Positions 1 through 64,000 of a stretch of 64,000 nt of DNA are shown one piece after another (position 1 is the first letter of the stretch; the number at the start of each line of letters is the position of its first letter). This DNA comes from Candidatus Latescibacterota bacterium (GTDB taxonomy: Bacteria; Latescibacterota; UBA2968; UBA8231): contig OZ244561.1 in NCBI GenBank assembly GCA_965217585.1, positions 4,896,001 through 4,960,000 of the forward strand. Direction: 5' to 3'. The position numbers and the translations under genes were made by a program. Below the pieces are notes generated by a model that was not told the DNA's origin, did no database searches, and saw nothing but the letters and a program-made list of their open reading frames with translations.

Positions 1-1442
1 CGAGAGTAGCGCGCTGAGCGGGCGTACTCGCCGTTGATTTCCAGGCCAACCAGGGAAAGGTGCATATCGGCGCTGTAGGTGAAAAGCGATGTGTTTTCGC
101 CCACATTGATCCGCCTCCTGGCCAGATTGGACCCGTCTTGCACATTGCCCTCGGCGCGCAGGACCGGTCGGTAGAATGTGCTCACGTACTGGTTGGGATA
201 GCCGCGTCCCCGCGGGTTGTTGAGATTGAGAGTGGCCACTTCTACTCGGTAGTCGTTGGCCAGCGCCGCTTCCACAGCCACCGATTCCACGTAAGGCTCC
301 TGCGACAGATCGAAGAGGAACACCAAATGCTCGTTGCCGTCGGCTTGTAAGATCTGCTCGGACGATTCGACTTTGAAGGTGGCCAGCAGCCCTTCGAGGT
401 TGGTATTACCACTCACATCAATGCCGGCCTCGTGGTCGGCGCGATAGAGGTAATCGGCAAAGAGCGGCATATCGTTTCTACCGCGGTAGTAGAGCGTGGA
501 GGTCTGGTAATAACCCCGGGGGTTGGTGTAAATGGTCGGATTGAATTGGCCCGTCAGCCGGGAGATAGTGCCCACCTGCGTATCCACGCCTTCGGAGTGG
601 CGAATTACTGTTGGCACGATATCGGGCCGGGCTTCGCCGTTCAGTACGAGTTGCGCTTCCTGCACCAAGGCACCGCCGCGGCCGTCTTGGGGCGAGTCGT
701 CGGTAAAGCGCACCACAACTTGGTCCATGGACGGCAGGCTGGGCCTCAGGGAGCCTTTGAGGCTGTTGTTGTCTTGGGTGCTTTGGTACACGTGCGTGTT
801 CACGCCGTTCAGGCCCAGCCGCAGGGCCCCGATATCCGTCTCCAGCCGGGTCCCCAGCAGCATGGTCGAAGCGTCGGCAAAGTGCGTGTTTTCGATGGCC
901 CAGGGGGGAACGGATTCAACGTAAAAATGGGGGCGCTCAATGCGCGATCCCAGGAAGGTGAAGCGGGCATAAGGGGTGGCCAAGTCGAAGCGGGTGCCAT
1001 TAAAGTCAACTTGCGACAGGGTCAGTGGCGTGAAGCGGGCGATCAGCCCATCGCCGACAATGGCGCTGTATCCCCAGCCGTTATAGCTATCGCGGCCCAC
1101 CACCAGAAAATCGAAAACCGTACTCCATTGGTTGCGATCCTTGAAGATACTACTGCCGTATTCCTGACCCAGAGTGCGGCGCTCGGTCCAGTCGTATAGG
1201 TCGTAACCAGTGATGAGGGGATCGCCGAAGGAATCGTAGAAGGCCCGGGGTCGGTCGGAGTAGGGGAAGGTGTGGTCCGGGTAGTTGGAATAGCCCTGAA
1301 AGGCATAGTTATTGTACTGGGGCAACTGCCGCCAGAGAAAGTCCTGGGAAGGCAGAATCTCGGGAATGCCCAGACGCGGCGTTGCTGCCAAACTCGGGAC
1401 TATTGCCCACAGCAGCGCTAGGAGCACACAGCAGATTTGCAT
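1..1442 (-). CDS. Secreted probable outer-membrane protein, paralogue of 3576-6302 and 6307-9024 (3' end runs off the window)
   Basis: Manual translation from ATG 1442 (MQICCVLLALLWAIVPSLA signal peptide) stays open to the window edge. Shares motifs YDSFG, FTPLTL..FNGTRFD, DDSPQDG, LANDY, RAEGNVQDGSN with the paralogues. Absent from the ORF track because it has no stop in the window. Confidence 0.85.
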   Translation of the reverse strand, partial: MQICCVLLALLWAIVPSLAATPRLGIPEILPSQDFLWRQLPQYNNYAFQGYSNYPDHTFPYSDRPRAFYDSFGDPLITGYDLYDWTERRTLGQEYGSSIFKDRNQWSTVFDFLVVGRDSYNGWGYSAIVGDGLIARFTPLTLSQVDFNGTRFDLATPYARFTFLGSRIERPHFYVESVPPWAIENTHFADASTMLLGTRLETDIGALRLGLNGVNTHVYQSTQDNNSLKGSLRPSLPSMDQVVVRFTDDSPQDGRGGALVQEAQLVLNGEARPDIVPTVIRHSEGVDTQVGTISRLTGQFNPTIYTNPRGYYQTSTLYYRGRNDMPLFADYLYRADHEAGIDVSGNTNLEGLLATFKVESSEQILQADGNEHLVFLFDLSQEPYVESVAVEAALANDYRVEVATLNLNNPRGRGYPNQYVSTFYRPVLRAEGNVQDGSNLARRRINVGENTSLFTYSADMHLSLVGLEINGEYARSARYS

Positions 1443-1473
1443 TGTCGGTTTTTTCACGATCGGCCCATTTCCA

Positions 1474-3576
1474 TCAGTACACCACGGCTACGGCGCACAG
1501 GCGGCTTTCTTCTTCGCGCTCCAGCAGGATCCGCACTCGCACTAGGTAGAGTCCCGGTGCCACCAGTTCGCCGGTATCGTCCCTGCCGTTCCACAGGCCC
1601 GGCACCGAGGCCGACGCAGACGGTAGCCGCACGTATTCGCCCGCGCTCAGAGCGGCTGCATATAGGGCGCGCACAGGTTGGCCCCGGACATCGAATATGT
1701 CCACCTCTACTACTTGGGGCTCGCTCACCCGCGCCAGGGTGAATTCGATCACTGTTGCGTCGTTGATGCCGTCGCCGTTGGGGCTGAATGCCCTTGGCAC
1801 CGGACGCACCTGACTCAACAGGGACCCCTCGACGCCGCTGGCAGACACCTGCCACGAGCGCGGCTGACCGCTGTCTGGATCGGGTTCAATGTTCTCCTCG
1901 GCATCTAGTGTCGCGCCCCCGTCTGGACCAGAAACTTGGGCGCGGAATTGGAAGACATTGCTCAGCAGCCGTCCGCGAAAGCGCATTTCTAGGATCCCTG
2001 CTTGGCGCCAGGGCTCGGCCAGTACTAGGTCCAGCGCGGTGCTCGATGCTGTGGTTGCGGCGATTTCCACTCCAGGCGGGAGCACAATTTCCTCTAGCTC
2101 GATCTGGCTGGGCAGGGCAACGCGCACCCGCTCCACCCCCAGATCATCAGCACTGAAGTCCAACTCTAGGCGATAGGTGAAAAGGGTATCGCGGCCCAGC
2201 ACGGCCCGATTGGGTTCGACCCAGCCGCGGACCAGCGAGGCCGGCACTTGGTCGGTGAAATCGACAATCAGACTGTCCAAGCGCGGGCCCGCGTCTTCGA
2301 ATTGGGTTTCCATATGGACCCGGTACTGCAGGAAAGTGCGCGGTTCGGGCACCTGTAGCAGCGTCGGGCTGGTGTACACCGGTGCGCTCCAGTCGCTCCA
2401 GGTGCTGCCGTCGTTCGAGCTGCGGAATTGTAGCCCGAGCGCGGTGCCGGTCGGCACCTGGCCGCCCCAGCGCACGGAGGTGAAATTCTTGCGCTCGCCG
2501 GGTCGTCCTAGGTCTAGGGGCGGCGAGACAAAGCTGCCCGCAGAGGCAACACCGCTGCCCAGCACCTGAATCTCGGCTACTTTGGCGCGCTGCACTGCAT
2601 CGACCTCGGCGACGATCACTCGTAGGTAACGGGCAAAGACCGGGGCAAAGGCAATGGCTGTACGCTCGGGCTGATTAATGCCGTGCAGCACGCCCACCTC
2701 GCTCCACCCAAACTGGTCGTTACTCACTTGGACGGCGTAGCCGCGCAGGGTGTTCTGGACCAACTCGTCGGCGTTTCTGCCCTGGGTCAGGACCCGCACC
2801 TCGCTGATTAGACGCCGGTCCAACAGATCCACCTGGGCAATGGCGTTCAACTCGGTCGGATCTACGGTCCAGCCGGTATTGGAACGGCCGTCGAATACTT
2901 CCGGGCGGTTGGAAGGCAGCCTGAACGCTAGATTCTCTCCCTCCACTGAACGTAGGCTCAGGCCGCCAGCCGCCCGGCCTATGTCGATGCTACCGGGAAA
3001 GCCGGCGATGACATCCGCCTTCAGCGTATCGGACCAGCCGGATACGCCCGTCCGGTCCAGTTGGCCGCGCTGTACTTGCTGCCAGGCGTCCAGCCGGCTC
3101 ACATTAGCTGTCAGCCAGTCCGCGTCTTCTTGGGGTTCGCCGCTCCAGTACCACAAATCCTGCAAAGCACCAAAGGTGCTGACCCATAACTGCTCTGCGG
3201 CGCTCACCGCCACAACTAGGCCGCTACCGTTGCCCCGGCCGCGGTTAACGACGCGTACGGCCAGCTCGTTTTTGCGTCGCTTGAGCTCGACCGGGTACTC
3301 TTCCATGGTGGTCCAATCGTCGTCGCTGCCGATGGCTTCACCGTTGAGGAAAACCTCGTATTCGTTTACCGCGGTCAGGCGCAGCAGCGCAGATCCCTCC
3401 TCGGGTGCATTGAAGGTATGCCGGTAGTACACGGTCTGCTCCCACTGGTCAACGGTCCATTCCTCCGCATGGCCCGTGGTGCTCACCAGCAGGGCCGTGG
3501 CCAATAGCAATGGACGCAACAGCAAAGGTGGCCTCTGCGGGGCTGAGTTACTCGCTTGGTCTGTTCTCGTCCACAT
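1474..3576 (-). CDS. Secreted protein: galactose-binding-like and discoidin (F5/8)-like domains, C-terminal FlgD-Ig/CHU-type domain
   Basis: 700 aa, signal peptide, TAVNEYEVFLNG, FARYLRV..AEIQV, C-terminal FSPNGDGIND...WNGRD..G..VAPGLYLVRV; paralogue of 9026-11077. Confidence 0.8.
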   Translation of the reverse strand: MWTRTDQASNSAPQRPPLLLRPLLLATALLVSTTGHAEEWTVDQWEQTVYYRHTFNAPEEGSALLRLTAVNEYEVFLNGEAIGSDDDWTTMEEYPVELKRRKNELAVRVVNRGRGNGSGLVVAVSAAEQLWVSTFGALQDLWYWSGEPQEDADWLTANVSRLDAWQQVQRGQLDRTGVSGWSDTLKADVIAGFPGSIDIGRAAGGLSLRSVEGENLAFRLPSNRPEVFDGRSNTGWTVDPTELNAIAQVDLLDRRLISEVRVLTQGRNADELVQNTLRGYAVQVSNDQFGWSEVGVLHGINQPERTAIAFAPVFARYLRVIVAEVDAVQRAKVAEIQVLGSGVASAGSFVSPPLDLGRPGERKNFTSVRWGGQVPTGTALGLQFRSSNDGSTWSDWSAPVYTSPTLLQVPEPRTFLQYRVHMETQFEDAGPRLDSLIVDFTDQVPASLVRGWVEPNRAVLGRDTLFTYRLELDFSADDLGVERVRVALPSQIELEEIVLPPGVEIAATTASSTALDLVLAEPWRQAGILEMRFRGRLLSNVFQFRAQVSGPDGGATLDAEENIEPDPDSGQPRSWQVSASGVEGSLLSQVRPVPRAFSPNGDGINDATVIEFTLARVSEPQVVEVDIFDVRGQPVRALYAAALSAGEYVRLPSASASVPGLWNGRDDTGELVAPGLYLVRVRILLEREEESRLCAVAVVY

Positions 3577-6302
3577 TATTGTACCGGCTCCAGTCCCACG
3601 ACCATGCGAATAAAAAACTGTTCGAAATCAATATCCTCGAATTTCCGCGTGCGGTCCTTCATGCGGCGTCGGCTGATCTCGTAGCCAGCCGTAAGTGCCA
3701 TATCGAAACCAGCGTATTCAAAGCGATTGACCAGCATGAAAAGCGCATCGCGGGTGTTGTAGTCCTGGTCCGTATTTTTGCCATTGCGGTAGATGCTAGG
3801 CAGCGCGGACAGCCCCTGGAAGCCGCCGCGCAGGAAGGTGCGCTCGGTGAATTTGAAATCGGCCACTATCATGGGAAAGCCGAAGACCTCGGATAGCGGC
3901 TGAATGCGCCCCTCGTCGTCGGTGCGGCGGCGCAGCATGAGCTTGTAGCGCGGCGATACTTCTAGCCCGCCCAAGCGCCAGCGGTAATCTGCTCGCAACA
4001 CCGAGGTCCATAGCTGAATCGCATTATCGCCGCTCCTGCCGCTGAACTGCTGGTTGACTTCGAACTTGAGATTGGCACCGACAAAGAGGTTGCGCACCCC
4101 CCGGAAGGCGAAGTCGACGAAGGCGGTGTTGACGGCGCTGTCCAGCAGCAACAATTCGTCTTCGACAAAGGTTTCAATGGTGGCACGCGGATTAAAGATG
4201 TCGAAATTGGCCACGTCGCCAAAGCGGAATACCCCGTCGGGGATATCGTCCTGCACCCGCTTTAAGAAGTCCACTGCCTGCAGTTCGCCCCAACTGCCGA
4301 AGCGCCGCTGGTACTCGGCTTTGGCGTACCACACATCCGCCCGTTGGCCGCCCCAAATGGCCTCTATATCGTAGCGTCCGAAGGTCAGTTCCAGCGCCCG
4401 CTGGGGCTGAAAGCGCACAAAGAGATGGTAGCCTTGGCGGTTGAGATCGTACGGGTAGTCCGGCTTATTGTCGTTTTCGCGCACGTCAATGACGCCATTG
4501 TTGTTCAAATCGTCGCCGTAGTCGAAATCGTCTGGATTGACGTCGTAGAGCAAAAAGGGCTCGAAATAATCGGGTACCTGGTTGCGATTGCGGTTGGTGT
4601 CGGGGGTGCCGTCTTGGTCCTTGTCCAGGCCGGGGAAAATTCCGTTCTGGTCCTCGAAACTGGGTATGAAGAAATCGTCTGGAAAAGGATCCTTGTCGTC
4701 GTTGTCGTCAACGGTGTTCAGGTCGAAGGTATTGTTCAGGCTCTCGTCGGTTGAACCTAGCTGACCGGCGAATGGCCCGGTGCCAGTGGCAGCGTATGCC
4801 CCCAGCGTCAGATCGGTCACCGAAAGCTGCGTGCTGTACTCGGGACTGAGACGGAACAATTCCCCGCCAGCGGCAATTTTTGGGGTGAATTCCCGCTCGA
4901 TATTGAGCAGATAGGCGTGCCCACCGCGGTCGTGGCGCTGGCCGCGGTGGTCGTGGACGGGGTACTGGAGGAAGTTGAAGCTGTGGGCCCACTCGCCCTT
5001 GAAGTGGAAGCCTTTTACGTCCGTGCTCAGGCCTAGGCCAGTCAAGGTGAGGCCGGTCTGGCGGCCGTAGTCAAAGCGGATCTGCTCGACATCAGCACCA
5101 GCGGATCCACGTCCTTTGGAACCGGCCAAACTTTTGTAAAAAGTTGCGCGGTTGCGCTGAGCCGGTTCATTGCGGGATTCGCGCGGATCAACGGCGTAGA
5201 TTTCCGACACGCTGACGCGATAATTGCCGCTCAGTAGCGCCTCGAAGGAGGCCGACACCACTTCCTCGTCTGCGGGCAGCGGGAACCAGAACAATACATA
5301 GTTTTTGCCATCGGCGCGGAAAAAACCACCGGGTTCGGGGGTCTGCAGCGGATAGGTGCCCAAGCGGCGGCCCTGCAACACTTCCACGTAGGGCGGAATC
5401 GGCCGTTTGAAGAAGAAGTCCTTGTTGGGAAAGCTCGGATTAAAATCCTCAGTGTTGTGACGCGTGACAAAAGATTCGATATCGTCTCGCCGCTCGCCGT
5501 TGAGCAGGATATTGACGTCGAAGACCCGGGCCCCATTGCCGTCCAAGGGCGAGGTGTCTTCAATGCGGACCACCAAATAATCGATTACCTGTACCCGGTT
5601 GGGCAACTGACCCTTCATGCCGTTCCAATCGGGCGGCGAGCGGGTGTCAATGCGGAAGAGGTTCACATAAGAGGTACTCAGGTCGATGGTGCGCCAGCGC
5701 CATTGCCAGTGGCCGCCCAACAGGTACGAGGCGAAGGCGGCGGTGCTCAAGGCGGCGGCGTCCTTTTGGGAAAGTACGGGCTTGTCCATGCGCGAGGCTA
5801 GGACCGAGAAGTTGTGCCTTTCATTGGCCAGGTCCCAGCGGATGCCATTGAGGGCGGCCAGATCTAGGATCAACGGCGAGAAATGGGTGCGGATACGGTC
5901 GCCGATGATCAGCCGCGTCTGCCAGCTCTTATAGCTATCGTCGGCCACCATTAGGCGGTTGAGAAAACCCTCGTAATTATTCGGCTTGGCAATGGTGCTG
6001 CCGCTGAATACCTGGGCCGGATCGTCGAAGCGGCGGTTTTCCCGCAGGTGGTACACCTCGACGCCGTTTACCAGAAAGTCGCCGAACTCGTCGTACACGG
6101 GATTGGCCGTGCGCGTGATGACATTGCGGGGCCAGGTCCGGTAGCCCTCTAGGCCGTAGTTGTCGTAGGTGAGCAGGCCGGGGCGGTATAGCATCATGCG
6201 GGCACCTGTGGTGTGGGGATCGAGCAGTCTGGGCTCGCCTTCGCCACGCACCATCGTTGCTAGGGCCGCTATAAGCGCGCCTATTGAGATCGCTTTCAGC
6301 AT
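3576..6302 (-). CDS. Large secreted probable beta-barrel protein with Asp/Asn-rich putative Ca-binding segment
   Basis: 908 aa, signal peptide, VDDNDDKDPFPD / FPGLDKDQDG / GDDLNNNGVIDVRENDNKPDYPY, amphipathic beta-strand pattern in the C-terminal third. Confidence 0.75.
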   Translation of the reverse strand: MLKAISIGALIAALATMVRGEGEPRLLDPHTTGARMMLYRPGLLTYDNYGLEGYRTWPRNVITRTANPVYDEFGDFLVNGVEVYHLRENRRFDDPAQVFSGSTIAKPNNYEGFLNRLMVADDSYKSWQTRLIIGDRIRTHFSPLILDLAALNGIRWDLANERHNFSVLASRMDKPVLSQKDAAALSTAAFASYLLGGHWQWRWRTIDLSTSYVNLFRIDTRSPPDWNGMKGQLPNRVQVIDYLVVRIEDTSPLDGNGARVFDVNILLNGERRDDIESFVTRHNTEDFNPSFPNKDFFFKRPIPPYVEVLQGRRLGTYPLQTPEPGGFFRADGKNYVLFWFPLPADEEVVSASFEALLSGNYRVSVSEIYAVDPRESRNEPAQRNRATFYKSLAGSKGRGSAGADVEQIRFDYGRQTGLTLTGLGLSTDVKGFHFKGEWAHSFNFLQYPVHDHRGQRHDRGGHAYLLNIEREFTPKIAAGGELFRLSPEYSTQLSVTDLTLGAYAATGTGPFAGQLGSTDESLNNTFDLNTVDDNDDKDPFPDDFFIPSFEDQNGIFPGLDKDQDGTPDTNRNRNQVPDYFEPFLLYDVNPDDFDYGDDLNNNGVIDVRENDNKPDYPYDLNRQGYHLFVRFQPQRALELTFGRYDIEAIWGGQRADVWYAKAEYQRRFGSWGELQAVDFLKRVQDDIPDGVFRFGDVANFDIFNPRATIETFVEDELLLLDSAVNTAFVDFAFRGVRNLFVGANLKFEVNQQFSGRSGDNAIQLWTSVLRADYRWRLGGLEVSPRYKLMLRRRTDDEGRIQPLSEVFGFPMIVADFKFTERTFLRGGFQGLSALPSIYRNGKNTDQDYNTRDALFMLVNRFEYAGFDMALTAGYEISRRRMKDRTRKFEDIDFEQFFIRMVVGLEPVQ

Positions 6303-6306
6303 AGAC

Positions 6307-9024
6307 TCAATTCGTCCTCACCTGCAGGAAAAACTCCGAAGTCTCCACCGTGCCTGTCGTGCTGGAGTGGACAAAGTCGATAAAGGATTTTCGCAGTCCT
6401 AGGTTCATGCTGATCCGGTAGCCGGTGTAGCTGCTGTTGTTATGCAAGCCGATGATATAGTGCCAGGCATTGAAATCGTTGGAGGGGGCCACGGCATCGC
6501 GAAAGCGATGCCGCAAGAGGGGAAAACCCTGGATGCCCGCCTTTATGGTGGTGCGTTCGGTCAAGAAAAAATCGAGCCGCACGATCGGCGCTAGGTTGGT
6601 CTCGTTGACGAGGTCGTCCAGTAGTGCTGAGTCGGAGCGGTGATAGGTCCATTTGAGCATGGGGGTCAGCGTCAACTTCTGGCGCGGCTGCCAGACGTAG
6701 TCGACCCGATTTACTAGAGCCAGAGACCAGTCATTGCCCGAATTTTGTGTCTGGCCGTCGGCAAAGGTATCGGCAAAGCGGTGGTTGAGTTCGCAGCGCC
6801 AGGTATTGTTGAGCGTCAGGTGGTCGACGCCGGTGTAGTTGAATTTCACATAGCTCAGATGGGCGTGGCTGTTGCGATAACTTAAGGGATCGTCGCGCAA
6901 GCCGATTTCGTAGTGCCCCCGCAGCAGCGGATTGGACGCGTATTGATAGAGCGGGTCGGGGATATCGTCCTGCACGCGCTTGCTGCGGTGGCGCAGCTTT
7001 AGGTGAATGCTGTCGAACAGCGGTCGATGGTACTCGAGTTTGGCGTACAGGGCGCGATTGCGACCTCCCCCAGCAATCTGGTCAATCGCGTGTCCGCCCA
7101 GCCGCAACTCGAGCTGGGAAGTGGGGTTGAAGGTAAAGAATACATGTTGCCCTTTGCTGTCGCGCTCGTACGGGTAGTCGGGTTTGTTGTCGTTTTCGCG
7201 CGAGTCAACCACGCCGTTGTTGTTGAAGTCGTCGCCGTAGACGAAGTCTTCGGACTCGACGAAGTACATGAGGAAGGGCTCTTGGTAGTCGGGCAAAAGA
7301 TTGTCGTTGACATTGGTGTCGAAGATGCCGTCGCCGTTGTCGTCTAGGCCGGGGAATACCCCGAAGCCGACGTCGCGCAGGGAGCCGGGAAAGAGGTTTT
7401 CTTTGACCTCAAGAGCCGCCTGGGTGATGTCGTTCTGGAAGCGCAGGCCTAGGGGATCGTCGTGTTCCCAGGAATCGGGCCAGGGGTCCAGATCGTCGTT
7501 GTCGTCGACCAGTTCGAATTCTTTTAGGGCGGGTACGAATTCGTCGAAATAAGTGAAAGAGGTGCGGTATTGGGGGGATACCCGGAACAGCTCCCAGCCC
7601 ACGGCGAAGTTCGCGAACAGACGCTTGCCCTGCAGCGAATAAGCACTTACAGGTCGCTTGTGCCGTCGGCCTTCTTGGACGGGAAAGATAAGGTGGTGGG
7701 TGCTGGTATTGAGGTCGCCGCGCACTTCGAAGCCGAGCAGATCCAGTTCGAGATTGGCACCGTAGAGTTCCAGACCCGATGGAAAGCCGTAGTCGAACTC
7801 AACCCATCCCATATTCGAACCGTTGCGGACGTTGCCTTCGGCCCGCACCACATTGCGCCAGTCTTCCCACGCTGAGCCGGCCACGCCGCTCCGGCCTACG
7901 GGGGCACCTAGGTCAATGGCGTAGTCGTTGGCAGCTAGGACCCTAAAGGAGATATGTTCGGCCTCGGGCGGCACGACAAAGCGGAACAGCAATACGTCAT
8001 AGCCGTCGGCCTGGAGAGCATCTTTGCCGTCTAGCTCCACTGGTTCGGCATTGCTGAACAGGCCGCCGCGCGAACCGAAAAGACTGCCGAAACCAACGGT
8101 GTGCGGTAGCCAGGACTGACGCCGCCGCAGATGTGGCACGTCTTCCAAACGCAGGCGTTCGGAAATCATGCGCCGCTCTTTGCCTAAGGATACGAGATCG
8201 GCGATCCGGCGCACTTCCGGAGCCATCTGGCTGGGCTGGCCATTGACGATCATCTGGACATCGTGGACTTGGGCACCAACACCATCGTTGGGCGAATCAT
8301 CGCTGATGGCCAGAAAAACTTCGCCGGGTGTGATCAAGTTGGTGGGGAAAGAGCCTTTGCGGAAAGATCCCTCTCGGCGCCCCAGCAAGGTGTCGGTGAT
8401 ATGGGTATTGACGTACGAAGCGCCAAATTGCAAGGCACTGCCGATCTGGGTTTTCCAGTGTCCGCCGAAGAGATAGGTCACAAAGTCGAGCGGCCTCGCA
8501 GAGGCGAAGTTGCGCAGGGGATCGGAAATGCGCGAGCCCAGCACAGTGAAGCGGTTGCGCTGCGAATTGGAGTCCCAGCGGATGCCATTCATGCGGTTAA
8601 TCGATAACATCATGGGCTTGAAGCGAGCCTCCACGGCCCGGCCGAGGATGACCGAAGAACCCCAGTCCTGATAGGAATCATTGGCGACGACCAGATTCTG
8701 AAAAAGGTCTCGGTAGCCGTTATCTTTGAAAATGATGCTGCCGCCAAAAGGCGAAATGGTACGGAATTCTTGGGTGCGGTAGAGATTGGCACCGTTGAGC
8801 AGGGTGAAGCCGAAGGGGTCGTAAACGCGCGTCTCCTCGTCGAGGAAGAAGCCGCCCGCTAGGCGCTGCAGACGGATATCGCGGTAGGAAAAATGAGCGT
8901 AGTTCTCATAATCCTCGTTGGCCCACAGGGGATAGTATTCGCGGTTGAGGTACTGGCCGTGGGACCGGTCAAAAAAGCCGGTCAGCATTAGCAAAAGCAG
9001 GCAGGTTGTTTTAAGGTAGCGCAT
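6307..9024 (-). CDS. Large secreted probable beta-barrel protein (paralogue of 3576-6302)
   Basis: 905 aa, signal peptide, same conserved block GDDFNNNGVVDSRENDNKPDYPY. Confidence 0.75.
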   Translation of the reverse strand: MRYLKTTCLLLLMLTGFFDRSHGQYLNREYYPLWANEDYENYAHFSYRDIRLQRLAGGFFLDEETRVYDPFGFTLLNGANLYRTQEFRTISPFGGSIIFKDNGYRDLFQNLVVANDSYQDWGSSVILGRAVEARFKPMMLSINRMNGIRWDSNSQRNRFTVLGSRISDPLRNFASARPLDFVTYLFGGHWKTQIGSALQFGASYVNTHITDTLLGRREGSFRKGSFPTNLITPGEVFLAISDDSPNDGVGAQVHDVQMIVNGQPSQMAPEVRRIADLVSLGKERRMISERLRLEDVPHLRRRQSWLPHTVGFGSLFGSRGGLFSNAEPVELDGKDALQADGYDVLLFRFVVPPEAEHISFRVLAANDYAIDLGAPVGRSGVAGSAWEDWRNVVRAEGNVRNGSNMGWVEFDYGFPSGLELYGANLELDLLGFEVRGDLNTSTHHLIFPVQEGRRHKRPVSAYSLQGKRLFANFAVGWELFRVSPQYRTSFTYFDEFVPALKEFELVDDNDDLDPWPDSWEHDDPLGLRFQNDITQAALEVKENLFPGSLRDVGFGVFPGLDDNGDGIFDTNVNDNLLPDYQEPFLMYFVESEDFVYGDDFNNNGVVDSRENDNKPDYPYERDSKGQHVFFTFNPTSQLELRLGGHAIDQIAGGGRNRALYAKLEYHRPLFDSIHLKLRHRSKRVQDDIPDPLYQYASNPLLRGHYEIGLRDDPLSYRNSHAHLSYVKFNYTGVDHLTLNNTWRCELNHRFADTFADGQTQNSGNDWSLALVNRVDYVWQPRQKLTLTPMLKWTYHRSDSALLDDLVNETNLAPIVRLDFFLTERTTIKAGIQGFPLLRHRFRDAVAPSNDFNAWHYIIGLHNNSSYTGYRISMNLGLRKSFIDFVHSSTTGTVETSEFFLQVRTN

Positions 9025-9025
9025 C

Positions 9026-11077
9026 TCAGTACATCACCGCTACGGTGCACACGGCGGTGATGTCGCCCTGATTCAATCGGGCCCGCACCCGCACTAGGTA
9101 CAGGCCCGGCACCACCAAAGTGCCGTCGTCGTCGAGACCGTCCCAAAAACCCGGGCTGAGCGCAGGGTCTCCTCCGGCTGGAGGGCGCACGTATTGGCCA
9201 CCGCGCAGCGAGCCGGTGTCTAGCTGGCGCACCAAGCGGCCCCCTAGGTCGAGAATGTCCACGTCTATTTCCTGCGGCACACTGACCCGGGAGAGGACGA
9301 ATTCAATGATGGTATGGTCGTTGATATTGTCGCCGTTGGGGGTGAAAACGGGCGGATTTGTCCGCACCTGGTCCAGTATCGGCCCAAACGCGTCGAGCGC
9401 CCGCACACTCCAGGAGTAAGGGGCACCGGTGCTTGGATCAGAGGCGGCGTTCTCCTCGGCGTCGAGTGAGATAGCTGCCTCTGGGCTGAAAAGGCGCGTG
9501 GAAAAGGCGAACTGGTTGGTCAGCAACCGCGCCCTGAAACGCAGTTGCAACTGGCCGGACTGGTGCCAGAGATCGGTCCATACCAACTCCAATGCGTCTC
9601 CCGCAATAGTGGTGCGGGCGATTTCTATCCCCGGGGGTAGCACAATTTCTGCCACCTCGGCTAGGCTCGGCATAGCGATGCGAATGTGCTCCACGCCCAA
9701 ATCGCCCGCGTCGAATTCGACTTCGAGGTGGTAGACGAATTCGGTCTCGCGCCCTACCACCCCCCTGTTGGGTTCCACCCGGACGCGGGCGGCCGAGGCA
9801 GGCGTTTGCTCGGAGAAAGCCATGATCAGACTATCTAGGCGCGGACCGACGTCTTCGAAATCAGTGGAGAAATTAACCCGATATTGCAGCAAGTTTCGCG
9901 GTTCGGGTACCTGCAGAGCGGCTTCTAGGGCGCCAGTCTCAGGACTCCAGTCGCTCCAGTTGACGCCGTCGTTCGAAGTGCGGAACTGCACGCTCAGGGT
10001 GGTGCCTGCGGGCCGCTGGCCGATCCAGCGGAAGTGGTCGTAGATTTTGCGCTGGCCGGGCAAGCCCAAATCCAGCGGCGACGAAGTGAAAGTACCCGCG
10101 GGAGCCACCCCCTGCCCGGTTACCTGAATATCGGCGACGCGGGCCCGCCGCAGTGGATCGAGTTCGATGGCGATCACGCGCAAAAAGCGGCTGAAGGTTG
10201 GCTCAAAGGCAACGGCGGTTTGCGCAAAATCGGCAATGCCGCGAATGGCACCGACTTCACGCCACTGAAAACCGTCGTTGCTGACCTCGACGGCATACCC
10301 CTGCAGGGTGTTGGCGGCAAAATCTTCGGCATTCGTTCCGGCTGTGAAGACCCGCACTTCGCCGAGCAGGCGCTGGATGCCCAGGTCGACACGGGCAAAG
10401 CTGTTGAGCTCGTCGGGTTCGATCGTCCAGATGCTTTCGGCTTGGCCGTCAAATACCTCCGGCCGGTTTGCCGACTGATTAAGTGCTAGGTTTTCGCCCT
10501 CGACCGTGCGCAAGTTCAGTCCGTCGCCGCCCACGTCAATGCCCCCCGGATAGCCGGCAATTACTTCCGCTCCGAGGGGGTCGTCCCAGCCGGAAAGCCT
10601 GTGGCGCTCCAGCCGACCGCGCTGCACCGTTGTCCACGCTGCTATCTCGCTCACATCCGCGGTCAGCCAGTCGGTGCCTTGCTGGGGATCGCCGCTCCAG
10701 CGCCATACCTCCTGCAGACCGCTAGTAGTACTCAGCCACACCTGTTCGCCGGCGACCACTTCGACGACCAGACCACTGCCGTTGCCCTGTCCCCAGTTTT
10801 CCACGCGCACGGCTAGATGGTTAGCGCCGCCTTGCAGTTCGACCGCCAATTCCTCCACGGTCGTCCAGTCGTCATCGCTGCCCACCGAGTCGCCGTTGAG
10901 GAAAACCTCGTATTCATTGACCGCGGTTAGGCGCAACGCGACCTGTGTCGCTGCAGCCGCATTGAAGGTAAGCCGGTAGTAGACGATTTGGTCCCACTGC
11001 GCTATCTGCCACTCGGCCGCAGCCGCGGGCGAGAGCACCGCCAGAACAAAACCCACTACCGATGGCATGACTTTCAT
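9026..11077 (-). CDS. Secreted discoidin/FlgD-Ig domain protein (paralogue of 1474-3576)
   Basis: 683 aa, signal peptide, LRLTAVNEYEVFLNG, FTPNGDNIND, WDGLDDDG..VVPGLYLVRV. Confidence 0.8.
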   Translation of the reverse strand: MKVMPSVVGFVLAVLSPAAAAEWQIAQWDQIVYYRLTFNAAAATQVALRLTAVNEYEVFLNGDSVGSDDDWTTVEELAVELQGGANHLAVRVENWGQGNGSGLVVEVVAGEQVWLSTTSGLQEVWRWSGDPQQGTDWLTADVSEIAAWTTVQRGRLERHRLSGWDDPLGAEVIAGYPGGIDVGGDGLNLRTVEGENLALNQSANRPEVFDGQAESIWTIEPDELNSFARVDLGIQRLLGEVRVFTAGTNAEDFAANTLQGYAVEVSNDGFQWREVGAIRGIADFAQTAVAFEPTFSRFLRVIAIELDPLRRARVADIQVTGQGVAPAGTFTSSPLDLGLPGQRKIYDHFRWIGQRPAGTTLSVQFRTSNDGVNWSDWSPETGALEAALQVPEPRNLLQYRVNFSTDFEDVGPRLDSLIMAFSEQTPASAARVRVEPNRGVVGRETEFVYHLEVEFDAGDLGVEHIRIAMPSLAEVAEIVLPPGIEIARTTIAGDALELVWTDLWHQSGQLQLRFRARLLTNQFAFSTRLFSPEAAISLDAEENAASDPSTGAPYSWSVRALDAFGPILDQVRTNPPVFTPNGDNINDHTIIEFVLSRVSVPQEIDVDILDLGGRLVRQLDTGSLRGGQYVRPPAGGDPALSPGFWDGLDDDGTLVVPGLYLVRVRARLNQGDITAVCTVAVMY

Positions 11078-11094
11078 TGCTCAGCTATTGCTCG

Positions 11095-11541
11095 CTATGC
11101 TCCCGACTCGAAGTCGAGGCTTACAGTGATGGCTTTGGTAATCGGATTGACCACCAGACGGTGATATTGGCCGAAGGGCTTCCAGCGCTTTGAGCCGTTT
11201 CCCCAGACGTGTTCCGGCTCTTGCTCCGGCACTGACAGGCCAATGCGCCGCAGTGCTTTCGTCGTATCAAAGGGGTCCATCTTTTTGAATGTATAGGTCA
11301 CGTAAGACGCGCTGCCATGTATCAAATCCACGTAAACCCAGGTGCTATCTCCATCCGCATCTCTCCACTGCAGAGTGGTTACTTTCTCGGAGCGCGCAAA
11401 GTCGAAATCCGGCTCGCCTAGGCGCTCCTTCAGGGTTGCTCCGGTTTTGTTCAATATCTGGTGCACAGCGAGCAGCGGCACTTCTTCCCGGCCGCAAGCG
11501 GCGATAAAAAAGAAAGTTGCAAAGAATATGCTGGAGTGCAC
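11095..11541 (-). CDS. Hypothetical lipoprotein
   Basis: 148 aa, lipobox-like IAAC, overlaps the upstream gene's stop. Confidence 0.65.
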   Translation of the reverse strand: MHSSIFFATFFFIAACGREEVPLLAVHQILNKTGATLKERLGEPDFDFARSEKVTTLQWRDADGDSTWVYVDLIHGSASYVTYTFKKMDPFDTTKALRRIGLSVPEQEPEHVWGNGSKRWKPFGQYHRLVVNPITKAITVSLDFESGA

Positions 11542-12776
11542 TATTCCACCTTGAAAGTGAAGGGATACGTCACGAATACAGGCAGTGGCGTCAATCGGGG
11601 TGCTGTGGCCCGCGCTCCGGGACCGCGCGCATTCTCTTCACTCGTTGCGCCAGCTGCCGGTTTTTGCAGTGCCCCTATATCAATGGGTCGGAAAGCCCAC
11701 CGCATAATCTCTTGTTGCATGCACTGGCCCACGGCTTGGCTACCCACACTCGAGTTGGTGACCTTGGCCTCGGAAACGGCTCCGCCTACCTCAATGGTGA
11801 AGCGCATGGTCACTGCGCCTGCGGTGGCCTCTCCTTTGTCGAATGCTGCGACGAAGCAGCGGTTGAGACCCGACAAACGCTGCCGCACCACGGCCCGAAT
11901 GGCACTCAGGCTGCGGGTGCGCTCACCGGGCAGGTTGCCCATGATCCGGCTGGGGCCATTCTCGGAAATCATCAATGTTTCGGCGGTTTTGCCGCTGATT
12001 GCTCCCTTTTGCACGACGCGATCTTCCACTTTGTGTTTAAAGACAAAGCGCAGATCCCGCTTTTCCACGGGTTTGTCAAAAACCCCGAAACGCAAGACGA
12101 AGTCCTTCAAGGTCAGCACTACCTCCTCGGTTTCGGGATAAACCGGATCGAAGACGATAAAACCGCCGTAATTCTCGCCCTTAAATATGGGCTGGCCCTC
12201 CTCGTAGTTATAGCTGCGTACCATGCCCATGCGCAGTTCGAAGCGATAGAACTCGTTGCCGCTCTGGCCCCGCTGCGAGCGGTAGTAGTTTTCGAAATTA
12301 CCATAGGGCGACGACGAGGTGATGCCATAGGCGCGCAGGAACTGGCCTTGGTCGGTCTGCACTACGGCTGCCAATGGGTCGAGCATGACTTTGGGCAGAG
12401 TGCGGTTGAAAATAGTGACCTTGAAAACGGTGAAGCGGTTGGGCGTATATCCTAGGCGTGTATCGATCCAGTCGCCGTAGGTGTAGGGATTGGTCGAGTA
12501 CTTGCTGCGCCCCGATTCGTCGGGGAAGAGGGCGTTGAGCTTGGCGTCGGTCATGTGCTCTACCTCGAGGCGCATCCCGGCCAGTTCCCAAGAGATCGCG
12601 CCATTCTCCTGCAGACTATAGGCCCCTTCCGTTTCCGCGGACTCGATGACCGGCAACAGCAGAGTCTCGCGCTTGACGGCCGTGGGAAAGAGAAAACAGC
12701 CTGATAGCAGACCGCACAGCGCAACGACCCAGATCAGCCGGCCGTGTCCCACCGCGCTATTACCCTCTTTACTCAT
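11541..12776 (-). CDS. Lipoprotein with C-terminal TonB-C-like (AgmX/PglI) domain
   Basis: Lipobox LSGC; C-terminal LNRCF...GAVTMRFTI..GAVSEAKV..SSV....VGQCM....RWAF...VTYPFTF. Confidence 0.75.
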   Translation of the reverse strand: MSKEGNSAVGHGRLIWVVALCGLLSGCFLFPTAVKRETLLLPVIESAETEGAYSLQENGAISWELAGMRLEVEHMTDAKLNALFPDESGRSKYSTNPYTYGDWIDTRLGYTPNRFTVFKVTIFNRTLPKVMLDPLAAVVQTDQGQFLRAYGITSSSPYGNFENYYRSQRGQSGNEFYRFELRMGMVRSYNYEEGQPIFKGENYGGFIVFDPVYPETEEVVLTLKDFVLRFGVFDKPVEKRDLRFVFKHKVEDRVVQKGAISGKTAETLMISENGPSRIMGNLPGERTRSLSAIRAVVRQRLSGLNRCFVAAFDKGEATAGAVTMRFTIEVGGAVSEAKVTNSSVGSQAVGQCMQQEIMRWAFRPIDIGALQKPAAGATSEENARGPGARATAPRLTPLPVFVTYPFTFKVE

Positions 12777-13996
12777 TGGTTCTGCTCCGTGTAGAAATCG
12801 ATCTGTTGCTGGGCAATGGAGCCTTGCTGAGTCAGGGCGAACACCACTAGGTTGACGCCCATTTGTAGCTGTGGCTCGTTGCGGAATTCCTTTTCCCAGG
12901 CGCGTCCATATTCCTTGGTCGTGAAGATTGCCACCAGGCGCTCGCCGAGAAAAATACCTTCCAAAAAGGGCACCTCGGGATGAAAATCGCGGCCGAATAC
13001 GAGCCTATCCTGAGTCCGTTTTGGCGGCGGGCCATCGTCGAAGTCGTAAAAGCTGTGGTATATGGGGTGGTCGTTGGGGATGACTTTGAAGCGCGCATCC
13101 CGCCCCAGCGAAGCCTTGAGCATTTCCCGCAGCGAGGCTTCGGCCGGGGTGTACTCGGTGGCGGCATCCCGCCCCAACTCGCTCATGGCCTCGACCATGA
13201 CAAAGCCACCCTGCCGCAAATAGTCACCCAGATTGGCGATCTCCTGCTGGGTGGGTTCGAAGGCTTGATCGACGGAGATGTACACGAAGGGCGCCCGGAA
13301 GATAGCGCGCGAATCGAGGAAGAGATGGTCGTCCACTCCGGCCCGAATCTGGGTAAATCCATTAATCGCTTCGACCAGCTCGAAGATGGCCCGCTGGGTT
13401 GACGGTTTGAAGTCGTTGCCCCAGGCTAGGGCTAGGTAAACGAAGCCGGTGATGTTCTGTTTGTCGGTCGGATCCTGGACCACCAGTCCCTTATAGCGGC
13501 CGATATCCAGCGCTTCCAAGTCGAGGAATTCCTCCTGCATGCTGATGCGCTTCTCCGGCTCTTTGGGGCTCTTGATGGCGACGCGCTGCACTTTGGGCTG
13601 GACCACTTCTAAGCCTAGGTCCGCACCGCTTGCAACGCCGAAGCGGAAGGTCTTGATTTTGCCGACTAGGTCGGGGAGGCGAATCTGGGGTTTGCGGGTG
13701 ATTTGCGGCTTGGCCGCCCGCACCTGGCGGGTCATCTGCCGTTTGGGGATTTGCCGTTTCTCAAACTCAAAGGCTTTGGTCATGCGCGGCTTGCGCACCA
13801 CTAGGTGCATCAGCGGGGGTTTGGGAGCTTTTTTTTCTTCTTCCCTGGTAGCTAGGTAGATTGTGGGTATGGCCAACAGAGCAATCGCTATCGCCAGCGC
13901 CCGGTAGAGTACCCTGCGCTGGCGGCGCAGTAATTCCTCCAAACGGAGCGCGTCCGTCGGCGTGGCGAAGCGTTTGGCATCGATTTGAGCGGCCAT
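12773..13996 (-). CDS. DUF4159-domain protein with N-terminal membrane anchor and Lys/Pro-rich linker
   Basis: NLGDYLRQGGFV, DHPIYHSFYDF, MGVNLVVFAL; start placed at ATG 13996 after GGGG. Confidence 0.8.
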   Translation of the reverse strand: MAAQIDAKRFATPTDALRLEELLRRQRRVLYRALAIAIALLAIPTIYLATREEEKKAPKPPLMHLVVRKPRMTKAFEFEKRQIPKRQMTRQVRAAKPQITRKPQIRLPDLVGKIKTFRFGVASGADLGLEVVQPKVQRVAIKSPKEPEKRISMQEEFLDLEALDIGRYKGLVVQDPTDKQNITGFVYLALAWGNDFKPSTQRAIFELVEAINGFTQIRAGVDDHLFLDSRAIFRAPFVYISVDQAFEPTQQEIANLGDYLRQGGFVMVEAMSELGRDAATEYTPAEASLREMLKASLGRDARFKVIPNDHPIYHSFYDFDDGPPPKRTQDRLVFGRDFHPEVPFLEGIFLGERLVAIFTTKEYGRAWEKEFRNEPQLQMGVNLVVFALTQQGSIAQQQIDFYTEQNQ

Positions 13997-14003
13997 GGTA
14001 CCC

Positions 14004-17000
14004 CTATAAGCGGTTGGCTTCGATCCACTCTTTGTGCATGCGGGCAAAGCGATGGGCTTCGGCCTGTTCGTCGGTTAGGCGACTGAGGACTTGGTCGTAA
14101 ACCTGCACCGCGTCCTTCCACTGCCCCAATGACTCGTAGCAGACCCCCATATTGCTCAGCGCTCCGATCTCGCTTTCGGTGCCGGGATAGTCGCGCGCGA
14201 CTTCCGCAAAGCCGGCTGCCGCCCGGCGGAACTGGGCCGGGTTCTGCTCTTCAAGGGCTTGGGCAAAGACCGCCTCGACTTCGGCGTAGCGCAGGTAAGC
14301 CACTACTTCGCGCAGGTCATCTATTAATTCGGGAACCTTTTGCGCCACCGGACTGCTGGGAAAGCGGCGGATGACTTCTTGGTAGGCCTGCAGGGCTTTA
14401 TCGTATTCCTTCTCATTGTAGTAAAAGTCGCCGATGGTGAACTGGGCATTGGCCGCCAGAGCACTGCCCGGGTAGTCGGCAACCACGCTTTGCAAGGCGG
14501 CGATGGCTTGGGACTCCCGTTTCATATTGAGATGAGACCAGGCCAGATTGTAGAGGGCATCGTCGGCCAGATCCGCTTGCGGGTGCATTTCGAGCAATTG
14601 CTGGTAATGCGCTTGCGCCGTCTCGAATTGTCCCAAGTTGTAATGGGCTTCCCCGGCCCTGAACAGTGCGTCGGGTGCCAACTCGCTTTGGGGATAGGCG
14701 CTGGCTAGGTCGGCAAAGGCGGCAGCGGCTTGCTCGAACTGAGTCAGGTTGAAATGGGCGTATCCCAGATAGTAGAGGGCGTAGGGGCGGTTGCGATGAT
14801 CGGGCGTTTTCTGCAGATAAGTTTCGAGCACTCGCACGGTTCCCCCGAGATCGTCCCGCTCGAATAGGGCCTGCCCCAGAGCAAAGCGCATATCGGCCGA
14901 ATAATAGGAGTCCGGGTAGCGGGACAGTGCCTTTTGGTAGGTGTTGATTAGTGCCTGGGTATCACCCCGTGAGGCGTGGGCGTCGCCCATTAGGAAGTAG
15001 GCTTTCTCTTGGAGGAAATAGGGTTGCTCACCGCGCAGAGCGGGCAAGTCCAAGGAGAGAATCCGCCGGCATACGGCCTCAACTTGGTCGAATTCATTCA
15101 GGTTGTAGTGAAGTTCGGCCAGCACCACTAGGTGTTCGGCGCGCTCGACTGAATCGGTTGCCGCCGCTACTAGGGCCCGGTAGTCCTCGATGGCTTCTTC
15201 GTCCCGCCCTAATTCGAGATGGGCCAGACCAAGCATGCGCTGGGCCGCCCCTGCCAACTCCTCGTTGTCGCTGTGCAGTAGTGCTTTTAGGTCGGCTGTC
15301 GCCTCCTGATAGCGCTTGAGCTTGAGCAGGCTTACGCCGCGGCCGTAGAGGGCACCCCGGCGCACCTCGTCGTCGTCGGCCAGTTCGATGGTGCGTCCCA
15401 GTGCTTCCACCGCGGCGCCGAATGTCTCCGTTTCGATCAGGGTGCGCCCTTTCATGTAGTGGAGACGGGCCTGTTCGTTTTTAGCTATACTGACCTCCAA
15501 GCCCGCCTCCAGCGCCTCCAACGCCCCCGAGAAATCGCCCTCCGCAGCCAGCAGGTTGCTCGTTTCGAGCATGGCCTTGGAAAACAAATTCGAAGTGCGG
15601 TCAAGCTGTCGGAATAGCTCCACTGCCCTGCCGGGCTGGCCCAAATCCCGGTAGCACAGAGCCAGTTCGAAACGGGCCCCGTGGCGCTGCGGGGACTCGG
15701 AGTATTTTTGTAGAATGGATTCGTAAGCGGCGATGGCCCGCTTGAAGTTTTCTTGCTGGTAGTGGATGCGGCCCAGTTGGAAAAGAGCGCTGCGTACGTA
15801 GTCGGGGTCTTGGTCGGCGTCGACGATCTCTTGATAGAGCTCCAGCGCCTGGACAGTATGCTCAGCACTGCCCAGAGTGCCGAGCATTTGGTTGCACAGG
15901 GCGATATTAAATGGGGTAGCAGCTAGGGATAGTTCGCTGCTGGGGTAGTCGGCGGCAATGCGTTCGTACGCGGCGATCGCCTGTGCATAGGCCAATCGGG
16001 CGTCGTCGGCCGCGGCTTGGCGCTGAACCTCAGCCCGCTCGTAATGGGCCCGCCCGATCTTGTAAAGGGCCCAGGGCGGTGCCAGACCAGCGGCTTTGGC
16101 CACATCCCCGTACGCATCTAGGTAGAGTTGATATTCGGCGATGGCGCGTTGATAGTTGCCAAGGCCGTAGTAGTGTTCGGCCAGCAGGGATTGCATGCTG
16201 GCCTGAAAAATGCGGTTGCGGCTACCGTCGATGGCCTCGCGGTAGGTGCGCACTGCCGCTTGGTCGTCGCCGCCTTGGGTGTACATATCGGCTAGGCGGA
16301 TATAGGCCTCGGCCACCAGTTTCTGTTCCTGAGCGAAGGCGGTTATAACCTTGCTATAGGCGGTAGCGGCACCGGCAAAATCCCCGCTTTGGGCGCGGCA
16401 ATCGCCTATCTTGATCTGGGCTTTGGCCGCCAATTCTAGCGCAGTCTCGTCTACTAGGCCGGCTATTTTCTCACGCCGCATCTTCAGCAGGTCGCGCTCG
16501 CTGAGGTGGTCGATGTCTTGGCGGTCTACCACTTCCTGGTACCAGAAAGTGGCCTGATCGTAGCGCTGCTGCAGAAAGTAGGCTTCGCCGATTTGGAAAA
16601 GCGCCCGGTCTGCGCGGTACCCTTTGGGGAAGTGCCGCCCCAATTCCTCAAAGGCGGTGATGCTTTCCCGGTACTGCCCCAATTCAAAATGGGCCCAGCC
16701 GATATTGTAGAGGGCGTTGTCGAGGTATTGGCTGTCGGGATATTTCTGCACAAAAGCCCGGCCCTCTGCTATGGTGCGCTGGTAATCGCCGCTTGCATAG
16801 AGGCAGTTGACTAGCCGATTGCGGGCCAGTTCCCGCATCTGCGGAGAGGTGGTCTGGGCTTCGGTCTTGAGGAAGTAGGCACCCGCTTCCACGAAGTCGG
16901 TCGCGGTCCGTTCGGCGAGTTGGCGTTGGCGTTCGGGGTCGCGTGCCCGGGCGGCGCGGCGCTGGGATTCCTGGGCGCGCTTAAAGTAGCTATTACCCGT

Positions 17001-17249
17001 CTGGTAGAGGGCGATTTCTTTGATCGGGGCCGCAACCTCGCCGACCGCGGCCTTGATCTCCGCTGTGTAGAGCAGCGGGCTTTCAATGGCATTGATGCGC
17101 TCGTAGGTTGCGATGGCTTGCTCGTAGTCCTCGGCGGCGTAGAATTTCTGTGCCTGCTTAAAAGAAGCTTGTATTTCGTCCGGGGTCGGTACGAAGTACG
17201 AGCCTACTACTAGACCCAGCAAAGTACCTACAATGAGCAGCGGTGTCAT
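14004..17249 (-). CDS. Large multi-TPR periplasmic protein (BamD/YbgF-type repeats)
   Basis: Many YP.S...ALY..G TPR repeats, N-terminal hydrophobic segment; GAGAGG SD before ATG 17249. Confidence 0.9.
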   Translation of the reverse strand: MTPLLIVGTLLGLVVGSYFVPTPDEIQASFKQAQKFYAAEDYEQAIATYERINAIESPLLYTAEIKAAVGEVAAPIKEIALYQTGNSYFKRAQESQRRAARARDPERQRQLAERTATDFVEAGAYFLKTEAQTTSPQMRELARNRLVNCLYASGDYQRTIAEGRAFVQKYPDSQYLDNALYNIGWAHFELGQYRESITAFEELGRHFPKGYRADRALFQIGEAYFLQQRYDQATFWYQEVVDRQDIDHLSERDLLKMRREKIAGLVDETALELAAKAQIKIGDCRAQSGDFAGAATAYSKVITAFAQEQKLVAEAYIRLADMYTQGGDDQAAVRTYREAIDGSRNRIFQASMQSLLAEHYYGLGNYQRAIAEYQLYLDAYGDVAKAAGLAPPWALYKIGRAHYERAEVQRQAAADDARLAYAQAIAAYERIAADYPSSELSLAATPFNIALCNQMLGTLGSAEHTVQALELYQEIVDADQDPDYVRSALFQLGRIHYQQENFKRAIAAYESILQKYSESPQRHGARFELALCYRDLGQPGRAVELFRQLDRTSNLFSKAMLETSNLLAAEGDFSGALEALEAGLEVSIAKNEQARLHYMKGRTLIETETFGAAVEALGRTIELADDDEVRRGALYGRGVSLLKLKRYQEATADLKALLHSDNEELAGAAQRMLGLAHLELGRDEEAIEDYRALVAAATDSVERAEHLVVLAELHYNLNEFDQVEAVCRRILSLDLPALRGEQPYFLQEKAYFLMGDAHASRGDTQALINTYQKALSRYPDSYYSADMRFALGQALFERDDLGGTVRVLETYLQKTPDHRNRPYALYYLGYAHFNLTQFEQAAAAFADLASAYPQSELAPDALFRAGEAHYNLGQFETAQAHYQQLLEMHPQADLADDALYNLAWSHLNMKRESQAIAALQSVVADYPGSALAANAQFTIGDFYYNEKEYDKALQAYQEVIRRFPSSPVAQKVPELIDDLREVVAYLRYAEVEAVFAQALEEQNPAQFRRAAAGFAEVARDYPGTESEIGALSNMGVCYESLGQWKDAVQVYDQVLSRLTDEQAEAHRFARMHKEWIEANRL

Positions 17250-17304
17250 AGGACCTCTCAAAGAAAGAGCACACCAGCACACCAAATTCTGCAGATTAGC
17301 CAAA

Positions 17305-17333
17305 ACTGTAAGAAAAGGCTAATGCGGTTGCAA
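17305..17333 (-). promoter_or_regulatory. Putative sigma70 promoter of the TPR operon
   Basis: TTGCAA-17 nt-TACAGT on the minus strand. Confidence 0.4.
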
Positions 17334-17399
17334 GTATTTCTCTATGCGGTTTGGTAACGGGTTTTTTACGCCATGAGAGGAAACGGGGCAGATGTTCCT

Positions 17400-17428
17400 T
17401 TGGCATGTTGCTAGAGGCGAAGTATATT
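17400..17428 (+). promoter_or_regulatory. Putative sigma70 promoter of exbBDD
   Basis: TTGGCA-17 nt-TATATT. Confidence 0.4.
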
Positions 17429-17602
17429 ATCGGCCGTGCGCTGGAGCGGCTAAATTTGCACGGCCCTGCGCGTCCTATTCGAGTCTATGAGCCGCACAAA
17501 CTCATTGCGGGAGGCATGCGTTATGGAAACCCTATTAGCCGGCGGCATCCTGATGATTCCCTTGGGCCTGTGCGCCGTCCTCTCACTAGCATTCATTCTA
17601 GA

Positions 17603-18673
17603 TAGGACTTACGCAGTTGGATAGTTTAGGATAAGATAGAAGCTACTCCCCCTCCGCCGCGAGCCAGTCCGATGAACCCAGCCAAGTGTGCAGACCACGA
17701 CTACATCCACTTCCTGATCGCCGCTCAGTGCGCCTTCAGTTGTACTGAGGCCGCCCGCTGTCATCCTGAAGGGGGCCCTACGCCATCCCATGACGCCTTC
17801 ACGCGCCTGCTCACAAGACAGCCTCCCGATACCGAGGCGTTGTGGCGAGAGACGCAGGGACTGGTCACCCTTCAGGGCGGCGTGTTGGCTCTGGACGATT
17901 CCACCTTGGACAAGCCCTATGCCAAGCGGATCGAACTGGTGACGCGCCATTGGAGCGGCAAACATCACCGGGTGGTCTTGGGCATCAATCTCATAAGTAT
18001 GGTCTGGTCGGACGGCCTCGCTTGCATTCCCTGCGACTTCCGCGTCTATGACAAGCCGATCGGGGGCCACAACAAGAACGAGCACTTCCGGGCGATGCTG
18101 GCCAGTGCCCAAGCGCGCGGCTTTCAGCCCGAGTGCGTGGTGTTCGATAGCTGGTATGCTTCCCTCGACAACCTCAAGCGGATTCGCGCCTACGATTGGT
18201 CTTGGCTGACGCGCCTCAAGGCCAACAGACAGGTCAACCCCGATGGGAGCGGCAACGTGGCGATCGGCTCTGTTGCCATCGAACCGGAAGGCCGGCGGGT
18301 GCATCTCAAGGGCTATGGGTTCATCCAGGTGTTTCGGACGGTCTCGGCAAACGGAGACGCGCAATACTGGGCAACCAACGACCTGGAGATGGCTGTCAGC
18401 CAGTTTGAGGCGTGGTCCAAGCGGGCGTGGTCCATTGAGACCTACCACCGAGGCCTCAAGCAGTGTTGCGGCGTCGAGCAGGCGCAGGTTCGGTCGGCAC
18501 GGGCGCAGATGAACCATATCGCGTTGTCGATTCGCGCCTTCGTGCGGTTGGAGGTGCATAGACTCCAAACCGGTGTCAGTTGGTATGAAGCCAAAAGGAA
18601 CATCATCCGAGAGGCTGTCCGGCTGTATCTGCAACGACCACTGCACAGGCTCAACTCAACTGCGTAAGTCCTA
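17603..18673 (+). mobile_element. IS701-family insertion sequence (1071 bp)
   Basis: Perfect 17-bp terminal IRs TAGGACTTACGCAGTTG (17603-17619; complement 18657-18673) and 5-bp direct repeats CTAGA (17598-17602, 18674-18678). Confidence 0.95.
17672..18667 (+). CDS. IS701-family DDE transposase
   Basis: LALDDSTLDKPY, VVFDSWY, RAWSIETYHRGLKQCCG. Confidence 0.95.
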   Translation: MNPAKCADHDYIHFLIAAQCAFSCTEAARCHPEGGPTPSHDAFTRLLTRQPPDTEALWRETQGLVTLQGGVLALDDSTLDKPYAKRIELVTRHWSGKHHRVVLGINLISMVWSDGLACIPCDFRVYDKPIGGHNKNEHFRAMLASAQARGFQPECVVFDSWYASLDNLKRIRAYDWSWLTRLKANRQVNPDGSGNVAIGSVAIEPEGRRVHLKGYGFIQVFRTVSANGDAQYWATNDLEMAVSQFEAWSKRAWSIETYHRGLKQCCGVEQAQVRSARAQMNHIALSIRAFVRLEVHRLQTGVSWYEAKRNIIREAVRLYLQRPLHRLNSTA

Positions 18674-19344
18674 CTAGAAAGGGTCTGGGTACTCAGTCGT
18701 ATTCCCGGCGAGCAGGCCGCCCAACAGACTCTAGAAGAGGCGGAAAGAGCCTTAGCGGATCGGGGGCAAGAAGCTGCCGCCCAGTACTGCGCCGACCACA
18801 AAGGCCCTCTGTGTTTTATTTTTGCCTCCTTGCTCAAGCGCTTTGACACCCTCATGCTCGAACGCCGCGAATTCCGTCCCACCAACGAACGCCTAGCCCG
18901 CTTGGCTGGACAGGCCGGTGCCGGAGACCTCTCCCGCTTTATGCTCGAGCAAAAGGAACTTTCCGACCTCAAGGACGATCTCGTGCTGGAGACGGACGAA
19001 GCCGGCAAGGTCTATCTAAGTCGCTACCTAGTGGTGCTCAATACCATCGGCAATATCTCGCCGTTGCTGGGTCTGTTCGGCACCATCCTCGGCATGATCA
19101 CCTCCTTCAAGGCCATTGCCGTAGCCGGCACGGGCGATCCCAAGGTGGTGGCCAGCGGCATTTCGCAGGCCTTGGTCACTACGGCCACGGGGCTGGCGAT
19201 CGCCATCCCCACCATCGTGGCCTACCGCTCGCTGGCCCGGCGCGCCGACCACCACCGCAGCCGTCTCGAAGTCTATGGTCTGGCTTTCGTCAACACCTTG
19301 TTGGTGGTCGGTCAGGAGCAATTGGACGGGGAGGCAGCTGGCTG

Positions 19345-19764
19345 ATGGCGCTGGTGCTTGGCCGCAAACGAGAAAGCCTGACCAGAGAGGAAGGCCCGGA
19401 TCTGACGCCGCTGATCGACTGCGTTTTCCTGCTGCTCATTTTCTTCATGGTCACCACCGTCTTCATCCACTCCAAGGGACTAGACGTGGATCTTCCGGCC
19501 CAGAGCCAGTCGACGGAACAGCAGGAGAAGAAAGACATCAATATCCACATCGACGCCCAAGGACGCATCCAGATCGGCGGCGAGGACGTGGTGCCCAAGG
19601 CCTTGGTCGAGCGGATCCAGCGGGCAATGAAAGAGGCCAACAACGATAACATCATCATCCAGGGACACGTCGATGTTGCCCAAGAGCACGTGGTCTTGGT
19701 GGTGGATGCGGCCAAAGCGGCTGATGTCGCTGGTATAGCTTTCGCCAAAGAGGAGGCCCTCTAG
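19345..19764 (+). CDS. exbD: ExbD/TolR family protein
   Basis: LTPLIDCVFLLLIFFMVTT membrane motif with conserved Asp. Confidence 0.92.
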   Translation: MALVLGRKRESLTREEGPDLTPLIDCVFLLLIFFMVTTVFIHSKGLDVDLPAQSQSTEQQEKKDINIHIDAQGRIQIGGEDVVPKALVERIQRAMKEANNDNIIIQGHVDVAQEHVVLVVDAAKAADVAGIAFAKEEAL

Positions 19765-20180
19765 TGATGCAGCGGACATCCATATTGGAAGACCCAGAGG
19801 ATGAAAACCTCAACCTGACGCCGCTGATCGACTGCGTTTTTCTGCTGCTCATTTTCTTCATGGTCACCACTGTTTTTAAGCAGCCCTATAGTCTGCAGGT
19901 GGAGTTGCCCCAGGCCCGTCAGGCTACCATCGTCGAAGAGAAGAAATTGGTGGCCTCGATCGACAAGATGGGTGCCATGGAGCTCAACCGCCAGCTAGTG
20001 AGTATGGCAAAACTTCCAACGTTGCTCGCCCGCGAGAAAGAGACGACCCGCAGTTTGACGTTGATCATTCGCACGGACAAGAAGACCCGGCACGGTCTTG
20101 TGCTCGAGGTCATGGAGATTGCCAAGCGGCTCGACGTCGACAAGGTCGTTTTGGCCACCGAAGAGGAAGGGGAAATCTGA
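19764..20180 (+). CDS. exbD: ExbD/TolR family protein (second copy)
   Basis: NLTPLIDCVFLLLIFFMVTT, V.LP.A, IIRTDK..RHG.V..VM. Confidence 0.92.
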   Translation: MMQRTSILEDPEDENLNLTPLIDCVFLLLIFFMVTTVFKQPYSLQVELPQARQATIVEEKKLVASIDKMGAMELNRQLVSMAKLPTLLAREKETTRSLTLIIRTDKKTRHGLVLEVMEIAKRLDVDKVVLATEEEGEI

Positions 20181-20211
20181 GCAGCTTCTGAAGCGATCAA
20201 CAGGAACCCCC

Positions 20212-20955
20212 ATGCGCTATCTCATCGCCATCCTTTGCCTAGTCTTGGCCGCTTCCGCCGCTCCCGCCGAGGATGCCCTGCCACACCACACGATCCTCCG
20301 CGCCGCCGGGTCTATCGCCGTGGACGGCCACCTCGACGAGCCTTCTTGGGGGGCCGCCCAAGTCATCGACCAGTTCGCTTTTCCTTGGTGGACTGAAGGG
20401 GCCAAGGATCGCACCGAAGCTCGCTTGCTGTGGGACGATGACCATCTGTACGTCGCCTTCACCGCGCACGATCCGCACATTTCGGCGACCCTGACCAAGC
20501 GCGACAGCCCGGTATCGCGCGACGATTGCGTCGAGGTATTCATCGCCCCAGACACCAGCCAAGTCACCAGCTATTTCAACTTTGAGTTCAACGCCTTGGG
20601 CACGATTCTGGACCGCTCGCCGCACGCCGATCGTTCGTCCTCATGGAACGGCGAGGGCGTGCAGGTGGCCATCGACATCGAGGGCACACTCAACCAAGAG
20701 ACGGATCAGGACACGCTCTGGACCGCTGAAATCGCCCTTCCCTTTGCCGTTTTCGACCCGTACGCCCCCCACCTGCCCCCGACCGCCGGCGACGTGTGGC
20801 GACTCAACCTGTACCGCACGGGCGGTGCGGTCAATCTGCAGTACATCACTTGGTCTAATACCTTGACGCCCAAGCCGCAATTCCACCTGCCCCAGCGCTT
20901 TGGGGTAGTGCATTTCGACGGCCGGCCGGTATTGAGCCAAGACGAAGCCGAGTAG
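20212..20955 (+). CDS. Secreted CBM9-like/DOMON carbohydrate-binding protein
   Basis: Signal peptide, VDGHLDEPSW, LLWDDDHLYVAF, DDCVEVFI, WTAEIALPF, GDVWRLNLYR. Confidence 0.85.
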   Translation: MRYLIAILCLVLAASAAPAEDALPHHTILRAAGSIAVDGHLDEPSWGAAQVIDQFAFPWWTEGAKDRTEARLLWDDDHLYVAFTAHDPHISATLTKRDSPVSRDDCVEVFIAPDTSQVTSYFNFEFNALGTILDRSPHADRSSSWNGEGVQVAIDIEGTLNQETDQDTLWTAEIALPFAVFDPYAPHLPPTAGDVWRLNLYRTGGAVNLQYITWSNTLTPKPQFHLPQRFGVVHFDGRPVLSQDEAE

Positions 20956-20990
20956 GAAAACGCGGTTAGCCGCGCTCTCAGCAAACGGTC

Positions 20991-22472
20991 GTGCTTCTAG
21001 TGATCTATCGCGTCCTACTGCTCGCGCTGTTCGCGTCCTGCGAACCCGCAAAAGAAGCGCCGCTCGTCCTCTACGAGAGCCCGCATGGACTGGTGGTGTT
21101 GAAGGCAGCGCGGGTCGATTTTGCGGCAGAGGGTGAAGAGGCGGCTGCGGCGCGGGCGCACTTTGCTACTGGCGAAGATTATCTAGACGAGGGACGTTGC
21201 GGTGCGGCGGCTGTGAACTATTTGCAGGCCGCTGCGAGGCGACCTTCACCAGCGGTCTGGCTCAATGCGGGGGTCGCGCTGCTGTGCGATGGCGAGTATG
21301 AAAGGGCCGAAGAGGCGCTGGCCAAGGGTCTGGATCTTTCTAAGGCTGCGGCGCGGGAAGATGTTCAAGCCGCTTTGCTGGGCAATCTGGGCCAGGCCCA
21401 TCAGCGCCTAGGGCGTCTCGACTCGGCGTTGGTGGCCTATCAAGGTGCGGTGGCGCTGCATCGGCAGAACGGCTTTGCCGCTGGCGAGGCCCAAGCGCTG
21501 GGCGATTTGGGCGCGGCCTATTTCATGGAGGGTGATCCAGAGCAGGCGCTCGGTTTCCTAAAGCAGGCCCGGGATGGACACCGGCGGATCAGTGATCGCC
21601 TTGGGCTGGCGAGAGATCTCGACCGCATCGGCACGGTTTTCTTCGTTCGGGGCACGGCGGATTCGGCACTGGCGGCCTTCGCGGAGGCGCTGGTGCTCTA
21701 CCGGGACGAGGGGTATCTGCGCGGCCAGGCTGGCGGCCTGACGAATATCGGCAATATCCACCTAGACCAGAGCAGACTCGATTCGGCGCACTTTTATTTT
21801 TCCGCAGGGCTGGCCGTTCTCGAGCGCCTAGCCGATGATGCGGCCCGCGCAACCCAGCTAGCGCGGATTGGACAAATCTACCAGCAGCAGGACGATCTAG
21901 AGGCGGCGATGAAGATGTACGTCGCCCACGGCCATCCGCGCGGTCGAGCCGTCCAGTCGAGCAAGATCGGTCAAGTGCTGCAAAAGCAGGGTCGTCTAGA
22001 CGAGGCGATAAAAGCCCATCGCGCGGCCTTGGCACTGTACCGAGAATTCGATCTCTACGCCGAGGGAGCAACCCAGCTCGACTACATCGGCCACATCTAT
22101 TTCCGCCAGGGCAAAATCGACGAGGCGCTCGCCTCCTTCGAGAACGCCCTGCACGTCTTCACGCAGGCGGGCAACCGCCAAGGCGAGGCCGCGCAGTTGA
22201 GCAATATCGGCAATATCTACTTCGAGCAGGGCCGCTTGGATAAGGCGCTCAAGGCATTTGGCGACGCCCTGCACGTTTTTCAGTTGATCGGGCATCGGCA
22301 GGGGGCGGCGCAGAGTTTGGGCAATATCGGGTTGGTGTACCACAAGAAGGGCGAGCGGACGCGGGCGCTGGAGGCGTTGCAACAGGCGCGTGCTGCGTAT
22401 GCCGAGATTGGGGTGCGGAGCGAGGGACGGCGGACGGTGGAGGAGGCGATCCGATCAATCGAGGGGCGTTAG
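20991..22472 (+). CDS. TPR-repeat protein (possible lipoprotein)
   Basis: Repeats EA..L.NIG..Y...G....AL; FASC lipobox-like. Confidence 0.85.
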   Translation: MLLVIYRVLLLALFASCEPAKEAPLVLYESPHGLVVLKAARVDFAAEGEEAAAARAHFATGEDYLDEGRCGAAAVNYLQAAARRPSPAVWLNAGVALLCDGEYERAEEALAKGLDLSKAAAREDVQAALLGNLGQAHQRLGRLDSALVAYQGAVALHRQNGFAAGEAQALGDLGAAYFMEGDPEQALGFLKQARDGHRRISDRLGLARDLDRIGTVFFVRGTADSALAAFAEALVLYRDEGYLRGQAGGLTNIGNIHLDQSRLDSAHFYFSAGLAVLERLADDAARATQLARIGQIYQQQDDLEAAMKMYVAHGHPRGRAVQSSKIGQVLQKQGRLDEAIKAHRAALALYREFDLYAEGATQLDYIGHIYFRQGKIDEALASFENALHVFTQAGNRQGEAAQLSNIGNIYFEQGRLDKALKAFGDALHVFQLIGHRQGAAQSLGNIGLVYHKKGERTRALEALQQARAAYAEIGVRSEGRRTVEEAIRSIEGR

Positions 22473-22475
22473 GGA

Positions 22476-22940
22476 CTAATGGGCAGAGGAGGAGAGGGAG
22501 AGGCGGTTGAGGTGGATCGGGATGGGCGCGGCGTCTCCTTCGCGGATGTGGACGATCTGATCCATGGCGAGGTTGTAGAATCGCTGCTTTTGCCCCGTTG
22601 TCGGCCAAGTAACTTCCACAAAAAGAAGCGTATCGGCGCTGCCTAAACCGATCTCCTGTTGTAGGCTCGACGCGCCGAAGCTGCCGCCCGAGCCGACGGT
22701 GGCGTAGATGTCGCGGAGCGCGCCCTTTTCGCGGATGCGAGCTTGGATACGGGTGCCCAAGGCATCTCTGCTGGACTGGACGCCTTCGAGGCGGAGGTTT
22801 TGATAGAAGCGGGGCTTTTCTGCGGTCGAGGGCCGGCTCAGATAGACTGCGGCGATATCATCGGGGTCTTCGCTGTGGTAGCCAGCGACGAAGAGGTCGA
22901 GGTCGCCGTCGTTGTCGTAGTCCCAAAACCAAGTGGGGAA
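22476..22940 (-). pseudogene. FG-GAP / ASPIC-UnbV (CRTAC1-like) remnant, 5'-truncated and internally deleted
   Basis: WFWDYDNDGDLDLFV joined directly to LRLEGVQSSRDALGTRI...SGGSFGASSLQQEIGLG; no start codon. Confidence 0.75.
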
Positions 22941-23601
22941 CGACGAGTTGGACCGCCTCTACTTCGTCTTTGACCGCTTCGACGATCTATGGGATCGCGA
23001 TGCCGGCGGCGTGGGTGGCGCTGGCGGCGACGACAGCTTTGAGATCAACCTAGACGCCAATCACGGCGGCGACGTCTCGTGGTTTGGTGCCGACGATTTC
23101 GATACCGAGGAGGAAGTGCTGCGCAACCGGGGTCGCTTCAACCAGATGAGCCACTACCGCTGGCCGCCGCTGGAGCCGATCGGCTGGAACTGGCTTTGGG
23201 CCTCCAGTGCCACTTGGCACGACGTCGAGCCCTATTCGTGCTGTGGCGACTCCTTCAATCTCAACGGCGCGCACTCCACCGAGGCGACCTTCCAGGTCGA
23301 GTGGTGGACCGTGGGCTGGGACGACTTCGACCACGCGTCGCCTGAAAACAGCATCCTGCACGCCTTTAGCGAAAACGATATCGTCGGCTTGGGTATCGCG
23401 ATCATCGACAACGATGTGGGCACCGACAACGACACCGACCGCCGCTTCGCCGCCTGGCGCATGGGCGGCGCGCGCTGCGGCAACGGCGACGGCAAGTGCA
23501 TCACCGACTTCATCCTGCTGCCGGCGCAGATGGATCTTTTGCCAACCGCTGTCGAGAACGATAGCTGGGGCCACATCAAGGCTTCGTACATGCAGCAGTA
23601 G
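22933..23601 (+). pseudogene. 5'-truncated homologue of 44890-45786 (C-terminal SWGHIKA motif)
   Basis: Begins at NDELDRLY (cf. WNDTNNRLY in the paralogue), no signal peptide or SD. Confidence 0.7.
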
Positions 23602-23634
23602 CTGGCCCGGTAGTTTGCGGCGCGGGTTTGACCT

Positions 23635-23674
23635 AGGGAGGTAGATCGATTGCGATCTGCCTCCCTTGTTTTTT
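23635..23674 (+). terminator. Rho-independent terminator
   Basis: AGGGAGGTAGATCG-attg-CGATCTGCCTCCCT followed by TGTTTTTT. Confidence 0.8.
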
Positions 23675-23679
23675 AGATC

Positions 23680-23705
23680 CGCAGATGGACGCAGATGGAC
23701 GCAGA
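23680..23705. repeat. Short tandem repeat (CGCAGATGGA)x2.6
   Basis: CGCAGATGGACGCAGATGGACGCAGA. Confidence 0.6.
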
Positions 23706-23762
23706 ATAGTAGAAACAAGACGATCCGCAGCTCGAATCGTTCAAGTCATTCAGGATTGCTAT

Positions 23763-25418
23763 ATGACGCGGAGAAAAATTCTCGCTCTGTTGGCGTTTTT
23801 CGCCTGCATCAGCGCCGTGTATGCCCTCGCCGAGCGGCAGACGCGGAGGATACAGGCGACCGAGGCGGAGCTGAGTATCGACTGGGATGCGGTCGTCGAT
23901 GACCCGGAGGAGCGGCTCGAGATCTCTTGGATGAGCATCCCGCGCCATCCCACCGCGCGCGAGGGCACCTGGATCGAAAAGCGGCTCGAAGCGCGGTTCA
24001 ACGTCGATTTCAAGCCGCTGTTTACTAGTCATTTTGCCTATATGCGGCGTCGGCCGCTGGTCTTTGCCGGCGGCAATGTGCCCGATTTGTTCTACGCTGG
24101 CGATCCGGTCGTGGTGCAAAAGGACGCTCACCACGGCTATGCACTGCCCATTCCCTACGAGGTCATCCAAAAACACGCGCCCAACTACGTGCGCTATCTC
24201 AACCAGTACGCGCCCTCGACGTGGCTATACGCCTACTGGAAGGGGGCCAACTACGGCATTCCCACTTGGGGCAGCAGCTTGGGCTATCCGGTGCCGGGGA
24301 TCTGGAGAATGGACTGGCTGCGCAACGTCGGTATCGACAAGGTGCCGGCAACCCTCGACGAGATGTACACGGCGCTGTGGAAGTTTCGCCACGAGGACCC
24401 GGATGGCAATGGGATACAAGACACCTACGGCATGTGTCCCAATGCGCAGGCTTGGTTCAATGTCTTCGGCGAGGTCTTCGGGGCCTACGGGATCGTGCCG
24501 CACGGCTGGATGCTGCGCGACGGCGAGGTCGTGTGGGGCGGGACTCGGCCCGAGGTCAAAGAGATACTGGGGCTTTTGCGCAAGTGGTACGACGACGGGC
24601 TGATTGACCCCGACTTTGCGATCGGCCAAATCAAGAGCAGCCCGATGCCCTACCAAAAATTCGTCAGCGGCAAGACGGGTTATCTCTTCGGCCAGGGCAG
24701 CTACGGTAGCTTTGACAAGTACAACAAGGCGTCGTTGGTGTCGGTCATTGCCGAATTGCAGCCGGGTGCCGAGGTGGTGGTCGGGCCGTTCCCGGCCGGC
24801 CCGGAAGGCATCCGGGGAGGACGGGTGTGGAGCACGGCTGCCCATGTCTTCGTCTTCGGCAAGCAGGTGGCGGCGGCACCTGAGAAGGTCGTGCGGATGC
24901 TCAAAATTTTCGAGGCGCTAGCTGTTGAGGAAAAGCTCTTTGTCGAGGTGCGGATGGGCCAGCGGGGCGTGCATTGGGAGTTCGACGCTGAGCGCGGCCT
25001 GTACCATCTGCCGCCCTACGACGACCGCAATGTCGCTAGCAAGCATCTGACCACGTTGAGCGTCGATGGTCCGGGTGGCTTTTTCGCGCCCTGTGGGGTC
25101 CGGCCTGCCATTGCCGACAAGTATCTGCCGACGGCGATGCTGCGGCACCGCGAACGCTATCAGCGCTCCGAGTGGGCGCAGGCCGGCCTTTTCGGCAAGC
25201 CGGACGTGGTGCCCTCGTCGATCAAGCATCTGCGCGATCTGCGCAACTTGCAGATGACGGCCTACGCCGAGATCGTGCGCGGCGAGCGCGACATTGACTA
25301 TTTCGACGCTTTTGTGGCCGAGTGGATGGAACGGGGTGGGGCGGAGATGACCCAAGAGGCGCGGGAAATCTACAAGGAGCGCGCGGAGATTTACAGGAAG
25401 GTAGGGGCTGCACCGTAG
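23763..25418 (+). CDS. ABC transporter extracellular solute-binding protein (LplA-like)
   Basis: Signal anchor, WRMDWLRNVGIDKVPATLDEMY.AL.KF...DPDGNG.QDT, GLIDPDF. Confidence 0.9.
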   Translation: MTRRKILALLAFFACISAVYALAERQTRRIQATEAELSIDWDAVVDDPEERLEISWMSIPRHPTAREGTWIEKRLEARFNVDFKPLFTSHFAYMRRRPLVFAGGNVPDLFYAGDPVVVQKDAHHGYALPIPYEVIQKHAPNYVRYLNQYAPSTWLYAYWKGANYGIPTWGSSLGYPVPGIWRMDWLRNVGIDKVPATLDEMYTALWKFRHEDPDGNGIQDTYGMCPNAQAWFNVFGEVFGAYGIVPHGWMLRDGEVVWGGTRPEVKEILGLLRKWYDDGLIDPDFAIGQIKSSPMPYQKFVSGKTGYLFGQGSYGSFDKYNKASLVSVIAELQPGAEVVVGPFPAGPEGIRGGRVWSTAAHVFVFGKQVAAAPEKVVRMLKIFEALAVEEKLFVEVRMGQRGVHWEFDAERGLYHLPPYDDRNVASKHLTTLSVDGPGGFFAPCGVRPAIADKYLPTAMLRHRERYQRSEWAQAGLFGKPDVVPSSIKHLRDLRNLQMTAYAEIVRGERDIDYFDAFVAEWMERGGAEMTQEAREIYKERAEIYRKVGAAP

Positions 25419-25438
25419 GGGCGTTCCTCATGGGCGCG

Positions 25439-27070
25439 CTAGACCATGTGGCCGTGCTGTCCTCGCATGTAGAAGGTGCCGTCCCGGTTCATGCCGGGGA
25501 ATCTCCACGCACCGGGGCTGATGGGCCAAGGCAGGACATCGGCGCGATCTGCCCATTCGCGGTAGCGCTTTTCCATTTCTGCGACTCTCGCTTTTTCTCG
25601 CTCCGCTAGGTCGTTGAGTTCGGTGCGATCCTCTTCCATGTTGTAGAGTTCCCAGCCGCCTTGGCCGCTGGTTTCGCAGACCAGTTTCCACGGCCCGATG
25701 CGGATGGCGGCATTGCCCTCGTGCTCCCAGTACATAGGCTTTTCGCGCGACCACTCGCGGCCTGCGAGGAGGGCGAGAAAGCTCTCACCTTCGAGGGGGG
25801 TAATGGCGTGGCCGTCGTATTCGGCCGGATAGGAAGCGCCGGCTGCGTCGATGAGGGTGGCGGTGATGTCGATGATTTGGGCGGGGGCGTGCGTCAGGTC
25901 GGGTTGCTTGATGGTGGCAGGCCAGCGGATGATGCAGGGGGTGGCGATGCCGCCTTCGTGGACCCAGCGCTTGTAGCGGCGGAAGGGGGTGGTGCTGACA
26001 TTGGCCCAGGGCACGTCGTAGCTCATGTAGGTGTCCGGGGCACCGGGCATCAGACCGGGGATGTTGCCCATTTGCACCGGCCGCCCGTCGTGGGTTGTGA
26101 GGCCCTTTAAGAAGACCCAGTCGATGCGGTTGCCATCCTCGCACAAGAATTCAGCGCAGCCGCCGTTGTCCGAGAGGAAAACGACCAACGTATTGTCCTC
26201 TATGTCGAGCTCGCGGAGTTTGTCGAGGATGCGGCCGATGCCTTGGTCCATGCGACCGACTTGAGCTGCGTACACGGCCATGCGCCGGTCTTCCCAGTCC
26301 GGGTCGGCCGCTTCATTATAGGGGGGTGCGTCCTCGTCGCGGGGCGATATGTCCCAGTGGGAGCTGACGATTTCTAGGTCTTTGAGCGTTTCGTGGCGGG
26401 CGGTGCGCGCCGCGTCCCAGCCGCCTTTGCGGTACTGGCCTTGGTAGCGGGCGATGTCCTCCTCAAAGGCGTGGAGCGGCCAGTGCGGTGCCGTGTAGGC
26501 GACGTACATGAAGAAGGGCTGGTCGGCGCTTGCGGAGATGAAGTCAACGGCGTGGTCGGAGATGGCGTCGGTGAGGTAGAAGTCGGTGGGATTGGAGGCG
26601 ATAGGGGTGCCGTCGAGGGTGCAGGTGCGTCCGCCAAAGTAGCCGCTGTTGGTCCCGAGACCAAAGAGGCGGTCGAAGCCGTGCTGCATCTCGGGGGGTA
26701 TGTCGGCGCTGTCGGGTCTTTTGCCGCAGTGCCACTTGCCCGACATTAGGGTGCGATAGCCGCGTTCCTTGAGCACTTGGGCGATGGTGACGGCCGAGTG
26801 GCGCAGGTAGCCGCCGTAACCGGGGGCGTTGGGGATGCCGCCGGCCATGTGGCCGATCCCGGCTTGGTGCGGATAGAGGCCGGTCAGCAAGGCCGCGCGC
26901 GAGGGGCAGCAGCGGGCGAAATTGTACATCTGCGAGAAGCGCAGGCCCTCGGCGGCGAGGCCGTCTAGGTTGGGGGTGCGGATTTCGGAGCCGTAGCAGC
27001 CGAGGTCGGAATAGCCCATGTCGTCGGCGAGGATGAGGACGATGTTGGGGCGCTGGGAAGCGGTGGTCAT
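25439..27070 (-). CDS. Arylsulfatase (Cys-type)
   Basis: PNIVLILADDMGYSDLG, CCPSRAALLTG, GKWH, TAPHWPLH, SDNG. Confidence 0.95.
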   Translation of the reverse strand: MTTASQRPNIVLILADDMGYSDLGCYGSEIRTPNLDGLAAEGLRFSQMYNFARCCPSRAALLTGLYPHQAGIGHMAGGIPNAPGYGGYLRHSAVTIAQVLKERGYRTLMSGKWHCGKRPDSADIPPEMQHGFDRLFGLGTNSGYFGGRTCTLDGTPIASNPTDFYLTDAISDHAVDFISASADQPFFMYVAYTAPHWPLHAFEEDIARYQGQYRKGGWDAARTARHETLKDLEIVSSHWDISPRDEDAPPYNEAADPDWEDRRMAVYAAQVGRMDQGIGRILDKLRELDIEDNTLVVFLSDNGGCAEFLCEDGNRIDWVFLKGLTTHDGRPVQMGNIPGLMPGAPDTYMSYDVPWANVSTTPFRRYKRWVHEGGIATPCIIRWPATIKQPDLTHAPAQIIDITATLIDAAGASYPAEYDGHAITPLEGESFLALLAGREWSREKPMYWEHEGNAAIRIGPWKLVCETSGQGGWELYNMEEDRTELNDLAEREKARVAEMEKRYREWADRADVLPWPISPGAWRFPGMNRDGTFYMRGQHGHMV

Positions 27071-27149
27071 GGAGGGACTCCTCTGGGTGGATTTTCTTTT
27101 TAGGCCCTAATCAAATCACAAACAACTAGAGAGCCAATTGAGGTGTCAA

Positions 27150-28589
27150 ATGAATGTACTGCACATCCTCTCCGATCAGCACCAAGCGGCTTGCATGGGC
27201 TGCGAAGGCCACGCGCAGGCGCTGACGCCCAACATGGATCGGCTGGCCAGCGAGGGTATGCGCTTTTCAGCGGCGTACACCCAGAATCCGATCTGTACGC
27301 CCAGCCGGATGAGCATGTATACGGGACAGTACTGCCACAACCACGGCTTCTTCGGTCTGGGCGGGCCGCGTCCGGAGGGGATGCAGAGTTTTCTCGGTCA
27401 TTTTAAGCAGCACGGGTACAGGACGGCGGTGATCGGCAAGACGCACGTGCCCAATCAGCCGCGCGACTGGCTTTTGGACCATGTTGACTACTGGATGTCT
27501 GGCACTTCGACGCCGGTGCCGGCCGCGGGCGGTCTGTCGCCGTATCAAACGTTTCTGGCGGGTGCCGGTCTGTTGGAGCAAAACGACAACTTCCGCATCA
27601 CCGGCTACCCAGCCCTCCACCCGGTTGGTCTGCCCCAGAACCAGTTCCGCGCTCGGCCATCGGAGCTGCCGCTGGAGTACAATGTTGAGAGCTGGTGCGT
27701 GGATCGGGCGATTGAATTTATGGAGGGGTGTGAGGGAGACCCTTTCTGTATGCAGGTTTCGCTGCCGCGACCGCACGCACCCTATACGCCAGACCAGAAG
27801 TTCTGGGACCTGTATACAGACGACATCGCGCTGCCGGAGACCTATTACCAGGATCCGTCGGGACGCCCGCCGCACTTCCGCGACATGCACGCGAGGTTTC
27901 AGCGGGCTTGGGAGGGGGAGGCATGGTCGCCGGAGGAGGGGGCGCGCAACATCTGGCGCGGCTATCTGGGCTGCGTGACGCAGGTTGACTACTGCATTGG
28001 CCGCCTTTTGGACTACCTCGACGAACGTGGCTTGGCCGAAGATACGATCGTCGTCTATAACTCCGACCACGGCGCGTACAGCACTGCTTTTGGCATTCAG
28101 GAAAAGGCCCCTGGGATATGCTCGGAGGCGGTGTGTCGGGTGCCGATGCTCTGGCGGGTGCCGGGCGTTGCGGCCAAGGGCAGGGTTTGCGACGCGCTGG
28201 TGGAAAACGTCGATTTGGCCCCGACGTTTATGAACCTCTGTGGGTTGCCGGCGATGGAGAGCATGGACGGGGCGGATATCAGCGGTCTCTTGCGGGGTGG
28301 AATCGATCCGGTGCATGAGGTAGCGGTCACTGAGCACCGGCACAGCAAGGCGCTGCGCTGGGGTAGGTGGCGCTATGTGCATTATCAGCCGGAGAATTTT
28401 GGGGCCGACTGCGGCGAGCTTTACGACTTGGAGGCCGATCCGCACGAAGCTCGCAATTTGTACGGCGAGCCGGCGTTCCAAGAGATTGTCGAGCAGGGCG
28501 AGAAGCTCCTGTGCCACTGGCTGATCTCGACGCGGCAGTATCGCACGGCGTTTTTGGTGGGGGCGTGGAACGAGACTAATTACGCCTGA
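27150..28589 (+). CDS. Sulfatase-family hydrolase
   Basis: SDQH, CTPSR, GKTH, PRPHAP, SDHG, ELYDLEADPHE. Confidence 0.93.
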   Translation: MNVLHILSDQHQAACMGCEGHAQALTPNMDRLASEGMRFSAAYTQNPICTPSRMSMYTGQYCHNHGFFGLGGPRPEGMQSFLGHFKQHGYRTAVIGKTHVPNQPRDWLLDHVDYWMSGTSTPVPAAGGLSPYQTFLAGAGLLEQNDNFRITGYPALHPVGLPQNQFRARPSELPLEYNVESWCVDRAIEFMEGCEGDPFCMQVSLPRPHAPYTPDQKFWDLYTDDIALPETYYQDPSGRPPHFRDMHARFQRAWEGEAWSPEEGARNIWRGYLGCVTQVDYCIGRLLDYLDERGLAEDTIVVYNSDHGAYSTAFGIQEKAPGICSEAVCRVPMLWRVPGVAAKGRVCDALVENVDLAPTFMNLCGLPAMESMDGADISGLLRGGIDPVHEVAVTEHRHSKALRWGRWRYVHYQPENFGADCGELYDLEADPHEARNLYGEPAFQEIVEQGEKLLCHWLISTRQYRTAFLVGAWNETNYA

Positions 28590-28624
28590 GAAGTTCTCGT
28601 TCGCTTTGACTCAGGAAGCAACAA

Positions 28625-29074
28625 ATGCATTCGAATCCGCCAAAACATATCGTTGCTGCTGGAATGCTCGTGGAACGGGGAGACGAGGTTCTGCTGGTTA
28701 GAACAGAACGAAGGGGTTGGGAGTTTCCAGGTGGTCAAATCGAAGAGGGTGAGTCCGTCCTTGATGGGGTCATCCGCGAGGTCAGAGAAGAGGCCAACAT
28801 CGTGGCTTCGGCTGATCGACTTGTCGGCGTGTATAGCAACCTCAGCAATCATCGAGTGATCTTCGATTTTCTTGGTTCTTGGTTGTCTGGGGACGCTCGG
28901 ATAGGAGAAGAGACGCTCGATGTTGCATGGGTCGAAAAGACAGAGGCTGGTAAGATGATAGATTCCCCTATTTACAGCCGAAGGCTTCAGCAGCTTTTGT
29001 CATTTGATGGACGGGTTTTGTTCCAGTCGTACACGACACCTCCTTTCACGGTACGTGCTCAGAAGTTTGTATAG
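28625..29074 (+). CDS. NUDIX hydrolase
   Basis: PGGQIEEGESVLDGVIREVREEA Nudix box. Confidence 0.92.
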   Translation: MHSNPPKHIVAAGMLVERGDEVLLVRTERRGWEFPGGQIEEGESVLDGVIREVREEANIVASADRLVGVYSNLSNHRVIFDFLGSWLSGDARIGEETLDVAWVEKTEAGKMIDSPIYSRRLQQLLSFDGRVLFQSYTTPPFTVRAQKFV

Positions 29075-29089
29075 AGAGTTCTGGAGATC

Positions 29090-29770
29090 ATGAAAGCGGT
29101 TCTATTCGATTTGTTTGAAACGCTGGTGACACAGAAGTATGCAGATCGCCCTACTGAACAATCATTCGTCGATAAACTGGGATTGAATTTGGATGATGTG
29201 CGAACGTGGTGGGGGGATCACGAGAGAGAACGGATGACGGGTAAGTTTGCTACCTATCAGGAAATGTTGTCCGCGTTGTGCGGCTCGCTGGGATCTTCAG
29301 TCGAAAGTGCGACGATTGAGGAAATCAGTAGCGATCGGTTGCGACGTAAGCGGGAGTACCTGCTTGGTGTGGACGCTGAAATGCTGCAAGTACTTTCGCA
29401 GCTTCGTTCAAATGGCTGGACGATTGGGATTGTTAGCAATGCTACTCCGGACGAGGTGGCCGATTGGTCCGAATGCCCGCTCCGCGATGTAGTGGATGAT
29501 GCTGTTTTTTCATGTCAAATAGGCTATATGAAACCCGATCCTGAAATCTACAATTTGGCATGCGAGCGTCTCGGCATTTCGCCAACTAAAACTGTATTCG
29601 TCGGAGATGGAGGATTTGATGAGCTTCAGGGTGCTGCCGCAGTTGGTATGCTGCCTGTACAAGCCCGGTGGTATTATTTGCGGGAGATCGAATGGAATGC
29701 CATACCAGAATTGAGCTGCATCGACAGGATTGACGACCTGTTCCATCAACTTGAGTGTATGGTGTCCTGA
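29090..29770 (+). CDS. HAD-superfamily hydrolase
   Basis: FDLFETL, VSNA, KPDPEIY, FVGDG..DE. Confidence 0.92.
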   Translation: MKAVLFDLFETLVTQKYADRPTEQSFVDKLGLNLDDVRTWWGDHERERMTGKFATYQEMLSALCGSLGSSVESATIEEISSDRLRRKREYLLGVDAEMLQVLSQLRSNGWTIGIVSNATPDEVADWSECPLRDVVDDAVFSCQIGYMKPDPEIYNLACERLGISPTKTVFVGDGGFDELQGAAAVGMLPVQARWYYLREIEWNAIPELSCIDRIDDLFHQLECMVS

Positions 29771-29801
29771 ACAGGATTAAGACGAGACCCGAGGAGGCAA
29801 T

Positions 29802-29937
29802 ATGTACGAGCAATTAGAAATACACTACGAGGGACAGACGGAGTTTGTCGCCACGGACCAGCAGCGCAAGTCCTTGCGGTTGTTCGTCGCTTGTCCGGCG
29901 GGCTTGGAAGCTGGGGCCGACGTGCGAGTTTCGATCA
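29802..29937 (+). repeat. 136-bp diverged duplicate of the 5' end of gene 30344 (second copy 30344-30479)
   Basis: Both copies start ATGTACGAGCAATTAGAAATACACTACGAGGG and end TTCGATCA. Confidence 0.92.
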
Positions 29938-30093
29938 CGCAGAGAGCTCATCATTGGACACTCTGGTAGGAACCACTTGCTTTTAGTATGCTTCTCTGAG
30001 CATGACGATGCCATCCGCATTATCAGTGCTCGTCAAGCAACAAGGAGGGAACGTAGAGATTATGAAGAATACCAAATCCAGCGCCGCGGATGA
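29938..30093 (+). pseudogene. BrnT-family toxin, 5'-truncated
   Basis: IIGHS....LLLVCFSE..DAIRIISARQATRRERRDYEE. Confidence 0.8.
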
Positions 30094-30286
30094 GATGCGA
30101 GATGAATACCAGTTCGACTACGGTAAGGCGAAGCCTAATCGTTTTGCAGACAAAATTGGACCAGATCAATTGATGGTCGTTCTCGATCAAGATGTCGCGG
30201 CGGTATTCAAGACTCCTGAATCCGTTAACCAAGTACTGCGGGCGATTATCACTTCAATGACAATCGCAGAAAAAGGCGATCTCTGA
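30062..30286 (+). CDS. BrnA-like antitoxin
   Basis: EMRDEYQFDY.KAKPNRFA...VVLDQDVAAVFKTPESVNQVLRAII, overlapping the brnT remnant. Confidence 0.8.
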   Translation: MKNTKSSAADEMRDEYQFDYGKAKPNRFADKIGPDQLMVVLDQDVAAVFKTPESVNQVLRAIITSMTIAEKGDL

Positions 30287-30343
30287 GACCAAAGCGCCGG
30301 TCACTCCGGCGACCTCGGACAATACCACTGGCGGAGTTGCACT

Positions 30344-32161
30344 ATGTACGAGCAATTAGAAATACACTACGAGGGGCAGACGGAATTCGTCGCCACGGAC
30401 CAGCAGCGCAAGCCCTTGCGGCTGTTCGTCACTTGTCCGGCGGGCCTAGAAGCTGGTGCCGATGTGCGCGTTTCGATCAGCGCGTTCCATTCCTTTTCCC
30501 GTAAGTGGACGCTTGAAGATCCTTTTGTCGAAGGGGGCGAGGGCGTGGTGGTGATAGGGCATGGGTTGGCGTGCGACTGGACCGATATGACGCGGGGCGG
30601 CGACGGTCCGGCCGGAGGCGGGTTGGTGGGGAGGCCGATCAACGAGCTCTACTTGTGTACCATTCAGGTCACCAAGGCGCTAAGCGCGGGAGCGCGGCTG
30701 GTCTTTCCATTTGGCGTGGTGCCGTCGCCACATGCGGATATAAGTGGTGCTTTGCAAGTGCGGGTGCGGCGACCCGAAGCTGAAGTTTTCGAGAAAGTGG
30801 GAGACCCCATTCCACTGAGCAACACTCCTGGCCCCCTGACGCGGCTGGAAGGACGTATCTCTGCTACGGCGGATGCGGAGGGAAGGCGTAGGGTCGTAGT
30901 TTTCGCGACGGACGATCATCTCAATCCGATAGCCTCCTACCGGGGGACGGTGGCTGTGCAGGCCGACGGCGCGGTCGCCGGGCTGCCCGATGAGGTAGAA
31001 ATTGGTGCCGATGGGCGTGGCGTGGTCGAGGGCGTTGAAGTGCAGGCCGATGGTCCCGTTCGCATTGCAGTGCGCGATGTAGAACGCGGTTTAGAAGCAC
31101 GGAGCGGTCCGGCGCAGGCGGTCGGCGAGCGCGGTCACTACTTCGGCGGCATCCACTTCCACACGCGGCTTTCGGTGGACGGCGACCGAGATCCGCGCGC
31201 GGCATACGCCTATGCCCGCGACTTTCTCAACCTCGACGTGGTTGCGATGACCGACCACGCACCGATTGGCCCCGGATGGGCCGAGTGCTTGGCGGTCAAT
31301 GAGGAATTTTACGAGCCGGGTCGCTTTGTGACGATTCCCGCGTGGGAAAGCTCCAACGCCTATGGGCACGCCAACCTCTATCTGCGCACGCCGGAAGTCG
31401 ATGGCGGCACTTGGCACTGGAAACCGGAGCTTTGCCCCTCGGAAGTGGTTTGGGACCAAGACGTGGTCATGGTGCCGCACCATCCCAACTGCGGACAGCC
31501 CATCGAATACGGCAAGCACCGCGAGGTCATGGGCAAGACGTTTTACTGGTCTCAATACCACTGGGAATTCCCCAACAAGCGGGCCAGATTGGTGGAAATC
31601 GTCCAGGGGCGGGGCAATTTTGAAGCCGACGCGCTAGATGATTACTGGGGTATTCGCATAGGCGGATTGGGTGCTGCGGTGCAGGATGCTTTTGCCCAAG
31701 GCTGGCGCTTGGGGTTTGTGGCCGGGACCGATAACCACCAGGGACACCCGACGCAAAATCCGGGGGGCTATGTGGGGATGACCTGTTTCCGGGCGACGGA
31801 ATTGACCCGCGAGGCCGTGTGGCAGGCGATGGACGAGCGTTGGACCTACGCGACTTCGGGCGTGCCGATTATCTGCGACTATGCGGTCAATGGCGTGCGC
31901 TCGGGCGCGGAGGGTGCGTTGGCGGAAGGAGAAAAGGTGCATTTCTCCGCCAGTCTGCACGGGACCGCGCCGATTGAGCGGGTGGAGATCATTGCCAACG
32001 GGCAGTGCGTCTGGCAGGGCGCGCCCAACGCGTGGGATGTGGAAATCGACGGGGCCGAATTGCCAACGCCGACGGGCGAATGGTCCTATTACTATCTGCG
32101 GCTGCGGCAACAAGACGGGCACCGGGCGTGGTTGAGTCCGGTGTGGTTGGATCGGGTATGA
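30344..32161 (+). CDS. PHP-like metallohydrolase (DUF3604 / CehA-McbA-like)
   Basis: GGIHFHTRLSVDG, MTDH, PHH, GFVAGTDNH, TYATSG, AWLSPVW. Confidence 0.8.
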   Translation: MYEQLEIHYEGQTEFVATDQQRKPLRLFVTCPAGLEAGADVRVSISAFHSFSRKWTLEDPFVEGGEGVVVIGHGLACDWTDMTRGGDGPAGGGLVGRPINELYLCTIQVTKALSAGARLVFPFGVVPSPHADISGALQVRVRRPEAEVFEKVGDPIPLSNTPGPLTRLEGRISATADAEGRRRVVVFATDDHLNPIASYRGTVAVQADGAVAGLPDEVEIGADGRGVVEGVEVQADGPVRIAVRDVERGLEARSGPAQAVGERGHYFGGIHFHTRLSVDGDRDPRAAYAYARDFLNLDVVAMTDHAPIGPGWAECLAVNEEFYEPGRFVTIPAWESSNAYGHANLYLRTPEVDGGTWHWKPELCPSEVVWDQDVVMVPHHPNCGQPIEYGKHREVMGKTFYWSQYHWEFPNKRARLVEIVQGRGNFEADALDDYWGIRIGGLGAAVQDAFAQGWRLGFVAGTDNHQGHPTQNPGGYVGMTCFRATELTREAVWQAMDERWTYATSGVPIICDYAVNGVRSGAEGALAEGEKVHFSASLHGTAPIERVEIIANGQCVWQGAPNAWDVEIDGAELPTPTGEWSYYYLRLRQQDGHRAWLSPVWLDRV

Positions 32162-32352
32162 ACGGAACGAGACGGGCCGATATAGAGCGTGGGATACGCG
32201 TTGCCATCGTGCAGAAGCAGGACCAACGCACGGGTCGGCTGACCGAGGGCGTTGTGCAGGATATTCTGACCAAGTCGGCGACGCATCCGCACGGGATTAA
32301 GGTGCGCTTGGCGACCGGCGAAGTTGGCCGGGTTAAGCAGGTGCGCGGTTAG
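32158..32352 (+). CDS. YwbE family protein
   Basis: IVQKQDQRTGRLTEGVVQDILTKSATHPHGIKVRL..GEVGRVK. Confidence 0.9.
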   Translation: MNGTRRADIERGIRVAIVQKQDQRTGRLTEGVVQDILTKSATHPHGIKVRLATGEVGRVKQVRG

Positions 32353-34046
32353 AAGTAGTAGAACGAATAGACCAAAGACGACCCGCCCACGCCGACGCAG
32401 GCCCCCATGATAAACCCCAGAAAGAGCGGCCGCACTTTCCTGTATAGAATGACCCCTCCGTAGCTAATCAGAATCGACTTAACAAGCCAAGCGAGGAACA
32501 TCCCAAACCAGTCGCCGCGCACGGTATTGGTCAGGGCCACAGCTAGCCCCACCGGGTGCAGCGGCCAACCGGCTAGGCGGTGCTAGGCCAAGGAGAGCAG
32601 TCCGGCGAGTCCAGCGCCGATGCCGGTGAACAGGGTGGTCAGGTGTTGGGGCGGGTGTGGGTTGTTGACCGTTTTGGCGACCCAGCCCCACTTGCTCAGC
32701 GGCGAGTTGATATAGTACCAGCGGAATCCGTGCATCATGCCGTGCTGATAGCCCAGCCATATATAAACCGAGATGGTGGTGACCGCGCTGACGACGAAAG
32801 CGGAGGCGAGGAAGAACAGCAGCTTGCGGGCGCTGATCTTTTCCTTGACTTCCTCAAATACCAACAGCGCGACCAATAGAAAGGCCAAGCTCCAGCCGAG
32901 GGAAAGGCCGGTGGCATGGAGGAAGTACGCCATATAGCCCAGCCCGACGATCCCCATCAGCGCCGATGCGCGCGGCGAGGGCAGGTGTGTGTCTGGGCCT
33001 CTGGTGCCACTGACGATAGTGCGCCACTGGTCTTTGAGGAAGTCGCGCGACATCCACAGCGACGAGACGAGCAGGAAGATGAGCGCCCCCATCTGCTGAT
33101 GCGACATCAGCACCGAAACCTGCTGGTGTGGCTGGGCAGGGAGGTTGACGGCGACGCCGAAAAAGCCCAACAGGCCGTGTTCGAGATAGACGAGGATGTG
33201 AAAGAGCCAGACGCTCAAGAGCACATTGAGGTTGAGCAGATAGCCGAGGCCGACGACGAGGAAGTTGACGTTGATCCCATAGGAAATGCCGATGCGGCGC
33301 AAAAAGATGCGCGTCGAGGGGATGCCGAAGTTGTTAATGGTCTCAAAGTCGAACACTTGGTCGAGCATGTTGACGGTCGGGATGATCCAGGCGATGAAAA
33401 ACCCGACCCAGAAGAGCGGGTTCTTAAAGAGGCTTTTGGCCGGGTTTTCCACGCTCTCGACCATGGCCGTCGGCACTACGGCCAAGGGATAGACTAAGCG
33501 CTCGCCGCGGGCCCACTGGTGGTGGAGCAGGGCGATGAGCGAGAAGCTGACCAAGAAGAAGGCGACCATGAAGAGGCCCCAGAAAATACTAGGGCCGAGC
33601 CAAGCATCCCAAGGTAGCGGCGTACCTTCTGGGGCGCCCTCGAAGAGGTTGCGGATCATCTCTAGGTCGCGCGGGGCGGCCCAGTCGGGGATGTGATCCC
33701 AGAGCAGTTCGCGCCAGTTATTTTCCGGGGTGGCGTAATAGAAGACGCCGGCGAGCAAGGGGATAAAATAGCCGCCAAAGCCCATGGTCGGCATGACCGT
33801 GGCTACCATTAGCGCGGCGTAGATGAGGGCGAAAGTCGAAGTCGGCAACCGCAGGAAGGGACGCAGCAGCGAGAGCAGCAAGGCGGTAAGCGCGACCCAG
33901 AACAGAGCGAAGATGACGCCGACGGTATTGAAGTGGTCGGCGTAGCCCGAGTAGTGGTCGAGCAGTATGTAGCTGCGCACCCCGATGAAGTTGTGGCCGA
34001 CGCACAGCGCCATGGCCAGCGTCCATTCGAGGACGGGTCGCATCAC
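32349..34046 (-). pseudogene. Polytopic membrane protein (DUF6785-like), internal deletion plus in-frame TAG at 32583-32585
   Basis: ORFs 32583-34046 and 32349-32552 share a frame (LSLA*HRLAGWPLHPVG); motifs YATPENNW, ERLVYPL; abrupt junction LLVF|EEVK. Confidence 0.7.
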
Positions 34047-34219
34047 TTGTTGCCCTTGCGCCCGGCCTCCCAGTCGTCGTCAAGCATTTTGAGCAGCGCG
34101 GCTGGGCCGCAGAGCAGGGCTGAGGCGGTGGATTTTTCGATGGAAGCTCGCTGCATGGCGCAGGTGTAGTAAAAAAAGGTGCCTAGTATGTCAAGCACTG
34201 CTCGATCAATGAGGATACT

Positions 34220-34909
34220 ATGAGCGGAGTACTGACGCAGTACCACAAGCACAAGGGGTTGTTGCTGCTGGTGGCACCGGGGCTGGCCTTTTTCCTCGTC
34301 TTCAATTACCTGCCCATGTTCGGGCTGGTGCTGGCCTTTAAGGAGTTTCGCCTGAGCGCCGGCATCTTAGGCAGTGAGTGGAGCGGGTTGGAGAATTTCT
34401 TCCGCCTCTTTGGTGGGGCGGATTTTCCCAATGCCCTGCGCAACACGGTAGCCATCAGCTTCTTGCGCTTGCTGTTTGGCTTTTTCGCGGTGGTCATCGC
34501 CACGGGGATATGGCAGGCGGCTGGCTACGGGGCGGTGATCTACTTGGCGGCACTGGCCGGGATTTCCCCCGACCTGTACGAGGCGGCTGTCGTCGATGGG
34601 GCCGGGCGCTGGAAGCAGACCTTGCACATCACGATCCCGGGGCTGGTGCCGACGATTATCACGCTTTTCATCCTCAATCTAGGCCACGTGCTCAACGCCG
34701 GCTTCGACCAGATTTACAACATGTACAATCCCATGGTGTACGACGCGGCCGACATTATCGACACCTATGTCCTGCGGCGGATCGTGCTGATGGACTTTGG
34801 GCTGGCTACTGGTGCCGGGCTTTTCAAATCGGTGGTTGGCTTGTTGATGGTGGTGCTGGCCAACTCGCTGGCCCGGCGGCTCAGCGGAGGGGAGCAGGGA
34901 ATATGGTAA
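34220..34909 (+). pseudogene. Carbohydrate ABC permease (LplB-like), apparently internally deleted
   Basis: 229 aa; EAA motif present, but the central helices between LLFGFFA and VVIATGIW are missing. Confidence 0.7.
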
Positions 34910-35781
34910 GCCGCACGCGAGGCGAGAAGGTGTTCAACGTCTTTAACCTGACGGTGTTGGGCTTGGTCGGGCTGATGGCGCTCTATCCTTTTGTGTACAC
35001 GATTTCGATGTCGTTGAGCAGCGCTGCCGAGGCTATGCGCGCCAGCCTGCACCTCTACCCACGGGACGTTTCGCTGACCTCGTACCGCATGGTGCTGTCC
35101 AACCCCGAGATCGTCACGGGGTTCACCAACTCGATCCTGCGCACGGTCTTGGGCACGGCGCTGACCCTCTTTTTTACTTGTCTGACGGCCTATCCGCTGG
35201 CACGGCGCGAGATGCCGCACCGCAGTCCGCTGCTGTTCTTGGTGCTCTTCACTATGCTTTTTAGCGGTGGTATTGTGCCCAATTATCTGCTGGTCAAGAA
35301 TCTGGGCCTGATTGACTCAATCTGGGCGCTGGTGCTGCCGCAGATGTTGACGGCGTTTAACATCATCGTGGTCAAGAATTTCTTTCAAGCCATTCCCGAA
35401 AGTCTAGCCGAGTCGGCCAAGATCGACGGGGCCAGTGAGTTTAATATCCTCTTTAGGATATACGTGCCTCTTTCCAAGCCAGTGCTGGCGACGATTGGGT
35501 TGTGGACGGCGGTGGCGCACTGGAACCACTGGTTCGACGCCATGCTCTATATCGCGTCGGACGAGAATCAGGTGTTGCAGACCTTTTTACAGCGGATCGT
35601 CATCGAGAACAGCGTCGAGCTGATCGAGCAGGGGCTGGTCGATCCGAACATCACCGAGTTCACGCCCGAGACGATCAAGGCGGCGACTGTGGTCGTTACT
35701 ATCCTGCCGATGCTGTTGGTCTATCCGTTCGTGCAGAAGTACTTCGTGCGTGGGATCATGCTGGGCAGCGTCAAGGAGTAA
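34903..35781 (+). CDS. Carbohydrate ABC permease (LplC-like)
   Basis: FSGGIVPNYLLV, ESAKIDGASEF, PMLLVYPFVQKYFVRGIMLGSVKE. Confidence 0.93.
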   Translation: MVSRTRGEKVFNVFNLTVLGLVGLMALYPFVYTISMSLSSAAEAMRASLHLYPRDVSLTSYRMVLSNPEIVTGFTNSILRTVLGTALTLFFTCLTAYPLARREMPHRSPLLFLVLFTMLFSGGIVPNYLLVKNLGLIDSIWALVLPQMLTAFNIIVVKNFFQAIPESLAESAKIDGASEFNILFRIYVPLSKPVLATIGLWTAVAHWNHWFDAMLYIASDENQVLQTFLQRIVIENSVELIEQGLVDPNITEFTPETIKAATVVVTILPMLLVYPFVQKYFVRGIMLGSVKE

Positions 35782-35793
35782 ACAAGCCCGATT

Positions 35794-36621
35794 TCACATC
35801 TGAAAGCCGCCGGCCACCAACATCGATACGCCGGTGAGGTAATCGGCTTCTTCCGAGGCGAGAAAGGCCACGGTGCGGGCCACGTCCTCGGGCGTGCCAA
35901 TGCGGCCCAAGGGCGTTTGCGCTTCGAGGTCGTGGACTAGGGAGGCCGTGGTGTCGGCGTCTGGTTCGTCGCGCTTGGCGAGGCCCGCGGCGATGTAATG
36001 GGTGCGCTCGGTGAGGGTGTTGCCCGGGCAGACGGCGTTGACGTTGATCCGGTGGGGGGCGAGCTCGCCGGCGAGGGATTGGGTAAGGCCGATGATGGCG
36101 AATTTGGACGCGCAGTACGCGGCGTAGCGCGGTATCCCTTGGCGGCCGGCCGTAGAGGACATGTTGATTATTTTGCCGCCGTCGCCGCGGTCGATCAGGT
36201 GTCGGGCCACGGCGCGCGAGCAGAGAAAGGTGCCCTTGACGTTGACGCTTTGCACTTGGTCCCAGGCGGCTTCGCTTAGATCGACGACTGGGACGCGGTC
36301 TGGCCCGGGACGCGAGCCGGCGTTGTTGACCAGTAGGTCGATGCGGCCAAAGCGGGCGAGCGCGTCTTGCACCATGCCCTCGACTTGGGTGGCGTCGGAT
36401 ACGTCGGCCTCCACTGGGGCGGCCTGCCGACCGGCGGCTTCGACTTCGGCGACGAGGGCGGGCAGGCCGCCCCAGCCAGACGCGCTATAGGGCTGGGCGC
36501 GCAAGTCGTTGACCACGAGGTCGCAGCCTTCGCGCGCTAGGCGCTGGCAGATGGCGCGGCCAATGCCGTGCTCGCCGCCCGCGCCGGTGACGAGGGCGAC
36601 TTTGCCGTTGAGATTGTACAT
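35794..36621 (-). CDS. SDR family oxidoreductase
   Basis: TGAGG..GIG, NNAG, YCASK. Confidence 0.95.
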   Translation of the reverse strand: MYNLNGKVALVTGAGGEHGIGRAICQRLAREGCDLVVNDLRAQPYSASGWGGLPALVAEVEAAGRQAAPVEADVSDATQVEGMVQDALARFGRIDLLVNNAGSRPGPDRVPVVDLSEAAWDQVQSVNVKGTFLCSRAVARHLIDRGDGGKIINMSSTAGRQGIPRYAAYCASKFAIIGLTQSLAGELAPHRINVNAVCPGNTLTERTHYIAAGLAKRDEPDADTTASLVHDLEAQTPLGRIGTPEDVARTVAFLASEEADYLTGVSMLVAGGFQM

Positions 36622-36715
36622 GAGATTCTCCGCAGGATTAAGGAGTTGGGTGGCGGCATTTCGACGGCGTCGTATATACCAGTCTCTGTGCCATCGGACA
36701 CTTAGAATATGTCGA

Positions 36716-37114
36716 TTACGTCAACTGCTCGAACAGCGTGAAGTTAGATGCTTTTTTGTCAAAAGTGAGAACACCATCACAATTTGAAAATTTCGCTGAA
36801 TGTGCAATTAACAAATCCGCAAGATCTGTTTTGTTTATCTGAGCGGCTGAGAGAGTACGTTGCAGTACAGATTGGGCCTCAAATATCAAAATAGGCATGA
36901 GAAGAAGCTCCTGAAGGGACGCGCGGATTTCTTCTCGTGGAATTTCATATACAGATTCCAATACCCAGATGGTTTCGAGCACGACGAGCAGAGGGACAAA
37001 AAAGGGTTCGTTTGTACTCTCTGCTCGCTTAAAAAGTCTGTACACAATTTCTGCTTGTTTTTTATCATCCCGCACAAGAAAGCGAACAATCACATTTGTG
37101 TCTAATGCTTTCAC
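36716..37114 (-). CDS. vapC: VapC PIN-domain toxin
   Basis: ALDTNVIVRFL, ETIWVL, DLADLLI, TFDK; AT-rich. Confidence 0.9.
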   Translation of the reverse strand: MKALDTNVIVRFLVRDDKKQAEIVYRLFKRAESTNEPFFVPLLVVLETIWVLESVYEIPREEIRASLQELLLMPILIFEAQSVLQRTLSAAQINKTDLADLLIAHSAKFSNCDGVLTFDKKASNFTLFEQLT

Positions 37115-37365
37115 TTAAAACTTGCCTTCATTTTTCGCCTGATTTCAGACTTCATTTGGTGGACCGAAACAGGCTTTCTTCCAAATTTATACAACTTCCC
37201 GAAAATCTCATCTACCGCTACTTTTTTGGTCATAGGCTTTAGGAGTGCTTCACCATTTTCTGTGAGCATAAAATCGACTTTATCGCCTTCACGGAGTTCC
37301 AGAGCATCTCGAACGGTTTTGGGAATTGTAATTTGCCCTTTACTTGTCAGCGTTGCCGTTGCCAT
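37111..37365 (-). CDS. AbrB/MazE-type antitoxin
   Basis: ATLTSKGQITIPKTVRDALELREGDKV. Confidence 0.92.
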   Translation of the reverse strand: MATATLTSKGQITIPKTVRDALELREGDKVDFMLTENGEALLKPMTKKVAVDEIFGKLYKFGRKPVSVHQMKSEIRRKMKASFK

Positions 37366-37394
37366 GCTATGCTCCTCTTATTGAATGTTTATTT

Positions 37395-37410
37395 CTTACT
37401 TAAAAGTAAG
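37395..37410. promoter_or_regulatory. Palindromic operator upstream of the AbrB-VapC pair
   Basis: CTTACTT-AA-AAGTAAG perfect inverted repeat. Confidence 0.55.
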
Positions 37411-37652
37411 GAAAATGACACTTGAGTGCAAATGACAGTTGGAACGTCGGCCTTGAGCAAGTCAAACGCCGTTTCCGTCGCGAGGGCGGCAGATGACGAA
37501 GCTTTCCAGGTCAAGGTGCGCGGCACCTATCCAGCCTCGCTGATCGCCGGGGTGATGAAGGCGTCGCATATCTCCGCTTCGTTCTGGATGCTCTTGTCCA
37601 TCGCCGATAACGGATTTGCCTAGGATCTTTGACGCGCCGCAGCGGACGACGA

Positions 37653-38214
37653 TCAGGAGACCGTGAAGCTGTTGCCGGTGAACGTGGGCAGACCGCTGAA
37701 CTGCCAGCCGACTAGGTTGATACCGCCGTACTGGTAGGACAGTTCGACGATGGCCCAGGCAGAGCCGACTAGGGTGACGAGGATGGCTCCAACCACGGCC
37801 CAGAACAGCCGCCGTCCCTCCAGCGCCGTTTCCTGGGCTAGCTTCACGCCGGTCGCCGCCGAGGCCATCACAAAGGTGCGCACGTCCGCCGACCAAGCGA
37901 AATTCAGCCCTAGAATGGTCAGCCCTGGTGCTCCCACTAGGGAGCTGCCCAGCGCATTGACCGTGAAGACGGGGGCCGCTACCGTGGCCCGGTATGAGGC
38001 CAGGCCCGTCTGGGCGATGATCCGCGTCAGCCCGATGAAGATCACCATGGACATGGTGAGATGGTGACCGCGAAGAGACTCCAGATCAGCAGCGGCGGTC
38101 CCCAGGCACCCCAGGAGACCGGCTCGCCGCCGGCGATGATGAAGCTGCCAAGCAGCCCCAAGAGCACTGCCCGTCGGGATACGCCGTGAACGGCCTTACA
38201 GGGGCTTGTGCCAT
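37653..38214 (-). pseudogene. Collapsed remnant of a second DUF6785-like membrane protein
   Basis: Three joined pieces: GVSRRAVLLGLLGSFIIAGGEP | VSWGAWGPPLLIW | MVIFIGLTRIIAQTG. Confidence 0.6.
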
Positions 38215-39008
38215 CTACTTCTCGCTGTGTGGACCCACTAAGCCAGCAGATTTTCCGGCTACAATCCCCGGCCCGTAATCTGCCATCGCGGTCATGATGT
38301 ACTCGTTGAGCAAGTGTTCCTCGTGCGCAAGGCCGAACGTCCAGATTCGGCGATACATCTCCTCGACGACTGGCTGGTATTGCGGATCAGGGACGAGGTT
38401 CTGCATCTGTCCGGGATCGCGCTCTAGGTCGTACAGCTCGTCGTAGTCAAAGCCATTATAGACAAATCGCCACTTGTCAGTGACGGCGGAACGTTGGATG
38501 CCATAGGTCTCGTTGCCATTCGTCTGGAAGAAGAGCGCATCGCGCCAATCGGCGGGTGTTGCGCCCTTGAGCAACGGCAGCAGGCTTGCACCGGCGAACT
38601 CCACAGGGCTCTCCGCTGAGCCCATCTCGAGCAACGTCGGCGCGAAGTCGCAGAGAGACACGAACTCGTCGCGCACCACGCCCTGCTGCCCGCCCGGCAT
38701 CTTCGCGATCGCCGGCACGTGGTAGCAGCTCAAAAACGACGGCAAGCCCTTACACCACAGGCCGTGGTCGCCTAGGTAGTCGCCGTGATCGGAGAGGTAG
38801 AGAACGATTGCGTCTTCGTACTCCCCGCGCTCTTTGAGCTTGTCGATCAGCCGCCCGAAGAGCCAGTCCTCATAGGTGCAGAACGCCAGGTAGTGCTTGA
38901 TCGCGTCCTGATGTTCCTCGCGCGTCAACTGAGTAAAGCGGTCGCGGGTGCGGCGGAACACGCCCGTTGCTGGTCGGTCATGAAGATCAGTATGTTCGGC
39001 TTGTTCAT
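38215..39008 (-). pseudogene. Sulfatase with out-of-frame internal deletion
   Basis: MNKPNILIFMTDQQR (ATG 39008) joined to the C-terminal half (SDHGDYLGDHGL, ELYDLERDP); catalytic CxPxR missing. Confidence 0.8.
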
Positions 39009-39098
39009 ATCGGTTTCCTAGTTATTGCAAAACAATTCCAAGTTCGCACGCAGACCAGCAACGCGTCGGTGCGCCAGTTCGTGTTGAGCTTGTACTTA

Positions 39099-39812
39099 TC
39101 AGATCGGCCTGGTAGGGTCAGTTCCCAGCGGCACCGGATACGGACGCTGCTGCCCGCGCCGGCCGTATTCTTTATCGGCCCACAGTCCATTGTGCCCGTC
39201 CACCGTATTGTAGTAATGGCCCCCCTGTGCCGAGCGCATCACATCGCGCCACAGTGCCGTATCTAGGCGTTGATAGTGGTCGGCGTGTGCGGCCGACTGG
39301 CTGAGGTCGTGCTGCTCCTGCGGGTCGTTTTCTAGGTCGAAGAGTGCTTGAAAGCCGCTGGCGTACTTGCATAGCTTGTAGCGCCCGTCGAAGGCCATCC
39401 ACGCGCCCTGCAGAAATCCCACCAGCATGTCGTTCGCCGATTCGCCGGCTAGTCCCAAGCCAGGTAGAGGCTGTGAGTCCATGTAGGACGGCACCCACAC
39501 GGGTCTGTCGGCCACTGGCTTCCTACTCTGGTTAGCCGGCGGCCCGTCGTTCCTTTGTGCCCCGTGTATTTGCGGCGCGCCCGGTGCCGCTGGAGGGATG
39601 GTCGATGCATCGATCTTCTCCAACCATTCGGCCGTCGGATCATAGGGATCATGGGGGCCGGGGAACCCCACCATCAGCGCAAAGGGACGCTCTTGGTCAT
39701 ACTCGCGCACAAAGCGCGCCGCCTCTTCGCCGACGAAGTAGTCCCAGTAGCAATCCGAGGGCAGCAGGCTGGTCACAGCGCCGTAGTTCTCGTCGTAGCC
39801 GGGATGCTCCTG
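39099..39812 (-). pseudogene. Sulfatase remnant (middle and C-terminus)
   Basis: PFALMVGFPGPHDPYDP, LFDLENDPQEQ; N-terminus and SDHG region missing. Confidence 0.7.
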
Positions 39813-40035
39813 GCTCCTGGATTGTGGAGGCGGATCTGGGCCTCCAGCGCCGCCGAGCCTCGATGGACCGTCAGGCTGACTCTCTGGGTCAGGCCCGTCA
39901 GCGGCTCCGTCGTCGCCATCGACATAGATACCCTTTCTGGGCTGTCCTCAAGGATCTTCCATGTCCAGGGCATCGCGAAGGTCGTGCCGTGTTCGTAGCC
40001 CGGAAGCGTATACTCAATCCCACCAATCCACCTCC
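39813..40035 (-). pseudogene. DUF5107-like fragment
   Basis: GWIGGIEYTLP..EHG....PW.W...EPLTGL......G.A.LE..IRLHNP. Confidence 0.5.
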
Positions 40036-40560
40036 TTCACACTGGACAGGATAGCCATGTGATACCCGCGAACCCGTTGGCGAGCTTTAGGGTGCTCTTT
40101 ATAACCCTTGAGGCATACTTCGTAGACGACTTCATTGAGGCTGACCAACAGCGCCTGCAAGAGCGGGTTGCCGGTCGCCGTTGCGAGGCCTGAATGGAAG
40201 GCCACATCGGCTCTGGCACATTCCTCGTTGGTCGCACTGGATTCGGCGAGCACTTCTATAGTAGCTTCGAGCGAGCGGATATCGCCCTCGGTGGCCCGTA
40301 GGGCAGCGAGGGCGCTGATCTCAGGCTCTACTATGTTCCGTGCCTCGATCATGTGTTCTGACTTCGCCAAGGAGAGCGCCGTCGCGCGATCACGGATCCG
40401 GGCCAGAATTTCGCTCAGGCCCATCAGCGCCTCTACGTGCAGACTATCCGAGCGAAGAACCATTTGGAACTGATCCATCGACCGATCCGTTTGCCCCAAG
40501 TCGAGCAGCACGCGGGCAAGCAACACCCGGGTCTCGAGATCTCCGGGATGCTCGCGCAGT
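40036..40560 (-). pseudogene. TPR fragment fused to a GntR FCD-domain fragment
   Basis: HPGDLETRVLLARVLLDLG followed by EARNIVEPE.SALAALRAT...ADVAFH..LATATGNPLL. Confidence 0.65.
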
Positions 40561-40684
40561 CGTTGTCGTAGTCGAGAATGCCCTGAACCTGCTCAACGTC
40601 CCGACGTTCTATCAAAACGTGGTTCGAGGCATCATCCTATTGGCCGCCGTCATGCTCGATCAACTCAAGAACCGCGCGAGGTAG
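40555..40684 (+). pseudogene. C-terminal fragment of a ribose-type ABC permease
   Basis: NALNLLNVPTFYQNVVRGIILLAAVMLDQ. Confidence 0.75.
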
Positions 40685-40926
40685 CCCTCCGGCTATCCCC
40701 GGCGAGATTGACCACTCTGCGGGTTCTGAGATATATTGCGAGTCATGCCTGATCGTCAGCATCGAGGCAGTCGCTGGTACCGAGTTTCTGACGAACCTGC
40801 TGCGGCAATCACGGCGATCCTGGCTGTTGAAAGAGCTAATCCCGTCGGCGTGTCCGGCGACCCACTTTCTTTTTTGGCAAATCCCTCAGAGCTAAACCTG
40901 TATAATCGCTAGACAAGGAGCGCGAT

Positions 40927-42078
40927 ATGGACAAGGTGCGAATCGGCATTATCGGCCTCGGCGGCATGGGTGGCAGCCACGCCACTTATCTTTCCCAAGG
41001 CCAAATCGCCGGCGCGGAACTCGCGGCCGTATCTGACATCGATCCGGCCCGGCTCGCGGGCGTACAGGACAAATACGGCGCGAACGTGCAAGCGTTCGCC
41101 GGGGCCGATGCCCTGTTTGCGGCCCAATGCGTGGACGCCGTGATTGTCGCCACCCCCCACTACTTCCACCCGCCGCTGGTGATCCAGGCCCTCGAAAACG
41201 GCCTGCATGCGATGAGCGAAAAGCCGGCCGGGGTCTATACGCGCCAAGTCCGCGCAATGAACGAGGCTGCGGACAAAAGCGATCGGGTCTTTGGCATGAT
41301 GTTCAACCAGCGCGCGCGCGGCGAGCACCAGAAGCTGAAGTCGCTCGTCGAATCCGGTGAGCTGGGGCCGATTCGGCGCACGATTTACATCATCAACACT
41401 TGGTTCCGCGCCCAAAGCTACTACGATTCGGGTGGCTGGCGGGCGACTTGGGCCGGCGAGGGCGGCGGCGTGTTGGCCAACCAGTGCCCGCACAACCTCG
41501 ACCTGTGGCAGTGGATCTGCGGGATGCCGCAGCGGGTGCGAGCCTTTTGTCGCTTTGGGCAATACCACGACATTGAGGTCGAAGACGACGTAACGGCCTA
41601 CGTCGAATACGAGAACGGAGCTACGGGCGTTTTTATCACTTCTACGGGCGAGGCTCCGGGGACCAATCGGCTGGAGATTTCAGCGGACCGCGGCAAGGTG
41701 GTGTTGGAGGGTGGAAAAATCACCTTTTGGCGCACGACGGAGTCGGCGAGCAAATTCCTCGTGGAGTGGCCGCATGGGTTTGGCAGCCCGGAAGTCTGGA
41801 AGTGCGAGATCCCAGGCGGCGGTGGCGCAGAGCACAAGGGGATTACCCAAAACTGGGTGCAGGCTATCCGCACGGGGGCACCGCTGTTGGCCGCGGGGAC
41901 CGAGGGGGTCAACGGCGTAGAACTATCCAATGCGATGCTGCTTTCGACGTGGACGGATGATTGGGTACCTATTCCAGTGGACGAGGATTTGTACTACGAG
42001 GAGCTGCAAAAGCGGGTGGCTAGCTCCACGGTGAAGGAGGGGGGCGGGCAGGTGATGGATGTGCAGGGGACGTTTTAA
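40927..42078 (+). CDS. Gfo/Idh/MocA oxidoreductase
   Basis: GIIGLGGMG, ATPHYFH, EKP, GGGVLANQCPHNLD; AAGGAG SD. Confidence 0.95.
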   Translation: MDKVRIGIIGLGGMGGSHATYLSQGQIAGAELAAVSDIDPARLAGVQDKYGANVQAFAGADALFAAQCVDAVIVATPHYFHPPLVIQALENGLHAMSEKPAGVYTRQVRAMNEAADKSDRVFGMMFNQRARGEHQKLKSLVESGELGPIRRTIYIINTWFRAQSYYDSGGWRATWAGEGGGVLANQCPHNLDLWQWICGMPQRVRAFCRFGQYHDIEVEDDVTAYVEYENGATGVFITSTGEAPGTNRLEISADRGKVVLEGGKITFWRTTESASKFLVEWPHGFGSPEVWKCEIPGGGGAEHKGITQNWVQAIRTGAPLLAAGTEGVNGVELSNAMLLSTWTDDWVPIPVDEDLYYEELQKRVASSTVKEGGGQVMDVQGTF

Positions 42079-42141
42079 TACGAAAAAATTTACCCGCCGC
42101 TGGTTTGGATTTTGGTCGGCGGCCCACGATAAGGAGCGAAC

Positions 42142-42927
42142 GTGAAACTTGCGTTGATGCGAGGAGACTTGCTGTCGCCGGCAGAAATGCGGCCCGAGGG
42201 GTTCGAGGCGGTGCAGATGTTTTTCGGCTGGGGAGCTGACGAGGATGCGCAGGATCCGTCGGCGGAAGATATCGATAAAGTTCTACAGGCGGCTGATATC
42301 GCGCTGGCGGCGATGACCTTGCACGTCGATCTGGTCGGGCCAAAAGGCGCGGTCCAGGACGATGTCGCAAGGCTGGTGCGCTGCGTGGAAAAGACCGCGG
42401 CGCTCGACGGGCGTTTCGGCGACAACGCACAGCCGGTGCTGGTGTGGCATCCGTCGGGCTATCCAGAAGAGGGTGTTGACGATCGGGCGGTGTTTGAGGG
42501 GTTATGCACAGGGCTGGCGACGGCCTGCGCGGCGGCAGAGGAATCCGGCGTTGTCATCGCGGTGGAAATGACACGGGGGGGGAGCATCGACGGGGCGGAG
42601 CGCTTTTTGCGGGTGCAGGACCGGGTGGGGTCTGCGGCGCTCAAAGTCTGCATGGACGCGGCGAACTTCGCGCCCGACCGCACCCCGCTGGTGCGCGCGG
42701 TGCGGATGCTCGGCCCCGACATCGCAATCGCCCACGGCAAGGATGCGCGCTTTGCCGAGAATGGCGAGGTGACCGACTACGGGCCGACGGGGTCGGGATG
42801 CTTGGACTATCCGGCCTATATCGGCGCGTTGCAGGAGTGGACGCAGGTGCCCTATTTCGTCTTTGAGTACTACAAAAGTCGCGATGACATGTTGAAGGCA
42901 CGCGACATTGTGCGGGCCTGTTTGTAG
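42142..42927 (+). CDS. Sugar phosphate isomerase/epimerase (TIM barrel)
   Basis: IAVE, MDAAN, AHGKD, GSGCLDY, FEY. Confidence 0.85.
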   Translation: MKLALMRGDLLSPAEMRPEGFEAVQMFFGWGADEDAQDPSAEDIDKVLQAADIALAAMTLHVDLVGPKGAVQDDVARLVRCVEKTAALDGRFGDNAQPVLVWHPSGYPEEGVDDRAVFEGLCTGLATACAAAEESGVVIAVEMTRGGSIDGAERFLRVQDRVGSAALKVCMDAANFAPDRTPLVRAVRMLGPDIAIAHGKDARFAENGEVTDYGPTGSGCLDYPAYIGALQEWTQVPYFVFEYYKSRDDMLKARDIVRACL

Positions 42928-42968
42928 AAAGGGCTTTCAGCCTCTTTTAAAATCGACGGACATACACT

Positions 42969-44039
42969 GTGAAAGAAATAGCCTGTGCAAATTTCTATTC
43001 TTGGTCCATCTTCAGCCAAGAGCGCCAGATCGACTTCAACGGCCATCTGTGGGTGCGTGAAGAAGGCAATGTCCTGATCGATCCGGTGCCCATGACAGCG
43101 GCTGACTTGGATCAGTTCGACCAATTGGGTGGGGCCGCTTGGATCGTGCTGACCAATCGCGACCACGAGCGCGAAGCTGCTTTTTTTCGGGACCGCACCG
43201 GTGCCCGCATCGCCGCCCATCGCGCCGACGCCGACTTGTTTGAGCAGCCACTGGACCGTCGGCTGGACGACGGCGAGGAGATCGTTCCTGGGCTCCAAGT
43301 GGTTCATTTGGCACACGGCAAGAGTCCGGGGGAAATCGCCCTGTACTGGCCGGCCCTCAAGCTGATCTTGGCTGGCGATCTGGTCGTCGGTGCGCCGCTG
43401 GGCCGCATTACTTTGCTACCGGACGCTAAGCTAGCTGATCCGGCTCAAGCTGCCTTGGATCTGCGCAAATTGCTGCAGCTCGACTTTGACGCCCTGTTGA
43501 TGGGCGACGGCCATTCCATTCTGCACGATGCTCGCCGACTGTTGCTCGAATGCTTGGAGGAACGGACCGACATTTACATCAACAAGATCAATATAGAGGA
43601 TATTCCCTGGACGCCGGGGGGGGGACCTGCGGGCTACCGCTGGGAGATCAAGGATATTGACCCGCTCATCGGCGGCCAGCATTTGGGCTACTGCCTCTTC
43701 CGCCTGTCCGCTGGCCAGTCGATCTGTCCGCAGCACTTTCACCACTTTGAAGAGGAAATGTTCTACATCCTCGAAGGGTCCTGCACGCTGGTCGGCCCCC
43801 GCGGTCCAGTGGCGGTGGAACGGGGCGACTTTATCGCCTTCCCACCCGGTCCCCGCAGCGCCCACAAATTCACCAACCAAGGCCAGCAGCCCTGTGTGGT
43901 ATTGGCCTTGAGCAATGTCCTGCCGCACGATTTGACCCAATATCCCGATTCCGACAAAATCAACATCCGTTCCTTAGACCGACAGCGCATTTTCCGCCGC
44001 GCCGATGCGGTGGATTACTGGTCGGGTGAAACCGCTTGA
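42969..44039 (+). CDS. Metallo-beta-lactamase-fold and cupin fusion protein
   Basis: LIDP..LTNRDHER..GDL..GDG followed by HFHHFEEEMFYILEG...GDFIAFPPG..AH. Confidence 0.8.
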   Translation: MKEIACANFYSWSIFSQERQIDFNGHLWVREEGNVLIDPVPMTAADLDQFDQLGGAAWIVLTNRDHEREAAFFRDRTGARIAAHRADADLFEQPLDRRLDDGEEIVPGLQVVHLAHGKSPGEIALYWPALKLILAGDLVVGAPLGRITLLPDAKLADPAQAALDLRKLLQLDFDALLMGDGHSILHDARRLLLECLEERTDIYINKINIEDIPWTPGGGPAGYRWEIKDIDPLIGGQHLGYCLFRLSAGQSICPQHFHHFEEEMFYILEGSCTLVGPRGPVAVERGDFIAFPPGPRSAHKFTNQGQQPCVVLALSNVLPHDLTQYPDSDKINIRSLDRQRIFRRADAVDYWSGETA

Positions 44040-44064
44040 TTGCGATCTTTAAAGTGAGGGCAAC

Positions 44065-44814
44065 ATGAGCAATTTTTTACGACTCAATCTGCGTTCCCAG
44101 CGCCTTGCCCAAGACGAGGGCGACTACGCTATCTGGCGGGTGCAAACCAGCACCCAAGAGTGGGCAACGGACCAAACCGCGCTCTTGCTCTGCGACGTGT
44201 GGAACGGCCATTGGTGCCGCGGTGCGGTCGAGCGTCTCGACGCTATGGTCGAGCGCATGGACGCGGTAGTCAGAGCGGTGCGTGCGGCCGGTGGCCTGAT
44301 CGTCCACGCGCCTTCGGATACCATGGATTTTTACGCCGATGCGCCGGCGCGCCAGCGCGCGCTCGCAGCACCCCAAGTTGCGCCGCCGCTCGACGCCGAG
44401 CGCCCAGATCCTCCCTTGCCGGTGGATGCCTCAGATCACGGGGCGGACACGGGCGAGACCGAGACCCACAAGGCTTGGAATCGCCAGCATCCGGGGATTG
44501 GGATCGACCAAGAGCGGGATATTATTTCGGATAAGGGGCCGGAGGTGTATAGCTACTTACAGCACCAAGGGATTGCACATCTGCTGATTATGGGCGTCCA
44601 CACCAATATGTGCGTTTTACACCGAACCTTTGCCATCAAGCAGATGGTGCGCTGGGGGGTGGATGTGGCGCTGATCCGCGACTTAACCGACGCGATGTAC
44701 AATCCAGCCATGCCGCCCTACGTCAGCCATGACGCGGGCACGGGCTTAGTGGTTGAGTTTATCGAAAAATTCTGGTGTCCGAGCGTGGAGAGTAAGGATG
44801 TAATCGGGGAGTAA
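44065..44814 (+). CDS. Isochorismatase-like cysteine hydrolase
   Basis: ALLLCDVWNGHWC, HAPS, GVHTNMCV, RDLTD. Confidence 0.85.
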   Translation: MSNFLRLNLRSQRLAQDEGDYAIWRVQTSTQEWATDQTALLLCDVWNGHWCRGAVERLDAMVERMDAVVRAVRAAGGLIVHAPSDTMDFYADAPARQRALAAPQVAPPLDAERPDPPLPVDASDHGADTGETETHKAWNRQHPGIGIDQERDIISDKGPEVYSYLQHQGIAHLLIMGVHTNMCVLHRTFAIKQMVRWGVDVALIRDLTDAMYNPAMPPYVSHDAGTGLVVEFIEKFWCPSVESKDVIGE

Positions 44815-44889
44815 AATTGCGCCCCGTTAATCAAGTCGCCTATGTCCAGGCGACTCGCACCTAAAAGCAAACCCAAAGGAGGTGCTTTT

Positions 44890-45786
44890 ATGCGACTCAT
44901 CAGTGTGTTTTGCCTCATGCTGGCTTTTGTGCTGGCCGGAAGTGCCCATGCCCACATCGGCGAGAAGGTCTATCTGATCTTCGAGATCCCGGATGCCGAT
45001 TTGGGGGATCTCGACCTCTTCGATGGGGACATCTCCGACTGGGAGGATGTGGTCGGCGACGCTTCACTTAGGCCTGATGACTTTTTTGCCGACCCGACTG
45101 TCGGCGACGGTGCCCAGTACGATCCAGCCGATATGGACTACCGGGTCTGGCTGGGCTGGAACGACACCAACAACCGGCTCTACCTCGCGGCCGAGCGCAC
45201 CGACAATGTGTACATCAACGAGTACGCCGGCGGCCAGCCCGCCTCGGTGTGGCAGCACGATTCGATCGAGTTCATGGTGGATGGCGACCACTCCGGTGGC
45301 CAGTACAATTTCAACAACGACGAGACCATGACCGACGAGGAGAAGGCGCTCAATCAGAACCGCCAAGCTCAGAAGTGGAACGCGATTTTCGACGTGCCCG
45401 ATGGGCGGTTTTTGGGCTATCCCGGCCGGGCCGATTGGCTCAACGCGCCACCCTTGAGCGATGGCGGCGGCAAGTCGGTCGGCGAAGGGCCGACTGTCTC
45501 GGTGCTGGAGATCTACGTCACACCCTACGACGACATCGTCTTCAGCGACGAGGCCGCTAGCGTAGCCACCGACTTAGAGGTCGGCAACATCATCGGCTTA
45601 CAGATCGCCATGCCGGACTTCGACACCGCTCCTCAGGAGTACCGGGCCTACCACACCCTCTCCGGCCAAGCAGCGACCTTCCGCTTTGCCGAGCGCTTCG
45701 TCGATGCCCAGCTAGTCGGTGCCGACGACGCGACCGCGGTGGCTGACCGGTCATGGGCGCGGATCAAGGCGAGTTTTAGCGAGTAG
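44890..45786 (+). CDS. Secreted acidic CBM9/DOMON-like protein with C-terminal SWARIKA motif
   Basis: AAGGAGG SD, signal peptide, DG.ISDW, DSIEFMVDGDHSGG, TAVADRSWARIKASF. Confidence 0.8.
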   Translation: MRLISVFCLMLAFVLAGSAHAHIGEKVYLIFEIPDADLGDLDLFDGDISDWEDVVGDASLRPDDFFADPTVGDGAQYDPADMDYRVWLGWNDTNNRLYLAAERTDNVYINEYAGGQPASVWQHDSIEFMVDGDHSGGQYNFNNDETMTDEEKALNQNRQAQKWNAIFDVPDGRFLGYPGRADWLNAPPLSDGGGKSVGEGPTVSVLEIYVTPYDDIVFSDEAASVATDLEVGNIIGLQIAMPDFDTAPQEYRAYHTLSGQAATFRFAERFVDAQLVGADDATAVADRSWARIKASFSE

Positions 45787-45799
45787 GCTTTTTGCTTTT

Positions 45800-45849
45800 T
45801 ACCCCCTGCGCGAGAGGTAGCACCTTTCGCGCAGGGGGTATTTTATTTT
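45800..45849 (+). terminator. Rho-independent terminator
   Basis: TACCCCCTGCGCGAGAGGT-agc-ACCTTTCGCGCAGGGGGTA followed by TTTTATTT. Confidence 0.85.
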
Positions 45850-45892
45850 AGAAGCCGTCTGCGCCCCAAGAGCGAACGGTTTCTAAGGGCCG

Positions 45893-48800
45893 ATGTTATC
45901 GACTCTTTTGCAAATAACAACACCTAACAAAGTCATCGGCTGGACGGCCGTTGTGCTGGGGCTGTTTTGCGGCCAGGTGGCGGCGCAAGCGGCGGCTCGC
46001 GTTGAAGTGCCCATTTTTGAGGGCGGTGCGGGATTGGACTTTTTCTTTTTTGCCGCGCGCGAATACGAAAAGGCCCGTCCCGATGTGCAGGTTGATCTCT
46101 ATGGCGACCCGCGCATCGCCGATAAGGTGCGGGTGCGGATCCTCGAAGGGACGTTCCCGGAAGCCAGCAACGCGGGTCTCAACTACTGGGCGCTGATACG
46201 CAACGGCGAAATCCTGCCTCTCGACGACTATCTGGACGGGCCGAGCTGGGATGGGGACCGGACTTGGCGCGCGTCCTTCCTGCCCGGCAGCCTCGACCGC
46301 TATGAGCACGAGGGCAAGATCTACGGCATTCCCTTCCTCTATTCGGTCTATGCCGTCTGGTACAACAAGAACATGTTCAAAGAGCACGGCTGGGCACCGC
46401 CGCGCACTTGGGACGAGTTTTTCGCCCTCTGCGAGCAAATCCGCGCAACAGGAGTTTGGCCGCTGGCCTTTCAGGGGCGTTATCCAGGCTATATCGGCGG
46501 CGTGACCGACAACGCCTATTATCATCTCGCTGGCCGGACGCGCTTCTACGAGCAGAAGGAGTTGGTGCCGGGCAGTTTCGCCAATCCCGAATACGTGACG
46601 GCGCTCGGGCTTATTCAGCGCACGGCGCAGGAGTACTTCCAGCCCGGTGCCCTCGGCATGAGCCACACTGAGGCGCAGCTCGAGTTTTTCTTGGGGCATA
46701 CCGCGATGGTCTTTTGCGGCTCTTGGCTCAAAAGCGAGATGATGGGCAAAATCCCCGACGGCTTCCGCTTGGGGACGTTTAATTTGCCCGTGGTCGAGGG
46801 CGGAGCCGGCGAACCCGGTGCCATCTATACTGGTGCCGGGTATTACTTTGTCTTCAGTGTGAGCTTAAAGTCGCTCATGTCCAGTGAAAACAAGAACTTG
46901 CAGTCTTGTTTTCTTCATTAGTATGCAGATGAATCTCCACATCCCCTTGCGTCCTGAGTAATTGGGAGGTCTGAAACAGGGATGGAAAAGCCTAATGTCC
47001 AACGAAACTACTATCGTGGGACAGGGCAAGGAGAAGTGAGAAAGGGTGAACGGAAGTGAATCTGTATAGGCTTCGTAACGATTAACCGCCGAAACAGTAG
47101 TTGATTACGGCGGACGGGCTAAGAAATCGGCTGCGTCTCAGGCCGATGAAGGTCAAACGTGCTGAAGAGCGTTTGACTGGCATACCAAGGCCCCGGAGTA
47201 TTTGCAGGCACCCGACCCTCACGTTTCTGGCATGTGCGGAAAAGCGGAACACCATTGAGGTCTGTGGGAAACAGAAGATAAAAAGATGCCCAGATTGAAC
47301 AAAAAAAGAGGCAGGGGTGTTGACAATGACATCCCCCACCTCTCTTGCTGTTTAACTGAAAGAGGTCCCGGAACCTTGATTAATTTGAGTGGTCATAGCA
47401 CTCAAATTCAAGTTACCCGTGAGCCTGTAGGAGATGGGTTGATTTCTCAAAAACCCCATCAACTCCACTCGTTGATTAAACGGAGTAGAACTACTTATTC
47501 ATCCTCCTCCTCTTGGTCATCATCCAAGAGGGATTGGGCGGCTAACGTAGCTCCAACTCCAATAGCGAGCGGAATACCTACGGCAGCAATAAGCGGTATC
47601 GAGAGAGCCTTTCCTATAAAAGGTATCCCGACTATTGCAATATTGCCCAAGGACATAAAAAATCCTCCTCTGACAGTAAAAGCTGGTGGATAAAAGTGGC
47701 GAAAGGACGGCCTTCGCCACACCCGCCAACTGAGAACGAAGGACAAGAACGACCATACGGTCAGACTTGTCAAGTTCTTGACAGCTTCAATCTCTGGCTC
47801 TTTTGATAACTCTCTGACTACCATAGTAACCCAACCGCAAGGGAGGCTGAATCCCTCAGTGGTAACAGGATGTCCCAAGATGCGAAAGCCCGCAGCCGAA
47901 AGGCACCGGAAATACATAACCGGCGGGATAGGGCAATACCCAACGCGAAAGCGTGCGGACGTGGGACAGGTGAAACCGTCCATAAGGTTGCAGAAGTAAC
48001 CTTGAATCAGAAAGGAGACGCGCAGATGGGATACCCGAGCGATCCACTGAAACTAACTCGATGGAACGACATTGACTGGTTCAACACCATCGACGCAGTT
48101 AAAGGCTTACGACAGCAAATCTTCAGGGCGTCTAAGTCAGGAGACAAGAGGAAACTCAAGTCTCTGCAACGACTGATGTTGAAAAGCAAGGCCAATGCCG
48201 CTGTCAGTGTCCGGCAGGCCACGCAAGTCAACAAAGGTCGGGGAACACCGGGAACCGACGACCGTATTGCTCTGACCGGCGAGTTGAGAACTGAGTTGAT
48301 GCACGAAATACTGAGCATTGACGACTGGACTCCACAGCCAGCCAGAAGGGTCAACATCCCGAAGGCCAATGGCAAAACCAGACCATTAGGCATTCCAGCT
48401 ATTGCCGACCGCTGCAAGCAGGCGATGGTGAAGAATGCGCTTGAACCCCAATGGGAAGCCCGGTTTGAACCCTGTTCATATGGGTTCAGGCCGAGCCGAT
48501 CCTGCCATGATGCGATTGGCCGCATTTTTCGCGTAGCCCTCCCACACGGAAATAAAAAGTGGGTGGTCGATGCGGATATAAAGGGAGCCTTCGACAACAT
48601 CAGCCACGAACACCTATTAGACCAGTTGCAGGGTTTTCCAGAACTCGGACTGATTGAAAAGTGGCTCAGAGCTGGTGTGATGATAGAGGGCATCTTTCAG
48701 GAGACAGTAATGGGAACCCCGCAAGGGGGTGTTATCAGCCCGCTACTGCTCAACGTAGCTTTGCATGGAATGGAGGATGCGGTAGGGGTGCGTTACCAGC

Positions 48801-51128
48801 AGCACGGGAAATACACCCAACTGATAAGCAACGTGGCTCTAATCCGATATGCAGATGACTTCGTTATCTTCGCTACTACTAAGGAAGAAGCCGAATCATC
48901 GAAAGACCGCATAGACGATTGGCTCAAGGACAGAGGGCTGGAACTCTCGCAAGAGAAAACCAGTATCCGAAATCTGCGAGAAGGGTTTGACTTTTTGGGT
49001 TTCAACATCAAGGAATACCAGAAAGCAAGCACTGGAAAAGTCAAATTGTTCATCAGGCCCAGTCAGGATGCAGTCGCGCGATTTCAGGACAGGTTACGGC
49101 AGGAATGGACCAATCTACGGGGCCAAAATGCCGATACTGTAATGAGCAGACTTAATCCGATTCTTAGAGGTTGGGGAAACTACTATAAGCATGTAGTCTC
49201 ATCGCGCATCTTCAGCAAGATGGATGACTTCAACTACTGGAGAAGCCGTAGGTGGATGAATAAGACCCACCCGAAAAAGAGCGATGACTGGAAAACAAAC
49301 CGCTACCACCAAGTGCAAACCAAGCCGGGCTTAGTCAAAAGATTCGGGAATGTCGAAACAGGGCAATATCTCTTTCGATTGACTGACCTTCGGATTGATA
49401 GGCACATCCTAATCCGGCATGGAGCATCACCGGATGACCCAGAGATACGGAACTACTGGAAGAAAAGGGAGAAGCGGAAAACGGAACTCCTACCAAGTGC
49501 CAAGCATGAGGCATTGGCCCAACTGCAAGAGGGCGTGTGTGCCGAGTGCATGGGGAGCTTATACGGAGATGAAAAACTGGAAATTCATCACTGTATCCCA
49601 AAAGGTCAAAGTGGGAGGGACAAGCTCGTTAATCTCCGATTGGTTCACCGTATTTGCCATGAGCAAATAAGTTCCAAAACACTTAGAGGCGAAACGGTTT
49701 GCTTGAGCCGTGTGCGGTGAAAGTCGCACGCACGGTTCTGAGGGGGGCGGAGGCTGGCGACAGTCTCCGCCTACCCGACAAAACAGCGCCCACCCCGAGT
49801 TGGGCGTGGATTTTTTGCGCTTTATGACCTCGCGGGAGATGGCCGGCACCTTCGCCGAGATGCGCGATGTTTTGGTGGCCGTCGATGGGGCGATGGAAGG
49901 GCGGACCAGCGAGGATTTGCAGGATTTGGTGGAATTGGCGCAGCAGGCTTCTACGGCCTATGGCACCGCTCCGGGCGAGGGCTTCCCGGAGATGGACCAG
50001 TTCCTCAACGATGTGCGTTTCAAGATCGTCAATGGGCAGCTAACGCCGGAGGAGGGGGCCAGAGAGCTGGAGTCGGCGGCTGAGGCGGTGCGCAACCGCA
50101 GCCAGCACCCAGATCAGATTACCATCCGCCATCTGTGGAAACCTGCGCTGCTGTTGGGCCTTTTGGCGTTGGCGATGGGCTATTGGTTGTACACGACGGC
50201 GCGGCAGTGGCGCGCGAGGCAGGTCGGCCAAGCGCCACGGCCTACTAGCACCGTGCGTTTGAAGTGGGCTGGGGTGGTGTTCTTCGTCGGGCCGGCGGCG
50301 GCGTTCTACACGCTCTTCGTGGTGGTGCCCAGCATCAAGTCCTTCTTCTGGAGCGCGATGCGCTGGGACGGGCTGACGGAGATGGTCTTTGTCGGGCTGT
50401 TGCACTTCCAGCGGCTGCTTTTTGAGAGCGACGAGTTCTGGATCGCGCTGTCGAACAATCTCTTCATCATGTTCATCATCCCGCTCTGCGTGTTGCCGCT
50501 AGCGCTTTTTCTGGCGGTGTGCATCAGCCGCGAGGTCGTCGGGGCTAAGCTCTTCCGCATCGTCTTTTTCTTTCCCAACATTCTCGGCGGGGTCGCGGCG
50601 ACGCTGCTGTGGATGCACCTATACAATCCACAGGGCGGGCCGATCAACACGGTGTTGGTAGCCTTGGGATTGGAGGGGTTTGAAGGCTTTGCTTGGCTGG
50701 CGCAGGACAATCTCTACTGGGCGCTGATACCCATGTCGATCTGGGGTGCGGCCGGGTTCAATATGGTGCTGTTTTTGGCGGCGATGGAGAGTATTCCGCA
50801 GAGCATGTACGAGGCGGCTGACATCGACGGGGCCTCGGCTTGGCGGCAGTTTTGGTCGATTACGGTGCCGCTGATTTGGGAGGTGCTGTCGATAGCGATC
50901 GTGTTTATGATCATCGGCGGGATGAAGGCGTTTGAGGTGATTTGGCTGTTGACCAATCAGCGGCCGACGACTGACAACCACGTGATCGGCACGCGGATGG
51001 TGCAGGCGATGTTTACTGAGTTCAAGGTGGGGGAGGCGACCGCGATTGCAGTGTTGCTCTTTTTGATCGTGTTCTTTGGCACTACCGCGACCTTGCGCGC
51101 GATGAAGCGCGAAGCTGTGGAGTTTTGA
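45893..51128 (+). CDS. Fused solute-binding protein and carbohydrate ABC permease, split by an intron (join 45893-46856, 49780-51128; 770 aa)
   Basis: Splicing restores YYFVF-K-NSAHPELGVDFLRF in frame; C-terminal permease with MYEAADIDGAS. Confidence 0.9.
47301..47343 (-). terminator. Rho-independent terminator on the antisense strand inside intron domain II
   Basis: Minus strand AGAGGTGGGGGATGT..ACACCCCTGCCTCTTTTTTT; G-U pairs form only on this strand. Confidence 0.7.
47495..47656 (-). CDS. 53-aa hydrophobic peptide with acidic tail, antisense within the intron
   Basis: AGAGGAGG-7 nt-ATG; MSLGNIAIVGIPFIGKALSIPLIAAVGIPLAIGVGATLAAQSLLDDDQEEEDE. Confidence 0.65.
   Translation of the reverse strand: MSLGNIAIVGIPFIGKALSIPLIAAVGIPLAIGVGATLAAQSLLDDDQEEEDE
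48026..49720 (+). CDS. ltrA: Group II intron reverse transcriptase/maturase with HNH endonuclease
   Basis: AAGGAG SD; IPKANGKTRPLGIP, YGFRP, DADIKGAFD, GTPQGGVISP, RYADD, GWGNYY, C..C..EIHH..NLRLVH..CH. Confidence 0.97.
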   Translation: MGYPSDPLKLTRWNDIDWFNTIDAVKGLRQQIFRASKSGDKRKLKSLQRLMLKSKANAAVSVRQATQVNKGRGTPGTDDRIALTGELRTELMHEILSIDDWTPQPARRVNIPKANGKTRPLGIPAIADRCKQAMVKNALEPQWEARFEPCSYGFRPSRSCHDAIGRIFRVALPHGNKKWVVDADIKGAFDNISHEHLLDQLQGFPELGLIEKWLRAGVMIEGIFQETVMGTPQGGVISPLLLNVALHGMEDAVGVRYQQHGKYTQLISNVALIRYADDFVIFATTKEEAESSKDRIDDWLKDRGLELSQEKTSIRNLREGFDFLGFNIKEYQKASTGKVKLFIRPSQDAVARFQDRLRQEWTNLRGQNADTVMSRLNPILRGWGNYYKHVVSSRIFSKMDDFNYWRSRRWMNKTHPKKSDDWKTNRYHQVQTKPGLVKRFGNVETGQYLFRLTDLRIDRHILIRHGASPDDPEIRNYWKKREKRKTELLPSAKHEALAQLQEGVCAECMGSLYGDEKLEIHHCIPKGQSGRDKLVNLRLVHRICHEQISSKTLRGETVCLSRVR

Positions 51129-51130
51129 AT

Positions 51131-51988
51131 ATGGTCGAGCAACGCAAATTTTCTCTCGCCAAACCTTTCGTCTATCTGGCGCTATGCGGCTATCTGACGG
51201 TTGTGGTTTATCCGATGCTGTGGCTGTTGTACACCTCGCTAAAGACGGATCGCGAAATTTTCCTCAATCCCTTCAGCCTGCCCGAGCTTGGCGATCTGCA
51301 ATGGATCAACTTTACCAACGCTTGGACTAAGGGTCACTTCGGTGATTACTTCTTCAACAGCGTCTTTTTGACCGTCGCGACCGTGGCGGTCTCCATGCTG
51401 CTGGCGTCGATGGCGGCTTATGCGCTGGCGCGCTTTCGCTTCTTTGGGGTGCGGCCGATGTTTTTCTACTTCTTGGCCGGGCTGATGATTCCGTTGCAAC
51501 TGTCTATTGTGCCGCTCTTTTTTCAGATGAAGGACTTTGGATTGCTCAATTCGCGGCTGGGTATTCTGATGGTCTATGTGGCCTTTGGGATGCCGTTTGC
51601 CATCTTTATTCTCACGGGGTTTTTCAAGTCTTTGCCTTCTGGGTTGCACGAGTCGGCGCTGATCGATGGGGCGGGGGAGTTTCGGGCGTTTTGGTCGATT
51701 ATGTTGCCGTTGGCGCGGCCGGGGCTTATTACGGTGGGCATCTTCGCCTTTTTGGGGGCTTGGAACGAATTTTTTATGGCCTTTATGTTCCTGTCCGGGG
51801 AGGGGTCGCAGGAGTTGCGCACGCTGCCGTTAGGGCTGGCCAACATTACCATTGTCAGTCAGTATCGCAGCGATTGGGGCATGGCCTTTGCCGGGTTGGT
51901 GCTGATCATGGCACCGACGATGTTGGTGTACGCTTTTCTGCAGCAATACTTGACGAAGGGGATTACTGTTGGGGCGCTTAAGGGGTAG
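51131..51988 (+). CDS. Carbohydrate ABC permease
   Basis: ESALIDGAGEF, WNEF, TLPLGL, QQYLTKGITVGALKG. Confidence 0.93.
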   Translation: MVEQRKFSLAKPFVYLALCGYLTVVVYPMLWLLYTSLKTDREIFLNPFSLPELGDLQWINFTNAWTKGHFGDYFFNSVFLTVATVAVSMLLASMAAYALARFRFFGVRPMFFYFLAGLMIPLQLSIVPLFFQMKDFGLLNSRLGILMVYVAFGMPFAIFILTGFFKSLPSGLHESALIDGAGEFRAFWSIMLPLARPGLITVGIFAFLGAWNEFFMAFMFLSGEGSQELRTLPLGLANITIVSQYRSDWGMAFAGLVLIMAPTMLVYAFLQQYLTKGITVGALKG

Positions 51989-52064
51989 AAAGAGGCTGTG
52001 ACGATTGATGAGCAAAACGACGATACGGCTAACGGCAGCGTCTTCAGAACAGTGAGGAAGTAAT

Positions 52065-53165
52065 ATGCCAAAATTGAAGAATATAACGATCAGGGGCTTT
52101 CGGTCCATCAAAGAAATGACGCTGGAACTCCGGCCGCTCAATGTTTTGATCGGTGCCAATGGGGCTGGTAAGAGCAATCTCATTGCCTTCTTCAAGTTAG
52201 TAAATGAATTAATGGGTGGACGGCTTCAGCAACATATTGGGGCGACCGGGCGGGCCACGGCCAATTTGCATTTTGGCCCGAGGATAACTCCTCAATTGGA
52301 AGCGGAGATGGCGTTTGAGGTAGAAAATGGAACAGACACCTATAGAATGCGGCTGTTCCACGCTGCCGGTGATTCGATGATTTTTGCCGAAGAGACGCTC
52401 TCCTTCCATCAAATAGGCTATCCGAGACCAAAGGTAGTATCGCTAGGGATGGGCCATCAGGAAACGCAGATTGGAGACGAGGCAGAAAAGAACGAACCGG
52501 CGGCAAAAACACTCAGGTATTTGCTGAATCGCTGTTGCGTCTATCACTTCCACGATACATCGCCGACTTCGAGAGTCCGGCAGTATTGTTACGTCGGCGA
52601 CAACCGCTGGCTCATGCCCGATGCAGCGAATCTGGCAGCTTTACTGTATGCCCTCAAGTCCTCCAAAGAAACGGCTTATCGCCGGATTGTGGGGACCATT
52701 CGGCAGGTGGCACCGTTCTTTGAAGACTTTGATCTGGAGCCGACCGATTCTAAAGACATCATTCTCAACTGGCGGCATTGCAAGTCCGATCTCGTGTTCG
52801 GTCCTCACCAACTCTCAGATGGTACACTGCGGGCCATCTGCCTGATTTCGCTGTTGTTACAGCCCCAAGAAGATCTCCCGATACTCATAGTGGTGGACGA
52901 ACCGGAAATCGGATTGCACCCTTACGCGCTCAATGTGATTGCCTCGCTACTTCGCGCCACAAGCCACCATACGCAGGTTCTCGTCAGCACCCAGTCCAGC
53001 GCGTTTCTCGACAGCTTTGAGTCTGAGGATATCGTGGTTGTCGAGCGGAATGGTGAAGCCACGGAGTTCTCCAGACCAGATGCCGAAGAGCTCGAAACAT
53101 GGCTGGAGGAGTACTCGCTTGGGGAAATCTGGGAAAAGAACGTCATCGGCGGAGGGCCGCACTGA
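52065..53165 (+). CDS. AAA_21-type ABC ATPase
   Basis: GANGAGKSN, LSDGTLR, VVDEPEIGLHP, STQS. Confidence 0.92.
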   Translation: MPKLKNITIRGFRSIKEMTLELRPLNVLIGANGAGKSNLIAFFKLVNELMGGRLQQHIGATGRATANLHFGPRITPQLEAEMAFEVENGTDTYRMRLFHAAGDSMIFAEETLSFHQIGYPRPKVVSLGMGHQETQIGDEAEKNEPAAKTLRYLLNRCCVYHFHDTSPTSRVRQYCYVGDNRWLMPDAANLAALLYALKSSKETAYRRIVGTIRQVAPFFEDFDLEPTDSKDIILNWRHCKSDLVFGPHQLSDGTLRAICLISLLLQPQEDLPILIVVDEPEIGLHPYALNVIASLLRATSHHTQVLVSTQSSAFLDSFESEDIVVVERNGEATEFSRPDAEELETWLEEYSLGEIWEKNVIGGGPH

Positions 53166-53854
53166 TGGTGCGACTCCATCTCTTCGCCGAAGGTGAAACA
53201 GAGCTGACGTTTGCCGATACGGTCTTGAAGCCGCATCTAGCGAATCTCGGCGTCTATATGCAGAAACCGACCTTGATTGCCCACGCCCGGAAGAAGGGAA
53301 TAGTCCATCGAGGAGGAGGTAGAAACTTCAGGGCGATGCAGAATGACATCGATCGCCGTCTCAAGCAAGAGGCGGGGAATGATGTATTTTTTACCACGAT
53401 GATTGACCTTTATGCCTTGTCTGTGAAATTTCCCGGCGTTGAAGAAGCTAGGAAATTGCGCCACGATCCGTATAAACGGGTGGAGGCTCTCGAAAGATCG
53501 TGGTTCAACGAGACCGACGATCATCGCTTTATCCCGTTCATTCAGTTGCATGAATTTGAAGCGTATTTGTTTTCTGATGTATCCCAGTTCGCTTTCTTCT
53601 TTGATAATGCAGATCCCCCAATCTCCGCTTTGCAGAGCATTGTCGATGATGTTCAGTCCCCAGAACTGATTGACGACGGACAACATACGACTCCATCGCA
53701 GCGGATCATCGCCGAATTTCCCGAATACTCCAAAACAACAGTAGGACCGCAGATGGCCGAACGGATTGGCTTGGAGAACATCCGCTCCAAATGTCCTCAC
53801 TTTAAGGCGTGGGTTGAGCGACTTGAGAAACTCAGAGCACCGAAGCGGCCATAA
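53165..53854 (+). CDS. DUF4276 family protein (TOPRIM-like)
   Basis: FAEGETE, TTMIDLY, HEFEAYLFSD, PELIDD, CPHF..W. Confidence 0.85.
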   Translation: MVRLHLFAEGETELTFADTVLKPHLANLGVYMQKPTLIAHARKKGIVHRGGGRNFRAMQNDIDRRLKQEAGNDVFFTTMIDLYALSVKFPGVEEARKLRHDPYKRVEALERSWFNETDDHRFIPFIQLHEFEAYLFSDVSQFAFFFDNADPPISALQSIVDDVQSPELIDDGQHTTPSQRIIAEFPEYSKTTVGPQMAERIGLENIRSKCPHFKAWVERLEKLRAPKRP

Positions 53855-53857
53855 CAG

Positions 53858-56800
53858 GTGATGACCAAAACGACGCGACTGACAACAGCGGTTGAGACCT
53901 ATCTCGCCGATCTGCAACGAGTCCGCGCTTCCGGCGGCGCGACTGGTGAGCGGTCGATCTATGGGCCGCTCGCCAACTTGCTGAATGCCATCGGCGCAAC
54001 GCTCAAACCCAAGGTGTTTTGCGTCGGCGAGTTGGCCGATCAGGGAGCGGGGCATCCCGACTTTGGACTTTATGCAGCAAAGCAGGTGCAGAAGGGGCAA
54101 CCGAAACAGGGGCAGGTGCCCGAAGGCGGCGTGGTTGAAGTGAAGGCGGCTGACGATGACGCTTGGCTGACGGCGGCGGGCGATCAGGTCAGCCGCTATT
54201 GGGACCGCTATCGGCTGGTGCTGGTGACCAATACGCGCGACTTCGTGTTGGTGGGCGAGGATGCGGCGGGGCGACCGGCCAAGCTCGAAACGTTTCGGCT
54301 GGCGACAAGCGCGGCGGAGTTCGCGCAACGGTTGGAGAGTCCGCCTGCCTTTGCCGGTGAGGTCGGCACGGGTCTAGGGGAATATCTGTGCCGAGCGTTG
54401 TCGCATCGGGCGCGGCTGGTGGAGCCGAAGGACTTGGCTTGGCTGTTGGCGTCTCATGCTCGAGATGCGCTGGCGCGAGTCGAAGCCGCGGGCGATGCGC
54501 CGTCGTTGGCGGCAGTGCGGACGGCGCTGGAAGAGGCGCTGGGCGTCCGCTTTGAGGGCGAACGGGGGGCGCGGTTTTTCCGTTCGACGCTGGTGCAGAC
54601 GCTGTTCTACGGGGTGTTTTCCGCTTGGGTGCTGTGGGCGCGGCAAACACCGCCGCCCGTGAAAGCGTTCAATTGGCGCGAAGCGGTTTGGTATTTGCGG
54701 GCACCAGTGCTACGGGCACTGTTCCAACAAATCTCCGATCCCGGTCGACTGCAACCGCTCGGCCTTGTCGAGGTGCTAGACTGGACATCTGCTGCGCTCG
54801 ACCGGGTCGATTGCGACGCCTTCTTTGCCCGCTTCAACGAGGGCGAGGCTGTAACCTATTTCTACGAGCCGTTCCTCGAAGCCTTCGATCCCGATCTACG
54901 CAAGCAGTTGGGCGTTTGGTACACACCAGCGGAAGTGGTGCGCTACATGGTCGCCCGCGTCGATAAGGCGCTCCGGGACGATCTCGGCATTGCCGACGGG
55001 CTAGCGGCGGAAAACGTCTATGTGCTCGATCCGTGCTGCGGCACCGGGGCCTATCTCGCGGAAGTGCTGCGCCGCATTGCCGCCAATCTGGAAAGTCGGG
55101 GATTGGGTGCGCTGACCGGCGCGCGAGTCAAGCAGGCGGCGACCGAGCGCGTATTCGGCTTTGAGATTATGCCTGCGCCTTTTGTCGTCGCCCATCTACA
55201 AGTTGGGTTGACCATGCAGGCGCTCGACGCGGTGCTGGCCGATGACGGGCAGGAACGCGCCCAAGTGTTCCTCACCAATGCGCTGACCGGCTGGGAGCCG
55301 CACCCGACCAAGCCGTTGCCGTTTCCCGAACTGGAGGAAGAACGCGACCGCGCCGAGCGGGTGAAGCAGGAGACGCCGATTCTAGTGATTTTGGGCAATC
55401 CGCCCTATAACGGTTTTGCTGGCATGGCGGTGGACGAGGAGCGCGAGCTGTCGGAAGCCTACCGCATGACCAAGCGGGTGCGCCGACCTGAAGGCCAAGG
55501 GCTGAACGATCTCTATGTCCGCTTTTTCCGCATGGCGGAACGGCGCATTGCGAGGACGGGCCAAGGCGTGGTGTGCTTCATTTCCAACTATTCCTGGCTC
55601 GATGGGCTGTCGTTTACGGGAATGCGGGAGCGCTATCTGGAGACGTTCGACGCGATACGGATTGACTGCTTGAACGGCGACAAATACAAAACCGGCAAAG
55701 TTGCGCCGGACGGTTCGCCGGACCCGAGCATCTTTTCGTCACCGGACGATCCAGTCGGCATTCAAGTTGGGACGGCGATTGCAACGCTGGTGCGCAAGGC
55801 CGATCATGCACCAACTGGAGAGGTCGGCTTTCGGCATCTGTGGGGACAGGCCAAGCGCGAGGAACTGATTGAGACGGCAGAGGCGGAGCCGGGAAAGCTC
55901 TACGACAGCGTTAAGCCAGTGTTGCCGCTTGGTCTGCCGTTCGCACAAACGGCGGTGAGCAAGGATTGGTTCGACTGGCCTGCGCTGCCCGACTTGTTCC
56001 CGGTTTCGTTTCCCGGGGTCACCACTAGCCGCGACGGGTTTCTCGTCGATACCGATCTCGACCGGCTCAGGGAGCGAGTCTCCGACTACTTCAACCCACA
56101 GTTGAGTCATGAGGAAATCACGCGGCGCTATCCGGCGGCGATGAGAAAGCTGTCAGGGTCCGTAGCGTCCGATGCTCGTGCGGTACGTGACGCGCTACTC
56201 AAGCGTGGCGGCCCGAACGAGACCGGCTTCGTTCCCTACTCCTATCGGCCCTTCGACACCCGATGGCTCTATTGGGATATGGATGGCGGCTTGCTTGATC
56301 GTCCACGTCCCGACTACCAACCGAATGTATTCGAGGGGAACATATGGTTGTCCTCCGCTCAGCACCTGCGGAAGGGTGCGACGGAACCCCAAGTCTGCTT
56401 CACGCATCATATCGCGTCTTATCACATGATTGAGCGGGGTGCCCTTTGGTTCCCCGCTTACCTCCGCGATGACGGCTTCGGAATCGGCGGCAACGGAATA
56501 CAACGTCGCCCCAATTTGTCCGGTACCGCACAACGCTATCTCCACCATCTCGGCGCGAGCGTAGAGGACCTCTTCCACCACGTCCTCGCGACCCTCCACG
56601 ATCCTGCTTACCGCGAAGCCAACGCCGGGGCGCTCCGCATGGAATGGCCGCGCATCCCGCTGCCGGGCTGGCCCGATGGCGAAGCCGACGGCGCAGCAGA
56701 GACGCTCACTGCATCAGCGGCGCGGGGCCGCGAACTGGCCCGCCTGCTCAACCCCGAAGCGCCCGTGCCGGGCGTTACCCAAGGCACGTTGCGCCCGGAG

Positions 56801-57217
56801 GTCGCCGCCCTCGCCGTGCCCGCCACCACCGACGACCGCAATATGACCGGCGACGATTTCGCACTCACCGCCGGGTGGGGCCACTACGGAACGGGCGACG
56901 CCGTAATGCCGGGCCAAGGCCGCATCGTCGAACGCGAATACACGGACGATGAACGTGCCGCGCTAGGGGATGCCATATCCGCGCTCGGCGAAAAGACGCT
57001 GGACGTGTATCTGAACGACCACGCCTTCTGGCGCAACGTCCCCGCCGCAATTTGGGACTACAAACTCGGCGGCTACCAAGTCCTCAAGAAATGGCTATCC
57101 TACCGCGAGCGCGATGTGCTTGGGCGGGTGCTGACGCCGGAGGAAGTGCTGTATTTTGCGGAGATGACGAGGCGGGTTGGGGGGATGTTGGTGGTAACAG
57201 AGAAAAGCAGGGCGTGA
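53858..57217 (+). CDS. Type IIG/ISP-like restriction-modification enzyme (nuclease, N6-MTase, target-recognition domain)
   Basis: PDF...VEVK nuclease motif, GVWYTP, LDPCCGTG, GNPPY, YSYRPFD, GGYQVLKKWLSYR. Confidence 0.9.
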   Translation: MMTKTTRLTTAVETYLADLQRVRASGGATGERSIYGPLANLLNAIGATLKPKVFCVGELADQGAGHPDFGLYAAKQVQKGQPKQGQVPEGGVVEVKAADDDAWLTAAGDQVSRYWDRYRLVLVTNTRDFVLVGEDAAGRPAKLETFRLATSAAEFAQRLESPPAFAGEVGTGLGEYLCRALSHRARLVEPKDLAWLLASHARDALARVEAAGDAPSLAAVRTALEEALGVRFEGERGARFFRSTLVQTLFYGVFSAWVLWARQTPPPVKAFNWREAVWYLRAPVLRALFQQISDPGRLQPLGLVEVLDWTSAALDRVDCDAFFARFNEGEAVTYFYEPFLEAFDPDLRKQLGVWYTPAEVVRYMVARVDKALRDDLGIADGLAAENVYVLDPCCGTGAYLAEVLRRIAANLESRGLGALTGARVKQAATERVFGFEIMPAPFVVAHLQVGLTMQALDAVLADDGQERAQVFLTNALTGWEPHPTKPLPFPELEEERDRAERVKQETPILVILGNPPYNGFAGMAVDEERELSEAYRMTKRVRRPEGQGLNDLYVRFFRMAERRIARTGQGVVCFISNYSWLDGLSFTGMRERYLETFDAIRIDCLNGDKYKTGKVAPDGSPDPSIFSSPDDPVGIQVGTAIATLVRKADHAPTGEVGFRHLWGQAKREELIETAEAEPGKLYDSVKPVLPLGLPFAQTAVSKDWFDWPALPDLFPVSFPGVTTSRDGFLVDTDLDRLRERVSDYFNPQLSHEEITRRYPAAMRKLSGSVASDARAVRDALLKRGGPNETGFVPYSYRPFDTRWLYWDMDGGLLDRPRPDYQPNVFEGNIWLSSAQHLRKGATEPQVCFTHHIASYHMIERGALWFPAYLRDDGFGIGGNGIQRRPNLSGTAQRYLHHLGASVEDLFHHVLATLHDPAYREANAGALRMEWPRIPLPGWPDGEADGAAETLTASAARGRELARLLNPEAPVPGVTQGTLRPEVAALAVPATTDDRNMTGDDFALTAGWGHYGTGDAVMPGQGRIVEREYTDDERAALGDAISALGEKTLDVYLNDHAFWRNVPAAIWDYKLGGYQVLKKWLSYRERDVLGRVLTPEEVLYFAEMTRRVGGMLVVTEKSRA

Positions 57218-57222
57218 GTGAG

Positions 57223-58062
57223 ATGGACGACAAGAGATTCGAAAGTCCCGAGAAATTTCAAGCGTTTCTTGACGTAGTAAGCCAACACCTTGCGCCTCTA
57301 GTAATAGAATAGCAGCACCTCATGAAAATCGCTACTCCCGTAGTATTAGAGGTGATGTCGGAGTTTAAAAAATGGGATTTTAGCGACGAGGTTCTTGGGA
57401 AGGCCGGATGGTTACCCCATTACACAACGCCATTCGACGGTATCGCGGAATGTGGTAAGGACGACAAGGCAGTTCAAAGTCAACTCCTCGATTACTATGA
57501 GAATAACTGGCAAAATGTCCGCTCGGAAATAGAAATGCACCTATCGGGTTACAAGATAGATTCGGAAGCCAAAGCGACTCTTCGTGAAGCACTCGATGCT
57601 CATGAAGCTGGGCTTTATAGGTGCGTATGCCGTGTCTTATTTCCAGAAATCGAACGAGTGTTCCGCACAGAGTTATTTAATGGTAAAATTGGACATATCA
57701 CTTACGAAGAATTTATCAAAAAGCTGGTTGATGACGAGAAAAAATCCATTGATGCCTTTATACTTGAAGGTCTCTATGATCTGTCCATATTCGGACATCT
57801 GACAAAGGCCTTCCGAGAGAAGGATAGAAAAAAGCGCAAAGAAGAGCCTGTGTCCGAGAGTGACGAATTAATCTTCGGACTGTTTACAGACGTCAAGAGC
57901 GAAAAGCACCGTGAATGCCTCAAGCAGAACCCGGTTCCAAATCGTCATGCCGCCATACACGGCTTGGTAGCCTATTCCTCACAGCAGAACAGCTTGAATA
58001 TGATTTTCTTGGCCGATTATATTTTTCAGGTGATTAACTCTTCAAAGAATGCCGGACGGTAA
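57223..58062 (+). CDS. Putative HEPN-domain protein; in-frame TAG at 57310-57312 (or true start at 57322)
   Basis: NRHAAIHG RxxxxH motif; ATG 57223 is in frame with 57322; AT-rich. Confidence 0.6.
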
Positions 58063-58124
58063 AGGATCGCGGTCCTTAAACCGTCCATGTTGACATTACG
58101 CTGGTACTTGAAACCGCCATTAGA

Positions 58125-58355
58125 TCAATTACCGAGCAGATCAATAAATGCCTCTCGGTCAATCCCGACATCTCTCTGAATCTTGGACATAAGGCCAACG
58201 CCGATCGTTTCACCGCCGTGAATAGGCACAACCGTGCTCCGCCCATCAGGGTGCTTCATAATCGCATGACTCCCCCGTTGCCTCACAAGCTCGAAACCGA
58301 CTTTCCGCAGAGATCGGACCACATGAGCACCCGTCACGCGCGGCATTCTGTTCAT
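58125..58355 (-). CDS. hicA: HicA toxin
   Basis: GF..VRQRGSH..MKHPDGR.TVVPIH. Confidence 0.93.
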   Translation of the reverse strand: MNRMPRVTGAHVVRSLRKVGFELVRQRGSHAIMKHPDGRSTVVPIHGGETIGVGLMSKIQRDVGIDREAFIDLLGN

Positions 58356-58564
58356 ACGGATATTCTTTGAACGCCGACCAGTTCAAGCGGACTTGGAGCG
58401 TTTTCGCTATTGGCCTCAAGCCAGAGTGCGATTGCCTCCTCCATCCGTTCGAGCAACTGGTCGATTGACTTTCCTTGGGTATGACAGCCCGGAAGGCCGG
58501 GGACACTCCCAACGTAATAACCGTCTTCATCTTTCTCGATGACGATGGTGTATTCAGTACTCAT
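58352..58564 (-). CDS. hicB: HicB antitoxin (short form)
   Basis: IEKDEDGYYVGSVPGLPGCHTQG. Confidence 0.92.
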   Translation of the reverse strand: MSTEYTIVIEKDEDGYYVGSVPGLPGCHTQGKSIDQLLERMEEAIALWLEANSENAPSPLELVGVQRISV

Positions 58565-58719
58565 TGGATTCTCCCATAGCATTCCGCAGGACGCGGCAGA
58601 TTCAGAAAATAGTGATAAACCTCTGGTTAAGCGAAACTCTCACCTCCCATGTTTACTATTCGAGAACTTTTTGCATCGAAGATATTGACAAACAGCCCTC
58701 GAAAGGTAAATCTTAGCAT

Positions 58720-58980
58720 ATGTACGAAGTTCGCTATCAGAAGCAGGCTGCTAGCCAACTCTTTCGCATGTCGCGCAACGTTGCACAGCGGATTTGCGCC
58801 AAGATCGACGCGATTGCGGCGGCTCCTTATGCGGAGCATTCGAACGCGATGCGGCTGCGGGGAAGGGATGGCGACTTCCGGCTCCGCGTAGGTGTCTGGC
58901 GCGTGATATACTCGCTCAACGACGAGCGAAAAGTGTTGTTGGTGGCGAAGATCGACCAGAGAGGACGAGTTTACAGATGA
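58720..58980 (+). CDS. RelE/ParE toxin
   Basis: FRLRVGVWRVIY...IDQRGRVYR. Confidence 0.88.
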   Translation: MYEVRYQKQAASQLFRMSRNVAQRICAKIDAIAAAPYAEHSNAMRLRGRDGDFRLRVGVWRVIYSLNDERKVLLVAKIDQRGRVYR

Positions 58981-59363
58981 GCGAACAGGATGTGCAGATC
59001 ATTGAGAAGAACGGCGAGCCAGAATACGCCGTCGTCCCAATTGAGAAGTACCGTCGCATGGTCGCCGCGCTTGAGGACGCGGCCGATTCTGCGGCTATCG
59101 AGCGAGCATGGGCCGAGGACGCAGCCGGCGAGACGATTCCGGGCGAAGTCGTAAAGGCCATTCTCGCTGGCGAATCGCCCTTGCGTGTGTGGCGGAAGCA
59201 CCGCGCATTCACGCTGGACGCGCTAGCCGAACGAGTGGGAGTCTCAAAAGGGTATTTGTCGCAGATTGAGAACGGACAGAAGCCCGGGACGCTCGGCCTA
59301 TTCCGCCGACTCGCGGGCGTGCTCAATGTGGCGCTGGACGAGCTAGCACACCCAACGAGCTAA
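58977..59363 (+). CDS. XRE HTH antitoxin
   Basis: GEPEYAVVP, PLRVWRKHR...LAERVGVSKGYLSQIENG. Confidence 0.88.
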   Translation: MSEQDVQIIEKNGEPEYAVVPIEKYRRMVAALEDAADSAAIERAWAEDAAGETIPGEVVKAILAGESPLRVWRKHRAFTLDALAERVGVSKGYLSQIENGQKPGTLGLFRRLAGVLNVALDELAHPTS

Positions 59364-59569
59364 TGAAACCCAACATGAAGACGCCACAGATGGACCCGAT
59401 CATAGCTGAAGTCCGGGCTATACGAGACCAACACACGGCCCGATTTGGTTACGACGTCAAAGCAATTTTCAGAGACATTCAAGCCAAGCAACAGGCTTCT
59501 GGCCGCCAGTACGTCCGCTATCCCGCTCGCCGCACAGCCCCTGAGTCAGAAGTTCAGGCGACCCGGTGA
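59363..59569 (+). CDS. Small hypothetical protein
   Basis: DPIIAEVRAIRDQHTARFGYDVKAIF; coupled to the upstream stop. Confidence 0.7.
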   Translation: MKPNMKTPQMDPIIAEVRAIRDQHTARFGYDVKAIFRDIQAKQQASGRQYVRYPARRTAPESEVQATR

Positions 59570-59666
59570 GGCCGGCTGGGCCAAGGCCGCTATCTTTCTG
59601 ATAGGACGCATGGGATAAAGCAACGATAACTACAGCAGCTTCTTCCTTGGTTTGAGCCGGATATCT

Positions 59667-60098
59667 TCAGAACGCTTCGGGAAGTAAGGTAAAGCCTTCT
59701 CGATAGCCCACGTCACACAGGCGTTGATCAAACGACACAAAGCCCTGTCCTGTTGTAAGCCCCTGACACCATAGGATGGCGGCGGCTAGTTGCAATGCAT
59801 CCGCTGCCCGCAACGGATGAACAGCTAGTAACCGCTCGGCTGTACTGCGCAACGCCTCACTCGGCTGCATCTCAGCCCAAGTTTGCATCAGGGTGTGCAA
59901 TACGTGGCGAGCGGCGCGTTCGTCAGTGGGTGCCAAGCTGCCCTCTCGTACCTGACGCATCAGGGCAGAAATACACTCGGTGCGTGTGCCCCACCACACG
60001 ACCATGGACGGATCCTCGGCGAGAATCTCTCGTACCGTGGCCGAGTTAGGCTCTTGCACACACAACGGCACCACAGCCGACGTATCCCAGAATTTCAC
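59667..60098 (-). CDS. vapC: VapC PIN toxin
   Basis: FWDTSAVVPL, LRAADALQLAAA, SFDQRL. Confidence 0.92.
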   Translation of the reverse strand: MKFWDTSAVVPLCVQEPNSATVREILAEDPSMVVWWGTRTECISALMRQVREGSLAPTDERAARHVLHTLMQTWAEMQPSEALRSTAERLLAVHPLRAADALQLAAAILWCQGLTTGQGFVSFDQRLCDVGYREGFTLLPEAF

Positions 60099-60385
60099 CG
60101 GCCTTCCTCCCGCTCGCGCAAGACTGCTGAACGCACGGTTGCTTGGGGGTCAGCAGGACGCGGCAGATCCCAAAAATCATCGGGTAAAGGCTTCTCTCCA
60201 CGCTTGAGGAGCCCCTTTTCTTCAAGGTCTCTCAAGTGCTCAGGGAAGGGCACAGGACTGGAGAGGGGCAGCAAGCGCGCAATGGGACGGCCATGCTCGG
60301 TAATTACTACTTCTTCACCGGCTTTGACTTGACGCAAATAGGCGCTCAACGACATTTTGAGTTGTGATACCGTTGTAGTCTGCAT
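60095..60385 (-). CDS. Phd/YefM antitoxin
   Basis: LKMSLSAYLRQVKAGEEVVITEHGRPIARL. Confidence 0.92.
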   Translation of the reverse strand: MQTTTVSQLKMSLSAYLRQVKAGEEVVITEHGRPIARLLPLSSPVPFPEHLRDLEEKGLLKRGEKPLPDDFWDLPRPADPQATVRSAVLREREEGR

Positions 60386-60499
60386 GGAGTATCCTTTCTG
60401 GTTAATAACTTTAGACCAATATAGTCAAATTATATCGTCGATCAATTATCGCACAGTATATCAAAGCTTTATTCCAAGGTACTGGATCAAGGCGATAGC

Positions 60500-61429
60500 T
60501 TATATCGCTTGCCCCGTGGTAGAATTGACGCGGCGAAAGATGTGGATGAGTCGGTCGCGCGTCTGTTGCGTCAGTGGTGGGCGGGCGAAAGACGCGAGGT
60601 TGGCGTCGAGGTGGTCGGCGTTGCCTGTGCCGGAGAGGACGACGTGGACGCCAGGCTCGTCGCGGCAGAAGCGGTAGGCGGCATCGGGTAGCGATGGGGC
60701 CTCGGCCAGCAGGAAGTCGGGGAAGGCGTCGAGGTCGGCGGGGTCGAGTTCCCCTTTTTCGACGAGCGCGGCGGTGAATGCGCGCAGATTGTCGGGGTGG
60801 CCAAGTGCCTTGCGGACGGCGAACATGATTTGGATGCCAACGTTTTGCGCGATGGCTTGCGCGAAGACATTGGCGCGGGCGGTCTGGTTGAGCAGATTGA
60901 AGCCGACCATCAGGACATCCCACAGGTCGTCGGCCAGAGCCTGCTGGAGCATGGTGTGTTCGAAGTCCTCGTTGAACATCTCGCTGAGGCCGACAAAGCG
61001 GATTTTGCCCTGCTGCTGCGCCTTTTGCAGAGCGGGGTAAATGTCGTTGACGAGATAGCGGTAGTCTTGGGGCACGACGCCGTGGAGGTTGTAGAGGTCG
61101 ATGTAGTCGGTGCCTAGGTGCTTTAGGCTCTCGTCGAGGCTGGCTCGCAAGGCGTCGGGTGTGACCTGCTCGTGGCGGGTAGATTTTTTGGTCGAGAGGA
61201 TTACGGAGGTGCGGTCGCGGCCCTGTAGGGCTTGGCCGATGATGGATTCAGTGCCATAGCCTTCGGCCGTATCGACGAAGTTGACGCCGCGATCTAAGGC
61301 GCGGCGGATGAGATCGGCGGATTGGGCGTCGGTTAGGCCGATGTTGCGCCCAAGTCGGCTGTGGCCGCCAGCACCTAAGCCCATGCGCGCGACGGTTAGG
61401 TTGGTGCGGCCTAAGATGGTGGTTTGCAT
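60500..61429 (-). CDS. Aldo/keto reductase
   Basis: LGRTNL, DTAEGYG, STK, LGTDYIDLYNLH, GKIRFVGLS. Confidence 0.93.
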   Translation of the reverse strand: MQTTILGRTNLTVARMGLGAGGHSRLGRNIGLTDAQSADLIRRALDRGVNFVDTAEGYGTESIIGQALQGRDRTSVILSTKKSTRHEQVTPDALRASLDESLKHLGTDYIDLYNLHGVVPQDYRYLVNDIYPALQKAQQQGKIRFVGLSEMFNEDFEHTMLQQALADDLWDVLMVGFNLLNQTARANVFAQAIAQNVGIQIMFAVRKALGHPDNLRAFTAALVEKGELDPADLDAFPDFLLAEAPSLPDAAYRFCRDEPGVHVVLSGTGNADHLDANLASFARPPLTQQTRDRLIHIFRRVNSTTGQAI

Positions 61430-61516
61430 GTAGGCTCCGGGGGGTAGCTCAAGGTGGTCGGCGACGCGAAAGATGCTAATATAGATATTCTATTAATCCA
61501 CGAGAATTGGCAGAGT

Positions 61517-61785
61517 ATGAAACTGTCGCCACAGGAAATAGAACAGCAGCATCTCGACGCCGACACGCTGGCCGAGGCAGTGCGCCAAGTGCGGGAAGCA
61601 GGCTTTGTCATTTTGGAGGAAACCATGGATCGGACGTGGTGCGATGCGATACGCGAGGCATGGGACGGTCATTTGGAAAGCCAGACGCCAAGGCAGCCGA
61701 TCCGCTACCGGCGGAAATCATGGACCAGCTATCGGCGCGGGCGCAGCGGATTTTCCGCTTCAATAAGCAAGAAGCGCACGAGTAA
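61517..61785 (+). pseudogene. Collapsed remnant, probably PhyH-type dioxygenase (N- and C-termini only)
   Basis: MKLSPQE...AVRQVREAGFVILE joined out of frame to LPAEIMDQLSARAQRIFRFN. Confidence 0.5.
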
Positions 61786-61804
61786 AACTAAGAAGGCTGC
61801 CCAG

Positions 61805-62434
61805 GTGAAATACATCGCGTTGGCCCTGGCGTTACTCGGCGGCAGCGTCTATGCCGAGGAGGCGGACTCCAGCCGCGTCATTCTCTTTTTTGGCGATAGC
61901 CTGACCGCCGGCTATGGCCTCGACCGCGAACAGGCCTTCCCGGCCTTGGTGCAGGCGCGGATCGATTCGCTCGGCTGGAACTTTGAAGTCTTCAATGCCG
62001 GGCTTAGCGGCGAGACCTCGGCGGGCGGCTTGCGCCGCATCGACTGGCTCTTGCGTCGCCCAATAGATGTCTTCGTCCTCGAATTGGGAGCTAATGACGG
62101 GTTGCGCGGTATTGATCTGCAGGACACTCGCAGCAACCTGCAGCAGATCATCGACCGGGTCAAAGCGAAAGATCCCGCGACCGCCCTTGTTATCGCCGGC
62201 ATGCAGATGCCGCCCAATCTCGGCCCCGAGTACACCGAGGAATTCGCGGGGCTTTTCCCGGGTTTGGCCGAAGAAAATGGCGCGGCGCTGATTCCCTTTC
62301 TCTTAGAAGGCGTGGCCGACCAACCCGAGTTGAACCTGCCCGACGGCAACCACCCGACCGTTGCCGGCCATCGCCTAGTCGCCGAAACCGTCTGGGCGAC
62401 GCTCGGCCCGGTGCTGGAGCGGTTGCGCCGCTAA
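61805..62434 (+). CDS. SGNH/GDSL arylesterase (TesA-like)
   Basis: GDSLTAGYG, GETSAGG, LGANDGLRG, DGNHP. Confidence 0.92.
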   Translation: MKYIALALALLGGSVYAEEADSSRVILFFGDSLTAGYGLDREQAFPALVQARIDSLGWNFEVFNAGLSGETSAGGLRRIDWLLRRPIDVFVLELGANDGLRGIDLQDTRSNLQQIIDRVKAKDPATALVIAGMQMPPNLGPEYTEEFAGLFPGLAEENGAALIPFLLEGVADQPELNLPDGNHPTVAGHRLVAETVWATLGPVLERLRR

Positions 62435-64000
62435 CCGACCGAGCGCAGGACTTCGAGCGGCGGGCTGGAGTGGATACCGCGGCTCGACAGCGCGCCGACG
62501 GCGACGGTCAGCCCGCTGACGAGCCAGAAGGCCACGACCACGGGCAGGTAATCGGGCGCGAAGCCGACTTCGAAGAGATAGCGGCTCAAAGCCCAGACCC
62601 CGCCCAGCGACAGGACCAGACCGGTCGCCGCGGCAAACGATCCCAAAAACAGATATTCGAGTACCATGATTTTGACGACTTGGCGGCGGCTGGCGCCCAG
62701 GGTCTTGAGCAAGACGCTTTCCTGGATGCGCTGATAGCGGCTGCCGGTGATCACGCCGACGAGAACGATCAGGCCGACCGCGACGCTGAAGAAGGCCATA
62801 AAGCGGATCACCAGCGAGACCTTGCCGAGGATATTGTCAACGGTGCTCAAGATGCTGCCGAGGTCGATGACCGAGATATTGGGGAAGCGGCGGACGACAT
62901 CGCGCTGTAGGGCGGCCATCTGCTCGGTGGAGTTGGCGCGGGTGACGAGGACGTGAAATTGCGGTGCGGGCTCGAGGACGCCGGTGGGGAAGACCACCAG
63001 AAAATTGGGCATGACCCGCTGCCAGTCGACCGAGCGCAGGCTACCGACGACGACATCGACGGGTACCCCCTGGACATCGAAGGCTAAGGAGTCGCCGATG
63101 CCGACGTCCAAGGAGGAGGCCACGCCTTCTTCCAAGGAGACGAAAATGGTGTCGCCGGTGCTTTGCCCGCGCCACTGGCCGGCGCTGATCGTTTCGGTGT
63201 CGGTCAGGTGGTCGCGGTAGGTCGAGCGGTACTCGTGGCGCAGGGCCCAGTTGCCGCGGCGGCGATTGCCGGTGGTGTCGCGGCGGATCTCGCGGGCGAG
63301 TCGGCCCTTGACGCTGTGGATGTGCATGGTGACGATGGGGACCTGTTGCAAAAGGGGCAATCCCGCCGCCTCTACTTGCGCGTTTAGCTCCTGGCGCTGG
63401 TCGCTCTGGATATCGAAGAGCACGACGTTGGGCTGCTCGTCGGAGCCGACGCTTTCGATGTGTGCCAGCAGGTTGGTCTGGGCCAGAAAGAGGGTGCTGA
63501 GCAGGAAGGTCCCCAAGCCCAGGCCCAACATCAGCATCGCGGTCTGGTTGTTGGGCCGGTAGAGGTTGGCCAAGCCCTGGCGCCAGATATAGCTCCAGGA
63601 AGAGGGGAAGAAACGCCGAGCGCCATAGGTGATTGCCCGAGCGACGAGACCTAGGAGCGCGAAGGCCAAGCCGACCCCGCTGGCAAAGCCGAGGGCGAGG
63701 GGCCAGCGGCCAGTGAGGCGATAGGCGAAGAGGACGATGGCCAGAGCGATCCCCAGATAGAAGACCCAGCGCAGCGGGCCGCTGTCAGCGGGTTTGGCTT
63801 CTTCAAAGGACGCCCGCAGGGTTAATAGCGGCGAGGTCTTGCGGATGGCCAATAGTGGCAGGGCGGCAAAGAGCAGCGAGAGGCCGAGGCCGAGGCCGAG
63901 ACCTTCCAATAGGGCGAAAGGGTCGAAACTCGGATCGACTTCGAGGGGCAATACGTCGGCGAGGACACCCGGAAGCAAGTAGAGCACCCCGAGCCCGAGC
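62431..64000 (-). CDS. YbbP/FtsX-like ABC permease (5' end outside the window)
   Basis: FDIQSDQ, SLRSVDW...PNF.VVF, LKTLGASRRQV. Confidence 0.9.
   Translation of the reverse strand, partial: LGLGVLYLLPGVLADVLPLEVDPSFDPFALLEGLGLGLGLSLLFAALPLLAIRKTSPLLTLRASFEEAKPADSGPLRWVFYLGIALAIVLFAYRLTGRWPLALGFASGVGLAFALLGLVARAITYGARRFFPSSWSYIWRQGLANLYRPNNQTAMLMLGLGLGTFLLSTLFLAQTNLLAHIESVGSDEQPNVVLFDIQSDQRQELNAQVEAAGLPLLQQVPIVTMHIHSVKGRLAREIRRDTTGNRRRGNWALRHEYRSTYRDHLTDTETISAGQWRGQSTGDTIFVSLEEGVASSLDVGIGDSLAFDVQGVPVDVVVGSLRSVDWQRVMPNFLVVFPTGVLEPAPQFHVLVTRANSTEQMAALQRDVVRRFPNISVIDLGSILSTVDNILGKVSLVIRFMAFFSVAVGLIVLVGVITGSRYQRIQESVLLKTLGASRRQVVKIMVLEYLFLGSFAAATGLVLSLGGVWALSRYLFEVGFAPDYLPVVVAFWLVSGLTVAVGALSSRGIHSSPPLEVLRSVG

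Follow-up and report, generated by a model that had tools for sequence, protein, structure and literature searches.

The window analysed here, a 64,000-nt stretch of a Candidatus Latescibacterota genome (contig OZ244561.1), contains a complete group II intron of 2,923 nt (46857–49779, plus strand) with GTGTG...AC ends that agree with the conserved 5' GUGYG and 3' AY, which sits within a gene for an ABC-transporter solute-binding protein. The 5' exon of this host gene (45893–46856, plus strand) encodes an SBP_bac_1 domain (Pfam PF01547, E = 5.2e-21), and the 3' exon (49780–51128, plus strand) runs in a continuous frame into a BPD_transp_1 permease domain (Pfam PF00528, E = 3.9e-10); when the exons are joined after removal of the intron, a single open frame of 770 codons results. 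Domains V and VI (DV/DVI; 49703–49779, plus strand) match Rfam RF00029 over all 77 model positions (1–77) at 69.3 bits, against a gathering score of 40. Domain IV (DIV) carries the intact reading frame of the intron-encoded protein P0003 (564 aa; 48026–49720, plus strand), in which the Pfam domains RVT_N, RVT_1, GIIM and HNH are recognized and which scores 357.8 bits against NCBIfam TIGR04416 (cut-off 300). The closest solved chain to its reverse transcriptase (RT) is 6me0_C (E = 5.6e-108, residues 11–551), and the intron is assigned, by RT similarity alone, to a putative chloroplast-like (CL) IIB class of the TeI4h type. A cyanobacterial host was rejected, no Photo_RC having been found.

Domain I (DI) of the ribozyme (46857–47250, plus strand) was delimited through blastn and nhmmer similarity to the DI of relatives and is closed by a stem (46872–46884/47227–47238) with one mismatch and one bulge. 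Within it, a candidate EBS1 (TGAAGA, 47163–47168, plus strand; intron position 307) matches the last bases of the 5' exon, TCTTCA, the corresponding IBS1 candidate. Domain III (DIII; 47871–47968, plus strand) is of ordinary size in the window copy and is closed by TGTCCCA (47871–47877) and TGGGACA (47962–47968). The fold elements identified are the DI closing stem, DII, DIII and DV/DVI, plus the EBS1 candidate. An earlier note on this DNA had stated that the intron folds normally; every pairing that it proposed for DI, DII and DIII is present in the sequence, and the statement holds for the parts checked, i.e., the DI closing stem, DII, DIII and DV/DVI.

The site appears to be polymorphic in its source community. 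In contigs from each of four public runs (4/4), position 46856 is fused straight to 49780, skipping the 2,923 nt (GT..AC) of the intron, with matched sides of only 19–30 nt each. Contigs in these runs reach 92 kb, which suggests DNA and hence empty alleles, not products of splicing. The same metagenomes contain the intron-bearing and the intron-less form of precisely this site at comparable depth (four runs), an indication that the loaded intron was gained recently or that it splices. The run search further returned 19 runs with a share of 0.06, three of them metatranscriptomes, which carry no weight here.

Domain II (DII) is where the window copy departs from its relatives. Its base is formed by ACCATTGAGG (47251–47260, plus strand) and CCTCAGTGGT (47854–47863, plus strand), which pair over 10 bp including one U.G and close the minimum-energy fold of the region. 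This stem is more than a chance pairing: it is retained in the RNAalifold consensus of nine related copies, and at one pair an A–U to G–C double change is seen in three of the nine (3/9). Of its two arms, DIIb is an ordinary hairpin with a GCAA tetraloop (about 47827–47853, plus strand) that is common to all relatives in the alignment and consensus fold. The DIIa hairpin measures 10–55 nt in nine related same-genus copies; hence the extra DNA of the window copy is an insertion of ~560 nt in the DIIa loop. Of the ~610-nt DII insert claimed previously, the large insertion itself is therefore upheld, and its extent is not the whole of DII but roughly 47265–47824, in the DIIa terminal loop; the comparison of close relatives that the earlier note had proposed thus sets nine copies without the insert beside others that are loaded. 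The ends of the insert form an imperfect inverted repeat of about 25–30 nt, and in the sense minimum-energy fold they extend DIIa as an interrupted helix (47262–47299 with 47786–47826, plus strand), a predicted stalk of ~30 bp that encloses a 486-nt minus-strand unit and would keep it off the ribozyme core.

This unit is an antisense gene cassette (47300–47785, minus strand), laid out as a passenger transcription unit and absent from the nine short-DII relatives. At its upstream end lies a −35-like TTGACA box (47768–47773, minus strand) with a poor −10 in the window copy; the 7-mer ACTTGAC recurs upstream of the ORF in three of four cassettes of the genus, and a sigma-70 consensus scan of 46700–48200 on both strands returned 0 promoter-like sites. 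A terminator scan located a leader hairpin of 10 bp followed by UUUU (47696–47720, minus strand; −15.6 kcal/mol), terminator- or attenuator-like, 25 nt 5' of a Shine-Dalgarno (SD) sequence, AGAGGAGG (47664–47671, minus strand), which stands 7 nt ahead of the ATG at 47656. The ORF (47495–47656, minus strand) specifies a 53-aa peptide, P0001, and is followed by a 3' UTR that is rich in hairpins in the predicted mRNA fold (47344–47494, minus strand) and by an intrinsic terminator (47301–47343, minus strand) made of a hairpin (47343–47308) and a U7 run (47307–47301). The terminator hairpin is more stable on the minus strand by 6.5 kcal/mol (−24.4 vs. −17.9 kcal/mol on the plus strand), as two of its G.U pairs are lost to mismatches on the latter. 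The minus-strand leader, SD, 7-nt spacing, 53-aa ORF, 3' hairpins and U7 terminator described in the earlier note were accordingly all found, and its observation that the G–U pairs of the terminator form only on the minus strand was borne out. Since the −35 box and the U7 run sit just inside both stalk strands, the insert reads as one transcription unit. The SD is paired in the predicted mRNA fold of the window copy, as it is in all four predicted cassette mRNAs of the genus (4/4); purine-rich motifs are often paired in minimum-energy folds.

P0001 is hydrophobic over residues about 5–40 (best 19-aa hydropathy window, 2.14) and ends in an acidic tail, with a net charge of −7; an AF2 model built from three sequences consists of one helix (residues 13–52) at low confidence (pLDDT 63.6). 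A search of about 15 billion proteins recovered two full-length homologues, both metagenomic. P0004 is 80% identical, with hydrophobic-core changes that are mostly I/L/V/F swaps, and P0005 is 54% identical over the core; the three-way alignment has 22 invariant columns, mostly G, P, K and A, with a gap-free core and differing termini. On the strength of these two homologues, the 53-aa ORF is probably coding. P0001 had already been recorded as a called protein, and the overlapping sense ORF, P0002, is devoid of an SD and has an Atlas recognition of 1048 vs. 2241 for P0001; the Atlas search gave nothing above 0.79 for P0001 or 0.83 for P0002, matches that serve as leads only. P0004, P0005 and P0009 originate from ENA assemblies, on contigs of 8,472, 2,447 and 1,807 nt, respectively. 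Pattern scans with alignment A1 recovered no relatives of P0001 in JGI metagenome contigs, GTDB representative genomes or IMG/VR, and a six-frame search of 31 genus genomes gave only chance-level matches (E ≥ 0.069).

The peptide fits the small-membrane-peptide description of type I toxins (under about 60 aa, hydrophobic), its membrane targeting being a prediction. Neither Pfam nor NCBIfam placed it in a known toxin family (Hok, Fst, Ldr, Ibs, TisB and others) at E ≤ 1; the other cargo peptides likewise matched no such family at E ≤ 1 (Pfam, PADLOC) or E ≤ 0.1 (PHROGs, NCBIfam), and none of the cargo peptides reached the cut-off of any Pfam, NCBIfam, PADLOC or PHROGs family. Toxin-like traits include the short length, the one hydrophobic helix, the charged tail, the paired SD, an extreme lineage restriction and carriage on a mobile element. 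The net charge of −7 and the acidic tail are unlike those of most type I toxins. A consensus scan of the locus identified neither a dedicated antitoxin sRNA gene nor a sense promoter.

Similar cassettes are observed in sister introns. With DII and DIII anchors placed in 12 sequences, the window copy included, inserts of 420–565 nt were found in four of the 12 assessable same-genus copies of the intron lineage, in the DIIa loop of the window copy and G028a and in the DIII loop of G012 and G029b. Each of the four carries an antisense, SD-led ORF (53, 30, 27 or 81 aa), with a hairpin and a U-run downstream of it in G028a, G012 and G029b. In G028a, a dispersed palindromic repeat of 76 nt has landed within the cassette. 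The 81-aa peptide of G029b, P0006, has a metagenomic homologue that is 70% identical, full-length and gap-free. Among more distant introns from metagenomes, the insert in the DIII loop of L090 contains an antisense ORF of 66 aa, for which no homologue besides itself was found. These metagenome relatives were gathered with an alignment of five RTs, a single-protein RT scan of genome contigs having given none, and intron 5' ends were set by nhmmer profiles, a strict pattern having caught 6/80. Large extensions of other kinds also occur: a fifth large-insert copy, G029a, has a DI insert of ~650 nt, and L105 a GC-rich DII extension of ~250 nt, both lacking an antisense SD-led ORF.

Where a large insert bears a gene-like ORF (SD-led, at least 25 aa), the only such ORFs are antisense, in all five cases (the four genus copies and L090). 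That antisense-only ORFs occupy these five DIIa- or DIII-loop inserts fits the argument that a terminator in the sense orientation is not tolerated, and it supports the proposal of the earlier note that an antisense placement spares the intron from the terminator of its cargo. The broader proposal, that this retroelement carries a cargo gene in antisense, gains support from the relatives with unrelated antisense inserts and from the peptide homologues; that note assigned no function to the peptide. No similarity was detected between the four genus inserts, whose local alignment scores (17–22) lie at the shuffle level (mean about 20), and a common origin of the four cassettes was rejected on that ground. 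In the 31 genus genomes, each cargo peptide turned up in a single intron copy and nowhere else. The lineage as a whole holds ORF-containing copies and ORF-less derivatives, the latter possibly mobilised in trans; one carrier of the four is ORF-less and another has lost its first ~60 nt, so that cargo may accumulate partly in decaying copies.

Taken together, these observations lead us to propose, tentatively and at just short of even confidence, that the locus is a chloroplast-like intron bearing an antisense passenger gene, most likely one for a type-I-toxin-like membrane peptide. The presence of a real antisense passenger gene is in itself likely; if such a gene is granted, a toxin or addiction role is about evenly balanced, leaning slightly in its favour. 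According to this proposal, an intact and probably still active TeI4h-type mobile intron would ferry, within the DIIa terminal loop, a passenger gene that is complete in itself. The cassette is antisense to the intron, and its intrinsic terminator would therefore be unable to halt the intron or host transcript; the cassette ends would pair as the ~30-bp stalk that prolongs DIIa, so that the ribozyme core could still fold. Transcription of the minus strand would yield an mRNA of about 440 nt, structured and with its SD sequestered, that encodes a 53-aa, acidic-tailed peptide expected to span the membrane once. By geometry, any host-gene or intron transcript is fully complementary to the cassette mRNA, and the intron or pre-mRNA could thus act as the natural antisense partner of the toxin mRNA. 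Such a module would help the intron to be kept, or else harm cells in which it is silenced or lost. The intron, the site of the insertion, the make-up of the cassette, the protein-level conservation and the recurrence of comparable antisense cassettes in sister introns are observed; transcription and translation of the cassette, the membrane activity and toxicity of its peptide and its antisense control are what we infer. A more far-reaching version, in which the lineage is a vehicle for interchangeable antisense addiction cassettes in DIIa and DIII, with the intron RNA as antitoxin and post-segregational killing as the outcome, we regard as unlikely.

The same anatomy and conservation would equally be expected if the antisense gene were real cargo of another kind, namely a small membrane protein useful to the host or the intron (an accessory subunit or a stress peptide) that rides along. 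This possibility, which we consider somewhat unlikely, draws on the acidic tail and the Gly/Pro-rich helix, which are unlike classic type I toxins, on the great dissimilarity of the four cargo peptides from each other, and on a weak NCBIfam match to the tail of an "MFS transporter small subunit" (17 bits vs. a cut-off of 24). That match is, however, below threshold and spans 14 residues, and no partner gene is linked; moreover, peptides confined to one copy in 31 genomes would be odd for a useful accessory protein and are typical of selfish modules.

The insert could alternatively be an RNA-level expansion of a peripheral hairpin that tolerates changes in length, with a minus-strand ORF, SD and terminator that are fortuitous or unexpressed. 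Length variation is indeed present, since DIIa ranges over about 10–55 nt even among the short copies and the extensions in L105 (DII) and G029a (DI) have no ORF, and a consensus promoter was not found. Both strands of the insert show very strong structure (z = −8.95 plus, −9.65 minus), and in a strand comparison the sense strand is as over-structured as the antisense (z = −13.5 vs. −10.2), which is not decisive; structure alone therefore cannot name the functional strand. A detector for SD-ORF-terminator units, which is crude and was left out of the support, flagged two of five real antisense strands (the window copy and G012; G028a, G029b and L090 were missed) and also fired on the window sense strand and on 4–16 of 100 dinucleotide shuffles (4–16%), so the architecture of a single cassette is not statistically compelling. 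Chance is harder to reconcile with an ORF that stays open in two homologues and keeps its Gly/Pro/Lys pattern down to 54% identity, with the gap-free conservation (70%) of a second cargo ORF in G029b, with the uniformly antisense orientation of the ORF-bearing large inserts, with the placement of the −35 box and U7 just within the stalk, and with the greater stability of the terminator on the minus strand. We therefore judge an RNA-level expansion to be quite improbable.

Very improbable is the accidental arrival of a foreign element, MITE-like or picked up as a fragment through recombination, that is now nested, with neutral or disabling effect, in an intron heading to decay: the inverted repeat at the insert ends, the entry of a palindromic repeat into the G028a cassette and the non-autonomous or truncated state of two of the four carriers would suit it, but the insert occurs once in its own 7.3-Mb genome and is unmatched in 60 related genomes, neither a target-site duplication nor a transposase nor an internal DV is seen, all inserts lie exactly in DIIa or DIII terminal loops with the helices preserved, the window copy has an intact RT ORF and intact ribozyme landmarks throughout, and loaded and empty alleles occur at comparable depth in the same metagenomes. 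Three more specific candidates were rejected. A repeated MITE or IS was set aside given the single copy, the lack of relatives in the 60 genomes and the absence of a visible transposase ORF or duplication. A twintron was dismissed because RF00029 has no match in the window other than that at 49703–49779, a permissive scan of 46800–48100 having given one chance-level match (E = 0.32). An intron with a LAGLIDADG-type ORF outside DIV was rejected since the window ORF is antisense, 53 aa long and without a Pfam domain.

Type I toxin-antitoxin modules such as hok/sok and fst/RNAII are found on mobile elements and are among the known systems closest to the proposed antisense passenger gene. Like them, it would encode a short hydrophobic peptide on a long, structured mRNA whose SD is occluded and which a complementary RNA overlaps, and it shares with them a selfish element as carrier and a very narrow, fast-evolving family; the differences are that the window peptide belongs to no known toxin family, that it has an acidic tail, and that the intron would itself supply the complementary RNA.

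Among introns, the TeI4/TeI3 elements of Thermosynechococcus elongatus, for which ORF deletions in DIVb, twintrons and an IS insertion are described in the accessible text of Mohr et al. (2010; PMC2882425), include the closest solved relative of the RT (6me0) and share the domain set RVT_N, RT, X and HNH. As in the window lineage, ORF-containing copies occur there alongside ORF-less, trans-mobilisable derivatives; a gene cassette in DII or DIII or on the opposite strand is not mentioned in the portions of that article available to us (PMC2882425). LAGLIDADG-encoding group II introns, in which an ORF in DIII or DIB was acquired repeatedly and independently, are similar in that a foreign ORF occupies a peripheral loop of an otherwise conserved ribozyme, and their ORFs are homing endonucleases that serve intron mobility, mostly in organelles (main text of PMC13190283). 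That main text does not contain the words "antisense" or "opposite" (PMC13190283). The window lineage differs from these introns in its tiny predicted membrane peptides, each served by a separate SD and terminator, its use of the opposite strand, its bacterial host and its retention of the RT.

Engineered targetrons also place extra genes in a loop of a group II intron that the ribozyme tolerates, with the cargo in DIVb in the sense orientation and at a cost in insertion efficiency, as far as the text accessible for these systems describes them (PMC8524655, PMC3898094). They are artificial and use DIV in sense, whereas the window lineage is natural and uses DIIa or DIII in antisense. Group IIC-attC introns, finally, contain outward-oriented promoters that read into downstream integron cassettes, according to the available part of the source (PMC3001079). 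The likeness lies in intron-internal promoter activity for something besides the intron, the window promoter being putative; the difference is that, in the portion of that source at hand, those promoters drive no gene contained inside the intron (PMC3001079). A literature search, with most subscription journals and the supplements outside its coverage, turned up no account of group II introns with antisense genes in DII or DIII.

To our knowledge, natural group II introns carry only genes for their own mobility, i.e., an RT/maturase and occasionally a homing endonuclease. Natural passenger genes, if true, would revise this view of group II intron gene content. They would also mean that the DIIa and DIII loops, besides DIV, tolerate about 0.5 kb of foreign sequence, which would directly help the design of targetrons, whose efficiency drops when cargo is placed in DIV, and they would represent a new route for the spread of small genes. 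The genus provides a natural experiment, as it contains a single intron lineage in loaded, empty, ORF-less and truncated states, and the source community appears to contain both filled and empty alleles of the window site. If the peptides are toxins, this would be the first retroelement to employ its own RNA as an antitoxin.

The only Rfam family found in the 64-kb window is the group II intron DV/DVI (49703-49779, plus strand; 69.3 bits, gathering score 40), and it closes a complete intron of 2,923 nt (46857-49779, plus strand) that begins with GTGTG and ends in GAC. In-silico excision of these 2,923 nt restores a single uninterrupted 770-codon host frame with SBP_bac_1 in one half and BPD_transp_1 in the other, and a candidate EBS1 (TGAAGA, intron position 307) is complementary to the final six exon bases, TCTTCA. 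The intron-free frame (45893-46856 plus 49780-51128) encodes 770 aa, with the ABC permease domain C-terminal to the solute-binding domain, and is either a gene fusion or two genes overlapping in one frame. The RT/maturase P0003 is an open frame of 564 aa (48026-49720, plus strand), upstream of DV/DVI, with RVT_N, RVT_1, GIIM and HNH domains; its score on the NCBIfam group II RT/maturase equivalog is 357.8 bits (cut-off 300), and its nearest solved structure is the maturase RT 6me0 (E = 5.6e-108, residues 11-551). By RT similarity alone, the intron would belong with the TeI4h-type, chloroplast-like IIB introns.

Contigs from four public runs of one study (X1-X4) span the whole intron together with its insert, with no listed differences within 47251-47863. 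Each of the four runs also has one contig in which 49780 follows 46856 directly and 2,923 nt with GT..AC ends are left out, at depths of 12.8-30.5 for the joined form versus 11.1-19.2 for the intron. Records of up to 92 kb suggest that the runs are DNA metagenomes, in which case filled and empty alleles of the exact site coexist in the community; if they were RNA, the 46856/49780 joint would be spliced mRNA. Both readings alike fix the intron boundaries and argue that the loaded intron is functional now or was recently, with the caveat that the sides of the joint are only 19-30 nt long. A second joint in X1 and X4 (48867/49706) leaves out 838 nt between the interior of the RT ORF and the beginning of DV, and comes either from a delta-ORF variant or from a chimera with another intron. 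Across X1-X4, the bin holding DV/DVI (49696-49802) reaches a depth of 3,680-18,466 versus 11-19 over the remaining intron, so many related introns in the community have this segment in common.

Every domain pairing that the earlier note had read from the sequence is present in the intron, and the DII base stem (47251-47260 with 47854-47863) closes the minimum-energy fold. The same holds for the minus-strand gene it had described inside DII: a Shine-Dalgarno sequence (SD; 47671-47664), an ATG at 47656, a 53-codon ORF running to 47495, and a hairpin with a U7 tract (47343-47301). The terminator hairpin is more stable on the minus strand, with a folding energy of -24.4 kcal/mol versus -17.9 on the plus strand, a difference of 6.5 kcal/mol that arises because two G.U pairs turn into mismatches on the plus strand. 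A scan also found a terminator-like leader hairpin followed by UUUU (47720-47696, minus strand), and a consensus scan of 46700-48200 returned no sigma-70 consensus promoter on either strand. In the sense-strand fold, the DIIa stalk pairs 47262-47299 with 47786-47826; a TTGACA box (47773-47768) and the U7 (47307-47301) sit just within its two strands, so that the insert forms one promoter-to-terminator unit on a stem.

The insert is a discrete unit with paired ends, in a loop whose length varies among relatives. Within its own genome (7.32 Mb, one contig), the intron and the insert each occur once. The same genome also has an intron 3' fragment (C1:3437316-3437393, minus strand; loci L002, L063 and L087; RF00029, 48.8 bits) that shares 93% identity with the window's DV/DVI over 70 nt; upstream of it there is neither an RT ORF nor any other ribozyme part. 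When the 5' 1,169 nt of the intron were searched against 60 related genomes, matches were found in 8 of the 30 other genomes of the genus and in none of the 30 outside it; every match consisted of ribozyme parts, and no equivalent of 47265-47824 was matched in any of the 60. A 90-nt DV/DVI query located 18 places in 12 of 31 genus genomes. Sixteen of these loci and the window's copy were checked for conserved anchors, and those of DII and DIII were found in 12 of the 17 sequences; the other five, too diverged or fragmentary, were left out, making 12 the denominator for insert counts. In this lineage, two hairpins rise from the basal stem of DII: DIIa, and DIIb with its GNRA loop. The basal stem is retained when nine short copies are folded together by RNAalifold, and three of the nine show a double change from A-U to G-C. 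DIIa measures about 10-55 nt in these nine versus about 560-565 nt in the window's copy and in G028a, a related copy from a genome of the same genus. Two further copies, G012 and G029b, combine a short DII with a sub-terminal DIII loop of about 420-430 nt, versus 1-10 nt in others, and G029a has a DI insert of ~650 nt (58% GC). In the comparison of relatives with and without the insert that the earlier note had proposed, five of the 12 copies thus carry a large insert, four of them in the DIIa or DIII loop. The RT frame is open and all ribozyme landmarks are present in two carriers, the window's copy and G012 (559 aa, GTG start); G028a is ORF-less and G029b lacks its first ~60 nt. The sister intron G029a is ORF-less; its insert (L069:~3240-3893) lacks any SD-led ORF in antisense and has a sense ORF of 22 aa behind a strong AAGGAG SD.

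All four DIIa and DIII inserts share one order antisense to the intron: a leader (about 100-215 nt), an SD (GGAGG-type; AAGGA in G029b), a small ORF, hairpins, a G+C-rich hairpin and a U-run. The 7-mer ACTTGAC lies upstream of the ORF in three of the four, and the G028a insert is built as a unit on a stem like the window's. The encoded peptides are 53 aa (P0001, from the window), 30 aa (P0007), 27 aa (P0008) and 81 aa (P0006). The sister introns are loaded at two loop sites with units that differ from one another and share one build. In the G028a cassette (L058, antisense strand), the 3' UTR has two tandem hairpin repeats of ~37 nt that lie downstream of the 30-aa ORF. It also holds a palindromic element of ~76 nt (L058:1504-1582, G028 contig 28), of which copies 87-100% identical lie in both orientations at several places in five genus genomes (G028, G013, G002, G014 and G020); this resembles a small dispersed repeat of the REP or MITE kind that landed there. 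That 76-nt repeat apart, neither the G028a nor the G029b insert was found again in the 31 genus genomes.

Beyond the genus, a profile search of 168 genomes of the phylum recovered this RT lineage at high score in the genus only. The metagenome search with the RT, also proposed in the earlier note, was made with a five-RT alignment; its best 80 of 559 relatives in JGI metagenomes (41-59% identity) were taken, with five loci from IMG/VR. Profiles of the intron 5' end and of DII-3'/DIII (nhmmer) made 55 of the best 80 measurable, and in 53 of these the distance from 5' end to RT start is 580-758 nt, versus 1,169 nt in the window; arithmetic from coordinates gives about 590-680 nt for the five viral loci. 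The two measured loci with enlarged loops are L090 and L105. L090 (930 nt to the RT start) has a DIII-loop insert of ~330 nt (2030-2365) with an antisense SD-led ORF of 66 aa, whose product P0011 has a C-terminal hydrophobic segment; P0011 matched no homologue but itself and its ORF has no obvious terminator, making L090 a weak fifth case of antisense cargo. L105 (855 nt) has a GC-rich DII extension of ~250 nt (~395-640) and no ORF. Loaded copies are common in the lineage of this genus, at 4-5 of 12, and rare among those measured elsewhere, at 1-2 of 60. L120, L135 and L149 show lesser expansions of DIII, about 120-140 nt in size. G131, from another genus of the same family, has eight near-equal RT copies of a different group II intron (L179, L185 and L187-L192; seven at 288 bits and one at 287.4), suggesting a local intron burst.

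The 53-aa ORF of the window, already recorded as a called protein, is probably a gene. P0001 is hydrophobic over residues ~5-40, with a Gly/Pro-rich core, an acidic tail and a net charge of -7, and its best 19-aa window reaches a hydropathy of 2.14. A single helix (13-52) is predicted by AF2 with low confidence (pLDDT 63.6). Only two relatives emerged when 5.8 billion clusters were searched by word index and 1.84 billion representatives by a full HMMER pass: P0004 (54 aa, 80% identity) and P0005 (67 aa), which is 54% identical over residues 6-44 with a library-wide E of 4.4e-6. The three align without gaps in the core, with 22 invariant columns, mostly G, P, K and A; core changes between P0001 and P0004 are mostly I/L/V/F swaps, and the termini of P0005 differ. 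Such a pattern is as expected from purifying selection on a membrane helix, and would be hard to obtain by non-coding drift at that distance. For P0006, an 81-aa homologue aligns gap-free at 70% identity. The overlapping sense ORF P0002 (135 aa, 47286-47693, plus strand), which has no SD and no family and spans the antisense gene, terminator and UTR hairpins, is probably an open "shadow" frame opposite a coding region; Atlas recognition (1048 versus 2241 for P0001) is weak evidence in the same comparison.

We favour, as a hypothesis, a type-I-toxin-like membrane peptide, its toxicity putative, because P0001 combines short length, one helix and a charged tail, because the mRNA is highly structured, with the SD paired in all four predicted mRNAs, and because the families are narrow and the carrier is a selfish element. 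Any transcript of the intron or pre-mRNA would be a perfect complement of this mRNA along its whole length, so it could act as an antitoxin. The closest rival is a non-toxic small membrane protein, which would share the helix and its conservation; the peptides belong to none of the known toxin families and matched no family in Pfam, NCBIfam, PADLOC or PHROGs. A pure RNA expansion with a fortuitous ORF would suit the strong folding of both strands in all four inserts (z of -6.4 to -13.5 sense and -7.2 to -10.2 antisense, from 30 mononucleotide shuffles each), and our own SD-ORF-terminator detector counts against the ORF, since it flagged only two of the five real antisense strands and also flagged 4-16 of 100 shuffled sequences. 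In energy, the antisense fold is the lower in all four (17-20 G.U pairs versus 6-14 on the sense strand), a comparison that does not decide between the strands. Against the RNA-only rival, the small ORF that the insert carries in antisense, with its SD and terminator, is conserved. The least likely of the three rivals is an accidental nested element, against which stand the single copy of the window's insert in its genome and the precise placement of the four inserts in DIIa or DIII loops. Sequence similarity among the four inserts was not detectable (local alignment 17-22 against a shuffle mean of ~20 and maximum of 27-31), which speaks against a common origin of the cassettes.

Transcription of the cassette (47300-47785, minus strand) may start at a weak promoter of its own or read in from antisense transcription upstream. 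Its orientation, antisense in all five ORF-bearing inserts, may reflect selection, since a terminator facing the other way would end transcripts of the intron and host operon prematurely, and the stalk and dense local hairpins would keep the insert from disturbing ribozyme folding. Full-text literature searches (main texts, few subscription journals) found no description of an opposite-strand gene in DII or DIII of a group II intron, or of an intron-borne toxin gene. In the parts of the literature consulted, ORFs outside DIV are described in DIII and DIB of LAGLIDADG-encoding introns (PMC13190283), T. elongatus introns include ORF-less derivatives mobilised in trans (PMC2882425), engineered cargo is placed in DIV (PMC8524655, PMC3898094), and toxin-antitoxin cassettes of integrons adjoin introns, with none described within them (PMC7923331). 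The arrangement is relevant to researchers working on retroelements, small proteins and targetrons.
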